A stretch of DNA of 64,000 bases from an uncultured Candidatus Saccharibacteria bacterium (GTDB taxonomy: Bacteria > Patescibacteriota > Minisyncoccia > Phycocordibacterales > UBA2100). The translations under genes were made by a program, and so were the position numbers. The notes below the pieces were generated by a model, which was not told the origin of the DNA, did not search any database, and saw only the letters and a program-made list of their open reading frames with translations. Shown here one piece after another: positions 1 to 64,000 of the stretch. Every line of letters begins with the position of its first letter. Position 1 is the stretch's first letter. The stretch covers positions 7,100 to 71,099 of the forward strand of contig CAZYLZ010000003.1 of NCBI GenBank assembly GCA_964648335.1, given 5' to 3'.

Positions 1-46
1 GGCTTCAGACAATTACCTCGGGCACTCTGCCGCAAGCGCGGACGCT

Positions 47-544
47 TTGATTCGATATGGAGAGGGAACGCTTGGTATGTTTAGGCTTACCGGTATTTCA
101 AAAATTCATGACATATACGGAAAAGTCTTCAAGGATGTCGGCAGCTTGCTTGCAACGACCATCCAAGGATCTCCTCATATGCTTGAGGCCATAGCAAGCG
201 TGGCGAAGACTGGTTCGTACGAAGAAATAGAGCTCGAAGAAAATCCAGGGAGTACCGTTGATGTAGAGACCATGAGCGCGAGCTTCGATGATACCCATGA
301 GACAAGCTCATTTGAGCAAAAAATCCTGGATCCCGACTTTGAAGTAGGCGGCAGGAAATGGAGTTCCTTAGGCTCCAACTCGGACAAGCGTGCATTTATC
401 GACGAGTACTGTGCGGACGAGGTGCGCTCCCATCGAATCGCCACGGCTGCCGATAAAAAAGGCTTCCTCTCGATGTGGCTTTCTGGTCTTCTTAAGGGTT
501 CGTGGAATAAGGTCGCGACTGATCTAAAAACAAAATACCCATAA
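47..544 (+). CDS. hypothetical protein (165 aa), first of four tightly stacked small ORFs
   Basis: Uninterrupted ORF; stop at 544 is 1 nt from the next start at 546; no recognisable motif. The window start may truncate upstream context. Confidence 0.4.
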   Translation: MIRYGEGTLGMFRLTGISKIHDIYGKVFKDVGSLLATTIQGSPHMLEAIASVAKTGSYEEIELEENPGSTVDVETMSASFDDTHETSSFEQKILDPDFEVGGRKWSSLGSNSDKRAFIDEYCADEVRSHRIATAADKKGFLSMWLSGLLKGSWNKVATDLKTKYP

Positions 545-545
545 T

Positions 546-815
546 ATGGAAAAGACCATCGTAGATATTTACAATGAATTTCTGGCTCTCACAGCTGCCT
601 CTGACGAGGCTGGTGCGCGAAAACTGATCATCGACAACTATATGTCGCTACCCGTGGATGTACAGGGAGACGTATTGCTCGCACTCGTTACCGAAGCAGC
701 CGACAAGGCACGCCAAGAGGAGGTGCTCCACGACCTTCGTACGCGCGCAATAGCCATGCTTGAGAAGTTCGAGAAGGAAGGCGAGGCGCCTGCTGTGGTA
801 CACCCCGAGGAATAA
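546..815 (+). CDS. small helical hypothetical protein (89 aa); paralog of 1176..1385
   Basis: Shares a block (ARKLIIDNYMSLPVDVQGDVLLALVTEAA vs ARAYIKKIFSSLDEDMRGKVLLAVYSAALLE) with ORF 1176..1385; operon-like spacing. Confidence 0.45.
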   Translation: MEKTIVDIYNEFLALTAASDEAGARKLIIDNYMSLPVDVQGDVLLALVTEAADKARQEEVLHDLRTRAIAMLEKFEKEGEAPAVVHPEE

Positions 816-836
816 CCGGCTTTCGTTTGACGGCCG

Positions 837-1172
837 GTGCTTTTTTATCGGACGATGCTAAGACCAATCACAACCAACGAGCTGCCGTGGTACGATAACC
901 CCATCATGTTTCCAGAACAGCCTCAATTCCAAAAAACACCGAGACACGAGAGTGTGGATCTCGCACTTAGCACAATAACTCCAACAGACATCGAAACCAT
1001 CCGAGCGCGAGCGAAGGAGCCCGGAAGCGAATCATGGGCAGGTCTGTTTTCGGATCTGACAGGCGATTCGTCGGCAACCGACATTGCAGCACAATTAAAC
1101 CAGGCTGCGAAGTCACAGAATTCTATAGCGCCGTCTATGCAATCTCCAGAGAAAGGTCCTGCCACGCTCTAA
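837..1172 (+). CDS. hypothetical protein (111 aa)
   Basis: ORF in the same orientation, 21 nt after the previous stop and 3 nt before the next start; no recognisable domain. Confidence 0.35.
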   Translation: MLFYRTMLRPITTNELPWYDNPIMFPEQPQFQKTPRHESVDLALSTITPTDIETIRARAKEPGSESWAGLFSDLTGDSSATDIAAQLNQAAKSQNSIAPSMQSPEKGPATL

Positions 1173-1175
1173 ATC

Positions 1176-1385
1176 ATGGAGACTTCACCTGACGTACTAC
1201 TTACTTTGACCGAGCTCTTGCGAGCAAACGACCTAACGGCCGCCCGCGCCTATATAAAGAAGATTTTCAGCTCGCTTGACGAAGACATGCGTGGAAAAGT
1301 CCTGTTAGCTGTCTATAGTGCCGCACTTCTTGAGATCCAAGAAAAACAAAAGCAATCCGAACCGTCAGACAAAGAAAGTAAGTAG
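1176..1385 (+). CDS. small helical hypothetical protein (69 aa); paralog of 546..815
   Basis: Sequence similarity to 546..815 (conserved 'G(D/K)VLLA' helix); Lys/Glu-rich tail. Confidence 0.45.
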   Translation: METSPDVLLTLTELLRANDLTAARAYIKKIFSSLDEDMRGKVLLAVYSAALLEIQEKQKQSEPSDKESK

Positions 1386-1401
1386 AATCCCGGAAGTAGG
1401 C

Positions 1402-2415
1402 CTAGAAAGGGTTTTTTGCGCCACGAATCTCGAAGTGGAGATGGGTACCGGTCGATTTGCCGGTCGATCCCATATAGCCGATAACCTGACCCTGCACGAC
1501 ATCTTGGCCCTCGCTCACGATATTGCTGAGCAAGTGTCCATAGAGCGTTTGCGTACCGTTGCCGTGCTTGATGACGATATAGTTTCCGTATCCTCCGTTC
1601 CACCCACCCTGACGCGAGATGATCACGGTACCGCCCGCCGCTGATAGTATCGGTGCACCCGACTTGCTCGCGAGGTCAACGCCGTTGAAACCATGGAGAC
1701 CCTGGGTCCTCACTCCACCCACGACCGGACGTATGAAGTAACCGTCATAGGTGGGAAGCGACGATATATTGACCAGGAGCGGCTCAAAAGCGCGGGCGCT
1801 ACCCGAGCGAGCAGTGGTCTTTTTAGCTGGTGCTGCAACTGGCGCCGCGATCTCCCCATTAGGGATGAGGATGTCAGCGCCGACCTCGAGGGCGTCGCGA
1901 GAATCGAGACCGTTGAACTGGGCGATCTCTTCGGCGTCGGCGTTGAACTTTTTGGCCAAAGATGCAAGAGTATCGCCCGAGCGAACTGTGTGGCCGACAC
2001 CCGAAATCGGCAATATAGTAAGTGTCATACCCTCTTTAAGGATCGTTCCCTTGGGGAGGTCATTCGCCCAAAGGATGGTGTTTGTTGTGACGCCGAAGAG
2101 CTTGGCAATCTGCGAAAGTGTATCGCCTGGGCGGACTACATATACAGAAATCATGTGACTGTCCGATCCGGTAATGTCGGCGATGGTTCCGGAAGGTCCT
2201 TCCTCGGAAAGGAGGGCCGAATCGTCTACAATCGTAGTCTCGCCACCACCTTTAGAAGGATTGGGATCAAAGTTAGTTGCGGCATGCAAAAGCGGCATGG
2301 TCTGAACAGTCTGGGGAGCTGCTTCCTGAGCTGCTTCGGCCTTTTTTGGGTTCAGAAAGTCGACGATGTCACTCCAAATACTAGCCTTGACCGTGACCGG
2401 CATGACGAGCGCCAT
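1402..2415 (-). CDS. LysM-domain M23 family metallopeptidase (murein endopeptidase)
   Basis: Two LysM-like segments (VRPGDTLSQIAKLFGV..., VRSGDTLASLAKKFNADAEEIAQFNGL) plus M23 signature YGHL...GYMGSTGKSTGTHLHFEIR at the C-terminus; N-terminal TM/signal. Confidence 0.85.
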   Translation of the reverse strand: MALVMPVTVKASIWSDIVDFLNPKKAEAAQEAAPQTVQTMPLLHAATNFDPNPSKGGGETTIVDDSALLSEEGPSGTIADITGSDSHMISVYVVRPGDTLSQIAKLFGVTTNTILWANDLPKGTILKEGMTLTILPISGVGHTVRSGDTLASLAKKFNADAEEIAQFNGLDSRDALEVGADILIPNGEIAAPVAAPAKKTTARSGSARAFEPLLVNISSLPTYDGYFIRPVVGGVRTQGLHGFNGVDLASKSGAPILSAAGGTVIISRQGGWNGGYGNYIVIKHGNGTQTLYGHLLSNIVSEGQDVVQGQVIGYMGSTGKSTGTHLHFEIRGAKNPF

Positions 2416-2753
2416 AACCGCGATAAGCGAAACAACACGAAAACCCTTCTTTAGGAAGGACCCTTGGTGCCGGGAGGCACTTTGAGCATCTTTTTGTGTC
2501 TGGCAACGGGAGAGCCGCCCCCCAGGGCCAGAGTTTCGAAATTTAGTTGAAATAGGCAGTTTTTAAGCGGTTTTCTGGATTTCTGGACTTTTGCGCGACT
2601 CCCAAGTGTCAGGTGGGGGCAAAATTCGGTAGTGACTGTCGACCGCTGTACCTATCACTGTACTCACGAGGGGCTGAGCGTCAATGACGCTCTCATGAAG
2701 ACGGTGGATAGCGAAATAGTCAACATTTCCCGATTCCGACATGTTTTTTATAC

Positions 2754-4748
2754 GTGGATGATATAGTTTCGAGCGTGAAGTATCTCGAAGGACTCAACGA
2801 CCGCCAGCGTGAAGCAGTTTTGGCTCCGAGCGCCCCTTTAATGGTGCTTGCGGGAGCCGGAGCAGGGAAGACCAAGATGCTCACGCATCGCATAGCCCGC
2901 TTTATCGCCGAGGGCGTACCGGCCGAAGCCATCCTCGCAGTCACATTTACCAACAAGGCCGCCAAGGAGATGCGGGAGCGCGTCATCTCGATCATCAACA
3001 CCCTGCCGGCAGCTAACGTGCCACTCTCTTCGTTTGCAGACAGCCGCGTTCCAACGGTATCGACCTTTCACTCGCTCGGCGTCCGGATACTCCGCGAGCA
3101 CGCTGGTATTCTGGGCATACCTCGCTCGTTCTCGATCTGGGATAGGGCCGACAGCATTCGCGCCATCAAGGCGGCCCTCACGGCACGGGGCCTCGAGAAG
3201 CGCTACGAGGCCAAGCACGTGCTCGGACGCATCTCGAAGAGCAAAGGGGAGAGTGTCGACGCACAGGCCTTCCGAGCATCGGCTCACACCCCCTGGGAAG
3301 ACGTGGTAGCCGAGCTCTGGGAAGCATACGACGTTGCCCGTTTCAAGGAGGGAGCACTCGACTTTGATGATCTACTCCTCTCCACGCACGCTCTTCTTAC
3401 CAAGGACAAGGAGGTTCTCTCTAAGCTGCAGCACCGCTGGACCCACCTCTTGATCGACGAGTACCAAGACACGAACCGCGTCCAGTATGAGATCGCCCGT
3501 CTCTTGGCGGGTGCGAATAAGAACCTCACCGTCGTTGGTGATATAGACCAGAATATCTACAGCTGGCGGGGGGCCGATATCGGCCACCTGCTGTCTTTCG
3601 AGAAGACATTCCCGGGCGCAACTGTGGTCATGCTCGAGCAAAATTACCGCTCAACCCGCACTATCGTAGGAGCTGCCAACGGTGTGATCGCCCGCAACAA
3701 GAATCGCTACGACAAAACCTTGTTTACCGAGAACGATGGAGGCGAGCAGATCGACCTCTATTACGCCACCGGCGAGTCCGACGAAGCGATGTTCGTGGCA
3801 AAGACCGCGCGCGAATACATGCAAAAAGGAACACCGGCCCATGAGATAGCGGTGCTCTACCGAGCAAACTTTCAGTCGCGAGCACTTGAGGAGGCGTTTA
3901 TAAAGATGGGAGTACCGTACCGTCTCTTGGGAACGAAGTTTTTCGAGCGATCCGAAGTCAAAGACGTCCTCTCGTACCTACGCGCCGCCTTGAATCCGCA
4001 GTCTTCGGGAGATATTGCGCGCATCGTCGCGTCTCCGCCGCGCGGCATTGGCAAGACGACCCTTGCCAAGGTGCTTGAGGGAGCAATCGACACGCTTCCA
4101 GCCACTTCGCGCAACAAGGTAGAGGTGTTCTTTAGCCTACTTGCCCGGATTGCCGAGTGCGCCAAGACCCAGCCAGTTTCGCACACGATAAAGTTCATCA
4201 TTCGCGAGAGCGGTCTCGAAACGCACCTGACACAGGGAAGCGAAGAAGACAAAGAGAGGCTTTTGAACGCGAAGGAGCTCGTCAACCTCGCAACAAAATA
4301 CGATGCTCTCGAGCCCTTGGCTGCAGCCGAGAAGTTACTGGAAGAAGCAGCGCTCATGACAGACCAGGATTCTCTTATGAACGTCGAAGAGAATAATGCC
4401 GTCTCACTTATGACAGTTCATGCTTCGAAGGGTCTCGAGTTCGATGTTGTGTTCATTACCGGCCTCGAGGAAGGGTTGTTTCCTTACGAGTCCGACGATG
4501 ACGACCGCGACCAAGAAGAAGAGCGTCGTTTGTTTTACGTCGCCCTGACCCGCGCACGCAAGAAGGTGTACCTTACGTCGGCCGCGACGCGCATGATGTT
4601 CGGAAACCGAGAGCTCTGTACACCATCGCAATTCTTGTCCGACATCGAGCCTGCGTACTTACGCGCGGCCTTTGGCGGCACTACCGCTCCGGAGAAGCCA
4701 CGGCGATCTTTTGATGAATTCGGTTACGAGGAAGACACCATCTACTGA
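2754..4748 (+). CDS. uvrD: ATP-dependent DNA helicase UvrD/PcrA
   Basis: Helicase motif I AGAGAGKTKMLTHRIA, motif II LLIDEYQDTN, motif VI-like VALTRARKKVYLT; 664 aa. Confidence 0.9.
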   Translation: MDDIVSSVKYLEGLNDRQREAVLAPSAPLMVLAGAGAGKTKMLTHRIARFIAEGVPAEAILAVTFTNKAAKEMRERVISIINTLPAANVPLSSFADSRVPTVSTFHSLGVRILREHAGILGIPRSFSIWDRADSIRAIKAALTARGLEKRYEAKHVLGRISKSKGESVDAQAFRASAHTPWEDVVAELWEAYDVARFKEGALDFDDLLLSTHALLTKDKEVLSKLQHRWTHLLIDEYQDTNRVQYEIARLLAGANKNLTVVGDIDQNIYSWRGADIGHLLSFEKTFPGATVVMLEQNYRSTRTIVGAANGVIARNKNRYDKTLFTENDGGEQIDLYYATGESDEAMFVAKTAREYMQKGTPAHEIAVLYRANFQSRALEEAFIKMGVPYRLLGTKFFERSEVKDVLSYLRAALNPQSSGDIARIVASPPRGIGKTTLAKVLEGAIDTLPATSRNKVEVFFSLLARIAECAKTQPVSHTIKFIIRESGLETHLTQGSEEDKERLLNAKELVNLATKYDALEPLAAAEKLLEEAALMTDQDSLMNVEENNAVSLMTVHASKGLEFDVVFITGLEEGLFPYESDDDDRDQEEERRLFYVALTRARKKVYLTSAATRMMFGNRELCTPSQFLSDIEPAYLRAAFGGTTAPEKPRRSFDEFGYEEDTIY

Positions 4749-4749
4749 T

Positions 4750-5532
4750 ATGCGAGATGGTACCAAGACACCTAAGCTCGGCCAGCACTTTTTGACCTCG
4801 ACCAAGGCGCTCAGTCAGATAGTCGCAGCAGGGGATATCGCAGCGACAGACACCGTGCTCGAGATAGGACCCGGTAAAGGTGTTTTGACCGCAGAACTCC
4901 TTGCAAAAGCTGGAAAAGTCGTCGCACTCGAGAAAGATCCCGAGCTCGTGACCTATCTACGCGATCGGTTTGCGAAAGAAATCTCGGATGGAAAACTTGA
5001 ACTAGTAGAAGGAGATGCACTCGAATACGATCCATCGAGCCTCGACACCTACAAACTCATAGCCAACATTCCGTACTACATAACGGGAGCTATAATCCGT
5101 AAATTTTTGACCGAATCTGCGCAACCAGAGCGTATGGTCCTTTTGGTACAGAAAGAAATCGCCGAGCGGATAGCGCGGAGCGAAAAGGAGAGCATCCTCT
5201 CGATCTCAGTCAAAGCATATGGGACGCCGCGGTATGTCGACACCGTAAAGGCCGGCGCTTTCAGTCCACCGCCCAAGGTGGATTCGGCCATATTGGTAAT
5301 CGATAGTATTTCGAAACGATTGTTTAAGGACGTGACGGAGGACTGGTTCTTTACCGTTGTAAAAGCCGGCTTTGCGGCAAAACGCAAGCAGTTGCAGGGT
5401 AATCTAGGCACTATTGCGACAAGACAATCCATAACGGATGCGTTCGCTCATATCGGCATCGATAGCTTTTCGCGTGGCGAGGACGTGCATATAGAGACAT
5501 GGGTTGCCCTAGCTGATTCGCTCGCGGAATAA
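4750..5532 (+). CDS. rsmA: 16S rRNA (adenine1518/1519-N6)-dimethyltransferase RsmA/KsgA
   Basis: LGQHFL...VLEIGPGKGVLTAELL SAM motif and NIPYYIT motif typical of KsgA/Dim1. Start chosen at the internal Met just after the uvrD stop. Confidence 0.85.
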   Translation: MRDGTKTPKLGQHFLTSTKALSQIVAAGDIAATDTVLEIGPGKGVLTAELLAKAGKVVALEKDPELVTYLRDRFAKEISDGKLELVEGDALEYDPSSLDTYKLIANIPYYITGAIIRKFLTESAQPERMVLLVQKEIAERIARSEKESILSISVKAYGTPRYVDTVKAGAFSPPPKVDSAILVIDSISKRLFKDVTEDWFFTVVKAGFAAKRKQLQGNLGTIATRQSITDAFAHIGIDSFSRGEDVHIETWVALADSLAE

Positions 5533-5563
5533 CTGCACTCCGGATTCAAAAATCGTCGGGTGA

Positions 5564-5905
5564 TTATTGAGACGAACCCATCATGGTTATATGCTTTCCA
5601 GAAAACACGATAAGCGGCTGGATCTCGACGATGCAAAAATAAGGTGCACCATTGAGGCCCAGTATCCATTGACCAGCGTGTCGAGGCGGGCCGTTAAGGT
5701 AGGTGACGGTTCCCGCACTCCAAATATGTGGTCCTCCGATCGGCGGTCCGAGCATGGTCCAGATAACTTGGTTGTAGCAGGGGATCACGGTCGATGCCTG
5801 TCCTCCAAACGGTGCGGCTTGGACCTTTGGAGCCAAGAGCATAAAAGCAGCGAGTGCGACTATCACGACTAGGACGAACGAAAACATCGAAACGAGTGAA
5901 CGCAT
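5564..5905 (-). CDS. small secreted hypothetical protein
   Basis: ORF with a predicted signal peptide (MRSLVSMFSFVLVVIVALAAFMLLAPKVQAAP) from an internal Met; no domain recognised. Confidence 0.35.
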   Translation of the reverse strand: MRSLVSMFSFVLVVIVALAAFMLLAPKVQAAPFGGQASTVIPCYNQVIWTMLGPPIGGPHIWSAGTVTYLNGPPRHAGQWILGLNGAPYFCIVEIQPLIVFSGKHITMMGSSQ

Positions 5906-5947
5906 GCACTCAGTATACCCACGCATTTCTTTGAGACCTAGAGATGC

Positions 5948-6898
5948 GTGGGTACAATGACACATATGCATTGGGTGGGACTCTATCCGTACCGAGCCGC
6001 ACTTGCGGCTATCGTTCTTTTGGTACTCCTAGGCGGAGCCTTGGTAGTAAGCAAGAGCTCGCAGAGCCCACTTTCTACGACCCAGACCACCTGGGGGCAG
6101 GTGGGATCGTTGGTGCAGCAACCCGGGGCAGGAGGCACCCGAACGTCCGACACCGTGACACGACAAGTCTCGGACAGCGATATATACACCAGTCTCACGG
6201 CGGGCAAGACGGGTAAGTACGGCGATGTGTACGCAAACGACATCCCGGTACCGCAAAGCCCGATCATAACCAACACCGGAGACGGCTTCAAAGGAGGGGA
6301 GGTAGAGACCTTTTTAGCATCGGTAAAGCCAAGCGCCGAGGGTATAACGACCAAAAACCAAGACGGAGAGGACCTAAGCCTGTCCGACATCTATTCGTAC
6401 GTACCCTCGAACTCGATCCCGTTCGTAAAACCGACCACCTCTACCCGCACTCCGCTCCAAGACTCACTCTATAACTACGGTAACGATGCCGGCTCGATAG
6501 TCGAGTCGCACGACGAACGCTATCCCAATGTCGCGACCGTCATGGATGCGTTCTTTAAGAACCGCTCGGACCCGACTGCACTAAAGGGCGTCAAAGGGCT
6601 TGCCGCCTCTCTAGCTCAGGCGGGACAAGAGATAGCTGCTCTCGAAACGGTTCCTGCGAACGTCGCATCACTCAACGCCTCGCTAGCCCTCGACTACAAG
6701 GACCTCGCGACGAAGCTGTCCGCCTTGACCGAATCGAAAAGCGACACTGAGCTCGTCGGTGCGATCACGACCTACAACACAAGCGCTGAAGCCTTCGCTA
6801 AGACAAATGTCGGTATCGCGACCTTATTCTCAGCCGCAGGGGTGCATTTCTCATCGACCGAAGCAGGCCGGATGTTCCAGTTCACGCCGATGAACTAG
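5948..6898 (+). CDS. N-terminally membrane-anchored hypothetical protein (316 aa)
   Basis: Single N-terminal hydrophobic helix (AALAAIVLLVLLGGALVV) then a Thr/Ser-rich extracellular region; start may be at the downstream Met (5966). Confidence 0.5.
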   Translation: MGTMTHMHWVGLYPYRAALAAIVLLVLLGGALVVSKSSQSPLSTTQTTWGQVGSLVQQPGAGGTRTSDTVTRQVSDSDIYTSLTAGKTGKYGDVYANDIPVPQSPIITNTGDGFKGGEVETFLASVKPSAEGITTKNQDGEDLSLSDIYSYVPSNSIPFVKPTTSTRTPLQDSLYNYGNDAGSIVESHDERYPNVATVMDAFFKNRSDPTALKGVKGLAASLAQAGQEIAALETVPANVASLNASLALDYKDLATKLSALTESKSDTELVGAITTYNTSAEAFAKTNVGIATLFSAAGVHFSSTEAGRMFQFTPMN

Positions 6899-6977
6899 TC
6901 GCGGGTGCACACGATAAAAAGATAGGGAATGTGCAATAAAATACATCTTTATTGCTTTGACCCTCTGATACAATAAT

Positions 6978-7850
6978 GTGGTGCCGTACGCATCATCTGT
7001 TTCTAATCGACGTTCCATTCTAGCCGCGACATCGGTTGCCATACTATGCATCGTCGCTGGGTGGAGGATCGCCGAAGCGTTTCGTCCCAAAACCGAGCCA
7101 TCGATTGCAAAAATAGATCTCTCGGACCTCGCCGGGCCTGCCGATGAAACCGATACCGATGGCGACTCCGTACCCGACTGGCAAGAATTTCTGATCGGCT
7201 CCAACCCTGCGGTCGCAGACAAAGAAGTAGCGAATGCGCGACTCGCATCATCAACTGAAGTGTCTGCATCTTCAGTCGTCTCCACGCCCGAGACCTCAAA
7301 ACTCGTAGACAAAGTAGTGACGGCGTACACCGGCGCACAGATGACCGCCCAAGCACTCACCCCCGAAGACATCGCAAACCAGATATCCTCCGGCCTCGAG
7401 GCACCCGGCACCTACAAGCCGCACCTTGCATCCGAAATCAAGACTGTCGCCATCAACACTAAAGAGCGCGCTGCCCGGTATCAAGAAGATATGCGCAAAG
7501 CCATGGAGCCGATGCTCACATTTAAGAGCTCCGAGATCGAACTCATCGGCCGGTATGTCGCGCAAAAGGATCCTGCCGCGATGAGCGAGCTCGAGCACAT
7601 CGCCTCGGTCGACGATGCAGTCGCTTCTGCCATGCTCAAGGTCGTCGTCCCAACCGACGCGCTCGACCGTCACCTCGAAGCGATAAATGCGCTCACATAT
7701 TTCTCCGCGACCCTTCATACCATAGTCAAATACTCGAACGATCCGATCGCGTCACTCACGCTCCTGCGCGTCTTTAATGACGCCGAGAAGCGAATGAATG
7801 CGGCGTACGGTCAGCTCGGCGTCTATTACTCTCAGATGCGCGCACTATGA
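6978..7850 (+). CDS. N-terminally membrane-anchored hypothetical protein (290 aa)
   Basis: N-terminal TM (ILAATSVAILCIVAGW); stop overlaps the next gene start (7847); acidic DxDxD patch. Confidence 0.5.
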   Translation: MVPYASSVSNRRSILAATSVAILCIVAGWRIAEAFRPKTEPSIAKIDLSDLAGPADETDTDGDSVPDWQEFLIGSNPAVADKEVANARLASSTEVSASSVVSTPETSKLVDKVVTAYTGAQMTAQALTPEDIANQISSGLEAPGTYKPHLASEIKTVAINTKERAARYQEDMRKAMEPMLTFKSSEIELIGRYVAQKDPAAMSELEHIASVDDAVASAMLKVVVPTDALDRHLEAINALTYFSATLHTIVKYSNDPIASLTLLRVFNDAEKRMNAAYGQLGVYYSQMRAL

Positions 7851-9769
7851 CACTGACCACGCGCATATCGACGCTGTTTTTCATCTTGATGATTGTTGCA
7901 GGCTTTTCATCGGTCGCGGCCGCACAGGTCACGACCGACTGCACCCCGAACGCAGCGGGAGGGCAGACCTGCACATCGGTTGCGGTTGCCGGAAAGCCGA
8001 GCCCGCCCGTAATCCAGGTTTCGGGCGGAACGGGCGGGACAGGTGCGTACACTGTCCGCGGGCAAGCTGTGCCAGGGGCAACTGTCGCAATAAGTACACC
8101 GAGCGGCGCTAAGTGCCCTGACAACACCCAGGCAGATGCTAACGGCGCCTTTACGTGTACCTTAAGCGGTACTCCAGCAAATGGCGAGAGCATCAGCGCG
8201 CAGCAGACGGCACCCGATGGTCAGAGGTCTGACGTCGGCGAGACCCCGAACGCCATCAAGCAGCTCCCTGACACCGAGGCAAACCGTGCGTTCCTTAAGG
8301 ACGGCGTCTTCGGTTGTGGCACGGGTGCTTACGCCATGAACGTAGGCACGATGAACGCGATAGGTGGCGTGTACGTACCAGTCAACGATGCTGCAGTAAC
8401 CCAGAACACTGGGTATCTGGTGTATAAGTTCTGTATCCTCGATGGAGTAGTTGTGCGCGAACGCGAAGCGGCGACCTCGGCGTTCGTCAAAGCGGCGCTC
8501 GACAAGATAACCGGAAAGGGAGGGACTCCTGCATATGTGCTCAATATCCAGGAATATATTCGCGAGAAGCAGGACAAGACCATGGTCGAGTTTACCAAGA
8601 ACTACAATTTCAATGCGGCATGCACCCCATACCGCGACCCGGTCAAACGAGCCATCGTGCAGCAGTATCTTCAAACGCGCAACAAAAAGAACGCGAGTTT
8701 TACCTGCACCCTACCGAACGGAACCGCGTCAGCAGGGGTCGGCGCGCTTTGGCAGATTGCGCAGAACCCGGGAGGAAACACTCCACTCGGTGCCTACATG
8801 GCGGCCCAGATCCAAGCCGAAGAGGCCCTGTCCGAAACCGAGGATGATGTGCGCGATGAAGTGCAGCGCAACAACGGCTTCAAAGATGTGGTGAGGGATG
8901 ATACGTCACCGACCGAGACAGGGGAGCAGCGCGTGATCCCGCGTGTCCTGACGCCCGGCTCGGTCATCAAGGCCATAACGGATCAGATGGTCACATCTGG
9001 TTATCGTCAGCTCGAAAATGCAAGCGCCGTCGACCAGATTATCAATGCGCTCTTCAGCGGACTTTCGACACAAATCCTCACCGACGCCGGCGGCCTCGCT
9101 GGTATCTCGCAGCAACAAGGAGCGACGCCCTCGTACCTAAACCAGGCATCGCAAAATGCAGTATCGGGACTGCGTACGACCGTCACAAACAATGCACTTA
9201 CTATCGTATTCAACGCCCTTGCGGTCGAAGGTCAGTATCATAAAGCGCAAGAGACAATCGGGCAGGCGGTCCTCGATGCGCGCAGCAAGCTCCGTGTTGC
9301 CGAGAACGCATGTTGGAACATGATCATCCCCAAGGTACAGGAGCGTGCTGCACAAGATACGAGCGGGGCCGTGACTTTGGTCATCGCTACATCTACGCAA
9401 TTCTCGGATGCGGTTATCAGGACACAGCTCCAGCCCCTAGCCGACGCTGCACGACAGGGAATAGACAACTCCGATCAGGCGCTCGCCGCCCTTAAAACGC
9501 TTGCAGCGAGCCTCCAGAACACCGCATCACTCTCGGTGCAGAATGTCGCACTTCATCAACTCGACAACCTGCTCGCTAATCACACCGTCCACACACAATT
9601 CGATCTGAAGACGGTGCAGGGGCAGGCCGACACCGTACAGACTGCCATGACCAACCTGGTCACTGACACCGTCAAGTCATGGGGCGACAACCCAGCAAAT
9701 CCGCCCGGTTGGTGCAATGTGAATAAGGTGGAAGTGATCGACTTCTGGCTTGCCCAGTGGAAGAAGTAA
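7847..9769 (+). CDS. secreted hypothetical protein (640 aa), first gene of the T4SS-like block
   Basis: Signal peptide MTLTTRISTLFFILMIVAGFSSVAAAQ; Cys-containing Ig-like N-terminal segment; overlaps the upstream stop. Confidence 0.5.
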   Translation: MTLTTRISTLFFILMIVAGFSSVAAAQVTTDCTPNAAGGQTCTSVAVAGKPSPPVIQVSGGTGGTGAYTVRGQAVPGATVAISTPSGAKCPDNTQADANGAFTCTLSGTPANGESISAQQTAPDGQRSDVGETPNAIKQLPDTEANRAFLKDGVFGCGTGAYAMNVGTMNAIGGVYVPVNDAAVTQNTGYLVYKFCILDGVVVREREAATSAFVKAALDKITGKGGTPAYVLNIQEYIREKQDKTMVEFTKNYNFNAACTPYRDPVKRAIVQQYLQTRNKKNASFTCTLPNGTASAGVGALWQIAQNPGGNTPLGAYMAAQIQAEEALSETEDDVRDEVQRNNGFKDVVRDDTSPTETGEQRVIPRVLTPGSVIKAITDQMVTSGYRQLENASAVDQIINALFSGLSTQILTDAGGLAGISQQQGATPSYLNQASQNAVSGLRTTVTNNALTIVFNALAVEGQYHKAQETIGQAVLDARSKLRVAENACWNMIIPKVQERAAQDTSGAVTLVIATSTQFSDAVIRTQLQPLADAARQGIDNSDQALAALKTLAASLQNTASLSVQNVALHQLDNLLANHTVHTQFDLKTVQGQADTVQTAMTNLVTDTVKSWGDNPANPPGWCNVNKVEVIDFWLAQWKK

Positions 9770-9778
9770 ACTAATGTT

Positions 9779-11998
9779 ATGTTCCGCGCACTCTCATATA
9801 TCTATCGCCACAAAGGGCACATCGCCACCGCACTTGCGACCGCGGCAATCGTAGTGCTTGCTCCGGCATTCCTGCGAATTGATCATGGACACATCGTGCT
9901 CCACCTGAGTGCAGCAGAGGCAGCATGGACGTTCTCGGGCATGATGCGCGAGTTCGTCGCGTGGATCGGCCTTCTCTTCATCTCGTTTGGCGCGCTCGTT
10001 CTTACGATTTCTGGAGCGCTGTTCGATGTCCTCATGGACTGGACCATCATCAATTTTGCGCAGCATTTAGCAGATAATGGCTTGCTATCGAGTATTTCCG
10101 GTGCAAATGATGGAGTCGCAGCGGGACAGGGGTCGATCGAAGTCGTTTGGACAGCCTTCAGGGACATCTCTAACATCGTGATCATCGGAATGTTCATCTT
10201 TGTCGGTATATCGACCATACTCGGTATAGACGAGTTTGGATACAAGAAGTTCATAGCGCGACTCCTTATTGTGGCCATCCTAATCAACTTCAGTCTGTTC
10301 TTCACCAAGATTACAATCGACATCTCGCATGCGCTCGCCGGAACGTTCTACAAGGCGCTTGGTGTACAAATTGAAGGCACGAATACTGGAGGCGGGATAG
10401 CGTCCGGGAGCAACGAGGCGTTTGCGAATTCAGCAGGGAACAACCTCACCGGTGCCAAGGGCATCGCCGGGGCATTCATGACCGCCATGGGCATATCGGG
10501 CACCTACACCGCACAGAAGAATGAGTTGATAAAGATAGGCGAACAAGCAGACAGCACCTTCATGATCCTCTGGGTCGCCATACTGACCACTATCATGCTC
10601 ATCGCGCTTGCGGTGGTGCTCTTTTACGGCTGCTTCCTGCTCGGCACCCGTGGGGTTCTCTTAATATTCCTCCTCCTTTCGTCTTCGTTTGCCTTCGGCT
10701 CGTTCATGATTCCGAAATTTCGCGACCACGACTATGGATGGAAAGGCTGGATCGATACCCTCATACGAAGCGCCTTGTTTGCGCCTTTGTTCCTTCTTTT
10801 CTTGTGGATGGTGCTTTTTGTACTGCGCCAGGTGCCGGCAAGCGCTAAGTCGAACGTGGCAGGGTTTGCGGTCGATGCGACGAATCCGGCTGTATGGACC
10901 TCGACCATCATCTATATACTCTCGCTCGGGCTTTTATATGTTTCGATGAAGGTCGCCAAGAGCTTTTCATCTAATGTCGGAATCATGAGCTCAAGTTTCA
11001 AGTTCGCAGACATGACAGCAGGAGCAGGTAAGTCTGCAGTGATTTTTGCTAGAAACCGGAATCGATTTAACGCAAGCGAGCGCGCACAAGCAACCCTCGC
11101 CAGTGGCACTAAGGACAAGCTCATAGCGCGCGCCAACGCGGGAGGTGTCGGAGGATATGCTGCACAAGTGCAGTTAAACAGGCTCCAGAAGCAGGCGAAA
11201 GGGGAATTCGGTATGGCAAGCGCCGCGATCACCACAAAATTAGATAACTACGCGAAGTCCTGGACGCAGGGTGCAGGCAAAGGAGGTGCTGCCGCGCGCG
11301 CCGCAGAGCATGAGAAACACGAGATTGAAAAGATCGAGAAGGGAATCACCACGGTCGCTCCAAGTAAGGAAGCAGAGAAAAAAGTACTCGAAACCGGAAT
11401 GCAAGAAGCAAAGAGTGCCATCAAAGCCGAATATCAGAAGGCATTGGACGATCACAAAGCCAATAACCAAGCACTGAAAGATAGTGAGGCAGAAGTCGAG
11501 CGTGACGAGAAAGAAATCGAGACAATCACCAAAAAAGTTACGGAAGGTAACGCAAGTGCACAAGATATAGCAAGAAAGAATAACCTTGCCCTCAACGTTA
11601 AGGCAGTTGCCTCAAAGATCGCCATAACGAAAGCTGCGATCAACGCAGATAGAGAGAAGGGCATCAAATCATTTAGTGAAGCGATTGACGAGCATGTAGA
11701 AAAAACCATGGACCAAACTCATGGCAAGGTGATACAAGACTCACTCAAGAGAGCGAAGTCAAAAATTGAAGATATGAAAAATGAGAATCGTGACCTGTAT
11801 CTGACCCGCACAGTATCGAATCCTGTTAGACGCGACCAGATGCGTAGTGCCCTGAAGAGCAGTGCCGATGATAAGAAACTCAAGGCCGCCGCAAAGGCAT
11901 TTGCAAAACTGAGCGGTGCGGCAGAACCAGCTCCGCAAGCAGCACCATCCGCACCAGCACCTGGAACCCCGGCAGCAAATCCGCCCACCACTCCTTAA
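9779..11998 (+). CDS. VirB6/TrbL-like polytopic membrane protein with coiled-coil and Pro/Ala-rich tail
   Basis: At least 7 predicted TM helices in the first 400 aa; Lys/Glu-rich coiled coil and C-terminal PAPQAAPSAPAPGTPAANPPTTP. Architecture resembles large VirB6/TrbL proteins; sits next to a VirB4 ATPase. Confidence 0.5.
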   Translation: MFRALSYIYRHKGHIATALATAAIVVLAPAFLRIDHGHIVLHLSAAEAAWTFSGMMREFVAWIGLLFISFGALVLTISGALFDVLMDWTIINFAQHLADNGLLSSISGANDGVAAGQGSIEVVWTAFRDISNIVIIGMFIFVGISTILGIDEFGYKKFIARLLIVAILINFSLFFTKITIDISHALAGTFYKALGVQIEGTNTGGGIASGSNEAFANSAGNNLTGAKGIAGAFMTAMGISGTYTAQKNELIKIGEQADSTFMILWVAILTTIMLIALAVVLFYGCFLLGTRGVLLIFLLLSSSFAFGSFMIPKFRDHDYGWKGWIDTLIRSALFAPLFLLFLWMVLFVLRQVPASAKSNVAGFAVDATNPAVWTSTIIYILSLGLLYVSMKVAKSFSSNVGIMSSSFKFADMTAGAGKSAVIFARNRNRFNASERAQATLASGTKDKLIARANAGGVGGYAAQVQLNRLQKQAKGEFGMASAAITTKLDNYAKSWTQGAGKGGAAARAAEHEKHEIEKIEKGITTVAPSKEAEKKVLETGMQEAKSAIKAEYQKALDDHKANNQALKDSEAEVERDEKEIETITKKVTEGNASAQDIARKNNLALNVKAVASKIAITKAAINADREKGIKSFSEAIDEHVEKTMDQTHGKVIQDSLKRAKSKIEDMKNENRDLYLTRTVSNPVRRDQMRSALKSSADDKKLKAAAKAFAKLSGAAEPAPQAAPSAPAPGTPAANPPTTP

Positions 11999-12014
11999 TA
12001 ATCATCACTAATGT

Positions 12015-12626
12015 ATGTCTCAGACCGAATTTGATCAGATGGTAGCCACCGAGTTCCAGAAACTCCCCAAGGTGGTGCAAGAAGCCATCAGTGCTGCCGA
12101 TGTTCAAAAACACCTGCGTGCACTTTCGCAGAAGCACCAACTGCACCTGGACCAATGGAGCGCGCTTGAAAACGAGGTGATGATGATCGTGATAGGGATG
12201 GACCCCACTGATGCGCTCGAGGCGAACATCATAAAAGAAGTAGGACTGGCGCCCGATGTGGCCCGAAACGTCGCAAACGATATCAACACCGAAGTATTCG
12301 AGCCTATCCGCAAAAAACTGGAATCGACAGTGGCGGAAAACGCGCCTGCACCCCTTGTCGAAGAAGCGGACCCTACACAGCTCGCGTCCGAGCGCGCGCC
12401 AGAAGTCACGGTACCGAAAGTTGTCGAGCCTCCACCACCCAAGGCGACACCGACGGAAGTGACACTCTCACACCTTAAGAGCTCGCCTGATGTCGGTATC
12501 GCCCATGAAGCGCCCGCCGCTTCCACCGAACCTAAGGCAAAGAGGGGATCGCTCGACGCCGGAACCGCACCAGTGCACGCGACGATGCCACGGCAGAGCG
12601 ACCCATACCGCGAGCCGCTCGCATAA
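12015..12626 (+). CDS. hypothetical protein, Pro-rich C-terminal half
   Basis: ORF with consistent orientation and spacing in the cluster; no known motif. Confidence 0.4.
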   Translation: MSQTEFDQMVATEFQKLPKVVQEAISAADVQKHLRALSQKHQLHLDQWSALENEVMMIVIGMDPTDALEANIIKEVGLAPDVARNVANDINTEVFEPIRKKLESTVAENAPAPLVEEADPTQLASERAPEVTVPKVVEPPPPKATPTEVTLSHLKSSPDVGIAHEAPAASTEPKAKRGSLDAGTAPVHATMPRQSDPYREPLA

Positions 12627-12686
12627 CGATTGCTTTGTTCCCACACAAACGCCGTTTGTGCGTGGTTTGATTGCTATACTGTATTC

Positions 12687-13178
12687 ATGCAATTTCAGGT
12701 ACCTCAGTTCATCGAGGTCGAAGACAAAATCTTCGGGCCTTTTACCTTGAAACAGTTCATATTCATCATCGGCGGAGCAGGGCTCTCGTTTGTCCTGTGG
12801 AAGCAGCTGCCGTCATTTGCATCTTTGCCGCTCGTCATAATGGTACTGAGCGCAAGCGGCGCCCTGGCCTTCATGAAATACAACGACCGACCGTTCATTA
12901 TGGGTGTCGAGAACGCCTTTTATTTCTTTTTTCGCGAAAAGCTCTATCTTTGGAACTCTGACAAGAAGAAAAAGAGCAAAAAGGCCGTAGAAGCGGCGAT
13001 AGCCCAGGAGCAGGTCCGCATACCAACGCTGTCTGACAGCAAGCTCCATGACCTCGCGTGGAGTCTCGATATCAAAGAGAAAGTCGACCAGGCACATAAC
13101 CGCGAATCGACCTTGGTAAGCCGCGGCCTGGGCGGAATATCCGGACTTACCAGCGCTCGGGACGCTCGAATACGCTAA
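12687..13178 (+). CDS. small two-TM membrane protein, VirB3/PrgI-like candidate
   Basis: MQFQVPQFIEVEDKIFGPFTLKQFIFIIGGAGLSFVLW... plus a second helix LVIMVLSASGALAF; size and topology like VirB3/PrgI; located upstream of the VirB4-like ATPase. Confidence 0.45.
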   Translation: MQFQVPQFIEVEDKIFGPFTLKQFIFIIGGAGLSFVLWKQLPSFASLPLVIMVLSASGALAFMKYNDRPFIMGVENAFYFFFREKLYLWNSDKKKKSKKAVEAAIAQEQVRIPTLSDSKLHDLAWSLDIKEKVDQAHNRESTLVSRGLGGISGLTSARDARIR

Positions 13179-13180
13179 TT

Positions 13181-13846
13181 ATGGTCTCTCAAAAAGGAAA
13201 AGCATCGCAGGATTTCGTGCCCGTCCAGGAGGTGCGCGATGGCGTCGTGGTGCTCAAAGACGGGGGATTGCGAGTTATCCTCATGGCATCATCGCTCAAC
13301 TTTGCACTCAAATCCGAGGACGAGCAGACGGCGTTCATCATGCAGTTTCAGAACTTTCTTAACTCACTCGATTTCTCGTGCCAGATCTTCATTCAATCGC
13401 GTCAGCTCGATATCAGGCCCTATATAGCCTCGCTCGAGGTCGAGTACAAGCGTCAGCTCGACGACCTCATGCGCATCCAGATACGCGAATACATCGAGTT
13501 CGTAAAGAGCTTCACCGAGGCTGCAAGCATCATGACCAAGAACTTCTTCGTGATTGTCCCGTACAGCCCCGCCTTGGTCGGCCCTAATTCGGGCAATAGC
13601 GCATTCCCGGCGATGCCCTGGTCAAAAGCGAAGACCGATGCTGCCGAGGTAAACCACACTTTCGAAGAGAATGTGTCGCAGATGGAGCAACGTGTCTCGG
13701 TAGTGCAGCAGGGTCTCATTCGCAGCGGCGTGCGCACTGTGCAGTTAGGCAGCGAGGAGGCAATCGAGCTCTTGTACCGCATGTTCAACCCAGGAGAACA
13801 AGACAAGCCCGTTCATATCCTTGAACAAGAAGCAGGAACCCAATGA
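13181..13846 (+). CDS. hypothetical protein, T4SS-associated (possibly VirB4 N-terminal-like)
   Basis: Immediately precedes the VirB4-like gene in a different frame; N-terminal FVPVQEVRDGVVVLKDGGL... loosely resembles VirB4/TraC N-terminal regions. Confidence 0.4.
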   Translation: MVSQKGKASQDFVPVQEVRDGVVVLKDGGLRVILMASSLNFALKSEDEQTAFIMQFQNFLNSLDFSCQIFIQSRQLDIRPYIASLEVEYKRQLDDLMRIQIREYIEFVKSFTEAASIMTKNFFVIVPYSPALVGPNSGNSAFPAMPWSKAKTDAAEVNHTFEENVSQMEQRVSVVQQGLIRSGVRTVQLGSEEAIELLYRMFNPGEQDKPVHILEQEAGTQ

Positions 13847-13869
13847 CGAACGGGTGATAGAATGTTCCC

Positions 13870-15789
13870 ATGTCTCTTCTCGATATGTTGGGCAAGAAGA
13901 AGGAGCAAGAAGCTGCGGCGCAGGTGATGCCGGTCTTGCCCGACGAGATTTACGAACGCGGCGTGCTCGAGCTGCAGGACGTGATAGCTCCATCAGCGCT
14001 CAAGATCTCATCTCGCGAGCTTAATTTAGGAGAAAAGATAGCACGCACGTTCTTTGTTATCTCATACCCACGCTTCCTTACGACCGGCTGGTTCTCGCCG
14101 ATCATCAACCTCGACAAGGTGCTCGACATCTCGATTTTTGTTCACCCAATGGATACAAATACCGTCTTGCGTAAATTCCAGAAGAAAGTCGCCGAGGTCC
14201 AGAGCCAGATAACTATTCGCGAAGAGAAGGGGATGGTGCGTGATCCGATGCTCGACACCGCGTACGCAGACCTCGAGCAGTTGCGCGACTCGCTTCAACA
14301 GGCGCAAGAGAAGCTCTTCGAGGTGGGTCTCTATATGACCATCTATGGCACGAGCCGCGAAGACGTCGACAAGGCCGAGTCCGAGATCCGCTCGATCCTC
14401 GAGTCGCGCCTCGTGTATGTGCGACCAGCCCTTTTCCAGCAAGAACAAGGCTTCAGATCGGTGTTGCCTATAGCCAAAGACGAACTCAATGTACACACCA
14501 AACTCAATTCATCCCCGCTTTCCTCGATATTCCCGTTCATTTCGTTCGACCTTACGTCGGACAAAGGCATCCTCTACGGCATCAACAGGCATAACTCGTC
14601 CCTTATATTGTTCGACCGTTTTTCCCTCGAAAACTACAATTCAGTCACCTTTGCGAAGTCGGGATCCGGAAAGTCATATACCACCAAGCTCGAGATCTTG
14701 CGCAGTCTCATGTTCGACACCGAGGTCATCGTCATCGACCCTGAGCGCGAATATGAGTATCTTGCCGAGACCGTCGGCGGTCGGTATTTCAACATATCAC
14801 TCTCTTCCGAGCACCATATAAACCCGTTCGATTTGGCTCCGCCGCGCGAGGATGAAGCCGCAGCCGACGTTTTGCGCAACAATATCATCACCCTGGTCGG
14901 CTTGTTCCGGATCATGCTCGGCGGTCTCACCCCCGAGGAAGATGCGATCATTGACCGAGCCATCACCGAAACATATGCGCTCAAGGACATCACACAAGAC
15001 GCCGACTTTACCTCAATCGAGCCGCCGCTTCTCTCTGACTTCGAACTGGTGCTCTCTGGCATGGAAGGGTCCGACAGCTTAGTACAGCGTCTCTCTAAGT
15101 ACACCAAGGGAACATGGTCGGGCTTCATGAACAAGCCAACGAACGTCGACATGAACAAGAAACTCATCGTATTCTCAGTGCGCGACATGGAAGACGATCT
15201 CAAGCCGGTCGCTATGTACATAATCACGCACCACATATGGAATATGGTGCGCAAAGAACTGCGCAAGCGCCTTCTCGTGATCGACGAGGCCTGGTGGATG
15301 ATGCGCAGCCAAGACACCGCGTCGTTCTTGTTTGGCATCGCCAAGCGCGGTCGTAAGTACTACCTCGGGATATCGACCATAACCCAGGACGTCTCGGACT
15401 TCTTGAACTCGCCTTATGGCATACCGATGATCACCAACTCATCGATCCAGCTTTTGTTGCGCCAATCGCCGACGTCGGTGGACCTTGTGCAGCAGACATT
15501 CAAGCTCTCCGACGAAGAGAAATACCTGCTTCTCGAGTCAGATGTAGGGGAGGGAATCTTCTTCGCAGGACTCAAGCACGTCGCCATCAAGATCATCGCA
15601 AGTTACACAGAAGATCAGATCATCACCTCGGACCCGTCCCAGATACTCGCCATCAAAAAGGCTAAACAAGCACAGTCTGCTGACGCTGACATCGACAATC
15701 CACTTCCTCCACCCACAACAACCGCATCAGCACCTCGATTTGCAACACAAGAAGGAGCGGCACTACAGGGAAGCCAGGTACCCAATTAG
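13870..15789 (+). CDS. VirB4/TraC/TrbE-family type IV secretion ATPase
   Basis: Walker A FAKSGSGKSYTTK, Walker B with the family-specific RLLVIDEAWWMM (DEAW) motif, and GISTITQ motif. Confidence 0.8.
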   Translation: MSLLDMLGKKKEQEAAAQVMPVLPDEIYERGVLELQDVIAPSALKISSRELNLGEKIARTFFVISYPRFLTTGWFSPIINLDKVLDISIFVHPMDTNTVLRKFQKKVAEVQSQITIREEKGMVRDPMLDTAYADLEQLRDSLQQAQEKLFEVGLYMTIYGTSREDVDKAESEIRSILESRLVYVRPALFQQEQGFRSVLPIAKDELNVHTKLNSSPLSSIFPFISFDLTSDKGILYGINRHNSSLILFDRFSLENYNSVTFAKSGSGKSYTTKLEILRSLMFDTEVIVIDPEREYEYLAETVGGRYFNISLSSEHHINPFDLAPPREDEAAADVLRNNIITLVGLFRIMLGGLTPEEDAIIDRAITETYALKDITQDADFTSIEPPLLSDFELVLSGMEGSDSLVQRLSKYTKGTWSGFMNKPTNVDMNKKLIVFSVRDMEDDLKPVAMYIITHHIWNMVRKELRKRLLVIDEAWWMMRSQDTASFLFGIAKRGRKYYLGISTITQDVSDFLNSPYGIPMITNSSIQLLLRQSPTSVDLVQQTFKLSDEEKYLLLESDVGEGIFFAGLKHVAIKIIASYTEDQIITSDPSQILAIKKAKQAQSADADIDNPLPPPTTTASAPRFATQEGAALQGSQVPN

Positions 15790-15794
15790 CCTCC

Positions 15795-16844
15795 ATGAAC
15801 CGACTCGCTTTCTCTTTCTTACTCATCTTGTCTGGACTCCTTTCGGTGCCGGTATTCACGTACGCACAATCACTGCTCGACGATGTTGGTTCAACGCTCA
15901 CTATTCAACTGACCCCAGAAAACGTCGCTCCGGGCCAAGTGATTACAGTCGAACTATCGAATTTCAGCCGTGACTTCAGTCTCGCCACAGTGGCATGGTC
16001 GGTTGATGGAAAAATTGTCGCAAGCGGTTTAGGACTAACCACTACCACTGTGCAGGCCGGATCTCTCGGTTCCCAGAAAAGAGTTGCGGTTGCTGCCCAG
16101 TTTCCCGACGGGTCGATACTTAGCGGCTCTACGACATTGACACCTTCGGTCGTAAGTCTGGTATGGGAAGCGGAGACGTACACACCCCCATGGTACCGTG
16201 GAAAAGCCCTCGCCTCGCCCGGGTCGGTAGTCCGCGCATCGGCCGAAGCATGGTTTATCCGCAAGGACGGATCTCGGATCTCGAACGACCAGATACTATT
16301 CAGCTGGAAACGCAACGGGATTCTTCTCACAACATTGTCCGGAGTAGGAAAGAGCACCTTAACAATGCCGGCCCCCCAGCTACACGCCGATGACAGTCTC
16401 TCAGTCACTGCCTCGAGCCGGGACGGATCATTCGAGGGTAATTCGATAGTCGTCATCCCATCTGCTTCCGTACAACCCGTCTTATACCCGACATCGCCAA
16501 CCGGCGGTGTCTCGTACATTTCAGCACTCGGTGAATCGGTTACGGTCATCGACAGCGAAACGACGGTCGTCGCTGAACTATATTTTGCAAGCATACGTAA
16601 CCGCAATGACGCGCAGATGCAATACCAATGGTCGGTCAACGGCGAGGTGTCACGACCGGAATCAGAAGCATCTAAACTCACGATCGCGCTTGCCAACACC
16701 GGTGCCGTCACAGCGAAAATCACTCTTGCCGTCAATCATGCTGCCAATATCTTACAAGCGGCTACTCGTACTTGGATACTCAATCTCGACTCGCGCGGGA
16801 TTCCATCGACAGCAGCCGATCCGTTCACCTCATCAGTGCTATGA
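15795..16844 (+). CDS. secreted hypothetical protein (349 aa)
   Basis: Signal peptide MNRLAFSFLLILSGLLSVPVFTYAQ; β-rich composition; stop overlaps the next start (ATGA). Confidence 0.5.
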   Translation: MNRLAFSFLLILSGLLSVPVFTYAQSLLDDVGSTLTIQLTPENVAPGQVITVELSNFSRDFSLATVAWSVDGKIVASGLGLTTTTVQAGSLGSQKRVAVAAQFPDGSILSGSTTLTPSVVSLVWEAETYTPPWYRGKALASPGSVVRASAEAWFIRKDGSRISNDQILFSWKRNGILLTTLSGVGKSTLTMPAPQLHADDSLSVTASSRDGSFEGNSIVVIPSASVQPVLYPTSPTGGVSYISALGESVTVIDSETTVVAELYFASIRNRNDAQMQYQWSVNGEVSRPESEASKLTIALANTGAVTAKITLAVNHAANILQAATRTWILNLDSRGIPSTAADPFTSSVL

Positions 16845-18070
16845 ATAAGAACTCGCGTTCGTTTGGATGGACAGGGTTCGTCATCGGACTCGTGGTCATC
16901 ATAGCGTTAGCACTCTTTGCTTGGTATCTCTACCTACACAATGCCCAAAATCGCCTCGATACTGTCTCGAGCGGCCGCGGTTTTGGACAGAATACAGAGG
17001 TCTTTGGAACTCCCATCGGCGCTCTCTCGGTCGTCGGGGTTGAGCGTGGCAAAGGAATCGTCGCGACAGCGACATTACCAGCATTCGCTCAGGCGAGCGC
17101 GGCGCCCAGTAGCGCACCATATTATTCTGGATCGAGCACGATAGCGCGATTCGCCGACATCCAGAATGGAAACATCTACGATGTCGATCTTTCTAATGGC
17201 AGCATCACGCGCGTCACGAACACTCTCATCGCCAAGGTAGGGGAGGTGGTGTGGATCGACTCATCACGAGTCCTTTTGCGTGCCGTCGATGACGCAGGAC
17301 ACATCACAACACTCAATGCCTCAATCTCGGGTAGCACTACGCCAAAAATTCTCACCGGGACGTATCTCGAGGAGGATATTGCGTCTTTGGCAGCATCACC
17401 TGACGGGACGATGCTCGCACGATTGGTGCCTACCTCAAAAGGGGTCGATCTTATTCGATCGAAACCTGATGGATCTGCGGCAAAACGCCTATGGTCAAGC
17501 GGGGTACGCGGATGGACCTTGTCTTGGATAAAACCGCGCACTATCTTTGCCACAAGCCGCGCAAGCGCAGGGGTCAGCGGCTCCTTGTATGGAATCAATG
17601 CAGACACCGGGGACAGTACGGCCTATATCGTCGATGTGCCAGGCCTCACTGCGCGCATGAGCCCAAAGAACGCAAATCTCGTTTATAGCGCTTCATATAG
17701 TGACCGAACAGTGCTCTTTTACCGTGCTGCGAGCTCAACAGACGCGGTACGTCTTCCACTTAAAACACTCGCCGAGAAATGTGTATGGAGCACTACGGAA
17801 GCAGACATTCTTTACTGCGCCGTACCTCGATCGATACCTGCCAATGTTGTGTACCCCGATGATTGGTACCGCGGCGAATTTCACACGAGCGATGACTGGT
17901 TTATAATCCATCTCGCAGACAATACTGTTGTACCGCTTTCGGGTACCGAATTCGACACAATAGGCGATGTCGATGTAAGTAACCCGACCATCGACCATTC
18001 AGGAAAGCATATCGTCTTCATCGACGCAAAGACCAACAACCCATTCATCATAACCATCGCAAAGCAATGA
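16841..18070 (+). CDS. membrane-anchored protein with a TolB/PD40-like β-propeller region
   Basis: N-terminal TM (GFVIGLVVIIALALFAWYLYL); repeated SPDG.../DG.. blades (ASPDGTMLARL, KPDGSAAKRL); start from the internal Met overlapping the upstream stop. Confidence 0.45.
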   Translation: MNKNSRSFGWTGFVIGLVVIIALALFAWYLYLHNAQNRLDTVSSGRGFGQNTEVFGTPIGALSVVGVERGKGIVATATLPAFAQASAAPSSAPYYSGSSTIARFADIQNGNIYDVDLSNGSITRVTNTLIAKVGEVVWIDSSRVLLRAVDDAGHITTLNASISGSTTPKILTGTYLEEDIASLAASPDGTMLARLVPTSKGVDLIRSKPDGSAAKRLWSSGVRGWTLSWIKPRTIFATSRASAGVSGSLYGINADTGDSTAYIVDVPGLTARMSPKNANLVYSASYSDRTVLFYRAASSTDAVRLPLKTLAEKCVWSTTEADILYCAVPRSIPANVVYPDDWYRGEFHTSDDWFIIHLADNTVVPLSGTEFDTIGDVDVSNPTIDHSGKHIVFIDAKTNNPFIITIAKQ

Positions 18071-18573
18071 AACAAAATCCGCTCATAGAACGAATGAAGG
18101 GTGCCCGGCTCGCATATCCCACGTTCCTGGTGAGTGATTTTCAGAACGCAAACCTGTTTAAAAACATGACGGCGGCCAACGACCTTTCAGGTTTTATAAA
18201 CGGCATTTTCAAGATAGCTATCGTTGTTGGCGCAATGCTCGCGGTATTGCGCCTGGTTTACGCAGGATTCCTCTATATGGGGACCGATATTTTCGATAAG
18301 AAAGGGGCAGCGAAAGAGGCCATCCAGAATGCACTGATCGGCCTTCTCCTTCTCGTCACGACATACATCTTACTCAACCAGATAAATCCCGACATCCTCA
18401 ACCTTAATATCACCCAGAACCTAAAGGCTCCCTCCACAGCAAACGACCCTTCGACACCCCAAAGCGCGGGTACCGCCTCATCTGCGGCGACCTACCAAGC
18501 ACCGAACATCATCACTGATCCAATAAGTGGTGAATCAAAATATTGCTCGCTGGACACTGGAATCTGTCAATAG
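18067..18573 (+). CDS. small membrane protein, VirB2/TrbC-like pilin candidate
   Basis: Two hydrophobic helices (IFKIAIVVGAMLAVLRLVYAGFL; LIGLLLLVTTYILL) separated by a short loop, about 168 aa; last gene of the block. Confidence 0.4.
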   Translation: MKQNPLIERMKGARLAYPTFLVSDFQNANLFKNMTAANDLSGFINGIFKIAIVVGAMLAVLRLVYAGFLYMGTDIFDKKGAAKEAIQNALIGLLLLVTTYILLNQINPDILNLNITQNLKAPSTANDPSTPQSAGTASSAATYQAPNIITDPISGESKYCSLDTGICQ

Positions 18574-18579
18574 CCCGGA

Positions 18580-19032
18580 CTACGCAGCTTTGTACTTGAT
18601 GACGACGCGACGATTCTTTCCTTCGCCTTGTGACTCCGTTTTGAGATCCTGCATTTCACCGAGCGTCGCATGTACGATGAGTCTCTCGTAGGCACTCATT
18701 GGGGGGAGCTCTACATCGTACTGAAAAGACCGAGCTCGTTCAGCCATCATCTTTGCACGTGTTTGGATCTCTTGGATTTGTTCTTTACGGAAACCGTTTA
18801 CGTCCACTGTGTAGTGCTCACTCTCGATACCACGATGCTCCGCTATCTTCTTTATTATCAGCTCGAAGGCGCGCAATGTCTCACCACGAGGTCCGATGAG
18901 AGCTCGCGGGTCGGGAACAAGGATAGAAAACAAGGTTTGCCCGGCCATAGTCTCGACAACCACAGAATCTGGCGTAACTCCTAGGGTGACCAACAGTTCT
19001 GTTATGACGGTTTGTATCAGTGTTGTATCCAT
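18580..19032 (-). CDS. jag: Jag/KhpB RNA-binding protein (KH + R3H domains)
   Basis: Conserved Jag block LIGPRGETLRAFELII and C-terminal R3H-like motif; sits immediately downstream of yidC as in most bacteria. Confidence 0.8.
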   Translation of the reverse strand: MDTTLIQTVITELLVTLGVTPDSVVVETMAGQTLFSILVPDPRALIGPRGETLRAFELIIKKIAEHRGIESEHYTVDVNGFRKEQIQEIQTRAKMMAERARSFQYDVELPPMSAYERLIVHATLGEMQDLKTESQGEGKNRRVVIKYKAA

Positions 19033-19035
19033 ATA

Positions 19036-19776
19036 TTATGCTTGTGTTTCGTGATTCTCGCGGCGTACCAGGTATTCCTGCACTAAAGAGAATAGGTTAC
19101 TCACCGTTAGGTAGAGAGCGACGCCTGCGCTCGCTTTGTATGCGATAAATCCCACTATAAGTGGAAGGACGTATCGCATTTGGAGGCTCATACTGCGGGC
19201 GAAATCGTCCTGAAAGGATGGTGGAGCGTCTTTCTTTGGTGGTGTTGCAGCCGGTGTTGCAAGCCATGCGTACGCCATTTGGGATGCCGCAGCTGTTATC
19301 GCCAGTATAATGCTTGGAACCGCGAGATTCACAAGGCCGATAAACAACATATTGACCTCTCCAGGAACCGGCACGAATGAATACAGGAGTGTCGGATCGA
19401 TTACGGGGAGGTGTCCTTTAAAAAAGACCCAGTAGAGACCTATGATGATCGGTAATTGAACCAGAATAGGGACAAGACCCGAAAGAGGGTGGATATTGTG
19501 CTCTTTATAGAGCTCGAGCATCTTTTTTGCCTGTTCTTCTTTATTTTGGTACTTACGCTTCAGTTCTTCGAGCTTAGGCGCAAGCTTTTTCATCTCGATC
19601 TGGGTGCGTGTCGCTTCGCGAGCGATAGGGAACAGTATGAATTTAACGAGGAGTGTGAGTGCAATCGTCGCAAGTCCCACATCATGGTTTGGTACCACTG
19701 ATATGAGAGTAACCAAACCATTGTAGAGAGGAACGAAAATCGCACTATGGAAAGCGGCAGAAATCATCCTGCGCAT
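19036..19776 (-). CDS. yidC: membrane protein insertase YidC/Oxa1 (short form)
   Basis: YidC signature: TM1, KFILFPIA, coiled loop (LAPKLEELKRKYQNKEEQAKKMLELYKEHNIHPLSG), C-terminal TMs; classic rnpA-yidC synteny. Confidence 0.85.
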   Translation of the reverse strand: MRRMISAAFHSAIFVPLYNGLVTLISVVPNHDVGLATIALTLLVKFILFPIAREATRTQIEMKKLAPKLEELKRKYQNKEEQAKKMLELYKEHNIHPLSGLVPILVQLPIIIGLYWVFFKGHLPVIDPTLLYSFVPVPGEVNMLFIGLVNLAVPSIILAITAAASQMAYAWLATPAATPPKKDAPPSFQDDFARSMSLQMRYVLPLIVGFIAYKASAGVALYLTVSNLFSLVQEYLVRRENHETQA

Positions 19777-19809
19777 TCTATCTCACAAACCATGACCTGC
19801 ACAGTCTTA

Positions 19810-20136
19810 TTAGGCTATCGCAGAGAACATCCGTGTCATCTCGGCCTTAATATCACTAAAAGGGGCAGTAAAAACTGTCTTGTTAAGCGAAATAACCCCA
19901 ATAATAGGGGAGGTAAGGGTAGGACTTGCCTGTGTCAGGGCCTCGCGAACCCGGCGCTTGGCACGATTGCGGTCTACCGAGAGCGGGGCGACCTTTTTTG
20001 ACACAGAAACACTAATATATGACGTATTTCCTTGGTTTTGTACGTATGAGAACGAAAAAAACACCGAGGAAAGGCGTTTTTTGGGCTTGATTGCCACCGA
20101 TTGGAGGAGTGCCGAAGTTGCCCGGCCCAGCTTCAT
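19810..20136 (-). CDS. rnpA: ribonuclease P protein component
   Basis: Basic RnpA motif (VSKKVAPLSVDRNRAKRRVREAL); position between rpmH and yidC. Confidence 0.8.
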   Translation of the reverse strand: MKLGRATSALLQSVAIKPKKRLSSVFFSFSYVQNQGNTSYISVSVSKKVAPLSVDRNRAKRRVREALTQASPTLTSPIIGVISLNKTVFTAPFSDIKAEMTRMFSAIA

Positions 20137-20139
20137 AAC

Positions 20140-20277
20140 CTAAACCTGGGTCAGCTTTGCGCGACCCTTCTGGCGACGGCGCTTGAGAAGCCTGCGACCC
20201 GACGCAGTCTTGTTGCGGTTCATAAAACCGTGTGCACTGCTTCGCTTCTTCTTCTTTGGCTGGTATGTTCTGCTCAT
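20140..20277 (-). CDS. rpmH: 50S ribosomal protein L34
   Basis: Not in the ORF track (45 aa). Manual minus-strand translation gives [45 protein letters not shown], a clear L34. Confidence 0.85.
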
Positions 20278-20464
20278 AAACGCATCATACCTCTAATGGG
20301 ATAAAATTTCAATAGCTTGGCCATTAGTATGGATTCTCTGTCTATTTCGTCGGATAAGGGGTTGTCCTTTGAGTTATACACAGGTTACCCACACCTTTAA
20401 GCTCCATAGGGGTCAATAGGCGATTGAAAGCGATTAGGTATAATGGCTCCACCTTAGGGTGCGT
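20278..20464. promoter_or_regulatory. rpmH/dnaA divergent control region with a perfect TATAAT and a DnaA-box-like site
   Basis: TATAAT at about 20439-20444; TTATACACA (one mismatch to TTATCCACA) at about 20374-20382; intergenic between divergent rpmH and dnaA. Confidence 0.4.
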
Positions 20465-21811
20465 ATGACCGACAGAGAACTCTGGCAGAATGCTTTAGTG
20501 CAGATAGAACTGGCATTACCGGAAGCGAGCTTTCGCACATGGTTCAAAGGAACCGATATCATCCGCCGTGAAGGGGCAGGGGATATCCAAGTGGGAGTGC
20601 CAAGCAAGATCGTAAAGGAGTGGCTCCGCGACAAACATCACAAGCTTATCCTCAAAACTATTCGTTCGCTTGATGAACACATCCGCTCTATAGACTACAT
20701 CGTACACAAGACGGTACGGACCACTCCGCAACGTGATTTTCCTACCGGTTCGGCGTCGCAGACCATGCCGCTCACCGAGCTCTATATCGACAAACGCGAC
20801 AATCTTAATCCTCGATATACGCTCGAGACCTTTATTGTCGGTCCATTCAACCAACTTGCACACGCTGCTGCGCAAGCAGTGATGCAGAAACCAGGACTCG
20901 CTTACAATCCACTCTTCATATATGGCAAGACTGGTCACGGTAAGACACATCTCATTCAGGCTATAGGCAACTATCTCAAGAAGTCACATTCGAATAAGAA
21001 GGTTTTCTATGTGAGCTCGGAGCGATTTGCTATGGATTACATCAATGCTGTGCGGGCAGGTCGAGGTAACAGCTTTAAAGACCAGTACCGTCAGTATGAC
21101 GTGCTTATACTCGATGACGTGCAATTCATTGCCGATAAGGAAAAGACTCAAGAAGAGCTTTTTCACCTCTTTAACGCTCTCCATGACAACAATAAACAGA
21201 TCATCTTCTCGTCCGATAAGCACCCGAACCATATGCCAGGCCTCGAGGACCGACTCAAGGGCCGTTTCTCTGCAGGAATGATTGCCGAGATACCTGAGCC
21301 CGACCTTGATTCGCGCATATCAATCATCACAGCCAAAGTCGAGCAGCACGGGTTCTCGGTTCCGCCCGAAGTCATTAAATTCATTGCCGAGCAGGTACCT
21401 GGCAACATCCGAGAACTCGAAGGTGTGCTTAACACCATCATCTGCAAGACACAGCTAAAAGGAAAGATCCTTTCCGAGATAGAGGTGCGTTCAGTCATAA
21501 AGAACAACGTCAGGGTACAAAGAGGGGTCTCGGTAGAAGAGGTGGTCCGTAAGATCGCCCGATATTACGAGATAGAAGAAAGTAGTATCTACGAGAAGAC
21601 CAGGAAGAAGGAAGTGGTGAAGCCGCGCCAGGTGACTATGTATATATTGCGCGAAGAATATGGTGTTTCGTACCCGTCGATAGGGGAGAAGCTCGGCGGA
21701 CGCGACCACACGACCGTTATTCACTCGTGCGAGAAGATAAAAGAAGAACTTAAGCGTGACCCAGCTCTCGAGCAGGAGATAATGCACGTCAAGAACCTCT
21801 TAGTGACGTAA
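20465..21811 (+). CDS. dnaA: chromosomal replication initiator DnaA
   Basis: AAA+ Walker A GKTGHGKTHL, Walker B VLILDDVQF, sensor/box VII, C-terminal DNA-binding HTH (GRDHTTVIH). Start may be GTG at 20459 or ATG at 20465. Confidence 0.9.
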   Translation: MTDRELWQNALVQIELALPEASFRTWFKGTDIIRREGAGDIQVGVPSKIVKEWLRDKHHKLILKTIRSLDEHIRSIDYIVHKTVRTTPQRDFPTGSASQTMPLTELYIDKRDNLNPRYTLETFIVGPFNQLAHAAAQAVMQKPGLAYNPLFIYGKTGHGKTHLIQAIGNYLKKSHSNKKVFYVSSERFAMDYINAVRAGRGNSFKDQYRQYDVLILDDVQFIADKEKTQEELFHLFNALHDNNKQIIFSSDKHPNHMPGLEDRLKGRFSAGMIAEIPEPDLDSRISIITAKVEQHGFSVPPEVIKFIAEQVPGNIRELEGVLNTIICKTQLKGKILSEIEVRSVIKNNVRVQRGVSVEEVVRKIARYYEIEESSIYEKTRKKEVVKPRQVTMYILREEYGVSYPSIGEKLGGRDHTTVIHSCEKIKEELKRDPALEQEIMHVKNLLVT

Positions 21812-22043
21812 AAAAATTTGTGGGTAAGGTGTGGATAAGGTGTGTGTCGGGACTGCCTTTATACACTCCTTGTGTGGACAAAAAGCCAAGTGACGGCATT
21901 ATACACACAGCTATCCTTCTTTTCCGTGAGTTGTTAGTCCGGTAGTCCCCAGTTGAAAAGGTAATAAAACCGAGTAAATAAGCCAAAAAAAGACGTTATC
22001 CACTTATCCCCGCGCTTAATAGTATTAGTAGTAGTATTTATAC
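21812..22043. promoter_or_regulatory. candidate oriC: DnaA-box cluster plus AT-rich unwinding element in the dnaA-dnaN spacer
   Basis: Perfect TGTGGATAA (reverse of TTATCCACA) at 21830-21838; one-mismatch boxes at 21819-21827, 21873-21881, 21996-22004; AT-rich AGTATTAGTAGTAGTATTTATAC just before dnaN. Confidence 0.6.
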
Positions 22044-23153
22044 ATGAAAGTAACTTGCTTAACGGATAACTTACTTAAGGCGATTTCCGCATCGGAAAGA
22101 CTCGTAGGTAAGAAGGAATCGTTGCCGGTACTTTCGTGTTTCTTGCTCGAAGTAACGAAACAAGGACTTATCTTACGGGCCACGAACCTCGAGGCTGGTA
22201 TCGAGATAGCAATTCCTGGCGAAAACACCGAACCAGGCACGGTAGCGGTACCGGCACAGGTACTCGGGAACATCCTGCGTATAACCCGAGGGGATAAAAT
22301 TACGATATCTGCCGATGAATCGACACTATCGATCGTTGCAGCGTCCGGAACGACCTCGATACGCGCCGTACCACACGAAGAATTTCCCCCAATACCGTTT
22401 TTGGATGATACGAACCTGATTGAGATGTCACGCCAGGCGCTCGTAGACGGTATCCAGTCCGTTTTATATGCAGCATCCCACTCAATGGTGCGTCCCGAGC
22501 TTGCAAGCGTGTCTGTGAGCTATTTAGAGGGCTCTTTGGTGTTTGCGGCGACCGATTCGTTCCGATTGGCAGAAAAAAAGGTCCAGACGGCGATGTCGAA
22601 TGATTTTTCCGATATCCTTCTACCACAAAAGAATGCATCCGAACTCGTGCATGTTCTTGCCTCATTGAGTGAAGATACTGTATCGATCAGCACCGACGAT
22701 TCTCAGTTATACCTAAAGAGTATGTCGGCACTCTCAGTACGGTTCATTTCGAGAGTTATCGACGCATCATTCCCTAATTATCGCGAAATAATCCCTAAGG
22801 CATTTACGACGGAGGCAACTATCCTTACAAAAGATCTCTCGAGCGTCCTTAAGAAGGCTAAGTTATTCTCTAACGCTTCGCAGCAGGTGAGTTTCCATAT
22901 ATACCCTAAAAAGAAGGTGTTTTCAGTCACTGCGCAGAATCAGGACGTGGGTGAGATGGATGAATTGATCGAGGCTGCTGTAACTGGCGAAGATATTGAT
23001 ATTAATTTCAATAGCACTTATGTTGGTGATTCGCTCCAATCGATACATGCTGATAGTCTTACATTCTCTTTTGCGGGAAATGGGAAGCCATTGGTAATAC
23101 GGCCGATTGGCGACCTTTCATTCATGTATCTCGTGATGCCACTCAATAGGTAG
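22044..23153 (+). CDS. dnaN: DNA polymerase III β sliding clamp
   Basis: 369 aa, three-domain length; N-terminal MKVTCLTDNLLKAISASERLV typical of DnaN; directly downstream of dnaA. Confidence 0.9.
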   Translation: MKVTCLTDNLLKAISASERLVGKKESLPVLSCFLLEVTKQGLILRATNLEAGIEIAIPGENTEPGTVAVPAQVLGNILRITRGDKITISADESTLSIVAASGTTSIRAVPHEEFPPIPFLDDTNLIEMSRQALVDGIQSVLYAASHSMVRPELASVSVSYLEGSLVFAATDSFRLAEKKVQTAMSNDFSDILLPQKNASELVHVLASLSEDTVSISTDDSQLYLKSMSALSVRFISRVIDASFPNYREIIPKAFTTEATILTKDLSSVLKKAKLFSNASQQVSFHIYPKKKVFSVTAQNQDVGEMDELIEAAVTGEDIDINFNSTYVGDSLQSIHADSLTFSFAGNGKPLVIRPIGDLSFMYLVMPLNR

Positions 23154-23154
23154 T

Positions 23155-23418
23155 ATGAATCGGATAGGGGATTTCCTTGCACGATTCAACCTTTTTGTCC
23201 CTGTAGACACGATTGTCTCGAGGACAATCAGTGATGGAATACGGGATGTGACCGGAGTCACTATTGATCCCAAGCAAATAACACATACCTCAGGAAAGGC
23301 GTTCGTGGCTACACATGCTGTAACTAAGACAAATATAGCCCTTAATCAAAAGAAGATACTCGAAACAGTGAATCTACGACTTAAGCCCTATAAGGTGTCT
23401 TTAAGCTCGATCAGTTGA
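23155..23418 (+). CDS. small hypothetical protein downstream of dnaN (possible DUF721/DciA-like)
   Basis: 87-aa ORF starting 2 nt after the dnaN stop; weak resemblance (N-terminal ...GDFLARF...) to DUF721 proteins that commonly follow dnaN. Confidence 0.3.
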   Translation: MNRIGDFLARFNLFVPVDTIVSRTISDGIRDVTGVTIDPKQITHTSGKAFVATHAVTKTNIALNQKKILETVNLRLKPYKVSLSSIS

Positions 23419-25896
23419 CTACTCGACCGTTACAGCAACCTGAGAAGAGTATCCTCCTGAGTCACCACCAGTCACTGCGCGGATTATTACGGTACCTGGT
23501 TCGCTTGGCATGAAGGATATTGAGTATGGAGCACTACTAGAAGAGCCGATCGATACACCATTGATGTAGTAGGCAACATGACGTGTCTGACTGAGAGCCT
23601 CACCCTCTACAGTAACAGTTATCAAAGATCCGGATTTGACGGCACTGCCATCTGAAGGGGATGTGATGGTGAAAACAGATGGAACATACGGCGCATTACC
23701 TATCGGTGTCGGTACCGAAGGGAAGTTTGGAAGATTCGAGGGGATACTAGAAGAGCCGAGATTTGGTTGTTGTCCCGCCCAGAGTGCTACGGGATACTCC
23801 CAATAGTTATATTGACCATCTGATTGAGGATTCGAAGGGGGTGGTCCTAATGGGTCGTCCTTATTAACATACTGCAGAATATCATGCACGACTCCGTTCT
23901 GATTCCATACGCCAAGAAATGGCGGTTTCATCGCCGGGTCTTCAGCTGGTGGTGCAGGGAATGGTGCGTCCGTCGTGCTTGCAAGTGCAAACTGCATGAA
24001 CTCATTCCACATCGGAGCAACGATGAATCCTGCAATCTTCTTTACCATAGGGGAATTATCGTTGTTACCAGCCCATGATCCGACAGATAACGTCGGTGTG
24101 TACCCAATGATCCACGTATCTCGATAATCATTAGTGGTTCCGGTTTTGACCGCTACATGATGTCCAGGTACTACAAGTGCTGAATTGACCCCAAATTCGG
24201 GGGTACGTGCCACATCGTCGGAAAGTATATCTGAGATCATATGAGTTACCTCGGGTGAAATCACTTGCGCACCAGCGGTATCCTTGTATTCCTCGAGAAC
24301 AGTACCTTTCCCATCCTCAATCCTAAGGATGACCGTGTCGCTATGGCGAACCCCTTCATTAGCAAATACACCATAAGCACTCGTCATTTCAAGAAGTGAT
24401 ACTTCGCCGCCGCCGAGTACGAGAGTAAGACCGTATGTTCCCGCATCAGCTAACGATGTAATTCCCATGCGTAAAGCGGTCGCAATGGATTCCTTTATCC
24501 CTGCAAGGTAGAGTAATTTAACTGCGGGAATGTTACGTGACTGGGCAAGCGCATCCTTAAGAGTCATGGGACCTAAGAAATTATTATCGTAGTTATCTGG
24601 CGAGTAGCAGATATCAGTGGTCTCGAAGAAATTCGGTGCGCAACTCGTTGAAAACTGAGTTTTGAGATCGAAGAGCACTGTTTTTTCTGTGTAGCCCTTG
24701 CCGAAAGCTGTAGCGTATATGAATGGCTTGAATGATGAACCAGGTTGCCGGTATGCTGTAGCAACATTGAACTTTCCATCGATTTTCTCGTCGAAGTAAT
24801 CGCGTGACCCGACCATGGTGAGTATTTGTCCTGTCTTGGGATCGACAGCAACCAAGGCTGCATTGCTCGCGTTGAATTGGGAGGCGTTCGAGAGGGCACG
24901 ACGCTTGACTATCTCTTCCGCTTTTTGCTGTAAGTTATAGTCGAGAGATGTTATGACCTTGAGTCCTCCGCTCTGGACCTGATCGGCGCCATATTTTGCC
25001 TCAAGATATTCTCTGACATAAAAGACAAAGTGGGGAGCCTTTATACCGTTTGATGCTTGATCCAAAAAAACCACCTTCTCCGCTTTTGCGACATCGTACT
25101 CTGCTTTGGTTGCGAATCCACGCTGGAGCATGCGTTCGAGAACGAGGTTTTTTCTGTTCTCAAGACCTTCGCGGTGGTTACCAAAAGGTGAATAGTAGGT
25201 TGGTGCCTGTGGTATGGCGGCGAGATATGCCGATTCAGCTAACGAAAGATCTTTCGCATCCTTCCCAAAAAAGGATTGCGAAGCCTCCTCGGCGCCATAG
25301 AGTGTCCCGCCATAGGGCGCCTCGTTAAAATACACCTCAAGAATCTGGTCTTTCGTGAAAGCTCGCTCGAGCTTGAGTGCAAGTATCCACTCCTTAACCT
25401 TACGGGTGATGGTCTTGTCAGTCGTAAGAAGTGTATTCTTCACCACCTGCTGAGTGATGGTAGATCCGCCTTGTCCGCGCAAAAGCTCTCCGGTTGTTAT
25501 GTCGGTATAGATTGCACGCGCTATCGCCTTTGGGAGCACCCCGTGATGTTGGTAGAAATCCGGGTCCTCGATGGCTATGGTCGCGTTTCGAAGATATAGA
25601 GATATCTCATTTAATGGAACCTTCGTCCTTCGGATCGATCCATGTACGTCATAGAGCAGGATTTTGCCGGTGCGGTCATAAATCTTGGTAGATTCGGGCA
25701 CGCGACGCGTCTCGAACGCTGTAATTGACGGTACTTTGAGTGTGGCGAACCAGATAAGCACGATGCCGGCGCAAAGGAAGAATATGATACCGACGATTGC
25801 GGCTATAAGTTCGATGAACTGACTTCTAGTGCGGGGCTTGCGCCGGCTCAACTCTCTTACAAAAGACGGCCAATGTTTAGAAGTGATTTTATTCAT
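23419..25896 (-). CDS. class A penicillin-binding protein (transglycosylase + transpeptidase), PBP1A-like
   Basis: N-terminal TM; GT51 motifs (IAIEDPDFYQHHGV; RGQGGSTITQQVVKN); transpeptidase SxxK-like (SSFKPF), SxN, KTGT (VKTGTTND); long Ser/Pro-rich C-terminal extension. Confidence 0.85.
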   Translation of the reverse strand: MNKITSKHWPSFVRELSRRKPRTRSQFIELIAAIVGIIFFLCAGIVLIWFATLKVPSITAFETRRVPESTKIYDRTGKILLYDVHGSIRRTKVPLNEISLYLRNATIAIEDPDFYQHHGVLPKAIARAIYTDITTGELLRGQGGSTITQQVVKNTLLTTDKTITRKVKEWILALKLERAFTKDQILEVYFNEAPYGGTLYGAEEASQSFFGKDAKDLSLAESAYLAAIPQAPTYYSPFGNHREGLENRKNLVLERMLQRGFATKAEYDVAKAEKVVFLDQASNGIKAPHFVFYVREYLEAKYGADQVQSGGLKVITSLDYNLQQKAEEIVKRRALSNASQFNASNAALVAVDPKTGQILTMVGSRDYFDEKIDGKFNVATAYRQPGSSFKPFIYATAFGKGYTEKTVLFDLKTQFSTSCAPNFFETTDICYSPDNYDNNFLGPMTLKDALAQSRNIPAVKLLYLAGIKESIATALRMGITSLADAGTYGLTLVLGGGEVSLLEMTSAYGVFANEGVRHSDTVILRIEDGKGTVLEEYKDTAGAQVISPEVTHMISDILSDDVARTPEFGVNSALVVPGHHVAVKTGTTNDYRDTWIIGYTPTLSVGSWAGNNDNSPMVKKIAGFIVAPMWNEFMQFALASTTDAPFPAPPAEDPAMKPPFLGVWNQNGVVHDILQYVNKDDPLGPPPSNPQSDGQYNYWEYPVALWAGQQPNLGSSSIPSNLPNFPSVPTPIGNAPYVPSVFTITSPSDGSAVKSGSLITVTVEGEALSQTRHVAYYINGVSIGSSSSAPYSISFMPSEPGTVIIRAVTGGDSGGYSSQVAVTVE

Positions 25897-26019
25897 ATGT
25901 GCCGCACCCGAGATGTGGGGATAATGTGTGGATTATAGAATGGAGCGACGGTAAGGCCAAGTTGAATTGTTCATACCTTAGTCGCTACCATAAGCAAGAC
26001 GCCAAACTCCATGAATTTA

Positions 26020-26496
26020 TTACACGAGACGGTAACAGGCCATATGTGTGAGTCCGACTGCAATCGCGTCGTACTCATCATCGAATTCGATTGATTTCGT
26101 GATTGTTACAAGTTTCGGGATCATCTTCATCATCTGTCCCTTCGTGGCTGCACCGTACCCAGTGACTGATAACTTTATCTGGTTTGGTGTGTATTCGATG
26201 ATTGGGATTTGGTGTGCACCGGCAAGCGCAAGTAAGGCACCGCGTGTCTCCGCAACCGCCATAGCAGTCTTTTGGTTTTTTGCGAAAAAGAGCTTTTCGA
26301 GTGCTATGGAGGTCGGTGCAAACTGCGCAATCGCACCTTCTACACCGGCGCAGATCATAGCTAGGCGTAAAGAAAAATCATCGGACTTGTTTGACCGCAG
26401 GCAGTCCGAATGAAGGAGTATCTCGCGACCCGAGACTTTCTCGAGTACCGCGATACCACAACGGTCATAACCTGGATCGATGGCGAGGATGCGCAT
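26020..26496 (-). CDS. ruvC: crossover junction endodeoxyribonuclease RuvC
   Basis: MRILAIDPGYDRCGIAVLE N-terminus (catalytic Asp); RNase-H-like fold length; start at the internal Met of the longer ORF. Confidence 0.85.
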   Translation of the reverse strand: MRILAIDPGYDRCGIAVLEKVSGREILLHSDCLRSNKSDDFSLRLAMICAGVEGAIAQFAPTSIALEKLFFAKNQKTAMAVAETRGALLALAGAHQIPIIEYTPNQIKLSVTGYGAATKGQMMKMIPKLVTITKSIEFDDEYDAIAVGLTHMACYRLV

Positions 26497-26570
26497 CTCT
26501 AGAGTGTAGGGGAAGTAGGGGAATATACAAGAAATGAATCGGCCCCACAAATTCATGCGGGGCCGATGGG

Positions 26571-27152
26571 TTATTTAGCGGTGGTGAGTATTTTCAGGTC
26601 GAGTGCCATCCATACATTTGGATCTATATACGACTGTCGCATGATCCATCGCTTAAACGCGGTATCGTGCCACAACAAGATCCTGTCAGATTGATTATCA
26701 AGGACATAGTCTCCTATTGATGTCCGTACAGTGAGTACTGCGTGATTCTCGCCATGAGCGTCTACCACCACAGTCATAAGGAGCGCTCCTGCCGGCCAAC
26801 CACGCCTAATAAGCAGATGTCGCTTTAGGAGCGCGTAATCCTCGCAGTCGCCACGGAGCTCTATTGGGATAGTCCAATACTCCTCGACCTTATACAGCTG
26901 TCGGTCGGTCATCGGCTTGACGTTTTGATTAACCCACCGGTTAACAGTGTCGAGCTCGAGTAAACGCTCCTTCGTTACTACGTACTTAGTGTGTTCGGTC
27001 GATCCTTTCATGCACTGATCTGGTGTCCGTTCACAAAAGTGATGCCAGCCGTACGGGCCCGGAACCACTCCATGCACCCTCATTGAACGAATCTGTGCCT
27101 CGGCCCAAGAAGGGAACGCGAGTAACAAAAATATGAGCGCTGAGCGCGACAT
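26571..27152 (-). CDS. secreted transglutaminase-like cysteine peptidase (BTLCP-like) candidate
   Basis: Signal peptide MSRSALIFLLLAFPSWAEAQ; Cys-His-Asp arrangement (GDCEDYALLK ... DAHGENHAVLTV ... DYVLDN) resembling bacterial transglutaminase-like cysteine proteinases. Confidence 0.45.
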   Translation of the reverse strand: MSRSALIFLLLAFPSWAEAQIRSMRVHGVVPGPYGWHHFCERTPDQCMKGSTEHTKYVVTKERLLELDTVNRWVNQNVKPMTDRQLYKVEEYWTIPIELRGDCEDYALLKRHLLIRRGWPAGALLMTVVVDAHGENHAVLTVRTSIGDYVLDNQSDRILLWHDTAFKRWIMRQSYIDPNVWMALDLKILTTAK

Positions 27153-27244
27153 GTGCCGCCTCCCTTAGTTTGGTTTCTGCCTACTGATTGTATTATATAA
27201 TAAATATAAAAAATGTCCACGTACCCACCGCGACTCTGGTGTCG

Positions 27245-27775
27245 CTACTCTGCGTTCGTATAGACCGATTGAACATCATCTCGTTCCTCGAGTCGCTCAA
27301 TAAGATCATTCAGCCGTTCCCCGTCCTCTCCAGTGATTGGTGTCATTGTCTTTGGGATGAAGCCATCAATAGTCTTTTCAAAGGCCCATGCAGCAGATCC
27401 AGGGGTTGCAAGCTCGTACCCCAGCTCGCTTACAAGATGTTTTATCTCTTGTGCGCTCCGGTTGCGACTATCGGTCAGAATATCCATAAGAATCGCGACG
27501 CCGCCAGGACCATACATCTCATATACTATCGACTCCATATCGGTGGCTCCTGCTCCTAATCCTTTGGCTACGGCGCGCTCGATATTCTCTTTCGGCATGT
27601 TTGCCGCGCGTGCTCGCTCGATCACGGCTCGTAATGTGGGTGAATCCGTCTTGCCGGCGACCTTCTTACTTTCGAGCGCTATGACATTGGCAAATTTGGC
27701 GAATACTTTTGACCGGGCGGTGTCGGTGATCGCTTTTTTGCGCTTTATCTGTGACCATTTCGAATGTCCTGCCAT
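27245..27775 (-). CDS. yebC: YebC/PmpR-family DNA-binding regulator (short form)
   Basis: MAGHSKWSQIKRKKA N-terminus diagnostic of the YebC family. Confidence 0.8.
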   Translation of the reverse strand: MAGHSKWSQIKRKKAITDTARSKVFAKFANVIALESKKVAGKTDSPTLRAVIERARAANMPKENIERAVAKGLGAGATDMESIVYEMYGPGGVAILMDILTDSRNRSAQEIKHLVSELGYELATPGSAAWAFEKTIDGFIPKTMTPITGEDGERLNDLIERLEERDDVQSVYTNAE

Positions 27776-27780
27776 ATCGA

Positions 27781-28800
27781 TTAGAGTAACGTATCGTTTT
27801 CTTTCGGTATATCGTATCCGAGATGGGTATAGGCCTTCTTGGTGGCAGCCCGTCCGCGGGGAGTGCGCTCGAGGAGCCCTATCTGCATAAGATAAGGCTC
27901 ATGCACTTCCTCGACTGTCGCCGCTTCTTCGGACAAGGCGGCTGCGATAGTGTTGAGTCCTACAGGACCACCTTTAAAGGTGTCGATGATCACGTTCAGT
28001 ATGTCGCGGTCGGTGTTCGTGAGACCTAATTCGTCGACCTCGAGAAGTGCTAGTGCCTGACGCACGGTCTTTTCGTCTATACTACCTCCCTGTACTTGGG
28101 CGAAGTCGCGGGCGCGCTTAAGGAGATAGTTTGCGGTGCGCGGTGTTGCCCGGCTGCGCTTGGCAATCTCTTGCACTGCCTTGGGCTCGGCTTCGATACC
28201 GAGTATTTTTGCGGATCGCGCGAGGACCTCGGCAACCTCATTCTCGGTGTAGTACACAAGGCGGAAGGTTCCTCCCGAGAAACGGCTTCGCAGTGGGGCT
28301 GAAAGCATCGAGATGCGAGTAGTGGCGGCTACGAGCGTAAACGGCGGCAGTTCGAGTTGCACAGTTCGTGCCGACGGTCCTTTGCCGATGACGATATCGA
28401 GCACTCCAGACTCCATGGCAGGGTAGAGGACCTCCTCGATCGACTTATTAAGCCGATGTATCTCGTCTATAAAAAGCACATCACCCGGGGATAGGTTGGT
28501 GAGTATCGACGCGAGATCACCGACTCGCTCTATGGCGGGCCCTGAGGTGCCGCGCATCTGCGCCCCAATCTCTTTAGTGATGAGGTGCGCAAGTGTCGTC
28601 TTGCCGAGTCCTGGTGGGCCGTATAAAAGGACGTGCTCAGGTTGCTGCTTACGTTCTTTGGCTGCGCGAAGAAGTATGCGCAAGTTCTCTTTTATCACCG
28701 CCTGGCCGACATATTCGTCCCAGACGCCCGGTCGCAGTGCCTGATCGAGCGATCGAGGGGAGCGCTCGATGAGCTTTTCGTCTGTGTTCAGATCTTTCAT
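27781..28800 (-). CDS. ruvB: Holliday junction branch-migration ATPase RuvB
   Basis: Walker [15 protein letters not shown], Walker [10 protein letters not shown], sensor 2 and winged-helix C-terminal region; 339 aa. Confidence 0.9.
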
Positions 28801-29384
28801 GACTGTAGTGTACCTAAAATATTCATAGGACGCTCAGACCGAGAGAATTACGAGGTAGTTGACAACAGTGATATACCATGATACCATTCCTTCAGCACGC
28901 GAGACAGCGCGCTTTTTTGTGCCCGGCCAAAGGGGTCGTAAGTACTAAAAAACCTCCAAATACAAGCCTAAAATAGGAACCGCAAGGTGACTAAAAGGTA
29001 AGATCGGACGCGTAAACCTCTCAACAACTTTAGGGCTTATCCGAGGATACAGCGGTACCAAGCACCTTTTTGCGCAGTATATGCGGTATGTCTTCTTTAC
29101 GAAGACCTATCCGCGATAGTGCCTAGAAAGGTGCTCGGACCACGGCTTTACTCCTAAGGCATAAGAACCGCTTTCGATGACCATTGAAAGTATTGTTGAG
29201 AGGTTTACGAGCCCGATTTTTCGCATAAGCGCTCGGTGCGCTTATGTATAAGAACGTATCATCTAATCCGAAGTACGCAACGCACTGGAGCAGATGTTTT
29301 TCAAAAAATACAATGCGTGGTACGTCGGATTGACACCGTGCATAACGAAATCGAAAAATCGCAAACCTGCCGTTCGGCAGTTTT

Positions 29385-31079
29385 TTATTGCGAACCGCGA
29401 AACAGTCCTCCCTCACTTAAATCTACCACACGTGCGAGTTCATCTAATGAAGTCACTCCTTTGAAAACCTTGACGATGCCATCTTCTTGCATGGTGCGAA
29501 TGTTCTGATGCCAAGATGCTTTCCAGAGGTCTCGGTCCGAAGGGGAGGATCGGATCGTGTTCTCAATCTCGCGGTCCATAAGAATCGCCTCGACAATACC
29601 GATACGTCCGCGGTAGCCGGTATTGCCACACTCGGCACATCCAGCCGCCTTCCACATTTTTTCTTTGCTCTCGGGCATATCTTCCGGATGTGGCATGACT
29701 GCGATGTGGCGATCCATGAGCGCATGTGCCGCGGCGTCGACCGGGATCTCTTGTCGGCAGTGGACGCATAGGCGGCGCACGAGGCGCTGTGCCATTGCAA
29801 GGGTGACTGCAGACCCGAGGATATCCGGCGAGACACCCATGTCGATGAGGCGGGGGAAGGTACCGGCCGCATCGTTGGTATGTAAGGTCGAGAACACTAA
29901 GTGACCAGTCAAGGATGCTTGTACTGCAGTAGACGCCACCTCGCTGTCTCGGATCTCACCAACCATGATCACATCTGGGTCTTGGCGCAATGTACTGCGA
30001 AGTCCTTGGGCAAATGTGTAGTTTTTTTCTACCTGGGTCTGCACGATTCCGGCCAAGTGATACTCGATAGGGTCTTCGATGGTGATTATCTTTATCTCGG
30101 GGCTGTAGATAGTGCGAAGGAATGCATACAACGTGGTCGTCTTACCGGAGCCGGTTGGTCCGGTGTTAAGGATCATGCCGTTGGGCTTATTGATCTCGCG
30201 CCGGAATGTCTCGAGGAGGTATGAGTCGAAACCGAGGTCTTCGAGCTTGAGCTGGATAGTGTGCGGATCGAGGATACGCATCACGACCGATTCGCCATAG
30301 TTTCCGGGGAGAATCGAAGAGCGTATCTCGATCTCGCTGTTGTTTACGTTGATGGTGAAGCGGCCATCTTGCGCGATGTCCTTGAGGTTGAGTTTGAGTC
30401 CCGAGAGCAGCTTGATGCGAGAGATTACGAGTGCGTAGGTTGGGTGGTCGAACTGGAGCACTTCCATGAGGACTCCGTCGAGGCGGTATCGCATACGCAC
30501 GATTTCTTGCTCGGGCTCGATATGGATATCCGAAACCTTGAGTGCGAGTCCTCCCGCCATAAGCACTTCAAGCACGTGCGAGACGCGGTGAGCGTCTTTG
30601 CTTCCCGCAAGCGCGTCGACCTCAGCCTTGACGTCTGACACGGTCTTGAGTTTCTGGAGCATCGTCGTTATCGAATCGTTCGAGAGTGTGAGCATTCCCG
30701 CCTCGGTCTCGGTTGCATAGGAGAGGTCCTTGTATCGATCCCAGGCATGTTCGAGTGACGCTTGCGACACCATGAAGCGTCGTACCTGGTAACCGAGCTT
30801 CTCGATCTCGGCAATCTGGATGAGGGAGTCGGGTCGGTCGGGGGATCGCATCGCGACGAACAGCCTCTTACCGATCTTGCGAAATGGAGCGATCTCGGCG
30901 GCACGCGCGTTCTTCTCTAAGACGAGCCTGAGCGCGTCAGAATCTATTGCCTGGCTCGTAAGGTCTGCGTATTCGACATTATATTTCTGCGAGAGTATCC
31001 GTGCGAGCTCTTCCTCTTCCCTGTGGTGGAGTTCGGATAGTCGTTCTGAGGGTTTTCGGTCATTGAATTGCACTACCAT
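29385..31079 (-). CDS. pilB: type IV pilus / type II secretion assembly ATPase (PilB/GspE family)
   Basis: Walker A ILNTGPTGSGKTTTLYA, Asp box, Walker B VIMVGEIRD, His box, tetracysteine zinc motif CVHC...CAECGNTGYRGRIG. Confidence 0.85.
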   Translation of the reverse strand: MVVQFNDRKPSERLSELHHREEEELARILSQKYNVEYADLTSQAIDSDALRLVLEKNARAAEIAPFRKIGKRLFVAMRSPDRPDSLIQIAEIEKLGYQVRRFMVSQASLEHAWDRYKDLSYATETEAGMLTLSNDSITTMLQKLKTVSDVKAEVDALAGSKDAHRVSHVLEVLMAGGLALKVSDIHIEPEQEIVRMRYRLDGVLMEVLQFDHPTYALVISRIKLLSGLKLNLKDIAQDGRFTINVNNSEIEIRSSILPGNYGESVVMRILDPHTIQLKLEDLGFDSYLLETFRREINKPNGMILNTGPTGSGKTTTLYAFLRTIYSPEIKIITIEDPIEYHLAGIVQTQVEKNYTFAQGLRSTLRQDPDVIMVGEIRDSEVASTAVQASLTGHLVFSTLHTNDAAGTFPRLIDMGVSPDILGSAVTLAMAQRLVRRLCVHCRQEIPVDAAAHALMDRHIAVMPHPEDMPESKEKMWKAAGCAECGNTGYRGRIGIVEAILMDREIENTIRSSPSDRDLWKASWHQNIRTMQEDGIVKVFKGVTSLDELARVVDLSEGGLFRGSQ

Positions 31080-31104
31080 ATGGCAATCATTCTACACCCT
31101 TGTC

Positions 31105-32061
31105 TTATCCCTCGAGCTCTTTTTCGAGGGCATTCACGGCGTCGTTCATGAATCGGCGCGACAATCCCGATCCATCATCGAGCGTGCTGTGGTAGACGCG
31201 CATCAAATTGTCGAAATCACCGCATAAGAGGACTACTTTTTCTTGGACGAGCCTCGAATCCGAGAGGGGGAATGCTAGTTTTACGAATCCAGGATCGGTC
31301 ACTCGGTTTGTCGGGCCGTTTCCGACCGAATCGATGACGATAATCTTCTTTGTGTTCGTGAGGGTGCTTTTGCACTCGTTCTCGAAGCTACGAAATCCAT
31401 GACCCCAGTACACAGGCTTGTCGTACGACAACTCTTCGTTAGCCGAGAAGACAAACAGGGTGTTGGCACGAAGTTCGGGACGAGAAAGAATGACATGCAA
31501 CATCACCGCAACTCCAGACGCGTTGTCGATAGCTCCGGACTCAATACTGTCGTAGTGCGAAAAGACAATCTTGCGCGGACTGGTAGTGTTACCCACAAGA
31601 ATATCGCGCGCACTGTGGTTCACTTTGTTGGCAACAACCGTTGCCTGCACCTTTTTGGCTTTTAAAACGCGCGAGAGAACCGAACGATCGACGGCGATTG
31701 CAGGTGCGAAGTAATGATTACTGCGCGATATCCCTTTCGAGCGAGGGTTAAAGGAAATGTTTGGCGTCTCTTGCAAGACCGAAGAAGAGACGAGAGAGCT
31801 GATAATCGTATAGTTCGAGTCGATAGTACCACTCACGAGGCCGACACCTGCAGCTGGTGTGCGCACGCCGTCGAGAAAGAGCTTTGCTGTGATGCGCGGG
31901 ATGTCTACCTGGAATTCGCGATTCGTGAACGGGATATTGTTTTGTACAAGAACTTTCTCTATAAGAGCAGCTGCTTTCGTCTCGTTCTCGAGCTGTCGCT
32001 CGCCTAGGGCGACGAGCCGTGCAACAAATTCCATCGTGTCGAATTTCTTACGGGATCTCAT
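31105..32061 (-). CDS. M28-family aminopeptidase-like metallopeptidase
   Basis: Zn ligand blocks FSHYDSIESGAIDNASGVAVML and FSANEELS resemble M28 peptidases (H..D...D.ASG; EE). Start at the internal Met. Confidence 0.6.
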   Translation of the reverse strand: MRSRKKFDTMEFVARLVALGERQLENETKAAALIEKVLVQNNIPFTNREFQVDIPRITAKLFLDGVRTPAAGVGLVSGTIDSNYTIISSLVSSSVLQETPNISFNPRSKGISRSNHYFAPAIAVDRSVLSRVLKAKKVQATVVANKVNHSARDILVGNTTSPRKIVFSHYDSIESGAIDNASGVAVMLHVILSRPELRANTLFVFSANEELSYDKPVYWGHGFRSFENECKSTLTNTKKIIVIDSVGNGPTNRVTDPGFVKLAFPLSDSRLVQEKVVLLCGDFDNLMRVYHSTLDDGSGLSRRFMNDAVNALEKELEG

Positions 32062-32143
32062 GTGGTAGAAAAAATGAATGAATAAAGAATAAAAAAGAGG
32101 TGTGGTGGGGCGATAATCGCCCCACCGACCCTCCAAGTGCTCG

Positions 32144-32929
32144 CTATGCGAGCACTGACCACGCATTCGCTATGAATGCGTCGTCTACCACACCATACGA
32201 GTCCCATTTCTCCGTCGCCGGGAAATAGTGCATGCCATCTTTCCATGGCATACGCACGATGAGGGGTGTGATTCCGAGCTTAGCGAACACGCTCGCGAAA
32301 CTCGGCTCGAAGACATCCTCGGTGAATGACCCGAGTGCATCACCCGACTCTCCGCCGTGGAAATCCTCGAATAGGATTCCGTGTGCCAAGAAGGGCATGA
32401 GGTACCACGAGTAATAATCGCGGGCACGCTCGTTCTCCTTCCAAGGCTTACCGGCGTCGATTCTTCGCACGGGACCCAAGAGAGTGTCTTGGAGCTCGTG
32501 ATGATAGTCGACGACCGATCGAGATCCATCATCGAGAACCACGCTCGAAAGCGGGGTTCGCTCCCATTTGGCAATGGTCGCGAGACGCTTCTTGACGACG
32601 ATAGGTCCTCCTTTGCCCAAGCCGGTGCATACGTACGGATTCAACAGCGTACGTTTGTATTTCGAGGCCGAGACAAAGATGTCGCCGGTGCCCTCGAGCC
32701 AGAATGGCGAAAGGCCCCCTTTCAGTGCGAGCTCCCTGAACACGAAGTCCTCGAACCGGGCGGTTGAGATTTGTCGGGCGAGTATCGCGAGATCTGGCAC
32801 TTTTGGAATCTGGGGGAATAGATATCCTTTGCGTTTCCATAAGTACTCGACTTCCTCACGAAGCCCGTTTCTCTGGCGTTTGCCAAGCTCAGCACGCGCC
32901 TCGGCGATCGGGGTGTAGTAGTCAGTCAT
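32144..32929 (-). CDS. hypothetical protein (261 aa)
   Basis: Start at internal Met MTDYYTPIAE... preceded by a GGAGG Shine-Dalgarno on the minus strand; upstream part of the long ORF is likely non-coding. Confidence 0.45.
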   Translation of the reverse strand: MTDYYTPIAEARAELGKRQRNGLREEVEYLWKRKGYLFPQIPKVPDLAILARQISTARFEDFVFRELALKGGLSPFWLEGTGDIFVSASKYKRTLLNPYVCTGLGKGGPIVVKKRLATIAKWERTPLSSVVLDDGSRSVVDYHHELQDTLLGPVRRIDAGKPWKENERARDYYSWYLMPFLAHGILFEDFHGGESGDALGSFTEDVFEPSFASVFAKLGITPLIVRMPWKDGMHYFPATEKWDSYGVVDDAFIANAWSVLA

Positions 32930-33153
32930 CGCTGCCTCCGTTAAAGAACAATCGCCAGATACGAAAAAGAGCCCCGGGCGGGGCTCTTTGGTGTCTGGTT
33001 TTAGGCAAACCGCATCACACAAAAGCCCCTCGGGTGCTACGCATCCAAGTAAAGCAATGTGCGAGTCGTACGGCTTGCATAAATCGATACTACCCGAGCC
33101 TCTAAAGCTGTCAAGCGAACCCTTTGTCGTGCAGGTTGTGCTAGCATGCCGGA

Positions 33154-33585
33154 ATGGAAGAATTAGTGCACTCAAGGGAACAAATGTTCGAAAGAGCAGC
33201 TGAGTTCGTCGAGACTCTCGTGCCAGGAAAAATGGCGACCATCGTTGCACTTTCTGGCGACCTCGGGGCCGGAAAGACCACATTCTCGCAAGGGGTTGCA
33301 CGAGCGCTCGGTGTCGAGGAGCAGGTTACGAGCCCGACCTTCGTGCTCCAAAAGATCTATCTATTGAAGGATCAGTCATTTGACCGACTTGTCCATATGG
33401 ATGCCTACCGGCTCGAGCGCCCCGAGCAGCTGAATGCCCTGGGGTGGAATGAGATTACAAGCGATCCAAAAACCCTAGTACTTCTTGAGTGGCCCGAGCA
33501 TGTCTCTGGGGGTCTGCCGGGGAACGCCCATCGGGTCTCTCTCGTGTTTGTCGACGAGCATACGAGGAAAATCGGCATACGATAG
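33154..33585 (+). CDS. tsaE: tRNA threonylcarbamoyladenosine biosynthesis protein TsaE (YjeE ATPase)
   Basis: Walker A LSGDLGAGKTTF and VTSPTFVLQKIY motif characteristic of TsaE/YjeE. Confidence 0.7.
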   Translation: MEELVHSREQMFERAAEFVETLVPGKMATIVALSGDLGAGKTTFSQGVARALGVEEQVTSPTFVLQKIYLLKDQSFDRLVHMDAYRLERPEQLNALGWNEITSDPKTLVLLEWPEHVSGGLPGNAHRVSLVFVDEHTRKIGIR

Positions 33586-33645
33586 GGATGGTGCGACTTT
33601 CGGTCGTACGCACGAGAGAAAAGTGTCGCATGCTATGATGCCCGC

Positions 33646-36057
33646 ATGACCGCTGCTACGAAGAAGGTGACAGGCAGTAAACGGCTTGTGCTCTTGGATG
33701 CGCATGCCATCATCCACCGCGCATACCACGCACTACCTGACTTCGCGTCATCGACCGGAGAGCCGACCGGCGCCCTCTATGGTCTCTCCTCGATACTCAT
33801 TCGTATCATCCAGGATCTCGAGCCCGACTACATTGCGGCATGCTTCGATCTTCCACAGCCTACGCATCGCCACGAAGCGTTTGAAGGATATAAAGGCACA
33901 CGCAAAGCGACCGACGACAATCTCGTGGCACAGCTCAAGCGCGCACGGGACATCTTTGCGGCATTCTCGATCCCAATCTACGAGGCCCCAGGATTCGAGG
34001 CCGACGATTGTCTGGGAACTATAGTGCACGAACTCAAGAAAAAACCGATTGACATCATCATTGCTTCGGGGGACATGGACACGCTCCAGCTAGTCGAGAA
34101 GAAGAAGGTGCAGGTGTATACACAGCGAAAAGGACCTAATGATATCGTGCTCTATGACGAGGATGCCGTGAACACCCGGTACGGATTCGGTCCGCTGCGC
34201 ATACCCGATTACAAAGGTCTCCGCGGAGATCCGTCGGACAACATTCCAGGCATAAAGGGGATTGGAGAAAAGACTGCAACTCAGCTCATAGTCGCTTTCG
34301 GTACCATCGAGGATATCTACAAGGCACTCAAGAAGGATGACGAAGCCTTGCTGAAAGCGAATATAAAAGGAAAGACTGCAGAGCTCATCAAGGCAGGCGA
34401 GGACGAAGCGGTCTTCTCTAAGATGATCGCGACAATCCGGACCGATGCACCTATCAAATTCGAGATCCCCAAAAAAACCTGGACGGACGGTCTCGATGCG
34501 CAGAAGATCCTTCGGATGTTCGACGAACTCGGGTTCAGGTCGCTTATGCCGCGTGCAAAGAGTCTGTTTGGTATAAAAGAGAAAGGGGAAGAGGTTACCG
34601 GTAACCTCCTTGCGACCGAGCCGGAAAAACCAAAAGAGGCAGTCGATGACCGAGAGCTCAGAGAGACAACTATCGCGCTGTGGCTCCTCAACTCCGACGT
34701 ATCGTACCCGGAACTCGACGACGTCCTGCGCTACGGAAAGACTGAGAGCTTTGCCACTGCAAAGGCGAAGATCTTCGCGGACCTTACTGCTACCGGGCGC
34801 CTGTTCGAGGTCTTCGAAACTATCGAGAAACCACTTATTCCGGTAGTAGAGGCAATGTGCAAGCGCGGCATACGTCTCGATACAAGGTATCTGGCAGACC
34901 TTTCTGCCGAGTACCATACGGTACTCGAGGGCATATCGGCTCGCATCTTCGGACACGTTGGTCACGAGTTCAATATCAGCTCACCAAAACAGCTGGGTGA
35001 CGTCTTGTTCGACGAGCTCCAGCTTGGAGGCCCTAAGCAAAAGAAGACCGCGGGCGGTCAGCGCTCTACTAAAGAAGAGGAGTTGTTGAAACTTGCAGAT
35101 TCGCATCCGATCATCGGCGAGATACTCAGTTTTCGCGAGCTGAGCAAGCTCGTCGGTACCTATGTCGACACCTTGCCGACTATGGTCGATTCTGATTCGC
35201 GTTTGCATACCCGCTTCATGCAGGCAGGCACCACCACCGGCCGCATGGCGTCTTTGGACCCTAATCTCCAGAATATTCCTATAAAGACCGAATACGGCCG
35301 ACGTATCCGCGAAGCATTCGTTGCCGACAAGGGGTACCGGCTCCTGGCTATCGACTACTCGCAGATCGAGCTTCGAATTGCAGCGGCCCTGTCGGGCGAT
35401 ACCAAGCTCATCAGTATCTTCAAAAGCGGGGGTGATGTTCATGCTGCCGTCGCTTCACAGGTGTTCAAGGTTCCAGCTGATGCTGTCGACCGCGAAATGC
35501 GCCGCCGGGCAAAGGTGATTAACTTTGGCATCATTTACGGCATGGGTGTGAATGCGCTGCGCCAGAATCTCGGGAGCGATGTCTCACGCGATGAGAGTGC
35601 GCAGTTTTTGGCAGATTACTTCGATAACTTCCAAGGACTCGCGGCATATTTGGAAAAGGTAAAGGCCGACGCTGCGCGTCTTGGCTACACCGAGACCCTC
35701 TTCGGACGTCGCCGCTCGTTTGCTGGCTTCCGGTCTCCATTGCCGTATGTCCGCGCACAAGCCGAGCGAATGGCGATAAATGCGCCGGTGCAGGGAACGG
35801 CAGCAGACGTGATAAAAAAAGCGACCGTCGATGCAGACCGGATGCTCTCGCGCGAAGGACAGCAAGAGAATGTGCGTCTCTTGCTCCAGGTTCATGACGA
35901 ACTCGTTTACGAAGTAAAGGCGGATCTCGTCGATTCTATGGCGCAAAAACTACGCCATGTCATGTGTGCGGTCGTTATGCCCGAGCAGTTGGGCGGAGTG
36001 CCGTTGGTGGTCGATGCAAAAACAGGGAAGAACTGGGGAGATATGGAAAAGATATGA
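33646..36057 (+). CDS. polA: DNA polymerase I (5'-3' exonuclease + polymerase domains)
   Basis: N-terminal FEN-like domain (LLDAHAIIHRAYHAL, GIKGIGEKTA); polymerase motifs A (DYSQIELR), B (RRRAKVINFGIIYGMG) and C (LLQVHDELVYE). Confidence 0.9.
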   Translation: MTAATKKVTGSKRLVLLDAHAIIHRAYHALPDFASSTGEPTGALYGLSSILIRIIQDLEPDYIAACFDLPQPTHRHEAFEGYKGTRKATDDNLVAQLKRARDIFAAFSIPIYEAPGFEADDCLGTIVHELKKKPIDIIIASGDMDTLQLVEKKKVQVYTQRKGPNDIVLYDEDAVNTRYGFGPLRIPDYKGLRGDPSDNIPGIKGIGEKTATQLIVAFGTIEDIYKALKKDDEALLKANIKGKTAELIKAGEDEAVFSKMIATIRTDAPIKFEIPKKTWTDGLDAQKILRMFDELGFRSLMPRAKSLFGIKEKGEEVTGNLLATEPEKPKEAVDDRELRETTIALWLLNSDVSYPELDDVLRYGKTESFATAKAKIFADLTATGRLFEVFETIEKPLIPVVEAMCKRGIRLDTRYLADLSAEYHTVLEGISARIFGHVGHEFNISSPKQLGDVLFDELQLGGPKQKKTAGGQRSTKEEELLKLADSHPIIGEILSFRELSKLVGTYVDTLPTMVDSDSRLHTRFMQAGTTTGRMASLDPNLQNIPIKTEYGRRIREAFVADKGYRLLAIDYSQIELRIAAALSGDTKLISIFKSGGDVHAAVASQVFKVPADAVDREMRRRAKVINFGIIYGMGVNALRQNLGSDVSRDESAQFLADYFDNFQGLAAYLEKVKADAARLGYTETLFGRRRSFAGFRSPLPYVRAQAERMAINAPVQGTAADVIKKATVDADRMLSREGQQENVRLLLQVHDELVYEVKADLVDSMAQKLRHVMCAVVMPEQLGGVPLVVDAKTGKNWGDMEKI

Positions 36058-36755
36058 TCTACCTCTATCTCGGGGAAGATACGATACTCGCGCGTAAGAA
36101 GCTACGCGAAGCGGTAGACAAGCTCGTGGCGCGCGTACCGGACGCCGATGTCCTCACGATCAATGACGAGAATTATGGTGACGAAAGCATCGACCTACTC
36201 CTACGGGAGCAGGGCCTTTTCTATAAGAAGCGCATACTCATACTCGACGGAGTATTCTCGACCGATGAGCCCGAAGCGTACCTCAAGGCACTGAAAGGGA
36301 TGGAGCAGTCCGAGCACGTGATCTTTGTGCTCGAGCGAAAACTGGACGCAAAAACAAGAAAACTTTTTGAAAAGCACGCGGCAAAGATAACCGAGTTCGA
36401 TACGGCAGAAAAGAAAGCGGCGCACTTTGACGGATTTGCGATCGCTGATCATCTCGGTTCCAAAAACCGCAACGAGCTCTGGCTTGCGTACCGTCGCGGC
36501 ATCCTGCGCGGCGAGCCAGCCGAGCGAATCTACGGGCTCTTATTCTGGGCTGCTAAGGCGCTCTACGCTGCGGCCATAAGCGAGACCCCGAAGGATGCCG
36601 GGCTTAAGGAATATCCGTTTACCAAAAGCAAGCGTGCGGCAAAGAACTTTACACAGAAAGAGCTCGCCAGGATCGTGGCAGACCTGTCGGAGCTGCCTGC
36701 GACCGCGAATATGGAAATGGAGTACGCCCTCGAGCGCTTCGTGCTTTCTATCTAA
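36054..36755 (+). CDS. holA: DNA polymerase III δ subunit-like (HolA family) candidate
   Basis: Start ATG overlaps the polA stop (ATGA); MIYLYLGEDTILARKKL N-terminus and size resemble δ-subunit N-terminal regions; weak similarity only. Confidence 0.5.
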   Translation: MIYLYLGEDTILARKKLREAVDKLVARVPDADVLTINDENYGDESIDLLLREQGLFYKKRILILDGVFSTDEPEAYLKALKGMEQSEHVIFVLERKLDAKTRKLFEKHAAKITEFDTAEKKAAHFDGFAIADHLGSKNRNELWLAYRRGILRGEPAERIYGLLFWAAKALYAAAISETPKDAGLKEYPFTKSKRAAKNFTQKELARIVADLSELPATANMEMEYALERFVLSI

Positions 36756-36781
36756 GGTAAGGCTGAAAGAAGTGAGGGTCC

Positions 36782-38119
36782 GTGTGCATAAGACCTTTTG
36801 ACGTACTACCTAACTCGCGTAGCATTGCAATAACTATGAAATCACACTCTCTTATGCGTCTATGCATCGTCTCCACGATTCTATTCCTTAGCTGTTCAGT
36901 ATTAGTCCTTATGATTCCGGTTCCTGCAAACGCAGTATCGACCGCTTGTATACGCTGTGGTCTCGGACCCAACGATCCTCCCTGTGGCCAGGTCTGTCCC
37001 GACAATACTAATCCGCAATGTGTCGGCGTCTGCACTCCTGGTGTCGGAGGCGACCCTCAGCAGTGCAAGGCAATCAAGTGTACTCAGGGAGATGGATTGG
37101 AAAGCAAGGCGGCGGCGGGCGGAGCAGAGCAGGTCATGAAGATGGCCCAGGATCTGTTAGGAAAGCTCATGCAAGGCGGCGGCGGGGGAGGTGGTGGTGA
37201 CACGCCACAAGCGCCGGTGCAGCAACCTACAACGCCGACGTTGGGCGACAGCTTGCTCAACAATCTCGGCGACCTTAGTAGCGGTTCGAGCTCGATTGGC
37301 GCCGCTTTGAGTAATATTACCGACTCACTGTTGAATGGCAGCACGGCCGAACTCCCGAAAAGCACGGTCACTACCACGTTTGCGACGTCAACGGCGGCGA
37401 CGACCGGTAGCGATGCGGCCGACGATACGGACGACACGACAAAGAAACCGTCCCTCGCGACCGGTTTCGAGAAGCCCAAGTCGGGCTTCGGCGCGTTTTT
37501 CGGTGGAGAGGGCGTGATAAACAGCATCTGCAAATCAAAACCCTGGGAGACGTCAGTGGTGTCGCAGATCTTTCCACCAGCATTCTTCGATTCACTTTGT
37601 TTCAAAATTGGTTACGTAGAGCCTCGACCGGCAGCCAAGGCACCCACTGCGGTCGCTCAGGTACGAGCAAAGCTCTCGTGTCCTGCCGGAGCACGACCTG
37701 GCGATTCTGTTGTAATTGCATGGCAATGCCCAGCAGGGTCGAGAAGTTCTGGTGTCGGATTTGACACGAAGGGACTTTCTCGCGGAGAAGTCGAGATTGC
37801 CGTTGGGTCTTCGACGCGCCGGTTCGATCTTGCGTGCGGACAAGGCGGGTCCGATTCATGTGTTGTCGAGGTGGTCCGTCCGGTGGTGCAAATTGTGGCA
37901 CATCCGGCGCGCGTACCGCTCGGAACTCGATCGAAAGTTTTCTGGACCTCGTCGGGCGTTGTGAGCTGTGAAATAATCGGCCCTAACTTTAAAGAGACAG
38001 GCGTGCAGGGCGCCGCGACGACTGGAACCATCCTCGAATCCACTCCATTCACGATCACGTGCAAAACCGCAGGAGGTATCACGGTCACGGAGTCTACGAC
38101 GATCGATATCGGCAAATAA
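36782..38119 (+). CDS. secreted Cys-/Gly-rich protein, family member 1 (conserved C-x-x-KPW...FFD-x-LC motif; C-terminal Ig-like domain)
   Basis: Signal/TM; Cys-rich N-terminus; Gly-rich helix LLGKLMQGGGGGGGG; motif ICKSKPWETSVVSQIFPPAFFDSLCFKIGYVEP; C-terminal domain paralogous to 38123..39853. Confidence 0.6.
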   Translation: MCIRPFDVLPNSRSIAITMKSHSLMRLCIVSTILFLSCSVLVLMIPVPANAVSTACIRCGLGPNDPPCGQVCPDNTNPQCVGVCTPGVGGDPQQCKAIKCTQGDGLESKAAAGGAEQVMKMAQDLLGKLMQGGGGGGGGDTPQAPVQQPTTPTLGDSLLNNLGDLSSGSSSIGAALSNITDSLLNGSTAELPKSTVTTTFATSTAATTGSDAADDTDDTTKKPSLATGFEKPKSGFGAFFGGEGVINSICKSKPWETSVVSQIFPPAFFDSLCFKIGYVEPRPAAKAPTAVAQVRAKLSCPAGARPGDSVVIAWQCPAGSRSSGVGFDTKGLSRGEVEIAVGSSTRRFDLACGQGGSDSCVVEVVRPVVQIVAHPARVPLGTRSKVFWTSSGVVSCEIIGPNFKETGVQGAATTGTILESTPFTITCKTAGGITVTESTTIDIGK

Positions 38120-38122
38120 GCC

Positions 38123-39853
38123 ATGGTACGTTTGCTCAAGTACGCCGGCACACTCACGCTAATCGTTTACATAACGGCACCAATCTCGACGTACGCGGCC
38201 TCGACGGGACAGGCGGTAACGCAGACGGTGGTCGCCACCGGCGTCGGTATCGGTGGCGCGATGCTCGTAAGCTCACTCATCCAATCACCGTACTCAAAAT
38301 GGCCGGTGACGCCGACGAACCCCGATTGTCTCTTCCGTTCTGTCGTTGTGACTCCGCCGGGAAACAGCGAGCCGCGCAATCCGAACCCTAACGGTAAAGA
38401 CCAATGTTTTAACTTTTGTTTCTACATCGACCCGGTCACGGGTCCACAGGCATGTGTAAATCCTAACTCGGGGGGAAGTGTCTTATCCAAATTTGGTGGA
38501 ATCGGCGGCGGTGCGGCGGCGAGTCCTCTGTCCAGTTTCGTAAACGGGCTCGCACAGGGGATAGGGAACGGGCTCGGGTCTGCGCTCATAGGTAAGCTTT
38601 TTCAGGGCGGATCGGGTAGTGGATCTTCTGGTGGGGTGGCAGGGCAAAACTGCACGCTCATGTTTACATCAAGCACTATCGCCGTCGTCCCCATTGGATG
38701 CGGCTGTCCCGACCCGGCAACGATTCCGGCCGGCGTCACCGTTTCTGGTTGCATGAGCGCAGTATCGCAACAACTTCTTGCGCAGCCGATTGCGCCTTAC
38801 GATTCTGCTACCACCACCGCGTCGATACAGATCGATCCTGGATTGGGTACGATCCCTGCGACTCAAAGTCCTGATGTGGTCACTACAGTCCGTGCCGAAG
38901 CAGAAGGGCAGGGTCCGGTAATAGGTAGCGCCACAAGGAGGACTGGTACTGCGACCTTGGCCCCGACAATGCTGCCATCTGCCGCCAAACCCGCACCATC
39001 ATTAATGGAGAAGCTCAAGCTCTCGGATGTCGCACAACAGACGTATACAATCGAAGAGCGAGATACCTCAAACCCAACACAAAGTACTCCGTCCTCTCTG
39101 GGGTCCTCGGTACCGGTTTTCGAGACCTCTCCTAAAAAAGACAGTGTTATGGGTTTTTCGGGGAGCGCTGCGACACAGCAGTCTTCGTCGGGGATCATAA
39201 ACACGACATGCTCCTCGCGCCCGTGGCAGTCGGGGCTCATGTCGCGACTCTTTGCTCCGGCTTTTTTCGATTCGCTCTGCGAGCGATATGGGTTTGTTCA
39301 ACGTCCTACCGCGCCTGCAGCAGCGTTTGACACGACGACGGCAGAGAGGAGAGTGCGGGCTCCGGCATCGGTACGCGACGACTCTCTTATAGTGACGCGG
39401 CCCGACAAAGGTATCTCGTGCATTCCCAGTGTCGTAATGGCAGAAAAACCTATTACGCTTTCGTGGTCATGTGGCGCCTCGAGCGTCGTTCAGACCAAGG
39501 GATTCACCGCGACAACCGGAGGGGCCAAGAGCATGACACCATCGTCTAATGCTACGTACGGCATCGTCTGTGCCGATGGGTTCGAGAGTTCGTGCGCGGT
39601 GCGCGTGATCCGTCCGACTGCACAGATAGCTGCTCGCCCCGCTTTGGTGCGCCTTGGTACGCGCACGACCATCTATTGGCGAGGTGTGGATATGCAGTCG
39701 TGTTCCGTTTCTGGTCCGGGGGTGCAAGCGTCTGGTCTTGAGGGTGCCATAATGACGCCACCAGTAAACGAGGTTACTACCTACTCGCTTGTCTGCGCAC
39801 GCCTCGACGGAGCGACGAGTACCGCGCATGTCTCGGTCGATATTGGAGGTTAG
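38123..39853 (+). CDS. secreted Cys-/Gly-rich protein, family member 2 (paralog of 36782..38119)
   Basis: Signal peptide MVRLLKYAGTLTLIVYITAPISTYAAS; Gly-rich LIGKLFQGGSGSGSSGG; motif CSSRPWQSGLMSRLFAPAFFDSLCERYGFVQRP; C-terminal ...SCSVSGPGVQASG...VSVDIGG matching member 1. Confidence 0.6.
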   Translation: MVRLLKYAGTLTLIVYITAPISTYAASTGQAVTQTVVATGVGIGGAMLVSSLIQSPYSKWPVTPTNPDCLFRSVVVTPPGNSEPRNPNPNGKDQCFNFCFYIDPVTGPQACVNPNSGGSVLSKFGGIGGGAAASPLSSFVNGLAQGIGNGLGSALIGKLFQGGSGSGSSGGVAGQNCTLMFTSSTIAVVPIGCGCPDPATIPAGVTVSGCMSAVSQQLLAQPIAPYDSATTTASIQIDPGLGTIPATQSPDVVTTVRAEAEGQGPVIGSATRRTGTATLAPTMLPSAAKPAPSLMEKLKLSDVAQQTYTIEERDTSNPTQSTPSSLGSSVPVFETSPKKDSVMGFSGSAATQQSSSGIINTTCSSRPWQSGLMSRLFAPAFFDSLCERYGFVQRPTAPAAAFDTTTAERRVRAPASVRDDSLIVTRPDKGISCIPSVVMAEKPITLSWSCGASSVVQTKGFTATTGGAKSMTPSSNATYGIVCADGFESSCAVRVIRPTAQIAARPALVRLGTRTTIYWRGVDMQSCSVSGPGVQASGLEGAIMTPPVNEVTTYSLVCARLDGATSTAHVSVDIGG

Positions 39854-40098
39854 GGTATAGGAAGAGCGTCCGAGCTCGTCGAGAAACAACCGATCACCAC
39901 TTGGTGCATCGTCTTTCCGCCGTCGACGACGAGGAGCTTCTTCTGCAACAGCGTGAGGCCGGCGTCGCACTCGTTCTTCATGTTGTCGAGCAGCATCTTG
40001 TCGCTAAATGCCGACCGCATCTGGAGCGCCCAAACAGTGACGAAGACTACAATGAAGGCGAGGATTATGACTATAGCTGTGGTCTCTCCTCGGGGCAT
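39850..40098 (-). CDS. small membrane hypothetical protein (82 aa)
   Basis: One TM helix (AIVIILAFIVVFVTVWAL); ORF only, low support. Confidence 0.3.
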   Translation of the reverse strand: MPRGETTAIVIILAFIVVFVTVWALQMRSAFSDKMLLDNMKNECDAGLTLLQKKLLVVDGGKTMHQVVIGCFSTSSDALPIP

Positions 40099-40261
40099 GT
40101 GGGTATGGTACCAAATTTACTACTAACGGATAGTATGGTTTTTTTTCGAAAATGAGGTGTCGCCTCGGGCTGCGAAGAAAATGGTCGTCACCCGTCGTTT
40201 CTTACTAAAAACGCGGTCGACCCCGCCTCGCAGCCAAGCTGCTCCTGCTCGGACCCATGTG

Positions 40262-40289
40262 AAAAAACAGTGCTCTAGCACTGTTTTTT
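40262..40289. terminator. bidirectional rho-independent terminator hairpin
   Basis: AAAAAA-CAGTGCT-ct-AGCACTG-TTTTTT perfect inverted repeat flanked by A- and T-runs, directly 3' of the minus-strand tRNA-Lys. Confidence 0.7.
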
Positions 40290-40297
40290 CTACTGGG

Positions 40298-40370
40298 TCC
40301 GCCCACCTGGACTCGAACCAGGGACCAACTCCTTAAAAGGGAGCTGCTCTACCAACTGAGCTATAGGCGG
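40298..40370 (-). tRNA. tRNA-Lys (anticodon UUU)
   Basis: Manual fold of the reverse complement: acceptor CCGCCTA/TGGGCGG, D arm GCTC-AGTTGGTA-GAGC, anticodon stem GCTCC/GGAGT with loop CTTTTAA, T arm CCTGG-TTCGAGT-CCAGG. Exact 5' end uncertain by 1 nt. Confidence 0.65.
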
Positions 40371-40431
40371 ATAGCTAATCGGCCGAACTATACCACTCAT
40401 CATGCGAATGCGCGAGGGGCGTGCCGGTCCT

Positions 40432-40800
40432 TTAGAAGGGAAAATCGATCCCAAAGGGCCCGGGGCCCGTGATGATAAGCGACACGGCCATTATTAGTGC
40501 CAGAGCGATGGTGCTCGACGGGTAGGAGGAAATGCGGGGGCGAGCCAGCCAGGCACAAAGAATGGCGGCAGCCACGAGTGCCGACGCCTGGGTGTAAACA
40601 CCGAGCACAACCGCAATAGCGACGAGTATTTCGAGAAGTGCCAAAATACGGTAGAGGGGTGTGCGAGCGGCCGAGATGCGCGACCATCCTGCGCTGCCGA
40701 TGATAAAGCCTATCGCCATGCGCATCATGAGGGCCGAGAAGGGTGCGAGAAAGAGTATCTGCGGGAAAAGGCTCGGTATTAGATTAAACATCGCAAGCAT
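40432..40800 (-). CDS. DoxX-family small membrane protein
   Basis: Four hydrophobic helices in 122 aa with a DoxX-like layout (MAIGFIIGSAGWSRI...LALLEILVAIAVVLG). Confidence 0.55.
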   Translation of the reverse strand: MLAMFNLIPSLFPQILFLAPFSALMMRMAIGFIIGSAGWSRISAARTPLYRILALLEILVAIAVVLGVYTQASALVAAAILCAWLARPRISSYPSSTIALALIMAVSLIITGPGPFGIDFPF

Positions 40801-40806
40801 TGTAGC

Positions 40807-41289
40807 ATGGCGAACATGGCTCGAATCGCGGCAGTTTTACATAATGTACGGAGCGCCCACAACGTGGGGTCGGTGTTTAGGACCGCCGATGGCGCTGGAG
40901 TCTCTCTGGTGGTGCTTTCGGGGTACACGCCGCGCCCTATTGATCGTTTTGGTCGTCCGCAGAAAGAGATAGCTAAGACAGCACTTGGAGCAGAAAAGAG
41001 CGTTCCATGGAAAGGGTACGCAACTATCAAGGCTGCTGTTGCTGCCCTTGAGGTCGAGGGATGGATCGTGGCGGCAGTTGAGCTCGATCTACGTGCACAA
41101 AAGTACACTGATGTCTTACCGGTGACTGACGACACCGCGTTTGTGTTTGGGAACGAGGTACGCGGACTCTCGGCAGATGCAAAGGCACTCTGTGCACGGC
41201 TTATCGAGATCCCAATGAAGGGTAGCAAAGAGTCCCTTAACGTTTCTGTGACCGCGGGTATTATTTTATTTGCTGCGCTGAACGAGTGA
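40807..41289 (+). CDS. SpoU/TrmH-family RNA 2'-O-methyltransferase
   Basis: SPOUT motifs: VLHNVRSAHNVGSVFRTADGAG, FVFGNEVRGLS, IPMKGSKESLNVSVTAGIILF. Confidence 0.75.
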   Translation: MANMARIAAVLHNVRSAHNVGSVFRTADGAGVSLVVLSGYTPRPIDRFGRPQKEIAKTALGAEKSVPWKGYATIKAAVAALEVEGWIVAAVELDLRAQKYTDVLPVTDDTAFVFGNEVRGLSADAKALCARLIEIPMKGSKESLNVSVTAGIILFAALNE

Positions 41290-41301
41290 TATCATGTTCG
41301 C

Positions 41302-42816
41302 ATGTATCGGTATGCAATCGGTCTCTCTGTTGGTGTTGTAACCGGGTTCAGTGTCTTTACCGTTCCATTTTTTGTACATGCAGCATCCGAAGAGGTCTGT
41401 ATCGAGGTGCGCAAGACTGGAGTAGAGTGTGACGCGTCGACTCCCGAGTCGACAATCGATAAGAGACTCCTCGGTGTCACGGGCGGCATTACTCCTACCC
41501 AAGCAGAAAACGCACTCGCTGCCTTTTTGTGCCCTGGATTCAAGCTCGGCTATGATCAATCTATCGATCCTGCGCAATTGAAAGAAAGCAGGGTCTACTT
41601 TACAGCAGGAACAGCGACGATGGACCCGAGTTTTGCAAAATGCACGGCTCAGTTTTTTACTGAGGCTAACGCCGCAGGGATCTACGGTCGCGTTTGTATC
41701 GCTGCAGCACTCAGATCTGTCGACCATCAAAGGGCATCGTGTCTCGATCGGTCAAATTCGCAGGCATGCGGCCGCAAGAATAATTGCACCTCGTTTGCTG
41801 GTTGTCCGCATGTGAACGGTATAGCCATCGACTTGCGCCAGAACGGAGGAGTTCCGACACCGAAGTTGATTGCATTTGCAGCATCCAAAGGACTCAAGCT
41901 TGGTTTCGTGCCTAATGACTCGTGGCATATGGAGCCAAACGGCGCCGGCTGTGCTCAATCTGGATTTACAAATCCGACCGTTGCAGGACTGAGCTCGGCC
42001 TCGGGAGGGATGGACCCACTCGGAGGAGGTGTACTTTCGGGAGGGGGTACTGGGGGACTGTTCGGAACCGGATCGAGTTTCTTGAGCGGAATAGCGCGCG
42101 GGGTCGGGACGGCTGTCGGTATGCAGATAGTGCAAAGCCTTTTCCAGCCAAATTCCAATGTCGGTCTTTCACAAGGCGTGGCAGTCTCATCTCCCTTGCC
42201 CACTCCGGTGCAGAGTCAACAGTCGACATACCTCGACGGTACGTACCCGATCTTTGGGCAAAGCAAGCTCAGCAGCGACCTTGCAGCGCTCTTGCGGAGT
42301 GTCACCACATCACCGACGACGGTCATCGTAAGTGGTGCCGTCGTCCCAGCACCAAAGCCTACAGAAAAGACGATCGCACTCTCAGGCATCACCGAAGGGG
42401 GAGTTCGCGTGGTACCGACCGTGCCACGTCCGCAGGATGTTGTGGTGCAGCCGATCATGGCAACCGGCATGCAATCATTCGACACAACAGACCCTCGACA
42501 CTCATCCAATCTTGGTATCTCAATCGAGTCATCCTCGACGGCGACTTCGGCGCCGCAGGCAATTGTCACGACACGAGAGGTCGAGGACCAGCGACTGGCG
42601 TACGCCACTATCGATCAGGTTGCCGAGCGGCAGCGCAATCTCGGAAGCGGCGCGTTTTATGGCGACGCGACCGATGACGGTAGGAGCAAAACATTCTTGG
42701 GGCGCCTGTGTGTTACGAGGCCGTGGGCCACAGGATTGTTCTCATCGATACTGAATCCGCAGCCGTTCGACAACTACTGCATCATGCACGGATACGTAAA
42801 TGAGTCGGTCGAGTAG
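41302..42816 (+). CDS. secreted protein with M15 (VanY/D-Ala-D-Ala carboxypeptidase-like) zinc peptidase motifs and the family C-terminal motif
   Basis: Signal peptide; CPHVNGIAIDL (H-x-x-G-x-A-x-D) and DSWHMEP (x-W-H-x-E) match M15 zinc ligand blocks; Gly-rich stretch; C-terminal CVTRPWATGLFSSILNPQPFDNYCIMHGYV shared with 36782 and 38123 proteins. Confidence 0.6.
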   Translation: MYRYAIGLSVGVVTGFSVFTVPFFVHAASEEVCIEVRKTGVECDASTPESTIDKRLLGVTGGITPTQAENALAAFLCPGFKLGYDQSIDPAQLKESRVYFTAGTATMDPSFAKCTAQFFTEANAAGIYGRVCIAAALRSVDHQRASCLDRSNSQACGRKNNCTSFAGCPHVNGIAIDLRQNGGVPTPKLIAFAASKGLKLGFVPNDSWHMEPNGAGCAQSGFTNPTVAGLSSASGGMDPLGGGVLSGGGTGGLFGTGSSFLSGIARGVGTAVGMQIVQSLFQPNSNVGLSQGVAVSSPLPTPVQSQQSTYLDGTYPIFGQSKLSSDLAALLRSVTTSPTTVIVSGAVVPAPKPTEKTIALSGITEGGVRVVPTVPRPQDVVVQPIMATGMQSFDTTDPRHSSNLGISIESSSTATSAPQAIVTTREVEDQRLAYATIDQVAERQRNLGSGAFYGDATDDGRSKTFLGRLCVTRPWATGLFSSILNPQPFDNYCIMHGYVNESVE

Positions 42817-42838
42817 ATCGACGCATGGGCGAGGCTTG

Positions 42839-43885
42839 TCAGTACGACCAGACACTTACCGTCCTTCCTTGTGCATCGAGAAGCCGTAGTACATCGTGTC
42901 GATCTTGCCAGAGTCCACGCTCGGATCCCAAGTACAGCCGCCATGTGCCGTCGGTAAAATCGGCGCGCCAGCGATGTTGCTCAACGCATCCATTGTACGA
43001 GATAGCTTGCCGCACAAAAGACGCGCAGGCGGGCGATACAGAGGTAGGGAGTTCGCCGATGAAATACGTGCAGCTCGGCATCGACGCAAGCAATTCGAAG
43101 CATGATTCGCCGTACCGTGCGAGGTTGTCGGGGGTGGGAACGAGTTCGGTATCCGGCGCAGGACACGAGCGAGAAAGGTCGGGAGCGAACTCTTGGAACT
43201 GCGTCAGGTATCCGCTACAGACGTTCTCGCGAAAGCTCGTCCCGACCGGCGAGGTGCCGCTCGTTACGTATATCGATTCGCCCGGGCCGAGTATCACATC
43301 AGAGAGGGGAGCGACCTCGCCGACTCTAAGGGCTACCGAGCCTCTTGGTAGATATGCACGCACTCCGGTGATCGCACTCTGAAGCGACCATCCCGACAAA
43401 GATACGTTCTTTGAATTGCCGTATGGTGACGTAAGCTGCAAATATTCTTGATGCGGATCAGACTCGCGCGGGGCACTAGCATTTGATATGGAAATTGCTC
43501 CCTTAAAGGGGGATATCTCGCCAAAAGTTTTGGCCTCGTTCACTTTTTTTGCAAGGTCTGCGTACTCTTGGTCGAGATCCGAATACCGGTCCTCGATACC
43601 GTACAGAGTATCGGCCTCTGACGAACCTGCAGAAATTGAAGACCCTGTGCCGCCGAGAGCGGCCTCATCGAGCGATGAGGGGAGCGGGATACCGGGCATC
43701 TTCGGTGGCGGGAAGTACAAAAAAGATGTGCCGGTCGCTATCTGGCCTCCAAGTAAAACGCCAAACGGATTTGCAAACTGGCCCGACTTGCTGAGTATCT
43801 GCTTACCTGCGCCGCCGGCGATCCATGCGACCACCAGTACGATCACGATCACAAAAAAAAGAATCAAGAGGACACGCTGTAGCAT
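42839..43885 (-). CDS. N-terminally membrane-anchored hypothetical protein (possible lamin-tail-like C-terminal domain)
   Basis: TM helix LLILFFVIVIVLVVAWIA; C-terminal ...WRLYLGSERGLWQDRHDVLRLLDAQGRTVSVWSY loosely LTD-like; weak. Confidence 0.45.
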   Translation of the reverse strand: MLQRVLLILFFVIVIVLVVAWIAGGAGKQILSKSGQFANPFGVLLGGQIATGTSFLYFPPPKMPGIPLPSSLDEAALGGTGSSISAGSSEADTLYGIEDRYSDLDQEYADLAKKVNEAKTFGEISPFKGAISISNASAPRESDPHQEYLQLTSPYGNSKNVSLSGWSLQSAITGVRAYLPRGSVALRVGEVAPLSDVILGPGESIYVTSGTSPVGTSFRENVCSGYLTQFQEFAPDLSRSCPAPDTELVPTPDNLARYGESCFELLASMPSCTYFIGELPTSVSPACASFVRQAISYNGCVEQHRWRADFTDGTWRLYLGSERGLWQDRHDVLRLLDAQGRTVSVWSY

Positions 43886-43909
43886 GTTCTCGACAGTATA
43901 CCATCGTGC

Positions 43910-45211
43910 TTACGCCAGCGCTGGCGATGGTTCGGTCGCCGCTCCTGGATTCTTATCGAAAAGTTTGCGCGCGATTTCTTCACGTAAGACATCGGCGTCG
44001 CTCCAGGGTATCTTTGTTCCTCCAGGGCCCATCATGGTGGTCTCGCTGCCTTTTCCACTTACAAGCACTGCTGTTCCAGGTTCAGCAAGCTCCAAGGCTC
44101 GTCTGATCGCGAGCCGTCGGTCGATGATGATCTCGGGGCGGGTGTGCTTTATCCCGAGTGCAATTGAGGCCGTTATTGCAAACGGATCTTCGTCGTACGG
44201 ATCTTCGTTGGTGAGGATGATGTGATCGCACAGTTCGTCGGCGATCTTTCCCATCTCGGGTCGTTTCCAGACGTCGCGGCCGCCGCCAGCGGCGCCCAAG
44301 ACACACACCTTCTTGCGCCCTTTGTACGAGGTGTAGAGCGCTCGCAGAGAGTCTGGCGTATGTGCGTAGTCGACGACTGCAAGAAATGGCTGCGACTTAT
44401 CGATCTGTATCTCTTCGGTTCGACCCGGTATGACGCGGAGCTTCGCGATGCCGGCGGCAATAATGGACGGCTCGATGCCGAAGGCGCGTGCCATCGTTGC
44501 TGCCGCGAGCGCGTTCATCATATTGTGTTCACCTGCGACATGCACGTGCATCGTGGTGTTCTCGAGCACGAACGTGCTGCCACGCTCATCGCTCGCATAC
44601 GGACGCACCTCTTCTTTGGTATAGGGGAGAGCGAGGTCGACGGGGAGGGTAAGGAAGCGAACACTCTCCTTATCTTCGGTATTAGCTGCCAGGATGCGCG
44701 GTCGCTTTTTCGAACGTACCAGGGCGTGTCCTATCGAGAGTTTCGCTTGTACATATGCGTCGTACGATCCGTGCGATTCGATATGCTCGGGCGAGAGGTT
44801 CGTGAATATGAGCCCGTTGAGCTGAATGAATCGATGACGGTGCTGCAGAGTGCCTTCGGACGTCATCTCGATGAACGCGATGTTGCATTTTGCCTTGACC
44901 GCGTCGGCCAAGAACTGTTGCATGAAGAATCGTCCCGGCATGCTCATCTTGCGCCGGTTCTGCTCGCTTTTGCCAGCGACCTTGAAACGGATGGTGCTCG
45001 TGCTTGCAGTCGTGTAGCCCGCCGTCTCGAAGATGACGTTCAAGAACTCGATGGTACTCGACTTGCCTTTGGTCCCGGTGACGCCAATAACGAGAATACG
45101 CTGGGAGGGAAAGTTGTTTATGAGTGCTCCTAAGAAGGCGTTCCCAAAGTGGTATGCCGAAAGCACGGGTCTCGGTATCAGCTGCCGAACCATTGATTTG
45201 AGTGCATGCAT
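43910..45211 (-). CDS. Mur ligase family protein (MurE/MurF-like)
   Basis: ATP-binding P-loop VIGVTGTKGKSST; Mur ligase middle-domain length; exact paralog (MurE, MurF or MurT) not resolvable by eye. Confidence 0.65.
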   Translation of the reverse strand: MHALKSMVRQLIPRPVLSAYHFGNAFLGALINNFPSQRILVIGVTGTKGKSSTIEFLNVIFETAGYTTASTSTIRFKVAGKSEQNRRKMSMPGRFFMQQFLADAVKAKCNIAFIEMTSEGTLQHRHRFIQLNGLIFTNLSPEHIESHGSYDAYVQAKLSIGHALVRSKKRPRILAANTEDKESVRFLTLPVDLALPYTKEEVRPYASDERGSTFVLENTTMHVHVAGEHNMMNALAAATMARAFGIEPSIIAAGIAKLRVIPGRTEEIQIDKSQPFLAVVDYAHTPDSLRALYTSYKGRKKVCVLGAAGGGRDVWKRPEMGKIADELCDHIILTNEDPYDEDPFAITASIALGIKHTRPEIIIDRRLAIRRALELAEPGTAVLVSGKGSETTMMGPGGTKIPWSDADVLREEIARKLFDKNPGAATEPSPALA

Positions 45212-45218
45212 ATCGCTG

Positions 45219-45794
45219 TTATCGTGATCCGCCGAGAATTTTCAACGCTTCGCGCAGTCGTGTGCTGCTTCCTTGGTGTTCGCGAGGGACGAGCTTGAGG
45301 GCGTCGCGAGCCTCGGAGCGTGAATAACCTAGGGCTTCGAGTGCCTCGACAGCGTCGGTGTCGCCGGTGTGTATTGCCTTTTCGCCTTCGATCGCGAGGC
45401 CGACCTTGTCGCGAAGCTCGATGATGATCTTTTCGGCGGTCTTTTTTCCAATACCGGACATCTTAGTAAGGTACGCGAGATTACCTTCGGCGATCGCACT
45501 TTTAAGAGAGCTCGGTGTTGCGACCGAAAGAATGCCGAGTGCCGATTTAGGTCCTATCCCGGTAACGGTAAGGAGTAGCTCGAAGAGGGAGAGCTCGGTC
45601 CGGGTCGCGAATCCGTAGAGATCGAGTGCCGTTTCGCGCACCGCCATGTGTGTCCAAAGCGATGTCCGCGTACCTACCGAAAGCCCACCTAACGTATCGA
45701 CGGCGCCAAAGACCTTGTACCCGACCCCGCCTGTGCTCACGATCGCATGGGTATCGCCTATATAGAGAACGGTACCCTCAAGATGACCTATCAT
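45219..45794 (-). CDS. ruvA: Holliday junction DNA helicase subunit RuvA
   Basis: MIGHLEGTV...GVGYKV (OB domain), tandem helix-hairpin-helix LLTVTGIGPKSALGIL / LTKMSGIGKKTAEKII, C-terminal domain III. The long upstream extension in the track is not RuvA-like and overlaps rpsT antisense. Confidence 0.8.
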   Translation of the reverse strand: MIGHLEGTVLYIGDTHAIVSTGGVGYKVFGAVDTLGGLSVGTRTSLWTHMAVRETALDLYGFATRTELSLFELLLTVTGIGPKSALGILSVATPSSLKSAIAEGNLAYLTKMSGIGKKTAEKIIIELRDKVGLAIEGEKAIHTGDTDAVEALEALGYSRSEARDALKLVPREHQGSSTRLREALKILGGSR

Positions 45795-45893
45795 GCTGCA
45801 ATCATACAATAGAGAGGGCAGAAGTTCATGGGTGTGGGGGCAATAACACAGATTAGTTGCTTTTTTGGGGTTTTTAGGTACTATAGCCCCCAT

Positions 45894-46160
45894 ATGGCTA
45901 TCACATCGTCTGCAAAGAAGGCACAGCGCGCATCTCTTAAGAAGCGCGTCTTCAACGTGCGCCGCAAAGACACCATGCGCGACGCCTTCAAGGACTTCTC
46001 TAAGCTTGTCGCAGCCAAGAAGGTTAAGGAGGCAGGTGCTATGGTCTCGACGGTCTACCAAGCGGTAGACAAGGCTGCAAAGCGCGGAATCATCAAGGCA
46101 AACGCCGCATCGCGCCGGAAAGCTCGCGTTGCACGCATGCTCGCTGGAATCTCGAAATAA
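45894..46160 (+). CDS. rpsT: 30S ribosomal protein S20
   Basis: MAITSSAKKAQRASLKKRVFNVRRK... classic S20 N-terminus; 88 aa from the internal Met. Confidence 0.85.
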   Translation: MAITSSAKKAQRASLKKRVFNVRRKDTMRDAFKDFSKLVAAKKVKEAGAMVSTVYQAVDKAAKRGIIKANAASRRKARVARMLAGISK

Positions 46161-46269
46161 CGGCTCAAAACAATCACAAAACCGCGCTTTCTGGCGCGGT
46201 TTTGTGTCGGGGTATCGGTTTTTTGGCTTCGGTCGTTTGTTATTGTAGACGCCTCTGCTTGCCGCCATT

Positions 46270-46515
46270 AGGGTGGCCGCGGCTCGCGCCGTCGCGCTGC
46301 GCCCTGCGACCATCAGGGTCGCGAGCACATTTTTGTGGCCACCGTAATTTGCTACTGCAAATTCGGCCGGCCCCGGCTCGGCACGCCTGCCTCCGCCGAG
46401 CACAAATCTGCGCTCACTCGATTTGTGTGGCTACCCATAATTTTCTGGTGAAAATTTGGTCAGCCCCGCCTCGGCAGGCCTTTGGCTAGCACAAACTCCA
46501 TGTATTCGTTTGTGC
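46270..46515. repeat. three tandem degenerate two-hairpin repeat units (about 70-90 nt), last one abutting the tRNA-Arg 3' end
   Basis: Each unit: inverted repeat GCTCGNG...CNCGAGC then AGCACAAA-loop-TTTGTG hairpin (CACAAATctgcgctcactcgATTTGTG; CACAAACtccatgtattcGTTTGTG); spacers carry perfect small palindromes AATTTGCtactGCAAATT and AATTTTCtggtGAAAATT. Confidence 0.5.
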
Positions 46516-46584
46516 TCCCGCTAGGAATCGAACCTAGATCACAAGCTCCGCAAGCTTGCATTCTATCCATTGAACTACGGGAGC
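46513..46584 (-). tRNA. tRNA-Arg (anticodon GCG)
   Basis: Reverse complement folds as acceptor GCTCCCG/CGGGAGC, D arm GTTC-AATGGAT-GAAT, anticodon stem CAAGC/GCTTG with loop TTGCGGA (G37), T arm CTAGG-TTCGATT-CCTAG, discriminator A. Confidence 0.65.
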
Positions 46585-46693
46585 GTCGGTCGTACTGTAG
46601 CATGTTTTTCGAGAATATCTATCTTTCTGGGACAGGCTGGTGCAATCCACTGTGCAAAGCGTTGGAAAAGGTGGGGGAGTGCCGCATGATATG

Positions 46694-49423
46694 GCTATGC
46701 ATCGATCTCGCGGCTCTGCGTCGTTGTTAGTAAATCTCTTCTCATTCGCCATAGTCGCTGGATTGTCACTCGGTGCCAGCGCCTATAGCCACGGCAAGGT
46801 CGCGCTCGGCATCGACGTGCCACAACGCTCGCAGATGACTGCAGCGGCAGATGCGGCATCGTCGCGCGATGGCGACAATGGTCGAGGGGCCAGTGGAGCA
46901 CCAATCCCGAGCGGTGAAGAGATAGGAAAAGCTAGCGATTGTCCTGCAGGAACGACGCAAAACGTCTCGGCTGCCACCGGCGGAGATAATCCTGGTGAGG
47001 TCGCGATAGTGCAAGCGCCCGGCGCCGATCTTAACTCGTGCGTTGTTTCGTGGGATTCGCCCGATGGGAAAAAAATATTTGTCGCCGGAGCTTCGTCGTA
47101 CGCGGGAGCTATCAGTGCCTGTGGTGGCGCTGCGGCAACCACATGTGTTACACAAAAGATGGAAAGTCAGTTTCCAAACGGCGCCGCAAACGGAACTGCC
47201 GAAACGAAGGTAAAAGAGCTCGCTGGCCTTAAGGGATATGCTGCGCCGTCGGATGTTTTGAATGATGCGTTTGGTGTAGGTGGCTCCGAGGCGAAGGCTG
47301 CAGTGGAGAAAGAAGTCGAGAACAATCTTAAAGCGCTCGAGGCATATACCAATAAGACGATTAGCGCGACCGACGACAAAGACAAAGAAAGGCTTGGGTT
47401 AGGCACGGCCAACCTCGAGACGCTTAAAGAGTCGGTCGGCCGCATCCCAGCGGGGGACAGTCCGTTCAAAACCGACCTGCAGAATGAGCGATTAAATACA
47501 ACACCTGCGGGCGAGACTAAAACCAATCCGATAGGTAATACGTTCGGATCTCATCGTGCTGATGAACAGACTTCGATGGAAGCTCTCGATCGTTACAATT
47601 CAAAAAAGGAACTCGCGGGTACGTTCGGTGCTAAAGAGGCCGCTCTACAGATTGCGCGCAACGCATACGATGCCGGATTGCGAAACGATCTCACTAACGA
47701 CGAGATCTCTGCGCTTGCGAGGGATAAGGCAAAGGCAGAAAGCGAATATGAAGCCGCACTTAAGGCTAAGAATGAGCTAGATGCATCGAATAAAGAAAAT
47801 GCGTTGGCTAAGGCAGGTCCGTGCACGGCAGGTTGGCCGGCATGTGCTATTCGCGAAAACATCGTGAACCCCATACGGCAATTTATTGGGTGGGCACCTA
47901 TCCAAGAAACGCCCGGTGCTGGCGGCGTAAAAACTGAAACCGCAGTTGCGGGCGCTGCGACAACAAATACGGTTCCAACTACGCGCGAAACTGTCTCGAA
48001 TTCCGTAAACCCTGCCGATGCCTTTAAGGGCAACGAAAAACTTATCGCTGATTCCGATGAGCGACTCCATGCGGCGGTCGAAGGATATACGAAGGATGTA
48101 CCCACGGTGAGTGATCGCGACCACGATAAGGCATATGTCGAGAGTTGGGAGGCGCGCAAGGCGTATATCAACAACCTCGAAAAAACGCTTGCCGACCCCA
48201 AGACTCAGGAAGCGGGCAGCGCAGAAATTGGAAGAAAGCTCGATGCCGCACGAGCAGATTTAAAAGAGTTCGAAGGTCAGTTCAAGAAGGGGGCAGGGAG
48301 CCCTGGGGGCGCAGAAGAACTCCAGGCAATGAAGGATAGTCTGGGTGAACAAGCAGCTGCTGATAAAAAATCAGCAGACGATGCAGAGGCAGCGCGAAAG
48401 CGCGCCGAGCAAGAGGCTGCAGACCGCAGTCGCGTCGGGGGTGGAAATGGTGGCGGAGGGAGCGGAGGCGGGGGTGCAAATAAAAGTATCGCAGATGTGT
48501 TGAGTGGACTCATGGGTGGCGGGCAGAATTCGGCAGAGTGCGAGGCCGCAAAGTCGCAGTGCAGCGCAAATAGAAGTACGGCTGCGTGCCAAAAGGTTGC
48601 GCAGTGCCAGTCGCAAAGCAGCAACCCACTCTCGCAGCTCGGACAGATGCTCGGTAAAGCATTGGGCGGCGGTGGAAGTAGCGGGAGTGCCGCACAACCC
48701 GGTAGTGTTGCAGCGAATGCGGCGTGCAATGCGTATCCAGGAACGACGCTTACGAACGGGCAGTGTGCGTGCCAGCAGAGCGGCTACTCGTTCTACCAGG
48801 CAGGGACGACGCTTAACGGCGCGCCCGTACCGACATCGGGGTGTTACGCACCATCGGTTGCAGCTGGAACCAATCCTGGCGGGCAGACGCCTGTTGCCAC
48901 CATCTCGTGCGCAACAAATGCCGCAGATGTCGGTATGACGATTCCAGTCTCGTGGTCGTGCCAGAATTCGGTCACAGCGCGCGTCGACGGATTTACTCCC
49001 GCAGCACAAGAATTGGCACAGCTCTCGGGCTCGAGCCAAGTTACTGTCGCCAAACCAGCAAGCGGATCAAGCGTCGACTACACGGTCACGTGCATTAATC
49101 AGGGACAGACCGACGTAAAAAAGTGCACGGTCGCGATAGGTCAGCCTGGTCTTGCAATTGTTGCCATTCCCGACCGGCCCGAGGTAGGTAAGACGTCAAT
49201 CATCGGATGGTACTCGACCGGCATGAGCTCGTGCAGTATCAAGGGAGGAAGGATGAAGGGAGGTACCGGATCTCCAATCGACGAATTTACCAAAGAGGGG
49301 ACGAGCGGGTCAATAACCTTGCCACCCATAGAAGACGGCGATGTTTTCGAGGCAGGGCTTGCCTGCGTAAGTACGAGCGGACAGACAACCACCAAAGGAA
49401 TCGAGATAAGGCAGAAACAATAG
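46694..49423 (+). CDS. large secreted coiled-coil/Gly-rich protein with C-terminal tandem Ig-like domains (family-related)
   Basis: Signal/TM (LLVNLFSFAIVAGLSLGASA); long Lys/Glu/Ala coiled-coil region; Gly-rich (GGGNGGGGSGGGG; LGKALGGGGSSGS); C-terminal ...TIPVSWSCQNS...VTCINQG... β-sandwich repeats resembling C-termini of the 36782, 38123 and 50452 proteins. Start could be 46640. Confidence 0.6.
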   Translation, partial: AMHRSRGSASLLVNLFSFAIVAGLSLGASAYSHGKVALGIDVPQRSQMTAAADAASSRDGDNGRGASGAPIPSGEEIGKASDCPAGTTQNVSAATGGDNPGEVAIVQAPGADLNSCVVSWDSPDGKKIFVAGASSYAGAISACGGAAATTCVTQKMESQFPNGAANGTAETKVKELAGLKGYAAPSDVLNDAFGVGGSEAKAAVEKEVENNLKALEAYTNKTISATDDKDKERLGLGTANLETLKESVGRIPAGDSPFKTDLQNERLNTTPAGETKTNPIGNTFGSHRADEQTSMEALDRYNSKKELAGTFGAKEAALQIARNAYDAGLRNDLTNDEISALARDKAKAESEYEAALKAKNELDASNKENALAKAGPCTAGWPACAIRENIVNPIRQFIGWAPIQETPGAGGVKTETAVAGAATTNTVPTTRETVSNSVNPADAFKGNEKLIADSDERLHAAVEGYTKDVPTVSDRDHDKAYVESWEARKAYINNLEKTLADPKTQEAGSAEIGRKLDAARADLKEFEGQFKKGAGSPGGAEELQAMKDSLGEQAAADKKSADDAEAARKRAEQEAADRSRVGGGNGGGGSGGGGANKSIADVLSGLMGGGQNSAECEAAKSQCSANRSTAACQKVAQCQSQSSNPLSQLGQMLGKALGGGGSSGSAAQPGSVAANAACNAYPGTTLTNGQCACQQSGYSFYQAGTTLNGAPVPTSGCYAPSVAAGTNPGGQTPVATISCATNAADVGMTIPVSWSCQNSVTARVDGFTPAAQELAQLSGSSQVTVAKPASGSSVDYTVTCINQGQTDVKKCTVAIGQPGLAIVAIPDRPEVGKTSIIGWYSTGMSSCSIKGGRMKGGTGSPIDEFTKEGTSGSITLPPIEDGDVFEAGLACVSTSGQTTTKGIEIRQKQ

Positions 49424-49489
49424 GGACGGTTGGAAAAAGAGAGTCCCTGTGGCATAACGGGGGCAGGAAGTCTCAGAAAGGAGCACTCG

Positions 49490-49957
49490 ATGCGAATCTT
49501 CATATGCATGCTCTGCCTGTTCGCGACATCAGCGAGCGCTCGGACAGTAAGTCTGACCGAAATCCTCGCGTATCACGGCGTCATTCGTGACAAGACAAAA
49601 ACGGTCGAGAAATGGTACGAGCGCGAACTCCATATGCGCCCGATACGGTTTTTGGTAACCAATGAGAACGGTGTTCTCGAGTGTAGCGTCACGCGCAACG
49701 ACGTGTACCTGGTAGATCGGCCGGGGCAAGAGCAAAAGCAAATGGTCCGGGCGACGTATCAGATTTTCGACAGCGGATGCAAAGGAAAAGCGACCAGAAT
49801 CACTATCAAGTTTCGAGGGCCCGGTGCTATCGAGACCGATGAGTGGCTCCGGAAAAATTTTCAGACCGTATACGCGTCCTACATCGAGTACATCACCCAG
49901 CTCGAACGGGAAGACGTCATCGACAGGAACGCGAGTAGGTACATCACCCGCTGGTAA
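49490..49957 (+). CDS. small secreted hypothetical protein
   Basis: Signal peptide MRIFICMLCLFATSASA from an internal Met; no recognisable domain. Confidence 0.4.
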   Translation: MRIFICMLCLFATSASARTVSLTEILAYHGVIRDKTKTVEKWYERELHMRPIRFLVTNENGVLECSVTRNDVYLVDRPGQEQKQMVRATYQIFDSGCKGKATRITIKFRGPGAIETDEWLRKNFQTVYASYIEYITQLEREDVIDRNASRYITRW

Positions 49958-50134
49958 TGTAAGCGACGGCAGGAAAACCCTGCCGTCTTTGTTTTAAGCC
50001 AAAAAAGAGGCGTCATCTTTTTCATGAACCTTTCACCACAAGGGAATATGCTGAGAACTGGACAAAAGTACGATAAGACGGTATAATGGGACTCAGTTAA
50101 TTTCGACGACGGCAAACAAAAAAGGAGATTTGCC

Positions 50135-50341
50135 ATGCTCACTAAAATCTGTGCGGCATTTGCTCTGGTTGCCGTCGCTACGGCGGCTCCCGCAGCAACA
50201 GCGCCGACCCGGCTCGTTGGACACATTCCCGTGTGTTCCGGCTCGCCCAAGGTCTGTGTGCAGACCGCAGTCAACTTCAAGGTCGTTCCGACTCCTGTAG
50301 CGCAAGTCCTTCGGGATTTTGCGGTCATGGATGAGGAGTAG
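50135..50341 (+). CDS. small secreted peptide (68 aa) upstream of the giant gene
   Basis: Strong AAGGAGA Shine-Dalgarno 6 nt upstream of the ATG; signal peptide MLTKICAAFALVAVATAAPAATAP; own terminator downstream. Confidence 0.5.
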   Translation: MLTKICAAFALVAVATAAPAATAPTRLVGHIPVCSGSPKVCVQTAVNFKVVPTPVAQVLRDFAVMDEE

Positions 50342-50347
50342 ATCGAG

Positions 50348-50374
50348 AAAGCGCGCACCCCGGTGCGCGCTTTT
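50348..50374 (+). terminator. rho-independent terminator
   Basis: GCGCGCAC-cccg-GTGCGCGC hairpin followed by TTTTGTT. Confidence 0.65.
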
Positions 50375-50451
50375 GTTATGCAAAAAATATCGGCAGCTTT
50401 GCACACCAAAGCGCACAATAAAAACGCCTGCGGGCTATATCATTAGGGCAC

Positions 50452-53400
50452 ATGCGCCGCATACCGCAGGTCTTTTCTGCTTACGTCTTTATCATCGCCT
50501 GTGCGACTGTGATCACGGCGGTATCACTCTTGCCGCTTAGACTTGGTGCTGAGGTCGGGACTGCAAACTGCGCCGCGGGCTATGTAGAGGTGAATGGTGC
50601 CTGCAAGCCAGCGCAAGAGAACGAAAATGTAGGACAGACCAATGGTACGGATTCAAAAACAACTACTTCAAAAACGAACACTACAGATACTACTCATTGT
50701 GATCTCACTACATTTCAAGCTGCAGTAGGCGGATCACAGTCATGTTACGAACCCGGTGTGATCGGCGGAAAAAGCGGTCAGTGCAGTCCGCCGCCAGGAG
50801 CAGCTACCTGCGCCTCGCTAAAAGAGTCCGCCATCAACGCGATGGGGGGAGGTGGAGTAGGTGGCAGTGTACCCACAAAGCCCGAAGATATAATCTTCGG
50901 CCCCGAAACGCCGGTGCAGTCATCGGGGCAGGTCATTCCCAACTCGGGCCAGCAGGCTCCTCTCGAAGTAGTAAATACCAAGGTGGTGAATACTCCGAGC
51001 GCGCTCGACCGACTTGAGTCCATGCTCGGCCTCGGCGAAAACGGATCGGGAGACAAGCCGACGACGCTCTTGCCGGGACCGGCCTCAGCAAACTTGTCCG
51101 ACTACACCAAATTTACTCCGTACGACAACGGTGCTCCGCAGTTCGACATGGCATCGGTGCGCGCTGCGCGTGCGGGCGATGCGTTTTACGACGGCGTCAT
51201 GTCGAACCTGTTCAATAATCTTGATTCTCTACCGATGCAGTTTACGCCGCCGAACGTTGGCGACGTTTTAAGTGGAAGAATATTCGGACCACCGAGCACG
51301 TTTGCTCCTGTCGGTACCGCAGGGTTCACGCCGACGCCGGGGACAGGTATGGCACCGGGGCAGAATCTTGTTTCGCGGTCGGTTCCAACCAGTAATGTTC
51401 CAAATCCGCTCCAAAGTGCATACGACCGACTGACCAATCCGTTTTCTTCCTCTCCGCTTGCAGGGACAGCAGGCCTGCCAGGTGCACTTTTGGCGCAGAT
51501 GTCGCCGTCTGGTCTTGCTAGCCTTACTCCGTCGCAACAGGCTACTTTGCAAGAGCAACTCGCGCGGTATCAAGAACAGCAGCCACAGAACACCGTCTTC
51601 ATGACGACCGACGCGGCAGGGCGACCGGTGCTTGCTCCGACTCCTGATTCTTTGACGCAGCCGCTTACGAGCGACCCATTTGCAGGAGAGAGTGCTGCGC
51701 TTGCGCGACTCGCCAACGGCGACAACCTCCTCGATCCAAACACCCCTGTGATTCCCGGGACGACACCGAGTGATTCGCTCAAGGGTATCGTCGAGGTGAG
51801 TGCAGCAACCCCATTGACCCCTGACGGCGCGTCGCTTGTGTCGACCGAAGACGTGCGTGATGCATTCCAACGAGGAAATTTCGGTGAGGCAATTGCAAAG
51901 GCAGGAGAGGGGATGATCGAGTCTACACAGCGTCTCTTGGCTTCGATAGGGCAGGGTTCTATAAAACTAATAGGTTTGGGAGCCGTAGAAAATACCATGC
52001 AGTCCGTTTCCGATGCTCTGGGGTTTTCGGGCACGGGCGGCGTCGACACACTTGCGGGCAGTGGGCAGGACGATATCCCGACAGGGGACATCGTCTATAC
52101 CGATGCAAATAACAACGACCAAGGGACGCCGGGTGCACCGTCGGGAATTCCGGCACAGGCAACACCTGCATTGAGTCAATCCGAGAAAAATGCGCTTGCC
52201 GAGTACCAACAGGCACAGACCGCGGCGAACGATGTTGCCAACAGTACCGACGAACAAGTAAAAGCAGATGCGGCCGTCGCAAAGGCACAGAGTGCTCTCG
52301 AAAAATCGGGCATCGATCCGGAGACCGGTCAGAAGGTGGTCGAGACGAAACCGTTTAGTCCCGAGAATAATCCAGAACTCGGTGGGTCTAAGGAGCGTGC
52401 TGATGCGCTTAAGGACACAAATAAGACGACGACCGTCACGTATTGTGATCCTCCAAATTCCGATTGTACGAGGTTCAGGAATGTTGAATACCGGACTGAG
52501 GCGGAGGCGAAAGTTGCCGAGCAGGCTAACAAAACCGCAGAGTCGCTCGACCGTGACGTAAAGAGCATACAAGCAGAACAAAAAGCGCTCGCCGATGCAC
52601 GTACGTGGGATCAAAAGGCGCGTGATCTTTTGCCCGACAGCTTGCGACCGGCGCCGAGCAAAGATTACCTTATCTGCAATGACGCAGACTGCACTAATCC
52701 AAAACAGGCTACCTACAACGAGTACAAAACCGCGACCGATCAGCAAATCGAGAGCCTTAAGGCAGCAGAGGCAGTAGAGAAATCAAAAGCCGCCTATATA
52801 GAGAATGGACTGCCATCGTCTGACAAGGTGGCCGAGAAGCTCTCGGGCGCGACTCTTGATAACCAGCCGCAGCGGACCTACTACGATATGTTCGGTAATG
52901 AATATCGCAATGCCGAGGCGGCGAAGGGTGCCGATACTATTGCGCTCAATAACGAGTCACGTGCAGCGGCAATCAGCGGCACCGAAAAATCAGTGAGTGA
53001 CATGGAAGCTCAAAAGGCGAAATATGATGCCGACGTCCAGGCGCAGATCGATGCGGGGAAGATCAAGCAGGCGGACCCCTTTGTGGTCACCGTCAACCAG
53101 AATGGGAAGGAGGTCAAAATGTCGTTCGAAGAGTACAGGGCGCAGGCTGCAGCTAGCGTCGACGCGATGAAGCAGGAAATCGCCGATTCGAGTAAGGTGG
53201 CGCAAGATCTTAAACAGACCTTTGCACCACGTCCGGGCGACGGACCCTCGGTGCCACCAATAAGCGAAGAGGCAAAGATGCGAGACTTGGCCGAGCGGAA
53301 ACTAGAAGAGACCGCGGTGCTTAAAGCGGTCGAGGCTAAGACGAACCAAGACAAGGAGTTCGCTGCAATCGCCAAGCTTACCGATGCGCAGCGAAGAGAC

Positions 53401-56400
53401 CAGGCTCCGCAGATAGAGGCGCGTCTTGCACAGGCTGCCAAGGATGTGAATGCATACACGACGAAGGCACAAGAGTTGGCTGGTGTCGTGCCGCAGACGC
53501 AAGAGACGAAGGATGCTGTCGCCGCTGTGGAGCGTGTGCTTACCCAGGGTACGACACAGCTCGAGCGCAACATTGCCGGTCTCAAAGACTGGGGTAAGGA
53601 CATGACAGGACCTGTCGGGTTCATGGTGAGGTCTATCGGCGGAAGTCTCGGAAACGCGACAGAGCTGGTTACGAGTTATCTTCCGAATCAGCCCGCGCAG
53701 GTGGTGATAGGAAAGATGTTCGATACGAATCCCGAATTCACCAAGTTCATAACGCCGGTCAAGATCGCAGGCGAGCTCGTTAACGTGGTGAGCACGCCGT
53801 TGTTGCTCTCGTCACCAAGCCGTGCGATGGTCGAGAGTGCTCTTGCCTCGCAGCTTGAGGCGCGTACGGCCGCGCTCACATCCTCGCCGCTCATCTCTGC
53901 TCCATCGACCGCTGCCGCTACCGCCGACAGTGCGCTTGCGCGCGCTGCCGCTGTCCGTGCCGAGATTATGGATGCCGGTATACAGGCGCGCTTTGGGGCT
54001 CCAGTGGGTACGACCCCGGTAGTTGTGGAGTCGCGTCTGGCTCCTATTGCGTCGGTAGACGCGGCAGGAAATGGAGTGGTGCGCCTCGAGCCTGTCGTTA
54101 CCGCATCGTCGCGTGCCGAAGGTGCTGTTGTTGCGGAAGGACTCCCGGGTGCACGAGCAGGAGTGGGAGAGGTGGTCGGCGGCGGTATCGCTCGCGAGAT
54201 TACGGCAGCAGATATTGCAGCCAAAGCACCGGTTGCCGATTCGGCGTTCGGGCGCGTAGCACAGACCATAAAAGAAGCGGGTGGCCCTGACTTGCTCGGT
54301 CCGGCATGGAATAAGGCCGTGGCACCCGTAGAGACTGTAGTTTCGGGCGTCGAAGCAGCAGGTGCTTCGGCAGCACGACGCATCGATAACGCGGTTGCCG
54401 ATGCATACAAATTTATGAACGGTTCGTATCCGCCGGGCAGCTTTCGTGCATTTGAGGCGCAATTTCCGGCAGCAGAGAGGGCGGGGGTGAGTGCCGCCGT
54501 CGACGCCAATGCGGCGCTCGGCAGGACGCTCTCTGGCGAGGCAAAATCTGCCATCAGCGGTTATGAATCGGCTGCAGCGCAGGCAGCTGCCGAGCGTGCA
54601 CGTATGGAAGCAGCGACTGCCGCCGGACGTACGGCGACGGCTCGTGCCGAGGTGCAAGACGCACTAGCGGCTGCACGTGCCAGGCTCGAGCAGGCAGGAT
54701 TAGAGCCGGTGGCGGCAGATAGTCTCGCGGTGAGAACAAGACCGCAGGTCGTGCCGACGGTAGTGGAGTCAGGTGCTACCGTCGCCGAACTTCAAAAAGG
54801 AGTTGCGCTCGATGCAGCTGCTACAGCCAAAGCAGTACCTGTCGAGAATGTGTCAAAAGCCAATGCTGCGCTTGCCGATACGGTTGCAGCTGCTGACAAA
54901 GGCGCTGCCGCCCGGGCGATCAAGAATTACGAAAGTGCTCAGGCTGATTTTGCAAAACTTGCGCGCGAGAATCCGAGCTCGAGCGCGCTCGATGCATCGG
55001 CTGCACGCATGCGCTCTGCTGCGCAAGACCTCGCCAAGTACGACCTCGAGCCCGCGACAGCCGGTTCGAAGGTGCTACAGAAGAGTATCGTTCCACAAAA
55101 GGACATCGTGACGCTCACACAGATAGAGAAGGATGTGAGTCAGGCGGTAAGCAAAGGTGACTACGCGAAGGCCTACGATGCGCTTCAGAAAGAGCGGCCG
55201 GCGCTCGCGATGGGAGACAACTCGCAGGCGTACCTCTTGTCGCCGTCGGGCCGCGCCCGCATCGAGCTTGAGAACAGATTATTTAATTACACAAATGAGG
55301 TAGCGCAAGGGATACGGATGGAGAATGCGCTTGCAAAAGCGGAACTGGTCAATGTTGAAGCGGCAGCAAAGGCACAGCCAACGAGTTTCTCGACGAATAT
55401 TTCAAACGCGATAGCCGCTTGTTCCAAAGGTGGCTCGTGCGACCCGCGCATCCTGCTCACCAAGTCGCTCCCAAGTCCCGCACGGCTCTTGAACGGCGCA
55501 GTCACGGCAAGCATCGCGTTTCAGGCGCTGGCACCAACTGTTCAGGTGGCGCGCATGGTCGAAACTGGCGCTGCACGAGTAGCTGTAGTCTCGACTAAGG
55601 CGGCAAGTACGCCATACCTATATGGAAAGCTCGCCCCGGTCGTTTCGACAGACGCAGCGCGTGTCGCGTCGATAAAATCGGCAGTGACACCTGCACAGCT
55701 GGCGCAGTCGTATCGGATTCTCGCGTCGGTTCCCGAGGTAAAGGCGGCAGTAGCGTCACCCTCGGTACCGGCGGCGCAGGCAGCGGCAAGTCAGGCGACC
55801 GCAGTAGGCGACTACGCAACAAAGGTCGGATCTGCACTTAAGAGTGCCGGACTCGAGGCGACTCCCTTGGCGCAGACGATGGCACAGGTAGCGCGCGATC
55901 CGGCGCTTGCTCTGGCCGAGACTGCTCCGGTGCGCGCAGCACTTGCCGATGCAACTGCTCAGGCGCGAGCTGCGGCGATTGCTGCTTCGGCGGCAGGGAC
56001 TGCGAGTGTTGCGCCAGTTCCCGCGACACCTGATTTCAGGGGGCTCAACGCAACGGCTCCGGTGATAGCCGAGGTTCTTGCACAACAGGCGTTTCTTTCA
56101 GACCGGGGTCCGACTCTCTTCGAGAAACAACAACCAACAATACTCGGCTCGGCAGCAGAATTTATTAATCAAGTGGTCGGCATCACGCCTGCTGTTGCGC
56201 AGGGCCGCGACATTTGTGCAGGAAACAACTGCGGCGGGCATAAGTATGTCGGACAAGCGATGGAAAAAATTCGGTCAGTGCTTGGGTATGCACCAGGGGA
56301 AATGGGGGTACGTATAGGGAATGGCGGTGAGCGCTACGCCACATATGCAAATCTCGGCGAATGGCTTGCAGCCGACATAATCAAGCGTCAGGCATATGTG

Positions 56401-59400
56401 ACGCAGCTCGGAAAGGATGTGCTTTTGGGGAACGATACGAATAGGAGTCAAGATGCGGCGTGGGCTGTTCCTGATCGTGATCATGCGCAACCAGTCGCGG
56501 TTTTGCGACAGCAGCGTTTGAATGCGTTCGCGAAATCGGGCCTTACGACAGAAGAGGCGACGACGCCATTTACCGCAAATGACATAGATAGGATCGAGAA
56601 GATCTCTATCGCGACGGCCTGTGCTGAATATTCTAAGTGCAGTCCCGACTTTATTCCGCAAGCAGAGCGTGACCGCGCACGGCAGATATTGGCCCGAGCA
56701 GGTATTATTTCGCCGCAACAGACTGTTTCTGCTCCGTTAAGTGTGGCCGAGAAGCAAGTTGCGCAGAACGCGATCACCAATGCACAGGCTGCGGGTATGC
56801 GCATCCCAACGGCAGTGGCACAGGCACTCACGCCGTGGGCATTCCAAGAGCGACGCGCGGTCCTTGAGGGGCAGCGCATCATAAGTGAGGTCGCGCAGAA
56901 TCCGGCCCTTACCAATCCTGCTGCGCATGCGCAATACACCGCTCTCGCTCAAAGCGGCGGAGCAATACAGATTCCCGGTGCCGCCGGACAGACTATCTAT
57001 CTTCCAGGTTCAGAATTCTCGTCGGCGGTCCCGTCTCGTCAGTACCTGGTGATGCATCACCAGGCAGGTATGAACGCACTTAATCGCGCGACCCAGTATC
57101 ACACGGGTGCGGTAAATGTCGGCACTCGCTATTGGATTAAACAGAATGGGGACATAGTGGTGGCCCGAAGGGACGGGACTATCGAGGCGCATATCGGACA
57201 GATTGGCCCAAGCGATCTCGATGGGAGAAAGATTGTTTCAGCGAATAATGCAAACGCGACCGGTATTGAGTTCGAGGGATACGGTTATAACACGGCCGAG
57301 CAGATGCAGAGTGGTGTCGCACTTGCTCTTTTCTTGCAGACGCGTCATAGCATTTCCCCGGACCGCGTCATACCGCATCTTAAAGACACGGATCGCCAAG
57401 AGGGGGTGGCGATGACACAGGTGATGCGGACCATCGCATTCGTGCCACACAAAGCAGAAGAGCAGTTTGCAAAAATCGCCCAAGTCTTGCAAAAGGGAAT
57501 CCAAGGTATCGTGCAGGCAGCAGGGCAGAATGCTGCGACCTTGGCAGCAAAGATACAAGGCATCCAAAAGACCCTAAGGACTGTCTCGACTCCGTTTTCC
57601 GATTCCGCCGTAAGTAAGACGGCCCTTGCCCAGCCCATGTTTGCTACTCGAAGCGGTCCGCAATTGGGTGCTGTGCCGGCTGCCGAGGCAGGCGCAGTGC
57701 GAGCCGCACCCGCAGCGGCAGGCGCCGCTGCGGTCGTACCGTCTGCACTGGCGGTGACCGAAGCGCTTGCTAAGGCTTCGGCGGCAAGTGACGCGTACAA
57801 GCAGGCAGCAACGGGCTTTGTCCGTGCAGTCGAGAGTGGCGATCAGTCGCTCCTCAACTCTATCAATGCGCTCTCGAAGGCGTCAGACACCGCATACACC
57901 GAAGCATTTGAGGCGGCGCGGACGTACCTTGTCGAAGCAGGCGCTACAGACGCAGTAGTCGCTGCCAAAGCAAAGGCACTCAATGAAAGAGCGGTGTCGG
58001 CCAAAGCCAAGCTCGCATCTGACACAGCTTCCCTTAAGCAGAAAAATGCGCAATTGGCAGAGTATGTCGGCGCCTCGGACGCTCATGCCGCAGCGATGCG
58101 CGACATCATAAGCGAGGCGAAGGACCTCGTTGCGAAATCGCCAAGCTCGGGCATATCGCAAGTGCGTGTCACGACGGTACCAGTCTTGCCTGTCACCGAA
58201 AAGATTTCACCTCCGTCGAGTCTCAAGTTTCGTACTGGATCGAATATAAATCCAGAACAAGCCAGAGCATATCTCGCGACGGACGCTTCGATGATTCTCG
58301 GGGGAGATCCGAGTAGCGAAGGGTGGGATGCGCTCGCGAAAGCGGTCAAAGATTCAGGTGGCAGATTGCATATGTACGACTTCGGTCCTGGAGGTCCGAC
58401 TAACGGCGTTATGACCGTCGCAGAGAGCTCCGAGCAAGCAGCTAAGGCGCGCGAGCTTGGTCTTGCGCGTGATCAATGGCTCGCTGGTACATGGAACGAA
58501 GGAAAACCAACTGGGTGGCTCAAATCTTCGACCGATAGGATTGCCAAGTATCAGCCGTACTCGGTCGAATTCGACAACCTCGACAGGCTTCCGTGGCTGC
58601 GAAATGACGGCGCTGCCACCGTTTCGTTCTTCAAAGAATATCAAAAGTGGGCAGATGCGAACGGTGTCGCGACAAGGGTCATACTCAAGAACCTGGATCA
58701 AGTACAGTGGCAGGCGCTGGCGGGATCGATACGCTCTGGCGAACTTCGCGGTTCGACGTTCGCTAACATCGCGATAAACGAGGGTACTCTCGTCGCGGCT
58801 CCCGTCGCAAAAGCAATCGGAATAACGGAGGTGCGCACGACCGACAGCGGAAACTACCCGACGCCGAACGATTTGAGGTCGGACCCAGCTGCCAATGCGA
58901 TCTACGCTGCGTACCCGACCGCTGAGTCATCAGTAGGTGTGCGCACCGCGGGTGTGGGCAAGGTAGACGGCTTCGATCTCGCGCAAGCGACAAAGGCAGG
59001 GGTCAAACTTTCACTCGACCCACATGTTTTATCGACAGCTTCCGAGGAGGTTCCGTTCAAGATCGTGTATACCGATCCCGCTAGCAAACTCACTGCAGAC
59101 CTCACGATGGCCGACTATGCGCGCCTAACGCCGTCGGGCAGGAAAGAGGTGCAGATGGTAGTGACCGACGGGAATGGCAAAGCGCAAGCGCTTTCTCCTG
59201 CTGCGTTCGACGAATACATGAGCGCCAAGTTCAGTGTAGGACAGTCTGGCAACGCCGTGGCACAGCTCAAGAGTGACATTGAAAAGCTGACTGGAGTGAA
59301 GGCTACCGACATGAAGCCGCTTACGGGCAAAAATGCAACTACCGTGCACTCGAGCGAAGCAGGTAAGTACTCGGCGGTGGCAACCTATCGAAGTGGGGAT

Positions 59401-61845
59401 TCGATCGTGCGGGTCGGCACGATGATGCCTGATACCGCTGCGATCGTGAAAGCATTCGACGAATGCAAGAACGCAGGCGTGTGCGCCGCAAATGCGAAGC
59501 TCACGTTTGATATCAAGAGCAAGAATAGCTGGCGCAGTACTTCGGCAGATAGCAAACCGGTAGTGTTCGAGATAGAGGCAAGGGAGGTGCAGTCGGCCGT
59601 CGCTGCGAAGCCCGCCGCCCAATCTCCAGGGAATGGATCAGGAGCGCAATCGGCCCGGTTCGTTCAAGGCAACCACACTATCAATCCGTACATCGGGGCA
59701 TCAATGAAGGTTGCTGCTGAACACTGGGGTCCCGAATACGAATTCAGGGTTATCAGCGGTCAGGCGGGGCGGTCGTCAGGTACCAAGAACCACCCGGCAA
59801 ACCGGGCGGTAGACATCACTATCTATAAAAACGGTGTCGCCCTCAAGAATATCCGATCACCAGAGACGTTTGCTGTGTATCGCGACTTCATGCAAGACGT
59901 AAAGCACTTCCAAGATCAGCTGTTCCCTGAGCTGAGGGGTCAAGGACGGTGGGGCGGCTACTTTGTGAGCGGGGTAGGGCAAGACCTGATGCATTACGAT
60001 CTCGATCCTTCAAACGTTATGGCGGCAGGAAGCTGGGAAGGTGGCCTTCGACCGCAATACGCGTTTTATGGAATCCCGGGTGATGTCGGGAAAGGCATGG
60101 GGAATTTGGCGACGTATAAACCGGCAGGTACGAGTGTGGGTGGGCCAAGTGTTGCAGCAGCTCCTGCAAAACCGACCATCACGATCCAAAAGTCGGTTTC
60201 GATAAAGTTGGCAACGCCAGCAATCGCTGACCGTGGTATCGCTGATGCTGGTAGGTTACTCGGTAAAGAGATTTTTAATTATAAAGTTACCGGATCTGAG
60301 TCGACTCATGAGGTAAGGGTATACGCCAGCAAGAACAATGGAGTCTTGGCGGGGTCCCAATCACGGGGAAAAGGAGCGACCCCGACGAAGGCGACGGTAA
60401 GTATCGCCGATATCAACAGTTTGTCGGGGCTTACCGACTATCTCTCTCGTGCATATGCGCGTGGCGTCGTCGCGCCGTCGGTACCAGCTTTGCCGAGGGA
60501 CGGCACTATACGCGTCGCCGCGAACGCGGAATTCCCGAGTGTAGCTAGCGTCGTCAAAGAAGGTCAGGAGATTGGCGGTGGGGCACCAGTGCCACGAGTC
60601 CCGATACCGACGTTCTTGTCGCGTGCTGTTCCAGGAGCCAAAGTAGCAGCACCACGTGGAGGGACCTTGGCCAACGTCATCATGACCGCGCTCGGACTCG
60701 GATTGTTCCCGGTTATCAATCCTGGTCGCGTCTTTGGTCCCGATGATGCAGGTTCGTCAGCAGTGCCTTCGGTGGATACGCTCGACGACGAAGCCGAGCT
60801 CGAGCGTCTCTTGAACGAAGACAAGCCTACGATGACCAAACAGTTCACGCCGACTCCGGTTCAAGCGCCAACACCGGTCAAGCTTCATCTTGATCCAGAA
60901 AAGGGTTGGATGGTGATGACTGAGCAGACAGTGACGCAGACTCCGCCTCCGGGAACGTCACCGGGAGGGGGTGGAAACGGCGGAGGTGGAGGTGGCGCGC
61001 AGCAGAGCCCAATCCAAAAAGCGATGAGTGCGCTCCAGGACATGATGAAGAAAATGACAGATGCTGCAAAGAAAGCGGCCGGTGGAGGTGCCGCTTCGGG
61101 CGCGGCACCGGCGGCGCCGACGAATCCTCCAACCTCTGCAAATACGTCGCCGACTATACGCTGCACTCCTTCGTCAGTTGCATCCGCGACGACCAAGATA
61201 ACCGTATCGTGGACTTGTAGCGGCAGCACATCGTCTGTCGGAACCGGCTTCAGCACCACAGGTAAGGTCTCGGGAGTTACGACGGCCACCATTGCCGCGA
61301 CATCATCTCCTAAAGTGGATCTCACAATCTCGTGTCTCACCAACGCCGTGGTGACCGGTACTGCATCGTGTCCTATTGATGTCATCCATCCATCGGTGGC
61401 CGGGGCTGCCAATCCGTCGACGGTCGAATCAGGCAAAGGGTCTCAAGTCGTCTGGACATCGGTACAGACGACCGGCTGTTCGGTCTACGCGCCGCCGAGC
61501 GTAATGCTTGTTACGGGCGGATCATCGGGGCGCGTCGATACACCGGCCTTGGTACATACCAGTATTTATAAGGTCGTGTGCGGTACCAAGGCAGGAACAG
61601 CCGTAACCGCACCGGTGACCATAGTGGTAGCAGGGGATGATAGCGCGCCCCTTGAAGCGGTCGTTCCTGCAACCGCACAGACGAAAAGCATGACCACATC
61701 CGGTACCTCTGCGTCGGCTTCTGGAGTATCGGGGACAGCAGGAACTGTTGGTGCGACTATAGTAAACGGACAACCGGTGCAGCTGTGCAACCCCGGTGCG
61801 GGGATGACGGCGTTTGTGCACTGTATATCAGGGGGAAGATTTTGA
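50452..61845 (+). CDS. giant secreted multidomain protein (3,797 aa) with amidase_2-like and M15-like peptidoglycan-hydrolase modules and C-terminal Ig-like tandem domains
   Basis: Uninterrupted 11.4-kb ORF; signal peptide; Ala/Gln-rich low-complexity core; YLVMHHQAG...YHTG...YWIKQNGDIVVARRDGTIEAHIGQ...NATGIEFEG (amidase_2/PGRP-like, about 57040-57330); ISGQAGRSSGTKNHPANRAVDI...DLMHYDLD (M15_3-like, about 59690-60010); Gly-rich GGGGNGGGGGG; C-terminal ...ITVSWTCSG...ISCLTN... β-sandwich repeats. Confidence 0.8.
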   Translation: MRRIPQVFSAYVFIIACATVITAVSLLPLRLGAEVGTANCAAGYVEVNGACKPAQENENVGQTNGTDSKTTTSKTNTTDTTHCDLTTFQAAVGGSQSCYEPGVIGGKSGQCSPPPGAATCASLKESAINAMGGGGVGGSVPTKPEDIIFGPETPVQSSGQVIPNSGQQAPLEVVNTKVVNTPSALDRLESMLGLGENGSGDKPTTLLPGPASANLSDYTKFTPYDNGAPQFDMASVRAARAGDAFYDGVMSNLFNNLDSLPMQFTPPNVGDVLSGRIFGPPSTFAPVGTAGFTPTPGTGMAPGQNLVSRSVPTSNVPNPLQSAYDRLTNPFSSSPLAGTAGLPGALLAQMSPSGLASLTPSQQATLQEQLARYQEQQPQNTVFMTTDAAGRPVLAPTPDSLTQPLTSDPFAGESAALARLANGDNLLDPNTPVIPGTTPSDSLKGIVEVSAATPLTPDGASLVSTEDVRDAFQRGNFGEAIAKAGEGMIESTQRLLASIGQGSIKLIGLGAVENTMQSVSDALGFSGTGGVDTLAGSGQDDIPTGDIVYTDANNNDQGTPGAPSGIPAQATPALSQSEKNALAEYQQAQTAANDVANSTDEQVKADAAVAKAQSALEKSGIDPETGQKVVETKPFSPENNPELGGSKERADALKDTNKTTTVTYCDPPNSDCTRFRNVEYRTEAEAKVAEQANKTAESLDRDVKSIQAEQKALADARTWDQKARDLLPDSLRPAPSKDYLICNDADCTNPKQATYNEYKTATDQQIESLKAAEAVEKSKAAYIENGLPSSDKVAEKLSGATLDNQPQRTYYDMFGNEYRNAEAAKGADTIALNNESRAAAISGTEKSVSDMEAQKAKYDADVQAQIDAGKIKQADPFVVTVNQNGKEVKMSFEEYRAQAAASVDAMKQEIADSSKVAQDLKQTFAPRPGDGPSVPPISEEAKMRDLAERKLEETAVLKAVEAKTNQDKEFAAIAKLTDAQRRDQAPQIEARLAQAAKDVNAYTTKAQELAGVVPQTQETKDAVAAVERVLTQGTTQLERNIAGLKDWGKDMTGPVGFMVRSIGGSLGNATELVTSYLPNQPAQVVIGKMFDTNPEFTKFITPVKIAGELVNVVSTPLLLSSPSRAMVESALASQLEARTAALTSSPLISAPSTAAATADSALARAAAVRAEIMDAGIQARFGAPVGTTPVVVESRLAPIASVDAAGNGVVRLEPVVTASSRAEGAVVAEGLPGARAGVGEVVGGGIAREITAADIAAKAPVADSAFGRVAQTIKEAGGPDLLGPAWNKAVAPVETVVSGVEAAGASAARRIDNAVADAYKFMNGSYPPGSFRAFEAQFPAAERAGVSAAVDANAALGRTLSGEAKSAISGYESAAAQAAAERARMEAATAAGRTATARAEVQDALAAARARLEQAGLEPVAADSLAVRTRPQVVPTVVESGATVAELQKGVALDAAATAKAVPVENVSKANAALADTVAAADKGAAARAIKNYESAQADFAKLARENPSSSALDASAARMRSAAQDLAKYDLEPATAGSKVLQKSIVPQKDIVTLTQIEKDVSQAVSKGDYAKAYDALQKERPALAMGDNSQAYLLSPSGRARIELENRLFNYTNEVAQGIRMENALAKAELVNVEAAAKAQPTSFSTNISNAIAACSKGGSCDPRILLTKSLPSPARLLNGAVTASIAFQALAPTVQVARMVETGAARVAVVSTKAASTPYLYGKLAPVVSTDAARVASIKSAVTPAQLAQSYRILASVPEVKAAVASPSVPAAQAAASQATAVGDYATKVGSALKSAGLEATPLAQTMAQVARDPALALAETAPVRAALADATAQARAAAIAASAAGTASVAPVPATPDFRGLNATAPVIAEVLAQQAFLSDRGPTLFEKQQPTILGSAAEFINQVVGITPAVAQGRDICAGNNCGGHKYVGQAMEKIRSVLGYAPGEMGVRIGNGGERYATYANLGEWLAADIIKRQAYVTQLGKDVLLGNDTNRSQDAAWAVPDRDHAQPVAVLRQQRLNAFAKSGLTTEEATTPFTANDIDRIEKISIATACAEYSKCSPDFIPQAERDRARQILARAGIISPQQTVSAPLSVAEKQVAQNAITNAQAAGMRIPTAVAQALTPWAFQERRAVLEGQRIISEVAQNPALTNPAAHAQYTALAQSGGAIQIPGAAGQTIYLPGSEFSSAVPSRQYLVMHHQAGMNALNRATQYHTGAVNVGTRYWIKQNGDIVVARRDGTIEAHIGQIGPSDLDGRKIVSANNANATGIEFEGYGYNTAEQMQSGVALALFLQTRHSISPDRVIPHLKDTDRQEGVAMTQVMRTIAFVPHKAEEQFAKIAQVLQKGIQGIVQAAGQNAATLAAKIQGIQKTLRTVSTPFSDSAVSKTALAQPMFATRSGPQLGAVPAAEAGAVRAAPAAAGAAAVVPSALAVTEALAKASAASDAYKQAATGFVRAVESGDQSLLNSINALSKASDTAYTEAFEAARTYLVEAGATDAVVAAKAKALNERAVSAKAKLASDTASLKQKNAQLAEYVGASDAHAAAMRDIISEAKDLVAKSPSSGISQVRVTTVPVLPVTEKISPPSSLKFRTGSNINPEQARAYLATDASMILGGDPSSEGWDALAKAVKDSGGRLHMYDFGPGGPTNGVMTVAESSEQAAKARELGLARDQWLAGTWNEGKPTGWLKSSTDRIAKYQPYSVEFDNLDRLPWLRNDGAATVSFFKEYQKWADANGVATRVILKNLDQVQWQALAGSIRSGELRGSTFANIAINEGTLVAAPVAKAIGITEVRTTDSGNYPTPNDLRSDPAANAIYAAYPTAESSVGVRTAGVGKVDGFDLAQATKAGVKLSLDPHVLSTASEEVPFKIVYTDPASKLTADLTMADYARLTPSGRKEVQMVVTDGNGKAQALSPAAFDEYMSAKFSVGQSGNAVAQLKSDIEKLTGVKATDMKPLTGKNATTVHSSEAGKYSAVATYRSGDSIVRVGTMMPDTAAIVKAFDECKNAGVCAANAKLTFDIKSKNSWRSTSADSKPVVFEIEAREVQSAVAAKPAAQSPGNGSGAQSARFVQGNHTINPYIGASMKVAAEHWGPEYEFRVISGQAGRSSGTKNHPANRAVDITIYKNGVALKNIRSPETFAVYRDFMQDVKHFQDQLFPELRGQGRWGGYFVSGVGQDLMHYDLDPSNVMAAGSWEGGLRPQYAFYGIPGDVGKGMGNLATYKPAGTSVGGPSVAAAPAKPTITIQKSVSIKLATPAIADRGIADAGRLLGKEIFNYKVTGSESTHEVRVYASKNNGVLAGSQSRGKGATPTKATVSIADINSLSGLTDYLSRAYARGVVAPSVPALPRDGTIRVAANAEFPSVASVVKEGQEIGGGAPVPRVPIPTFLSRAVPGAKVAAPRGGTLANVIMTALGLGLFPVINPGRVFGPDDAGSSAVPSVDTLDDEAELERLLNEDKPTMTKQFTPTPVQAPTPVKLHLDPEKGWMVMTEQTVTQTPPPGTSPGGGGNGGGGGGAQQSPIQKAMSALQDMMKKMTDAAKKAAGGGAASGAAPAAPTNPPTSANTSPTIRCTPSSVASATTKITVSWTCSGSTSSVGTGFSTTGKVSGVTTATIAATSSPKVDLTISCLTNAVVTGTASCPIDVIHPSVAGAANPSTVESGKGSQVVWTSVQTTGCSVYAPPSVMLVTGGSSGRVDTPALVHTSIYKVVCGTKAGTAVTAPVTIVVAGDDSAPLEAVVPATAQTKSMTTSGTSASASGVSGTAGTVGATIVNGQPVQLCNPGAGMTAFVHCISGGRF

Positions 61846-61851
61846 CGAAAC

Positions 61852-61879
61852 AAAAAACGCCCCCGAAGGGGCATTTTTT
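61852..61879. terminator. bidirectional rho-independent terminator
   Basis: AAAAAAC-GCCCC-cgaa-GGGGC-ATTTTTT between the convergent giant gene and the 61886..62338 minus-strand gene. Confidence 0.75.
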
Positions 61880-61885
61880 GTGAGA

Positions 61886-62338
61886 TCAAAAGCCAAAGAA
61901 CTCCATTATCTTGTGCGAGAGCGGCTCGACTATGAGGTTCTCGGGAACATGGTCAGAAAGGAAGGTGCGGACGCGGTCAGCATCTTCGTCTGCAAGCGGG
62001 AGCACAAGGTGTGCATGCATAGGACGGTGCGTGTTGATGAGGAGCAGGTGCTCTTCATCGTTTATCCAGAATGCATCGATGATGTCGTACGAGAAGAACA
62101 TGTCGTCGGCTTTGATACCGCGATTCGAGATCTCGAAGCTGACTTCGCGAGCAGGGCGCATCGACATGATGGTAAGGGTCCCTGCCGCAACCAAGATTAA
62201 GATCGCGAAAAGTATGTCGGAAAGAAGGATTGCGGTGAGCGCGCTCGATACCGCGACAATACCGAGCACCCAGAACCAATCTCCCTCTTTGGGCTCGTGC
62301 TTATGCTCGAGCGCTCGCCATGCGATGGTTTCAGCCAT
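61886..62338 (-). CDS. small membrane hypothetical protein (150 aa)
   Basis: Two adjacent TM helices (WFWVLGIVAVSSALTAILL / ILFAILILVAAGTLTIM); no known motif. Confidence 0.45.
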   Translation of the reverse strand: MAETIAWRALEHKHEPKEGDWFWVLGIVAVSSALTAILLSDILFAILILVAAGTLTIMSMRPAREVSFEISNRGIKADDMFFSYDIIDAFWINDEEHLLLINTHRPMHAHLVLPLADEDADRVRTFLSDHVPENLIVEPLSHKIMEFFGF

Positions 62339-62383
62339 GGATAGAAGTATAACGCATCGCGTGCCGCATTAAGATGAAAACAA

Positions 62384-62409
62384 ATCACCCGCTCGTGCGA
62401 GCGGGTGAT
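62384..62409 (-). terminator. rho-independent terminator downstream of the pilin gene
   Basis: 11-bp perfect stem ATCACCCGCTC-gtgc-GAGCGGGTGAT followed on the minus strand by TTGTTTTCATCTT. Confidence 0.65.
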
Positions 62410-62422
62410 TATAACGTATCGA

Positions 62423-62836
62423 TTACGGACCAACGGTATTTCCGCATCCCGATGAAAATCCTTTTATAGTGTTGGTCTCAAGACAGAAGGAGAGAGTATA
62501 GGTGCTGCCAGTTGTCGATTGATAGGTGTACGAGTATTTGGGCGAAGGATCGCGCGGGGTCTTGGTCATGGACCCAGTGCTTACGAGCGTGGTCGAAAGG
62601 ATATCGGTGCCATTGATGGTGACCGCAGTCGCGGCCGTTGGGTATGATCCTGCGGCGGTCGCGTGGAGCGCGAGCGCCTTGCGTATCTGATCAATATCGT
62701 CGATTCGCCGCGCATCTCGCGCTTTGGTTCGTGCTAAGCCAAGTCCTGCCATGATGAGTCCCGATAAGAGCGCGATGATAGCAAGAACGACGAGCAGTTC
62801 TATGAGCGTAAAGCCCCGATCGGATTTTGTATGCAT
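62423..62836 (-). CDS. type IV pilin / pseudopilin (prepilin-type N-terminal cleavage/methylation domain)
   Basis: Class III signal: MHTKSDRG-FTLIELLVVLAIIALLSGLI with G(-1) and E(+5), hydrophobic N-terminal helix; 137 aa. Confidence 0.8.
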   Translation of the reverse strand: MHTKSDRGFTLIELLVVLAIIALLSGLIMAGLGLARTKARDARRIDDIDQIRKALALHATAAGSYPTAATAVTINGTDILSTTLVSTGSMTKTPRDPSPKYSYTYQSTTGSTYTLSFCLETNTIKGFSSGCGNTVGP

Positions 62837-62875
62837 GAATCAAGTGTAGTATGGCGTGCCGACGGCATCAATACT

Positions 62876-63901
62876 ATGATTGGGGACATGGTAGCGATAA
62901 AAGGCAAGAAACTCCCTAAGATAGTGACTATTGGTGGGGGTACCGGTCACTTCGTGTTGCTTTCGGGGCTCAAGGACGAGGCGGTCGACATAGCGGCTAT
63001 CGTTTCGATGGCCGACGATGGCGGGTCGACGGGTTTGTTGCGTGACGAGATGGGTGTCTTGCCGCCTGGCGATGTGCGCCAGTGCCTCGCCGCACTGTCC
63101 GAGGAGTCCGATCTGTTGCGCGCGCTTTTTTCATATCGATTCACGACGGCGGGTCTTGCGGGACATTCGTTTGGCAATCTTTTTCTTTCTGCCCTCGAGA
63201 AGATAAGCGGATCGTTTGATGCGGCGGTCGCCGAAGCGTCGCGTGTCTTGCACGTGAAGGGCGATGTCATTCCGGTAACTGAGGGAGATATGCGACTCGT
63301 GATAGAACGCAATGACGGCGATCTTCTCATGGGGGAGCGGCATCTCGACGACAACGATCACCTGAGGACGGTCGGTGTAAAGCAGGTACATCTCGCGCAT
63401 CCGGTCGTCGCTAACCCGCGCGCAATCGAGGCGTTGGCTCTTGCGGATGTTATCGTGCTCGGCCCCGGAGATCTCTACGGAAGTCTCTTGCCGCCACTCT
63501 TGGTCCCTGGCGTCTGTGAGGCGATCGTGTCTTCTAAGGCGATACTTGTCTATGTAGCGAACCTTACCAACAAGCGCGGGCAAACGGACGCCTTTACCGT
63601 GCAGTCGTATGTCGAGGTCATCAACCGCTATCTGGGTACCGAGCGGATAGACCGCGTGCTCATAAATAACACGATGCCGTCGAAGGCTCTCGTTGCACGC
63701 TACGAGAAGCAGGAGGGGAAGGGTATGATCGTGGCGAACGATACCGCCACGACCGGCTACGTTCCGCTCTATGACGATCTCCTTGCTCAGGATCCTCACG
63801 AGTCCCATAACGGAGACCAGTTTTCGCATACCAGGTCGTTCATACGTCACGACTCGCATAAGCTGGCGCATGCTATCGTACGGCTCGTAACCGGCCGATG
63901 A
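62876..63901 (+). CDS. YvcK/CofD-family protein (UPF0052, gluconeogenesis-factor-like)
   Basis: KIVTIGGGTGHFVLLSGLK nucleotide-binding loop and VSMADDGGSTGLLR...LPPGDVRQCL blocks typical of the YvcK/CofD family; start may be 62831, 62876 or 62888. Confidence 0.75.
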   Translation: MIGDMVAIKGKKLPKIVTIGGGTGHFVLLSGLKDEAVDIAAIVSMADDGGSTGLLRDEMGVLPPGDVRQCLAALSEESDLLRALFSYRFTTAGLAGHSFGNLFLSALEKISGSFDAAVAEASRVLHVKGDVIPVTEGDMRLVIERNDGDLLMGERHLDDNDHLRTVGVKQVHLAHPVVANPRAIEALALADVIVLGPGDLYGSLLPPLLVPGVCEAIVSSKAILVYVANLTNKRGQTDAFTVQSYVEVINRYLGTERIDRVLINNTMPSKALVARYEKQEGKGMIVANDTATTGYVPLYDDLLAQDPHESHNGDQFSHTRSFIRHDSHKLAHAIVRLVTGR

Positions 63902-64000
63902 AATAAAAGCGTCACCCGGGTGTAGTAGCAGTATCCGTGACACAATAGACCAATCATGACCACAGCAACACTCCGAACTGGGGCAGGAAGCATCGCAGCG

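Follow-up and report, generated by a model that had tools for sequence, protein, structure and literature searches.

A folded module repeated in tandem behind tRNA-Arg and recurring behind tRNA genes of Patescibacteria

Introduction

Tandem, degenerate repeats right behind a tRNA gene and on its strand are known from E. coli tyrT (the 178-bp repeats or RtT RNA, RF00391), where one transcript carries them together with the tRNA and its processing yields a small RNA, each repeat starting with an 18–19-nt copy of the tRNA 3' end. Another E. coli RNA, 3'ETS-leuZ, derives from a tRNA trailer, is released by tRNA processing and serves as a short, Hfq-dependent sponge. REP and BIME sequences are simple hairpins found genome-wide in both orientations and linked to RAYT transposases, and the 3' ends of tRNA genes are classical integration sites. 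TIGR arrays, which occur in phages and CPR bacteria beside a Nop-domain Tas gene, are built of 8–12-nt edge and loop repeats, two 9-nt spacers and box C/D motifs, and are transcribed and cut into unit RNAs (PMC12045711).

Here we describe, in a 64 kb stretch of DNA (the window), three tandem copies of one folded module of ~70–120 bases on the minus strand behind tRNA-Arg(GCG). These share with the tyrT/RtT repeats their tandem, degenerate arrangement immediately behind a tRNA and on its strand, but RF00391 gave no match at E ≤ 10 over positions 45500–47200, the tRNA end and the unit junctions in the window have only 6 nt in common (CACAAA), and the module is a two-helix structure with covariation support, present behind many isoacceptors in many Paceibacteria species, mostly as a single copy. 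As we propose it, the module would resemble 3'ETS-leuZ in being a functional RNA from a tRNA trailer, freed by processing, whereas 3'ETS-leuZ lacks a conserved multi-helix fold and is not a repeated family behind many tRNAs. Like REP and BIME, whose copy number varies between strains, the module is non-coding, palindromic, intergenic and clustered, often just after genes or terminators; unlike them it occurs only behind tRNAs, always in tRNA orientation, with four copies in the window and with conserved internal loops. Relatives carry, as in att duplications with a crossover between T-loop and 3' end, a direct T-loop-to-3'-end copy on the far side of the insert, but this insert is only ~100–200 nt long, has a conserved fold and neither integrase nor cargo, and the window copies have no tRNA-segment repeat of at least 15 nt. 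With TIGR arrays it shares a tandem non-coding arrangement in parasitic bacteria and G·A-containing internal loops; its anatomy differs, however, with no edge or loop repeats, 9-nt spacers or box C/D motifs and, among the 20 large ORFs scanned, no Tas gene.

Results

Architecture of the array

A preliminary description of this region had reported three degenerate two-hairpin units between rpsT and tRNA-Arg, and the sequence features it described are all present at the coordinates it gave. The AGCACAAA..TTTGTG hairpins lie at 46488–46516 and 46401–46427, with a short one at 46326–46337, and the pattern GCACAAA-N(4-24)-TTTGTG has four matches in the window against 0.02 expected. Two AT palindromes, AATTTGCtactGCAAATT (46346–46363) and AATTTTCtggtGAAAATT (46439–46456), compare with 0.67 matches expected and are not significant alone. 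The best direct repeat in the array spans 47 nt at 79% identity with a spacing of 93 nt, and Tandem Repeats Finder reported no repeats there, which bears out the degeneracy of the units; since they are ~70–80% alike and have no spacers between them, the array is rightly described as not a CRISPR. Folding of the array is far stronger than that of shuffled sequence on both strands (z = -5.7 and -5.3).

The unit boundaries, by contrast, had been misdrawn and shifted once relatives were compared. The small palindromes taken to separate the units are in fact internal to them, each capping a long helix C; GGGTAGCCACA and GGTGGCCACA, read as unit starts, belong to the 3' arm of the same helix, and the GCTCGNG..CNCGAGC pairing does not correspond to the conserved helix register. 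The rpsT side proved irrelevant, as the elements belong to the tRNA strand. With these corrections, and with matches scored by R1, a covariance model built from relatives and defined in the present analysis, the features of the two tRNA loci are as follows.

46512..46584, minus strand: tRNA-Arg, anticodon GCG (ARAGORN and Rfam tRNA model, 69.1 bits)
46488..46516, minus strand: hairpin A3, AGCACAAAC / GTTTGTGCT (inverted repeat I11, 100% complementary)
46425..46492, minus strand: module 3, complete (R1, 57.8 bits, E = 5e-11, full length)
46401..46427, minus strand: hairpin A2, CACAAATC / GATTTGTG, 8 bp (inverted repeat I15 and pattern match)
46333..46403, minus strand: module 2, complete (R1, 56.7 bits, E = 9e-11)
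46306..46337, minus strand: short hairpin A1 (CACA AAAA UGUG, 46326–46337) and an extra hairpin (sequence and MFE fold)
46259..46309, minus strand: module 1, partly decayed (R1, 17.1 bits, E = 0.036)
46175..46206, no strand assigned: bidirectional terminator shared with rpsT, CACAAAACCGCGC..GCGCGGTTTTGTG (inverted repeat I1, 13 bp, 100%)
40294..40371, minus strand: tRNA-Lys (UUU) (ARAGORN)
40182..40254, minus strand: fourth, more divergent module copy behind tRNA-Lys, containing GAGGCGGGGTCGACC (R1, 29.3 bits, E = 8e-5)

Read along the minus strand, each copy consists of hairpin A (CACAAA..TTTGTG), an irregular helix B, a GG linker, the long helix C and ACAA. Hairpin A is the host tRNA's own trailer hairpin; it opens with the discriminator and the final bases of the acceptor, and one A comes after it. 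Helix B comprises a 3-bp stem (H1), a 3x2 internal loop (G-S-A / G-A), a second 3-bp stem (H2), a 2-nt bulge and a variable tip. Helix C has ~9 bp, the fifth of which is a near-invariant G·U, together with an invariant bulged A and an AT-rich variable tip, and the ACAA(A) tail is the same discriminator-plus-trailer sequence as that behind the tRNA-Arg acceptor stem. An alternative fold would be a three-way junction, with the ACAAA tail paired to the 3' arm of hairpin A.

The hairpin nearest the tRNA had been described as abutting its 3' end, and does so with a 5-nt overlap: hairpin A3 (9 bp, 11-nt loop, arms 46488–46496 and 46508–46516) has a 5' arm made of the last tRNA-Arg bases (..GAGCA) and the trailer CAAAC, and structures of this type also follow the tRNA at many further loci, L009 among them. 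CCA is not encoded in tRNA-Arg(GCG). In module 3, helix B (46468–46487) has a GCC/GGC H1 and a minimal tip, with the GG linker next to it, helix C (46429–46465, GGCUGACC..GGGUAGCC) contains the G·U pair, the bulged A and the AT palindrome 46439–46456 as its tip, and the tail, here ACAC, forms the 5' arm of hairpin A2. Module 2 has H1 GGC/GCC, loop GGA/GA and H2 GGC/GCC in helix B (46375–46397), and a helix C (46338–46372, GGCCGGCC..GGUGGCC) with the bulged A, the AT palindrome 46346–46363 as its tip and an ACAA tail. The G·U pair is kept in both (GGCUG../..UAGCC in module 3, GGCCG../..UGGCC in module 2), as is the ..AUU-A-.. bulge, a region lost from module 1. Module 1, the copy furthest from tRNA-Arg, is the decayed one, modules 2 and 3 being intact: its helix B (46281–46303) matches the consensus perfectly (GGC GCA GCGC-GACG-GCGC GA GCC), while helix C is reduced to ~5 bp and a 5-nt loop, 5 nt standing for 32 model positions of this helix in the R1 match, and it has lost both the AT tip and the ACAA tail. 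The extra hairpin beside hairpin A1 (GCGACC CUGAU GGUCGC, 46306–46322) is unique to its copy. Unit 1 was also considered as a tRNA pseudogene (73 nt, 7-bp outer stem), which was rejected as it has no T-arm and neither ARAGORN nor Rfam calls anything there.

The array is surrounded by ruvA, rpsT and the gene of a 927-aa protein without a Pfam domain. In eight loci with identical RpsT (L001–L008) the array is 100% identical throughout, hence they are useless for comparison; JGI samples 3300045330/-333/-372 contain identical contigs. RpsT identity of the closest relatives, with contigs from SRR23617192 and ERZ27296333, is 88% (P0002) and 83% (P0003). At present the array region breaks assemblies, contig L007 stopping exactly where the array starts.

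Distribution in the window and among relatives

Across both strands of the 64 kb, R1 gave exactly four matches, all on the minus strand and all behind only two tRNAs (three after tRNA-Arg, one after tRNA-Lys), with no module copies elsewhere on either strand; ARAGORN finds just these two tRNAs (46512–46584 and 40294–40371) in the window. The copy behind tRNA-Lys, where a terminator hairpin also lies at 40262–40289, was absent from the R1 seed alignment. Three units that are tandem, structured and tRNA-linked were thus correctly recognised in the preliminary description, which missed this fourth copy. The motif GAGSCGGGGYYGRCC occurs three times in the window against 0.09 expected, every time behind a tRNA. 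Searches of the window with the three units by nhmmer and BLAST found no dispersed copies, and a match at 54516–54561, inside a 3797-aa ORF, was not confirmed by the covariance model.

In ~125 Patescibacteria loci R1 has 60 further matches at E ≤ 0.01. Nearly all of them follow a tRNA on the same strand, or another module, at a distance of 8–130 nt, and most of the exceptions are at locus edges. Host tRNAs include Arg GCG/CCG/TCT, Lys, Val TAC/CAC/GAC, Ser, His, Phe and Pro. L009, which has the Mur ligase-ruvA-rpsT synteny in common with the window, carries one module each behind tRNA-Arg(GCG) and tRNA-Arg(CCG). Three modules with a 132-nt period are present in L077, the first identical to the third, and in L028 the whole unit is repeated, tRNA 3' end included.

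Presence is patchy: among the 37 module-holding loci, 43 tRNAs have a module and 58 do not, and for the same isoacceptor it is present or absent depending on the genome, which argues against an indispensable role in tRNA maturation. Modules at different tRNAs of one genome are often each other's closest relatives (L077 Arg-GCG #2 and Arg-TCT #1, 86%; L033 Lys and Arg, 80%). A metagenome scan with a lineage-specific pattern returned 12 loci with one real module (L152) and no close relative of the array. Viral contigs yielded no tRNA 3' end, and one of the 11 pattern matches in them was a real module, the other ten being chance matches in GC-rich coding sequence.

The module family was uncatalogued before, with no match in Rfam 15. 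Neither a matching family nor any ribozyme family (hammerhead, twister, pistol, hatchet, HDV-like and others) was found there, over 45500–47200 at E ≤ 10 and in eight module-bearing loci at E ≤ 0.1. Literature searches on tRNA-trailer motifs in CPR or Parcubacteria turned up nothing relevant except the TIGR-Tas paper, which concerns another kind of array. Group II intron domains V/VI, kink-turns or box C/D, hammerhead ribozymes and IS200/IS605 ends were compared with the module and set aside, as helix lengths and conserved nucleotides misfit and Rfam gave no match in support of any of these.

Covariation and strand

Covariance analysis supports the structured nature of the units. Nine of 14 pairs show compensatory double changes in a MAFFT alignment; in an alignment fitted to R1 itself, and thus to be read with that in mind, 98% of cells are paired and double changes occur in 12 of 14 pairs (95 cells), a level reached by none of 500 shuffles and compared with 27–40% in slid controls. 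On the opposite strand, 46 G·U cells would become A·C mismatches, and one pair is G·U in 31 of 33 sequences. The G·U pairs fit the tRNA-sense strand only. Covariation alone is no proof of RNA, because G·T pairs are tolerated in single-stranded DNA hairpins.

A plus-strand reading, with the array as the 3' UTR of rpsT, was rejected, since the rpsT terminator precedes the array and the minus strand is indicated by the G·U pairs as well as by the linkage to tRNAs. With dnaA, dnaN and the cumulative GC-skew minimum at ~18–22 kb, both tRNA loci lie head-on to replication; module orientation tracks the tRNA, not replication.

Terminators and transcription

In a minus-strand terminator scan only 46206->46175 qualifies, beyond the tRNA and all three modules, and no module hairpin of the window has a GC-rich stem with a U-tract. 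Hairpins A3 and A2 lack a U-tract, hence A3 is not a terminator. The transcription unit would therefore comprise tRNA-Arg and the three modules and end at 46206->46175, so that the modules would be made as RNA within the pre-tRNA. The arms of this terminator (CACAAAA..TTTTGTG) are those of hairpin A in relatives. It is also comparable to the hairpins that close the L077 array. Many relatives, L055 and L033 for example, have a strong intrinsic terminator as their hairpin A, as is the case behind tRNA-Lys in the window; where hairpin A terminates transcription, the module would be transcribed only via read-through.

Discussion

The preliminary description is partly supported as a whole. It had offered three options, of which a tandem small-RNA family fits best, judging from the conservation, the compensatory changes and the constant use of the tRNA strand in many Paceibacteria. 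We give an even chance to the reading that the module is an RNA co-transcribed with the tRNA, freed by tRNA processing and multiplying by local duplication; its transcription, its processing and any trans-acting partner are what we infer. A protein or nuclease may recognise a surface made up of the conserved loops together with the G·U pair and the bulged A. With A-CAA behind it, helix C resembles an acceptor-type helix end, hence an RNase Z-type endonuclease trimming the tRNA 3' end could also cut after each module, and such cuts would release stable RNAs of ~70–100 nt. Alternatively, the modules may work in cis by providing a 3' platform that aids processing or protection. Arrays would arise by local tandem duplication, with copies exchanged or copied between tRNA loci of one genome, which would give the family a semi-selfish, repeat-like population biology.

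The main rival is a mobile DNA element targeting tRNA ends, a selfish, non-autonomous one (MITE/REP/PATE-like) inserting at the base of the tRNA-trailing hairpin or in the T-loop-to-3'-end region. A transposase or recombinase with its gene at another place in the genome would recognise the conserved hairpins of the element in single-stranded or cruciform DNA, and the array in the window would represent three successive insertions or duplications. We consider this possible, though on balance unlikely. Much of the distribution is as expected of such an element: the module is patchy among orthologous tRNAs, uses at least 11 host tRNA types, varies in copy number with some copies identical (L077), often has its nearest relative at another tRNA of the same genome, and always has its left border at the hairpin base. 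In L050, L073 and L122 the same position, with the same kinds of flank, is taken by another module of ~95 nt that is unrelated to the first. Furthermore, the host tRNA 3' end frequently recurs on both sides of the module in relatives, once inverted and once direct; this bracketing and the close kinship of copies within a genome are typical of duplicative or mobile DNA. The direct repeats behind the module (24 nt in L088, 20 nt in L041, 17 nt in L056, 15 nt in L077) resemble a target duplication or att site.

These flanks, however, can be read differently. The inverted copy is specific to the host tRNA, which no standard transposition mechanism yields, and tRNA-end hairpins are also found at module-less loci (L131, L127, L020, L087), hence the inverted repeat belongs to tRNA trailers and not to the module. 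The direct repeats, 5–24 nt long, may be what tandem duplication has left behind, L028 being a case in point. The 20 large ORFs of the window include no transposase, integrase or reverse transcriptase, the 64 kb hold no copies away from the two tRNAs, and the window copies are only ~70–80% alike, which indicates no recent burst. In addition, the folding strand in the window is the leading-strand template, the wrong one for single-stranded DNA transposons of the IS200/IS605 type.

A broader proposal, that the module represents a new class of functional RNA for tRNA 3' ends in CPR, either a 3'-end-defining element or a guide-plus-scaffold RNA, seems improbable to us. In its first form it could be a small self-cleaving or nuclease-recruiting element that sets the 3' end of CCA-less tRNA precursors; in its second, a host-specific segment complementary to the tRNA's own T-loop-to-acceptor strand could guide a protein to that tRNA. 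If the module is such an RNA class, the inverted and direct tRNA-end copies that flank it in relatives would be the footprint of an undescribed way of copying modules between tRNA genes.

Stated specifically for a guide-plus-scaffold RNA or self-cleaving ribozyme, the idea is that the host-specific 8–27-nt segment right before helices B and C, complementary to the tRNA 3' end, would bring either a protein or the RNA itself to the tRNA precursor, which would then be cleaved, modified or subjected to quality control. We think this quite doubtful. Whichever the host tRNA, its 3' end is always matched by a complementary segment in front of helix B, the conserved scaffold has invariant unpaired nucleotides, size and junction layout are like those of small ribozymes, and CPR carry unusual RNA-guided systems such as TIGR-Tas (PMC12045711). 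But the complementary segment is most simply read as one arm, the 3' one, of the tRNA trailer or terminator hairpin, which is present without a module too, and a terminating hairpin A would leave the guide untranscribed. Neither a linked effector gene nor a Nop domain was detected among the 20 large ORFs scanned in the window, and no known ribozyme or guide family in Rfam matches.

That the units are decayed attL/attR remnants of repeated integrase-driven integration and excision at a tRNA 3' end, another of the original options, is strongly disfavoured and in our view very improbable. It draws on the established use of tRNA 3' ends as integration sites, on direct tRNA 3' copies starting in the T-loop which stand behind the module in relatives, reach 24 nt and leave the reading a slim chance for the family, and on the rve-family transposases and RhuM downstream of rpsT and tRNA-Arg in L011–L014. 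The window itself offers only the 6-nt repeat CACAAA, units 1 and 2 contain no T-arm or acceptor copy, and the 20 large ORFs include neither integrase nor cargo. Double-stranded att arms need neither compensatory changes nor a conserved G·U, one module stands behind many different tRNAs, and viral contigs lacked the tRNA 3' end and held a real module in one of 11 pattern matches.

The remaining option, in which the units would serve the convergent rpsT and tRNA-Arg genes as iterated terminators or REP-like 3' stabilisers, is just as improbable: the intergenic site between convergent genes, the hairpin-rich sequence (folding z ~-5.5 on both strands) and the frequency with which hairpin A is a true terminator in relatives would suit it, but rpsT has its own strong terminator at 46175–46206, upstream of the array, which is also the sole terminator-like site on the minus strand and lies beyond the array, no module hairpin in the window is a GC-rich stem with a U-tract, conserved unpaired nucleotides, a G·U pair and a bulged A are not terminator features, and the module trails tRNAs whatever gene adjoins.

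CPR or Patescibacteria have tiny genomes with little non-coding DNA, and with non-coding DNA so scarce, a 70–120-nt fold which recurs behind many tRNAs, is kept class-wide by compensatory mutation and has been amplified in tandem is unlikely to be junk. The tRNA genes of these organisms do not encode CCA, and their RNA-processing machinery is poorly known. If the module acts as RNA, it indicates that the formation of tRNA 3' ends, or tRNA-linked regulation, involves a so far unknown step or partner, and adds a well-supported family to RNA catalogues. If it is instead a mobile element, it would be of a new kind, aimed at tRNA ends and marked by unusual target copies that are both inverted and direct. 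In both cases, the covariance model can be used at once for annotating such regions.

The repeat array behind tRNA-Arg

The interval is bounded by two convergent genes and contains every feature listed in the preliminary description, including two AGCACAAA..TTTGTG hairpins and a third that is short, a pair of perfect palindromes rich in AT, GC-rich inverted repeats, and a hairpin having 5 nt in common with the tRNA 3' end.

Genes bounding the array
45894–46160, plus strand, rpsT, with its own terminator at 46175–46206
46512–46584, minus strand, tRNA-Arg(GCG)

Tandem Repeats Finder made no call on the array as the repeats are too degenerate, the best direct repeat being 47 nt at 79% identity with a 93-nt period. 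Folding was much better than that of shuffled sequence on both strands (z ~ −5.5). An identical RpsT is encoded on eight metagenomic contigs, and these are without comparative information because their arrays are 100% identical. Of these same-species contigs, L007 stops exactly at the array's first base, pointing to a break in assembly at the repeats, and L008 (about 860–934) departs from the window sequence directly 5' of tRNA-Arg, suggesting a strain-level rearrangement beside the tRNA.

RpsT homologues place the organism in the Patescibacteria/Parcubacteria, close to Kaiserbacteria. A relative's locus, L009, shares the Mur ligase-ruvA-rpsT synteny of the window (RpsT 69% identical) and carries, beyond rpsT, two tRNA-Arg genes (anticodons CCG and GCG) on the minus strand, with one window-like element behind each. 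Species-representative genomes were scanned for the tRNA-Arg 3' end with CAA, giving at least 120 loci, nearly all from Patescibacteria and many with the same element directly behind the tRNA. The anticodon of the CGN-family tRNA-Arg is GCG in the window, L009, L022, L039, L077 and many other loci; the usual bacterial anticodon for this tRNA is ACG (read as ICG). None of the tRNA genes examined encodes CCA, and their trailers start with CAA or CCG.

A conserved structured module

Unit borders were redefined from an alignment of about 30 instances. On the tRNA strand, each unit consists of a trailer hairpin A, whose 5' arm begins within the final acceptor nucleotides of the tRNA or within the tail of the unit before it, a single A, helix B, a GG linker, helix C and the tail ACAA(A). 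In helix B, H1 and H2 (3 bp each) are separated by an internal loop G-S-A / G-A and followed by a 2-nt bulge and then a variable tip. Helix C, of about 9 bp, carries a conserved G·U pair and a bulged A, and its tip is variable and AT-rich. With the unit redefined in this way, the palindromes previously placed between units prove to be helix C tips, and the 3' arm of helix C accounts for the supposed unit starts, GGGTAGCCACA and GGTGGCCACA.

RNAalifold recovered H1, H2 and helix C from a MAFFT alignment, with compensatory double changes in 9 of 14 pairs, and a covariance model (R1) was built from this alignment. R1 gave exactly four matches in the 64-kb window, all on the minus strand and all behind its only two tRNAs.

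Modules matched by R1 in the window
46425–46492, minus strand, complete module, 57.8 bits
46333–46403, minus strand, complete module, 56.7 bits
46259–46309, minus strand, module with perfect helix B and truncated helix C, 17.1 bits
40182–40254, minus strand, module behind tRNA-Lys, outside the seed alignment, 29.3 bits, E = 8e-5

The tRNA-Lys copy had already been indicated by a simple motif search (GAGSCGGGGYYGRCC, 3 observed vs 0.09 expected). In the array, a conserved structured module that is tRNA-linked and strand-specific is repeated three times in tandem; two copies are intact and one is decaying, and a fourth lies behind tRNA-Lys.

Among the other loci listed, R1 had 60 matches at E ≤ 0.01, nearly all following either another module or, at a distance of 8–130 nt, a tRNA on the same strand; those with neither ahead of them were mostly cut off by the locus edge. 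Host tRNAs were Arg (GCG/CCG/UCU), Lys (UUU), Val (UAC/CAC/GAC), Ser (UGA), His, Phe and Pro. In the model-fitted alignment, which is biased toward the R1 structure but agrees with the independent MAFFT result, 98% of cells pair and double changes occur in 12 of 14 pairs (95 cells). None of 500 shuffles matched these values, and pairing fell to 27–40% when partner columns were slid. Reading the opposite strand would turn 46 G·U cells, among them those of one pair with G·U in 31 of 33 sequences, into A·C mismatches, hence the folding strand is the tRNA-sense strand.

Transcription and replication context

The only minus-strand terminator-like site near the array (46206→46175, with CACAAAA..TTTTGTG arms as in the hairpin A of relatives) lies beyond the third module from the tRNA, and neither hairpin A3 (46488–46516, overlapping the tRNA 3' end) nor hairpin A2 (46401–46427) has a U-tract. 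From this arrangement, tRNA-Arg and the three modules probably form one primary transcript of about 400 nt.

Genes at the putative replication origin
20459–21811, dnaA
22044–23153, dnaN

These genes and the cumulative GC skew minimum put the replication origin at about 18–22 kb; both tRNA loci are therefore head-on to replication, with the folding strand as leading-strand template. As a low-GC stretch (0.47–0.49) also occurs in this region, within 18000–26000, the window probably spans the chromosomal origin. Module orientation tracks the tRNA, not the replication fork.

Our favoured reading, to which we give roughly an even chance, is that the modules are transcribed within the pre-tRNA and are either released as small RNAs or act in cis, and that arrays expand via local duplication. 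The conserved loops, G·U pair and bulged A would form a recognition surface. The end of helix C followed by A-CAA would mimic a tRNA acceptor end and trailer, so that tRNA 3' processing would free the modules as small RNAs; alternatively, they may be a cis-acting platform for processing or protection.

Distribution, flanks and a possible mobile origin

Arrays also occur in relatives, as in L077, where three modules follow tRNA-Arg(GCG) with a 132-nt period (the first and third identical) and two more follow tRNA-Arg(UCU). Presence is patchy: in the 37 loci holding at least one module, 43 tRNAs have a module and 58 do not, and for the same isoacceptor presence varies from genome to genome. A module's nearest relative is often at another tRNA of the same genome (L077 Arg-GCG second copy vs Arg-UCU first copy, 86%; L033 Lys vs Arg, 80%) and sometimes at a different tRNA in a different genome (L080 Arg vs L152 Val, 91%). 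The segment before helix B is host-specific, always complementary to the host tRNA 3' end over 6–27 nt, and in many loci helix C is followed by a direct copy of that end, up to 24 nt long and beginning in the T-loop or at the discriminator.

The patchiness, the similarity of copies within a genome and the target-derived flanks all favour the main rival, a non-autonomous mobile DNA element targeting the hairpin or T-loop region at tRNA ends. We consider this possible but doubtful, as no enzyme is linked to the module, orientation follows the tRNA exclusively whatever the replication direction, the inverted copy is host-specific, and copies are moderately divergent. Among 20 large ORFs of the window, none was found to encode an integrase, transposase, reverse transcriptase or Nop-domain protein. 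Both flanks can be accounted for otherwise. Loci without a module (L131, L127, L020, L087) also have hairpins including the last tRNA bases, so the inverted copy is the tRNA's own trailer/terminator hairpin, sometimes extended, and in L028 the whole unit is tandemly duplicated with the tRNA 3' end included, thus direct copies can be tandem-duplication remnants. Counting the opposite way to these two observations, three loci have a second, unrelated module of about 95 nt at the tRNA-Arg 3' end, framed in a similar way.

Loci with the second module
L050, about 640–830, minus strand
L073, about 6810–6930, plus strand
L122, about 2680–2830, plus strand

This second module is conserved and RNA-like (GGGGTCGGGAAAAC..CCGTGGAGGAAGG..GGRAAACCGTGG), has no Rfam match, and in L050 lies between two copies of the tRNA end, one inverted and one direct (17 nt). 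In long-flank variants, the inverted tRNA-end copy is interrupted, between its acceptor and T-stem complements, by an additional conserved hairpin whose loop is AACUGCUU (GCAAACTGCTTTGC).

Loci with the AACUGCUU-loop hairpin
L058, 4380–4410
L028, 850–875 and 1020–1045
L075, 3065–3090
L025, L134 and L135

In a lower-GC relative (L011–L014, 5584–10261), a RhuM-family gene and two rve-family transposases lie downstream of rpsT/tRNA-Arg, and in L011 a module copy (8239–8329) directly follows one transposase gene with no tRNA upstream, hence the tRNA was probably displaced by an insertion sequence. L135 (IMG/VR contig IMGVR_UViG_3300033463_005745), classified as viral, has a tandem array of three modules (2850–3319) whose long flanks resemble tRNA ends, and the stretch examined contains no tRNA. 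Either the contig belongs to a CPR bacterium and is misclassified, or the module is carried by a CPR phage or prophage. Elsewhere in the window, a glycine-rich 927-aa ORF without Pfam domains (46640–49423), its product predicted as probably secreted, lies downstream of the tRNA, and a giant 3797-aa ORF spans 50452–61845, with similar very large ORFs at the corresponding position in relatives. A TraG/VirB4-like P-loop ATPase (13870–15789) adjoining several ORFs without known domains may mark a conjugation or type IV secretion-like cluster.

That the module acts as a ribozyme, or as a guide-plus-scaffold RNA, is improbable. Readings as scars of att sites, as iterated terminators or REP elements, as tRNA pseudogenes or as a CRISPR or TIGR array are poorly supported, since a defining feature is lacking in each case.

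Relation to known elements

In working, the closest analogues of the module are the E. coli tRNA-linked repeats/RtT RNA and the functional 3' external transcribed spacers of tRNA operons, whereas its population behaviour is like that of REP/BIME-type repeats; it is a member of none of these. At permissive thresholds, Rfam 15 gave no matching family for the window and eight module-bearing loci, and no description of the module was found in full-text literature. We rate it as a tRNA-linked repeat or a trailer-derived structured RNA. The family is apparently uncatalogued, is widespread in Paceibacteria and is well supported by covariation; its structure, tRNA linkage and distribution are solid and would surprise specialists.

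Follow-up and report, generated by a model that had tools for sequence, protein, structure and literature searches.

A giant protein of a Parcubacteria-group bacterium with three putative envelope-degrading modules and a possible role in breaching the envelope of a host

An 11.4-kb gene in the window (the whole 64,000-nucleotide stretch of DNA that was analysed) encodes a giant protein in which a signal-like N-terminus and a long Ala-rich region are followed by three putative envelope-degrading modules and a C-terminal cassette. On balance we favour the view that this giant is a surface-displayed, multi-enzyme envelope breacher that acts on another cell, presumably the host. It would be Sec-exported and displayed on the surface of a Parcubacteria-group bacterium, with a long Ala-rich spacer bearing the three modules: an Amidase_2 module whose predicted target is the peptidoglycan MurNAc-L-Ala bond, a putative TIM-barrel glycosidase with relatives in GH114, GH166 and GH191 that cleave alpha-linked (N-acetyl)galactosamine exopolysaccharides, and a zinc peptidase of LAS/M15 fold that would cut a stem-peptide bond, the closest solved structures being those of phage L-alanoyl-D-glutamate peptidases. 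In the C-terminal cassette a Gly-rich linker precedes two Cys-bearing beta-rich domains, with a Cys-loop tail at the end, and this cassette probably anchors or displays the giant on the cell surface. The matrix and wall of the presumed host would be opened locally at the site of contact. Phage tail and tape-measure lysins with the same peptidase domain would do the equivalent job from outside.

The gene is confirmed as real. The sequence-only reading had a single continuous ORF covering about 18% of the window, and the ORF does indeed take up 17.8% of it; from base composition, ln P of finding no stop in 3,797 codons is -148, and there are 142 and 129 stops in the other two forward frames. A protein identical to the giant (P0160) comes from an 87,345-bp NCBI contig, and independent JGI metagenome fragments match residues 1-440, 488-763, 1810-3362 and 3085-3797. 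The fragment for residues 1810-3362 (P0155, an independent assembly, 99.4% identical) has all three modules in one frame, and in the data seen no independent assembly extends over residues 764-1809. Because there are terminator-like sites on both sides, the gene looks monocistronic, with a transcription unit of its own. The features of the gene and its product are as follows.

50351-50368: second terminator-like site, upstream of the giant gene
50452..61845, + strand: giant ORF, ATG start, 3,797 aa plus stop, single frame
50452..50550, + strand: candidate signal peptide or anchor at residues 1-33, with MRR followed by a hydrophobic stretch (11-29)
50695..50862, + strand: Cys-rich N-terminal segment, residues 82-137, ending ...INAMGGGG, with similarity to P0005
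52252..56898, + strand: Ala-rich region by composition, residues about 601-2149, with helix-favouring residues and paired-Cys loops
57040..57381, + strand: Amidase_2 (N-acetylmuramoyl-L-alanine amidase, PF01510), residues 2197-2310
58201..58881, + strand: TIM-barrel module, GH114/GH166/GH191-like, residues about 2584-2810
59659..60171, + strand: putative divergent LAS/M15-fold zinc peptidase, residues about 3070-3240
60661..60717, + strand: moderately hydrophobic segment GTLANVIMTALGLGLFPVI, residues 3404-3422, mean Kyte-Doolittle 1.75
60964..61089, + strand: poly-Gly plus amphipathic helix motif, GGGGNGGGGGG...IQKAMSALQDMMKKM...GGG, residues 3505-3546
61153..61641, + strand: two tandem Cys-bearing beta-rich domains, residues about 3568-3646 and 3647-3730
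61759..61842, + strand: C-terminal Cys-loop tail NGQPVQLCNPGAGMTAFVHCISGGRF, with C3779 and C3791
61859..61872, + strand: terminator-like hairpin GCCCCCGAAGGGGC plus T-run, 14 nt past the stop codon of the giant

With regard to the organism, the named best matches of PolA are all from Parcubacteria, Patescibacteria or Kaiserbacteria, at about 60% identity, and these relatives together with the orthologous locus indicate that the window is from the chromosome of a Parcubacteria-group member of the Patescibacteria. An episymbiotic or predatory bacterium of small genome had been suggested earlier, and we agree that the organism is a small-genome member of the Patescibacteria. Samples that contain its genome include DRR685535, SRR35242010, SRR12487045 and JGI 3300045372. 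A megablast search of dnaA-dnaN against plasmids found no match and was uninformative. The giant gene is flanked by housekeeping genes (RuvA, Mur ligase, tRNAs and CofD/YvcK), with synteny kept in another Parcubacteria MAG, where the positional orthologue (L001) has at least 4,375 aa and the same downstream genes. The ORF immediately downstream of the giant encodes a conserved two-TM protein that is also found beside CofD in the L001 locus. Other features of the window to which we refer below are these.

12630-13178: PrgI/VirB3 of a Patescibacteria-type T4SS
13870-15789: VirB4 of the Patescibacteria-type T4SS
18067-18573: T4SS pilin
23419-25896: PBP1a
29385-31079: PilB, T4P
36782..39853, + strand: two paralogues (445 aa and 576 aa), each having a signal-like N-terminus, Gly runs and the C-terminal cassette of the giant
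43910-45211: Mur ligase
46640..49423, + strand: paralogue of 927 aa, with signal-like N-terminus, Ala/Lys/Glu-rich region, poly-Gly and the same two-domain cassette
62423-62836: pilin-like ORF, T4P

A hydropathy scan of the giant gives a 19-residue hydrophobic stretch at residues 11-29 (mean Kyte-Doolittle 2.27), compatible with either a Sec signal peptide or a signal anchor, with possible cleavage after RLGA, and the same N-terminus is called in an independent fragment (P0156). Within the Cys-rich segment, residues 82-131 are 40% identical (E 6e-6) to residues 91-138 of P0005, a relative of 3,397 aa, and residues 132-135 are poly-Gly. The Ala-rich region that follows is presumed to be a spacer or stalk. 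The core had been described as Ala/Gln-rich and of low complexity, and the Ala-rich part of this stands, with Ala at 18-27% over residues about 1200-2000 and 2400-2600, but we do not call it Ala/Gln-rich because Gln is only about 6-9%. The Cys pairs in the region (665/672, 742/747, 1657/1663, 1922/1927 and 2057/2063), taken with the signal-like N-terminus, suggest from sequence that the giant is extracellular. The region has no Pfam, NCBIfam, PHROG or PDB match and is not conserved in relatives of the giant. PDB sequence searches with residues 1860-2180 and 2811-3069 gave nothing meaningful, an NCBIfam search with the giant gave no match, and there was no PHROG for six segments of the giant (residues 1650-2420 and 2600-3797) or for two upstream ORFs.

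In the case of the amidase, an Amidase_2 block near residues 2200-2300 had been read from the sequence, and PF01510 is matched at those coordinates above its cut-off of 26 by both the whole giant (36.1 bits, E 9.6e-9) and the isolated segment (40.7 bits, E 3.6e-10), over profile positions 6-120 of 131; the conserved block around it extends over residues about 2160-2410. H2202 and H2309 align with H17 and H122 of T7 lysozyme and with H34 and H154 of AmpD, E2273 (in GIEFEG) corresponds to E116 of AmpD (in GIELEG), and R2315 and E2317 are paired with K128 and C130 of T7 lysozyme. The presumed third zinc ligand (H+8) is Glu2317, as against Cys or Asp, and this atypical residue, whose position was set only by counting residues without gaps from H2309, as the alignment has a gap there, is also Glu in P0005 and P0013. 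In these two relatives the amidase is 43-51% identical and the His, Glu and His are kept. Matches in the PDB are weak, with E only 0.2-1, including 0.27 for AmiD with a three-sequence profile. We regard the predicted amidase as divergent.

Two enzyme modules had been proposed for the giant, but there are three enzyme-like modules, as the sequence-only reading missed the GH114-like TIM barrel at residues 2584-2810. The barrel appears closest to the GH114/GH166/GH191 exopolysaccharide hydrolases, with sequence identity to these enzymes of only 13-16%. The barrel of the giant itself reaches no Pfam threshold and does not match GH114 (PF03537), which is matched by 4 of 16 TIM-barrel homologues (best E 4.3e-5), and Foldseek against the PDB did not discriminate the barrel; it has invariant acidic residues. 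The characterised enzymes, including Ega3, the PelA hydrolase domain and TM1410, stand alone or are in exopolysaccharide biosynthesis operons, whereas the barrel of the giant is situated between two peptidoglycan hydrolase modules.

The remaining block, near residues 3080-3190, had been assigned to Peptidase_M15_3. The M15/LAS fold holds good, but we reject that family, to which the giant has no match (PF08291) at E up to 10 and which is matched by one of 30 M15-like homologues (E 0.046). The nearest Pfam model is Peptidase_M15_4 (PF13539), and as the giant is below its cut-off (13.8-14.2 bits, cut-off 25) while 12 of the 30 homologues match (best E 1.3e-5), this is distant kinship and not membership. 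The sequences and an AlphaFold model point to a divergent family of the LAS/M15 zinc-peptidase fold. All 30 diverse M15-like sequences share the H, D and D-x-x-H positions of H3114-x6-D3121 and D3178-L-M-H3181, the family profile aligns the first of these motifs to SNHxxGxAVD of Ply500 and hedgehog, and the top structural matches of the model are phage L-Ala-D-Glu peptidases, followed by VanX. A single-sequence PDB search with the block gave E about 0.5-2 at best. The relatives were found by exhaustive search of representatives, a word-filtered search of the domain having given 3, and among the 150 representatives listed at least 113 are members of the family. The domain family has links to peptidoglycan and to attack from outside. 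Relatives include ORFs of Rhizobium phages L338C and P11VFA that are annotated as tail tape measure protein and have the domain inside them, a phage contig (L010) in which it adjoins an M23 protein, tail tube and baseplate hub, and an IMG/VR locus (L011) in which it is fused to PG_binding_1. However the domain is not limited to attack systems, since there is a stand-alone gene amid housekeeping genes in a Hyphomicrobiaceae (alphaproteobacterium) genome. With an amidase above the Pfam cut-off and a second module of M15/LAS type, the earlier description of the giant as a probably secreted protein with cell-wall lytic domains is upheld.

Turning to the C-terminus, the segment at residues 3404-3422 is a possible membrane or interaction segment; the L001 orthologue has a hydrophobic segment at a similar place, and no such segment stands out by eye in the last 330 residues of P0002-P0004. 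A poly-Gly segment followed by two C-terminal repeats had been noted before, and both are present and conserved. Poly-Gly runs occur at residues 3505-3515, and the same type of poly-Gly/helix motif is in ORFs 36782-38119, 38123-39853 and 46640-49423, in L001 and in P0002. The first repeat has C3571, W3587, C3589, C3628 and C3640, the second has W3668, C3676 and C3710, and an alignment of 13 sequences (A5) has invariant Cys and Trp in the repeats. No Pfam family was matched, and a profile of the 13 sequences gave weak matches to IPT/Ig-like domains (E 4.6e-4), and also to alphavirus E1 and a Fab chain; the repeats may be Ig-like. The Cys-loop tail is kept only in the largest relatives among the 13 aligned (L001, P0005 and P0013). 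The cassette is common to at least four proteins in the 64 kb, the giant matching ORF 46640-49423 (BLASTP E 1e-9) and ORF 38123-39853 (tblastn 2e-10), and it is also in Parcubacteria relatives. A polymorphic toxin (Rhs/CDI/MafB), raised in the sequence-only reading, is rejected: the giant has no Rhs, haemagglutinin-repeat or toxin-family Pfam match, its C-terminal cassette is common to paralogues that are not toxins, and the downstream ORF is for the two-TM protein.

The orthologue L001 retains both the GH114-like and the M15-like modules as well as the C-terminal cassette, has an RlpA-like DPBB_1 domain, and by BLASTP has no match to the amidase region of the giant; wall lysis is therefore the common denominator of the family. 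The spacer regions of the orthologues diverge beyond recognition. It is possible, and we put it forward with reserve, that these proteins represent a previously undescribed Parcubacteria family whose giant multi-enzyme members are Sec-exported and tethered to the surface, with interchangeable lytic modules (Amidase_2 or RlpA-like, GH114-like, and a new LAS/M15 family), a fast-evolving spacer and a lineage-specific C-terminal display cassette. Such a family would be a cellular counterpart of the phage tape-measure and tail lysins, opening the host matrix and wall so that pili or the T4SS reach the host membrane.

We infer that the giant acts on a host and not on its own wall. It counts against this that the genome makes its own peptidoglycan (PBP1a and Mur ligase), because of which the target wall could be its own, and an autolysin used in daughter-cell separation, or in making gaps for type IV pili and T4SS, is an alternative that we think unlikely while giving it real weight. 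VirB1-like hydrolases of monoderm conjugation systems (PrgK of pCF10, TraG of pIP501 and CwlT of ICEBs1) make such gaps, and the window has T4P genes (PilB and the pilin-like ORF). It also has a Patescibacteria-type T4SS (PrgI/VirB3, VirB4 and pilin), and both these hydrolases and the virB4-adjacent ones of Southlakia epibionticum resemble the giant in uniting several peptidoglycan-cutting domains in a single protein that is secreted or anchored in the membrane. Monoderm T4SS typically have multi-domain wall hydrolases, and other enzymes may fill the VirB1 role in Patescibacteria (PMC12102498). The stand-alone alphaproteobacterial M15-like gene in its housekeeping context also speaks for an autolysin. 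However the T4SS hydrolases are of SLT, CHAP, LytM and NlpC/P60 types and are encoded in the T4SS cluster, whereas the giant has Amidase_2, GH114-like and M15-like modules, with no Pfam match to SLT, CHAP or NlpC/P60, and its gene is about 32 kb from virB4 and, with terminator-like sites on both sides, seems to be transcribed on its own. The giant is also roughly four or more times larger than hydrolases of the PrgK/TraG/CwlT type. Its 3,797 residues, spacer of roughly 2,000 residues and exopolysaccharide-type glycosidase exceed the needs of local self-remodelling, the phage relatives of the M15-like family act from outside the target cell, and the divergence of the spacer between orthologues would fit an arms race better than housekeeping. 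We agree with the earlier view that the domain combination is unlike that of a standard autolysin. Staphylococcal Atl is a secreted bifunctional autolysin of about 1,250 aa, with an N-acetylmuramoyl-L-alanine amidase, a glucosaminidase and GW-type wall-binding repeats, which is processed into two enzymes and serves self-directed cell separation. It is like the giant in combining a secreted amidase with a second wall hydrolase in one protein, but the giant differs in size and module set, and GW-type repeats were not found in it.

That the giant is mainly an adhesin or surface fibril, whose hydrolase-like modules would bind carbohydrate or peptidoglycan in the manner of non-catalytic PGRPs and hedgehog-type LAS domains and recognise the host envelope without cutting it, seems to us improbable. 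The CPR predator Vampirococcus lugosii has ten giant membrane or surface proteins of 1,392-4,163 aa with adhesion domains (PMC8080830), and Omnitrophota have giant genes implicated in cell-wall degradation (bioRxiv 10.1101/2023.11.21.568195, the text of which does not mention amidase, M15, Patescibacteria or Parcubacteria). These are like the giant in being huge, predicted to lie on the surface and from bacteria that are ultrasmall and either host-dependent or predatory, with a role proposed in host contact or envelope attack, and the atypical third metal ligand of the amidase and the Ig-like look of the C-terminal repeats would also suit adhesion. However in Vampirococcus the giants have adhesion-type domains and the peptidoglycan hydrolases are separate small proteins, whereas the present giant contains the lytic modules itself and belongs to a modular family that is specific to Parcubacteria and has a C-terminal cassette of its own. 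The invariant H, D and D-x-x-H metal or catalytic positions of the M15-like homologues, the His, Glu and His kept by the amidase in two relatives, the invariant acidic residues of the TIM barrel, and the replacement of the amidase by another lytic domain, DPBB_1, in orthologues all argue for cutting and not binding alone. That the giant is an artefact or foreign DNA, whether as a chimeric assembly or as a gene for a prophage tape measure or tail lysin, is very improbable. Embedded lysins in long helical proteins are typical of tape measures, the M15-like domain is found in phage tape-measure and tail proteins, and residues 764-1809 are without independent assembly cover in the data seen; phage virion-associated hydrolases and tape measures (Rhizobium phage vB_RleS_L338C gp035; the T5, RB49, Ply500 and LysB4 L-Ala-D-Glu peptidases) resemble the giant in having a lytic domain in a long, probably helical polypeptide and in their presumed attack on the target wall from outside. 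However the giant is chromosomal and cellular, 3-7 times longer, has a signal-like N-terminus and no PHROG match in the segments scanned, and adds two enzyme modules and a C-terminal cassette that are in no phage relative examined. A prophage gene is rejected, as the neighbours are RuvA, Mur ligase, tRNAs and CofD, with no tail module and with synteny kept in the Parcubacteria MAG, and the cassette is common to three clearly cellular paralogues; against a chimera, independent assemblies reproduce the four stretches given above.

Cultivated Patescibacteria are obligate epibionts, and their proposed tools of host interaction include giant surface proteins and secreted peptidoglycan hydrolases (PMC8080830, PMC12102498). 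On the question of how ultrasmall Patescibacteria pass through the host-cell envelope, we suggest the giant as a concrete, testable candidate, having three separable modules with named catalytic residues, an orthologue with a different lytic module, and phage relatives that act from outside. Its enzymes may also attract interest as lysins. The M15-like peptidase, the GH114-like TIM barrel and the C-terminal surface cassette all fall below the Pfam-library threshold here, and adding these three families would improve the annotation of CPR genomes.

The best-supported reading of the giant protein is that it would be exported by the Sec pathway and presented at the cell surface, and that its several enzymes would degrade matrix polysaccharide and peptidoglycan. 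The gene and the hairpins next to it are:

50351-50368, terminator-like hairpin upstream of the giant gene
50452-61845, + strand, giant gene, a single frame of 3,797 codons (17.8% of the window)
61859-61872, terminator-like hairpin 14 nt past the giant gene

With terminator-like hairpins before and after it, the gene looks monocistronic. The claim of one continuous ORF covering about 18% of the window is borne out: with the ORF's own base composition ln P(no stop) comes to -148, and 142 and 129 stops fall in the remaining two forward frames. An NCBI protein of 3,797 aa, encoded on a contig of 87,345 bp, is identical to the product. JGI metagenome assemblies independently cover residues 1-440 at 98.6% identity, residues 488-763 at 86% (a diverged strain, with the differences in-frame), residues 3085-3797 at 99-100% and, in one fragment, residues 1810-3362 at 99.4%. 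The three enzyme modules all share a single frame on this fragment, and that part is thus not an assembly chimera. For residues 764-1809 no independent assembly support was found in the data seen.

The sequence-only reading named two enzyme modules, and the Amidase_2 block has held up well: Pfam places it at residues 2197-2310, scoring 36.1 bits when the whole protein is searched and 40.7 bits for the segment alone, where the cut-off is 26. For the active site we aligned the block with T7 lysozyme (sites H17, H122, K128 and C130) and E. coli AmpD (sites H34, E116 and H154). H2202 aligns with T7 H17 and AmpD H34, E2273 in GIEFEG with AmpD GIELEG, the site of E116, and H2309 with T7 H122 and AmpD H154. 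R2315 and E2317 take the positions of T7 K128 and C130 by gapless spacing from H2309, the alignment itself being gapped there. The third metal ligand is presumed to be Glu, which is atypical, because E2317 falls at the T7 C130 position, and this Glu is kept in both relatives compared. PDB sequence matches are weak (E 0.2-1), and the domain is, judged by its sequence, divergent.

In the case of the other named module, said to be Peptidase_M15_3, the motif ISGQAGRSSGTKNHPANRAVDI is real but the family is not the right one: the query has no PF08291 match, and membership is ruled out. On Peptidase_M15_4 the query reaches only 13.8-14.2 bits against a cut-off of 25. An exhaustive search of 1.84 billion representatives with residues 2180-3260 gave 508 matches, at least 113 of which cover residues about 3070-3240 (113 of 150 among the matches listed). 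In a 30-sequence alignment H3114, D3121, D3178, H3181 and D3183 are invariant, giving the H-x6-D and D-x-x-H metal and catalytic signature of the LAS/M15 enzymes. Peptidase_M15_4 is matched by 12 of the 30 family members (best E 1.3e-5), and the best PDB matches of the family profile are Ply500, an M15C protein, hedgehog proteins and LysB4. The sub-threshold M15_4 score, the invariant signature and the PDB matches together place the module, on sequence, as a distant and uncatalogued branch of the M15/LAS superfamily, outside PF08291.

A third enzyme module had been overlooked. It is a conserved domain at residues about 2584-2810, represented by 15 homologues in the matches listed, and E2706, D2708, K2746, N2747 and E2777 are invariant in it. 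Pfam GH114 is matched by 4 of 16 members (best E 4.3e-5), the giant protein's own sequence having no Pfam GH114 match. An AlphaFold2 model is a beta/alpha barrel (pLDDT 81.6), with which Foldseek was non-discriminating. We consider, with moderate confidence, that this TIM barrel is probably a glycosidase of the GH114/166/191 group. Such enzymes cut alpha-1,4-linked (N-acetyl)galactosamine exopolysaccharides, for example Pel and galactosaminogalactan.

At the N-terminus, MRR and a hydrophobic run at residues 11-29 are what a signal peptide or a signal anchor would show. Two stretches, residues about 600-2150 and 2330-2580, are Ala-rich, with Ala reaching 27%, and abound in residues that favour a helix; they have six CxxxxC-type Cys pairs and find no match in Pfam, NCBIfam, PHROGs or PDB. 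They cannot be aligned between relatives, the enzyme modules being 40-56% identical, and we infer a fast-evolving spacer or stalk. The C-terminal cassette and its secreted-looking paralogues in the window are:

residues about 3495-3797 of the giant protein, poly-Gly runs flanking an amphipathic helix, two beta-rich domains and a Cys-loop tail
36782-38119, + strand, cassette paralogue, 445 aa
38123-39853, + strand, cassette paralogue, 576 aa
46640-49423, + strand, cassette paralogue, 927 aa

Invariant residues are C3571, W3587, C3589, C3628 and C3640 in the first beta-rich domain and W3668, C3676 and C3710 in the second. The two-domain, Cys-bearing unit and Gly-rich runs are common to the three paralogues, which also have signal-like N-termini; counting the giant protein, this uncatalogued family has no fewer than four members within 64 kb. 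Similarity was found by BLASTP (1e-9, ORF 46640-49423) and tblastn (2e-10, ORF 38123-39853, the weaker of two window matches being 0.019), and many relatives have the unit, including P0002-P0005, P0010, P0013, P0015 and P0023. Of the C-terminal Ig-like repeats proposed earlier, the two beta-rich domains are there, and an Ig-like fold is plausible only, as the profile finds IPT/Ig-like domains only weakly (E 4.6e-4) and no Pfam family is matched. A short motif, in which an amphipathic helix has M, L or F as its last residue and runs directly into GGG(G) (INAMGGGG, LLGKLMQGGGGGGGG, DKLRDMMGGG), recurs at giant residues 125-137 and 3505-3546, in all three paralogues, in the Parcubacteria MAG locus L001 and in P0002; it may serve as a linker or as a signal for processing or sorting.

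Among the GTDB representative genomes, one alone has a close relative of the peptidase module, the MAG that L001 comes from:

L001 (CALRGX010000013.1), 170-13297, orthologous giant ORF

The protein it encodes is no shorter than 4,375 aa and keeps the order of GH114-like module (43% identical), M15-like module (45%) and cassette. Next to it come homologues of window ORF 61886-62338 (- strand; 44%) and CofD/YvcK (62%), and this makes the L001 gene the positional orthologue. The product of the window ORF is 150 aa long, and two membrane helices are predicted in it. No signal-like sequence is seen at the listed N-terminus of the L001 protein, whose true start may therefore be further upstream or in another frame. 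The protein has an RlpA-like DPBB_1 domain (residues 738-815), no BLASTP match to the window amidase region and no detectable Amidase_2; one relative, of 1,988 aa, bears the source annotation rare lipoprotein A (peptidoglycan hydrolase). P0005 (3,397 aa) has amidase and cassette, with GH114-like and M15-like modules undetectable. The L001 protein and P0005 differ in module content, and the family thus swaps lytic modules on a common scaffold.

The M15-like domain family is also present in phage tail or ejection modules. The IMG/VR and phage loci are:

L010 (IMG/VR), 2715-8678
L011 (IMG/VR), 7941-10484
L014 (Rhizobium phage L338C, gp035), 5536-7098

In L010 the domain is at the C-terminus of a 511-aa ORF directly after a 1,432-aa Peptidase_M23 protein, on a contig also encoding tail tube, baseplate hub and DNA end protector, and in L011 it is fused to PG_binding_1. 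Rhizobium phages L338C and P11VFA have it in the tail module, as part of ORFs annotated as tail tape measure protein (38% identity, E 5e-8). A Hyphomicrobiaceae MAG has a stand-alone 365-aa chromosomal gene adjoining glyQS. The M15-like ORFs of L010, L011 and a further locus, L009, have no M15-family Pfam match at E 0.001 or better. The recurring associations are with peptidoglycan and, in phages, with attack on the wall from outside.

We lean, by a modest margin, towards the giant protein acting on another cell, presumed to be a host. This is favoured by the large spacer and its rapid divergence, the exopolysaccharide-type module, the phage tail/tape-measure relatives of the peptidase module, and the obligate epibiont habit of cultivated Patescibacteria (PMC8080830, PMC12102498). 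The main rival, remodelling of the cell's own wall for division or for T4P or T4SS assembly, is unlikely but deserves serious weight. An adhesin that only binds is improbable given the invariant catalytic residues, and an artefact or prophage origin is very improbable indeed, as independent assemblies reproduce much of the gene, synteny is conserved and phage genes are absent.

Phage tail and tape-measure proteins resemble the giant protein in being long with embedded lysins, as in the phage loci here. Earlier work on CPR bacteria describes giant surface proteins alongside secreted peptidoglycan hydrolases that are separate from them (PMC8080830), monoderm T4SS have multi-domain wall hydrolases (PMC12102498), and giant genes are linked to wall degradation in Omnitrophota (bioRxiv 10.1101/2023.11.21.568195), the last with no mention, in the text searched, of our family's domains or taxon. 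The papers searched gave no description of three lytic modules fused within a Parcubacteria giant protein, of the uncatalogued M15-like and GH114-like families, or of the shared cassette.

The window is chromosomal. It carries dnaA-dnaN, uvrD, polA, ruvA, a Mur ligase, a class A PBP, CofD/YvcK and two tRNAs, and the best PolA matches that carry a name, at about 60% identity, come without exception from the Parcubacteria group, Patescibacteria, Kaiserbacteria, Pacebacteria or Taylorbacteria. The cumulative GC skew minimum (about 18000-22000), just upstream of dnaA-dnaN (20459-23153), is consistent with a replication origin within the window. Secretion and pilus genes are:

12630-13178, PrgI/VirB3-like, T4SS cluster
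13870-15789, VirB4, T4SS cluster
18067-18573, T4SS pilin
29385-31079, - strand, PilB, type IV pilus assembly ATPase, 20 kb upstream of the giant gene

The T4SS cluster, of Patescibacteria type, occupies 7847-18573, with large ORFs lacking Pfam matches around it; nearby ORF 7847-9769 has a Big_6 Ig domain. The giant gene is followed, about 600 nt further downstream, by a type IV pilin-like ORF (62423-62836, - strand; N-terminal GFTLIELLVVLAIIALL). A 348-aa candidate ORF (42839-43885, - strand) matches the Lamin Tail Domain below threshold (28.1 bits against 34.3) and overlaps + strand ORFs 42825-43382 and 43488-44225. In the 394-aa RuvA ORF (45219-46403, - strand, GTG start) the RuvA domains begin only at residue 204, so that either the start is further downstream or this RuvA has an unusual N-terminal extension. 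Between a 175-aa ORF and the giant gene is a 68-aa ORF (50135-50341, + strand) with a signal-like N-terminus, its own Shine-Dalgarno (aaaggag) and a near-consensus promoter-like site (11 of 12 matches, 50059-50087), followed by the hairpin at 50351-50368.
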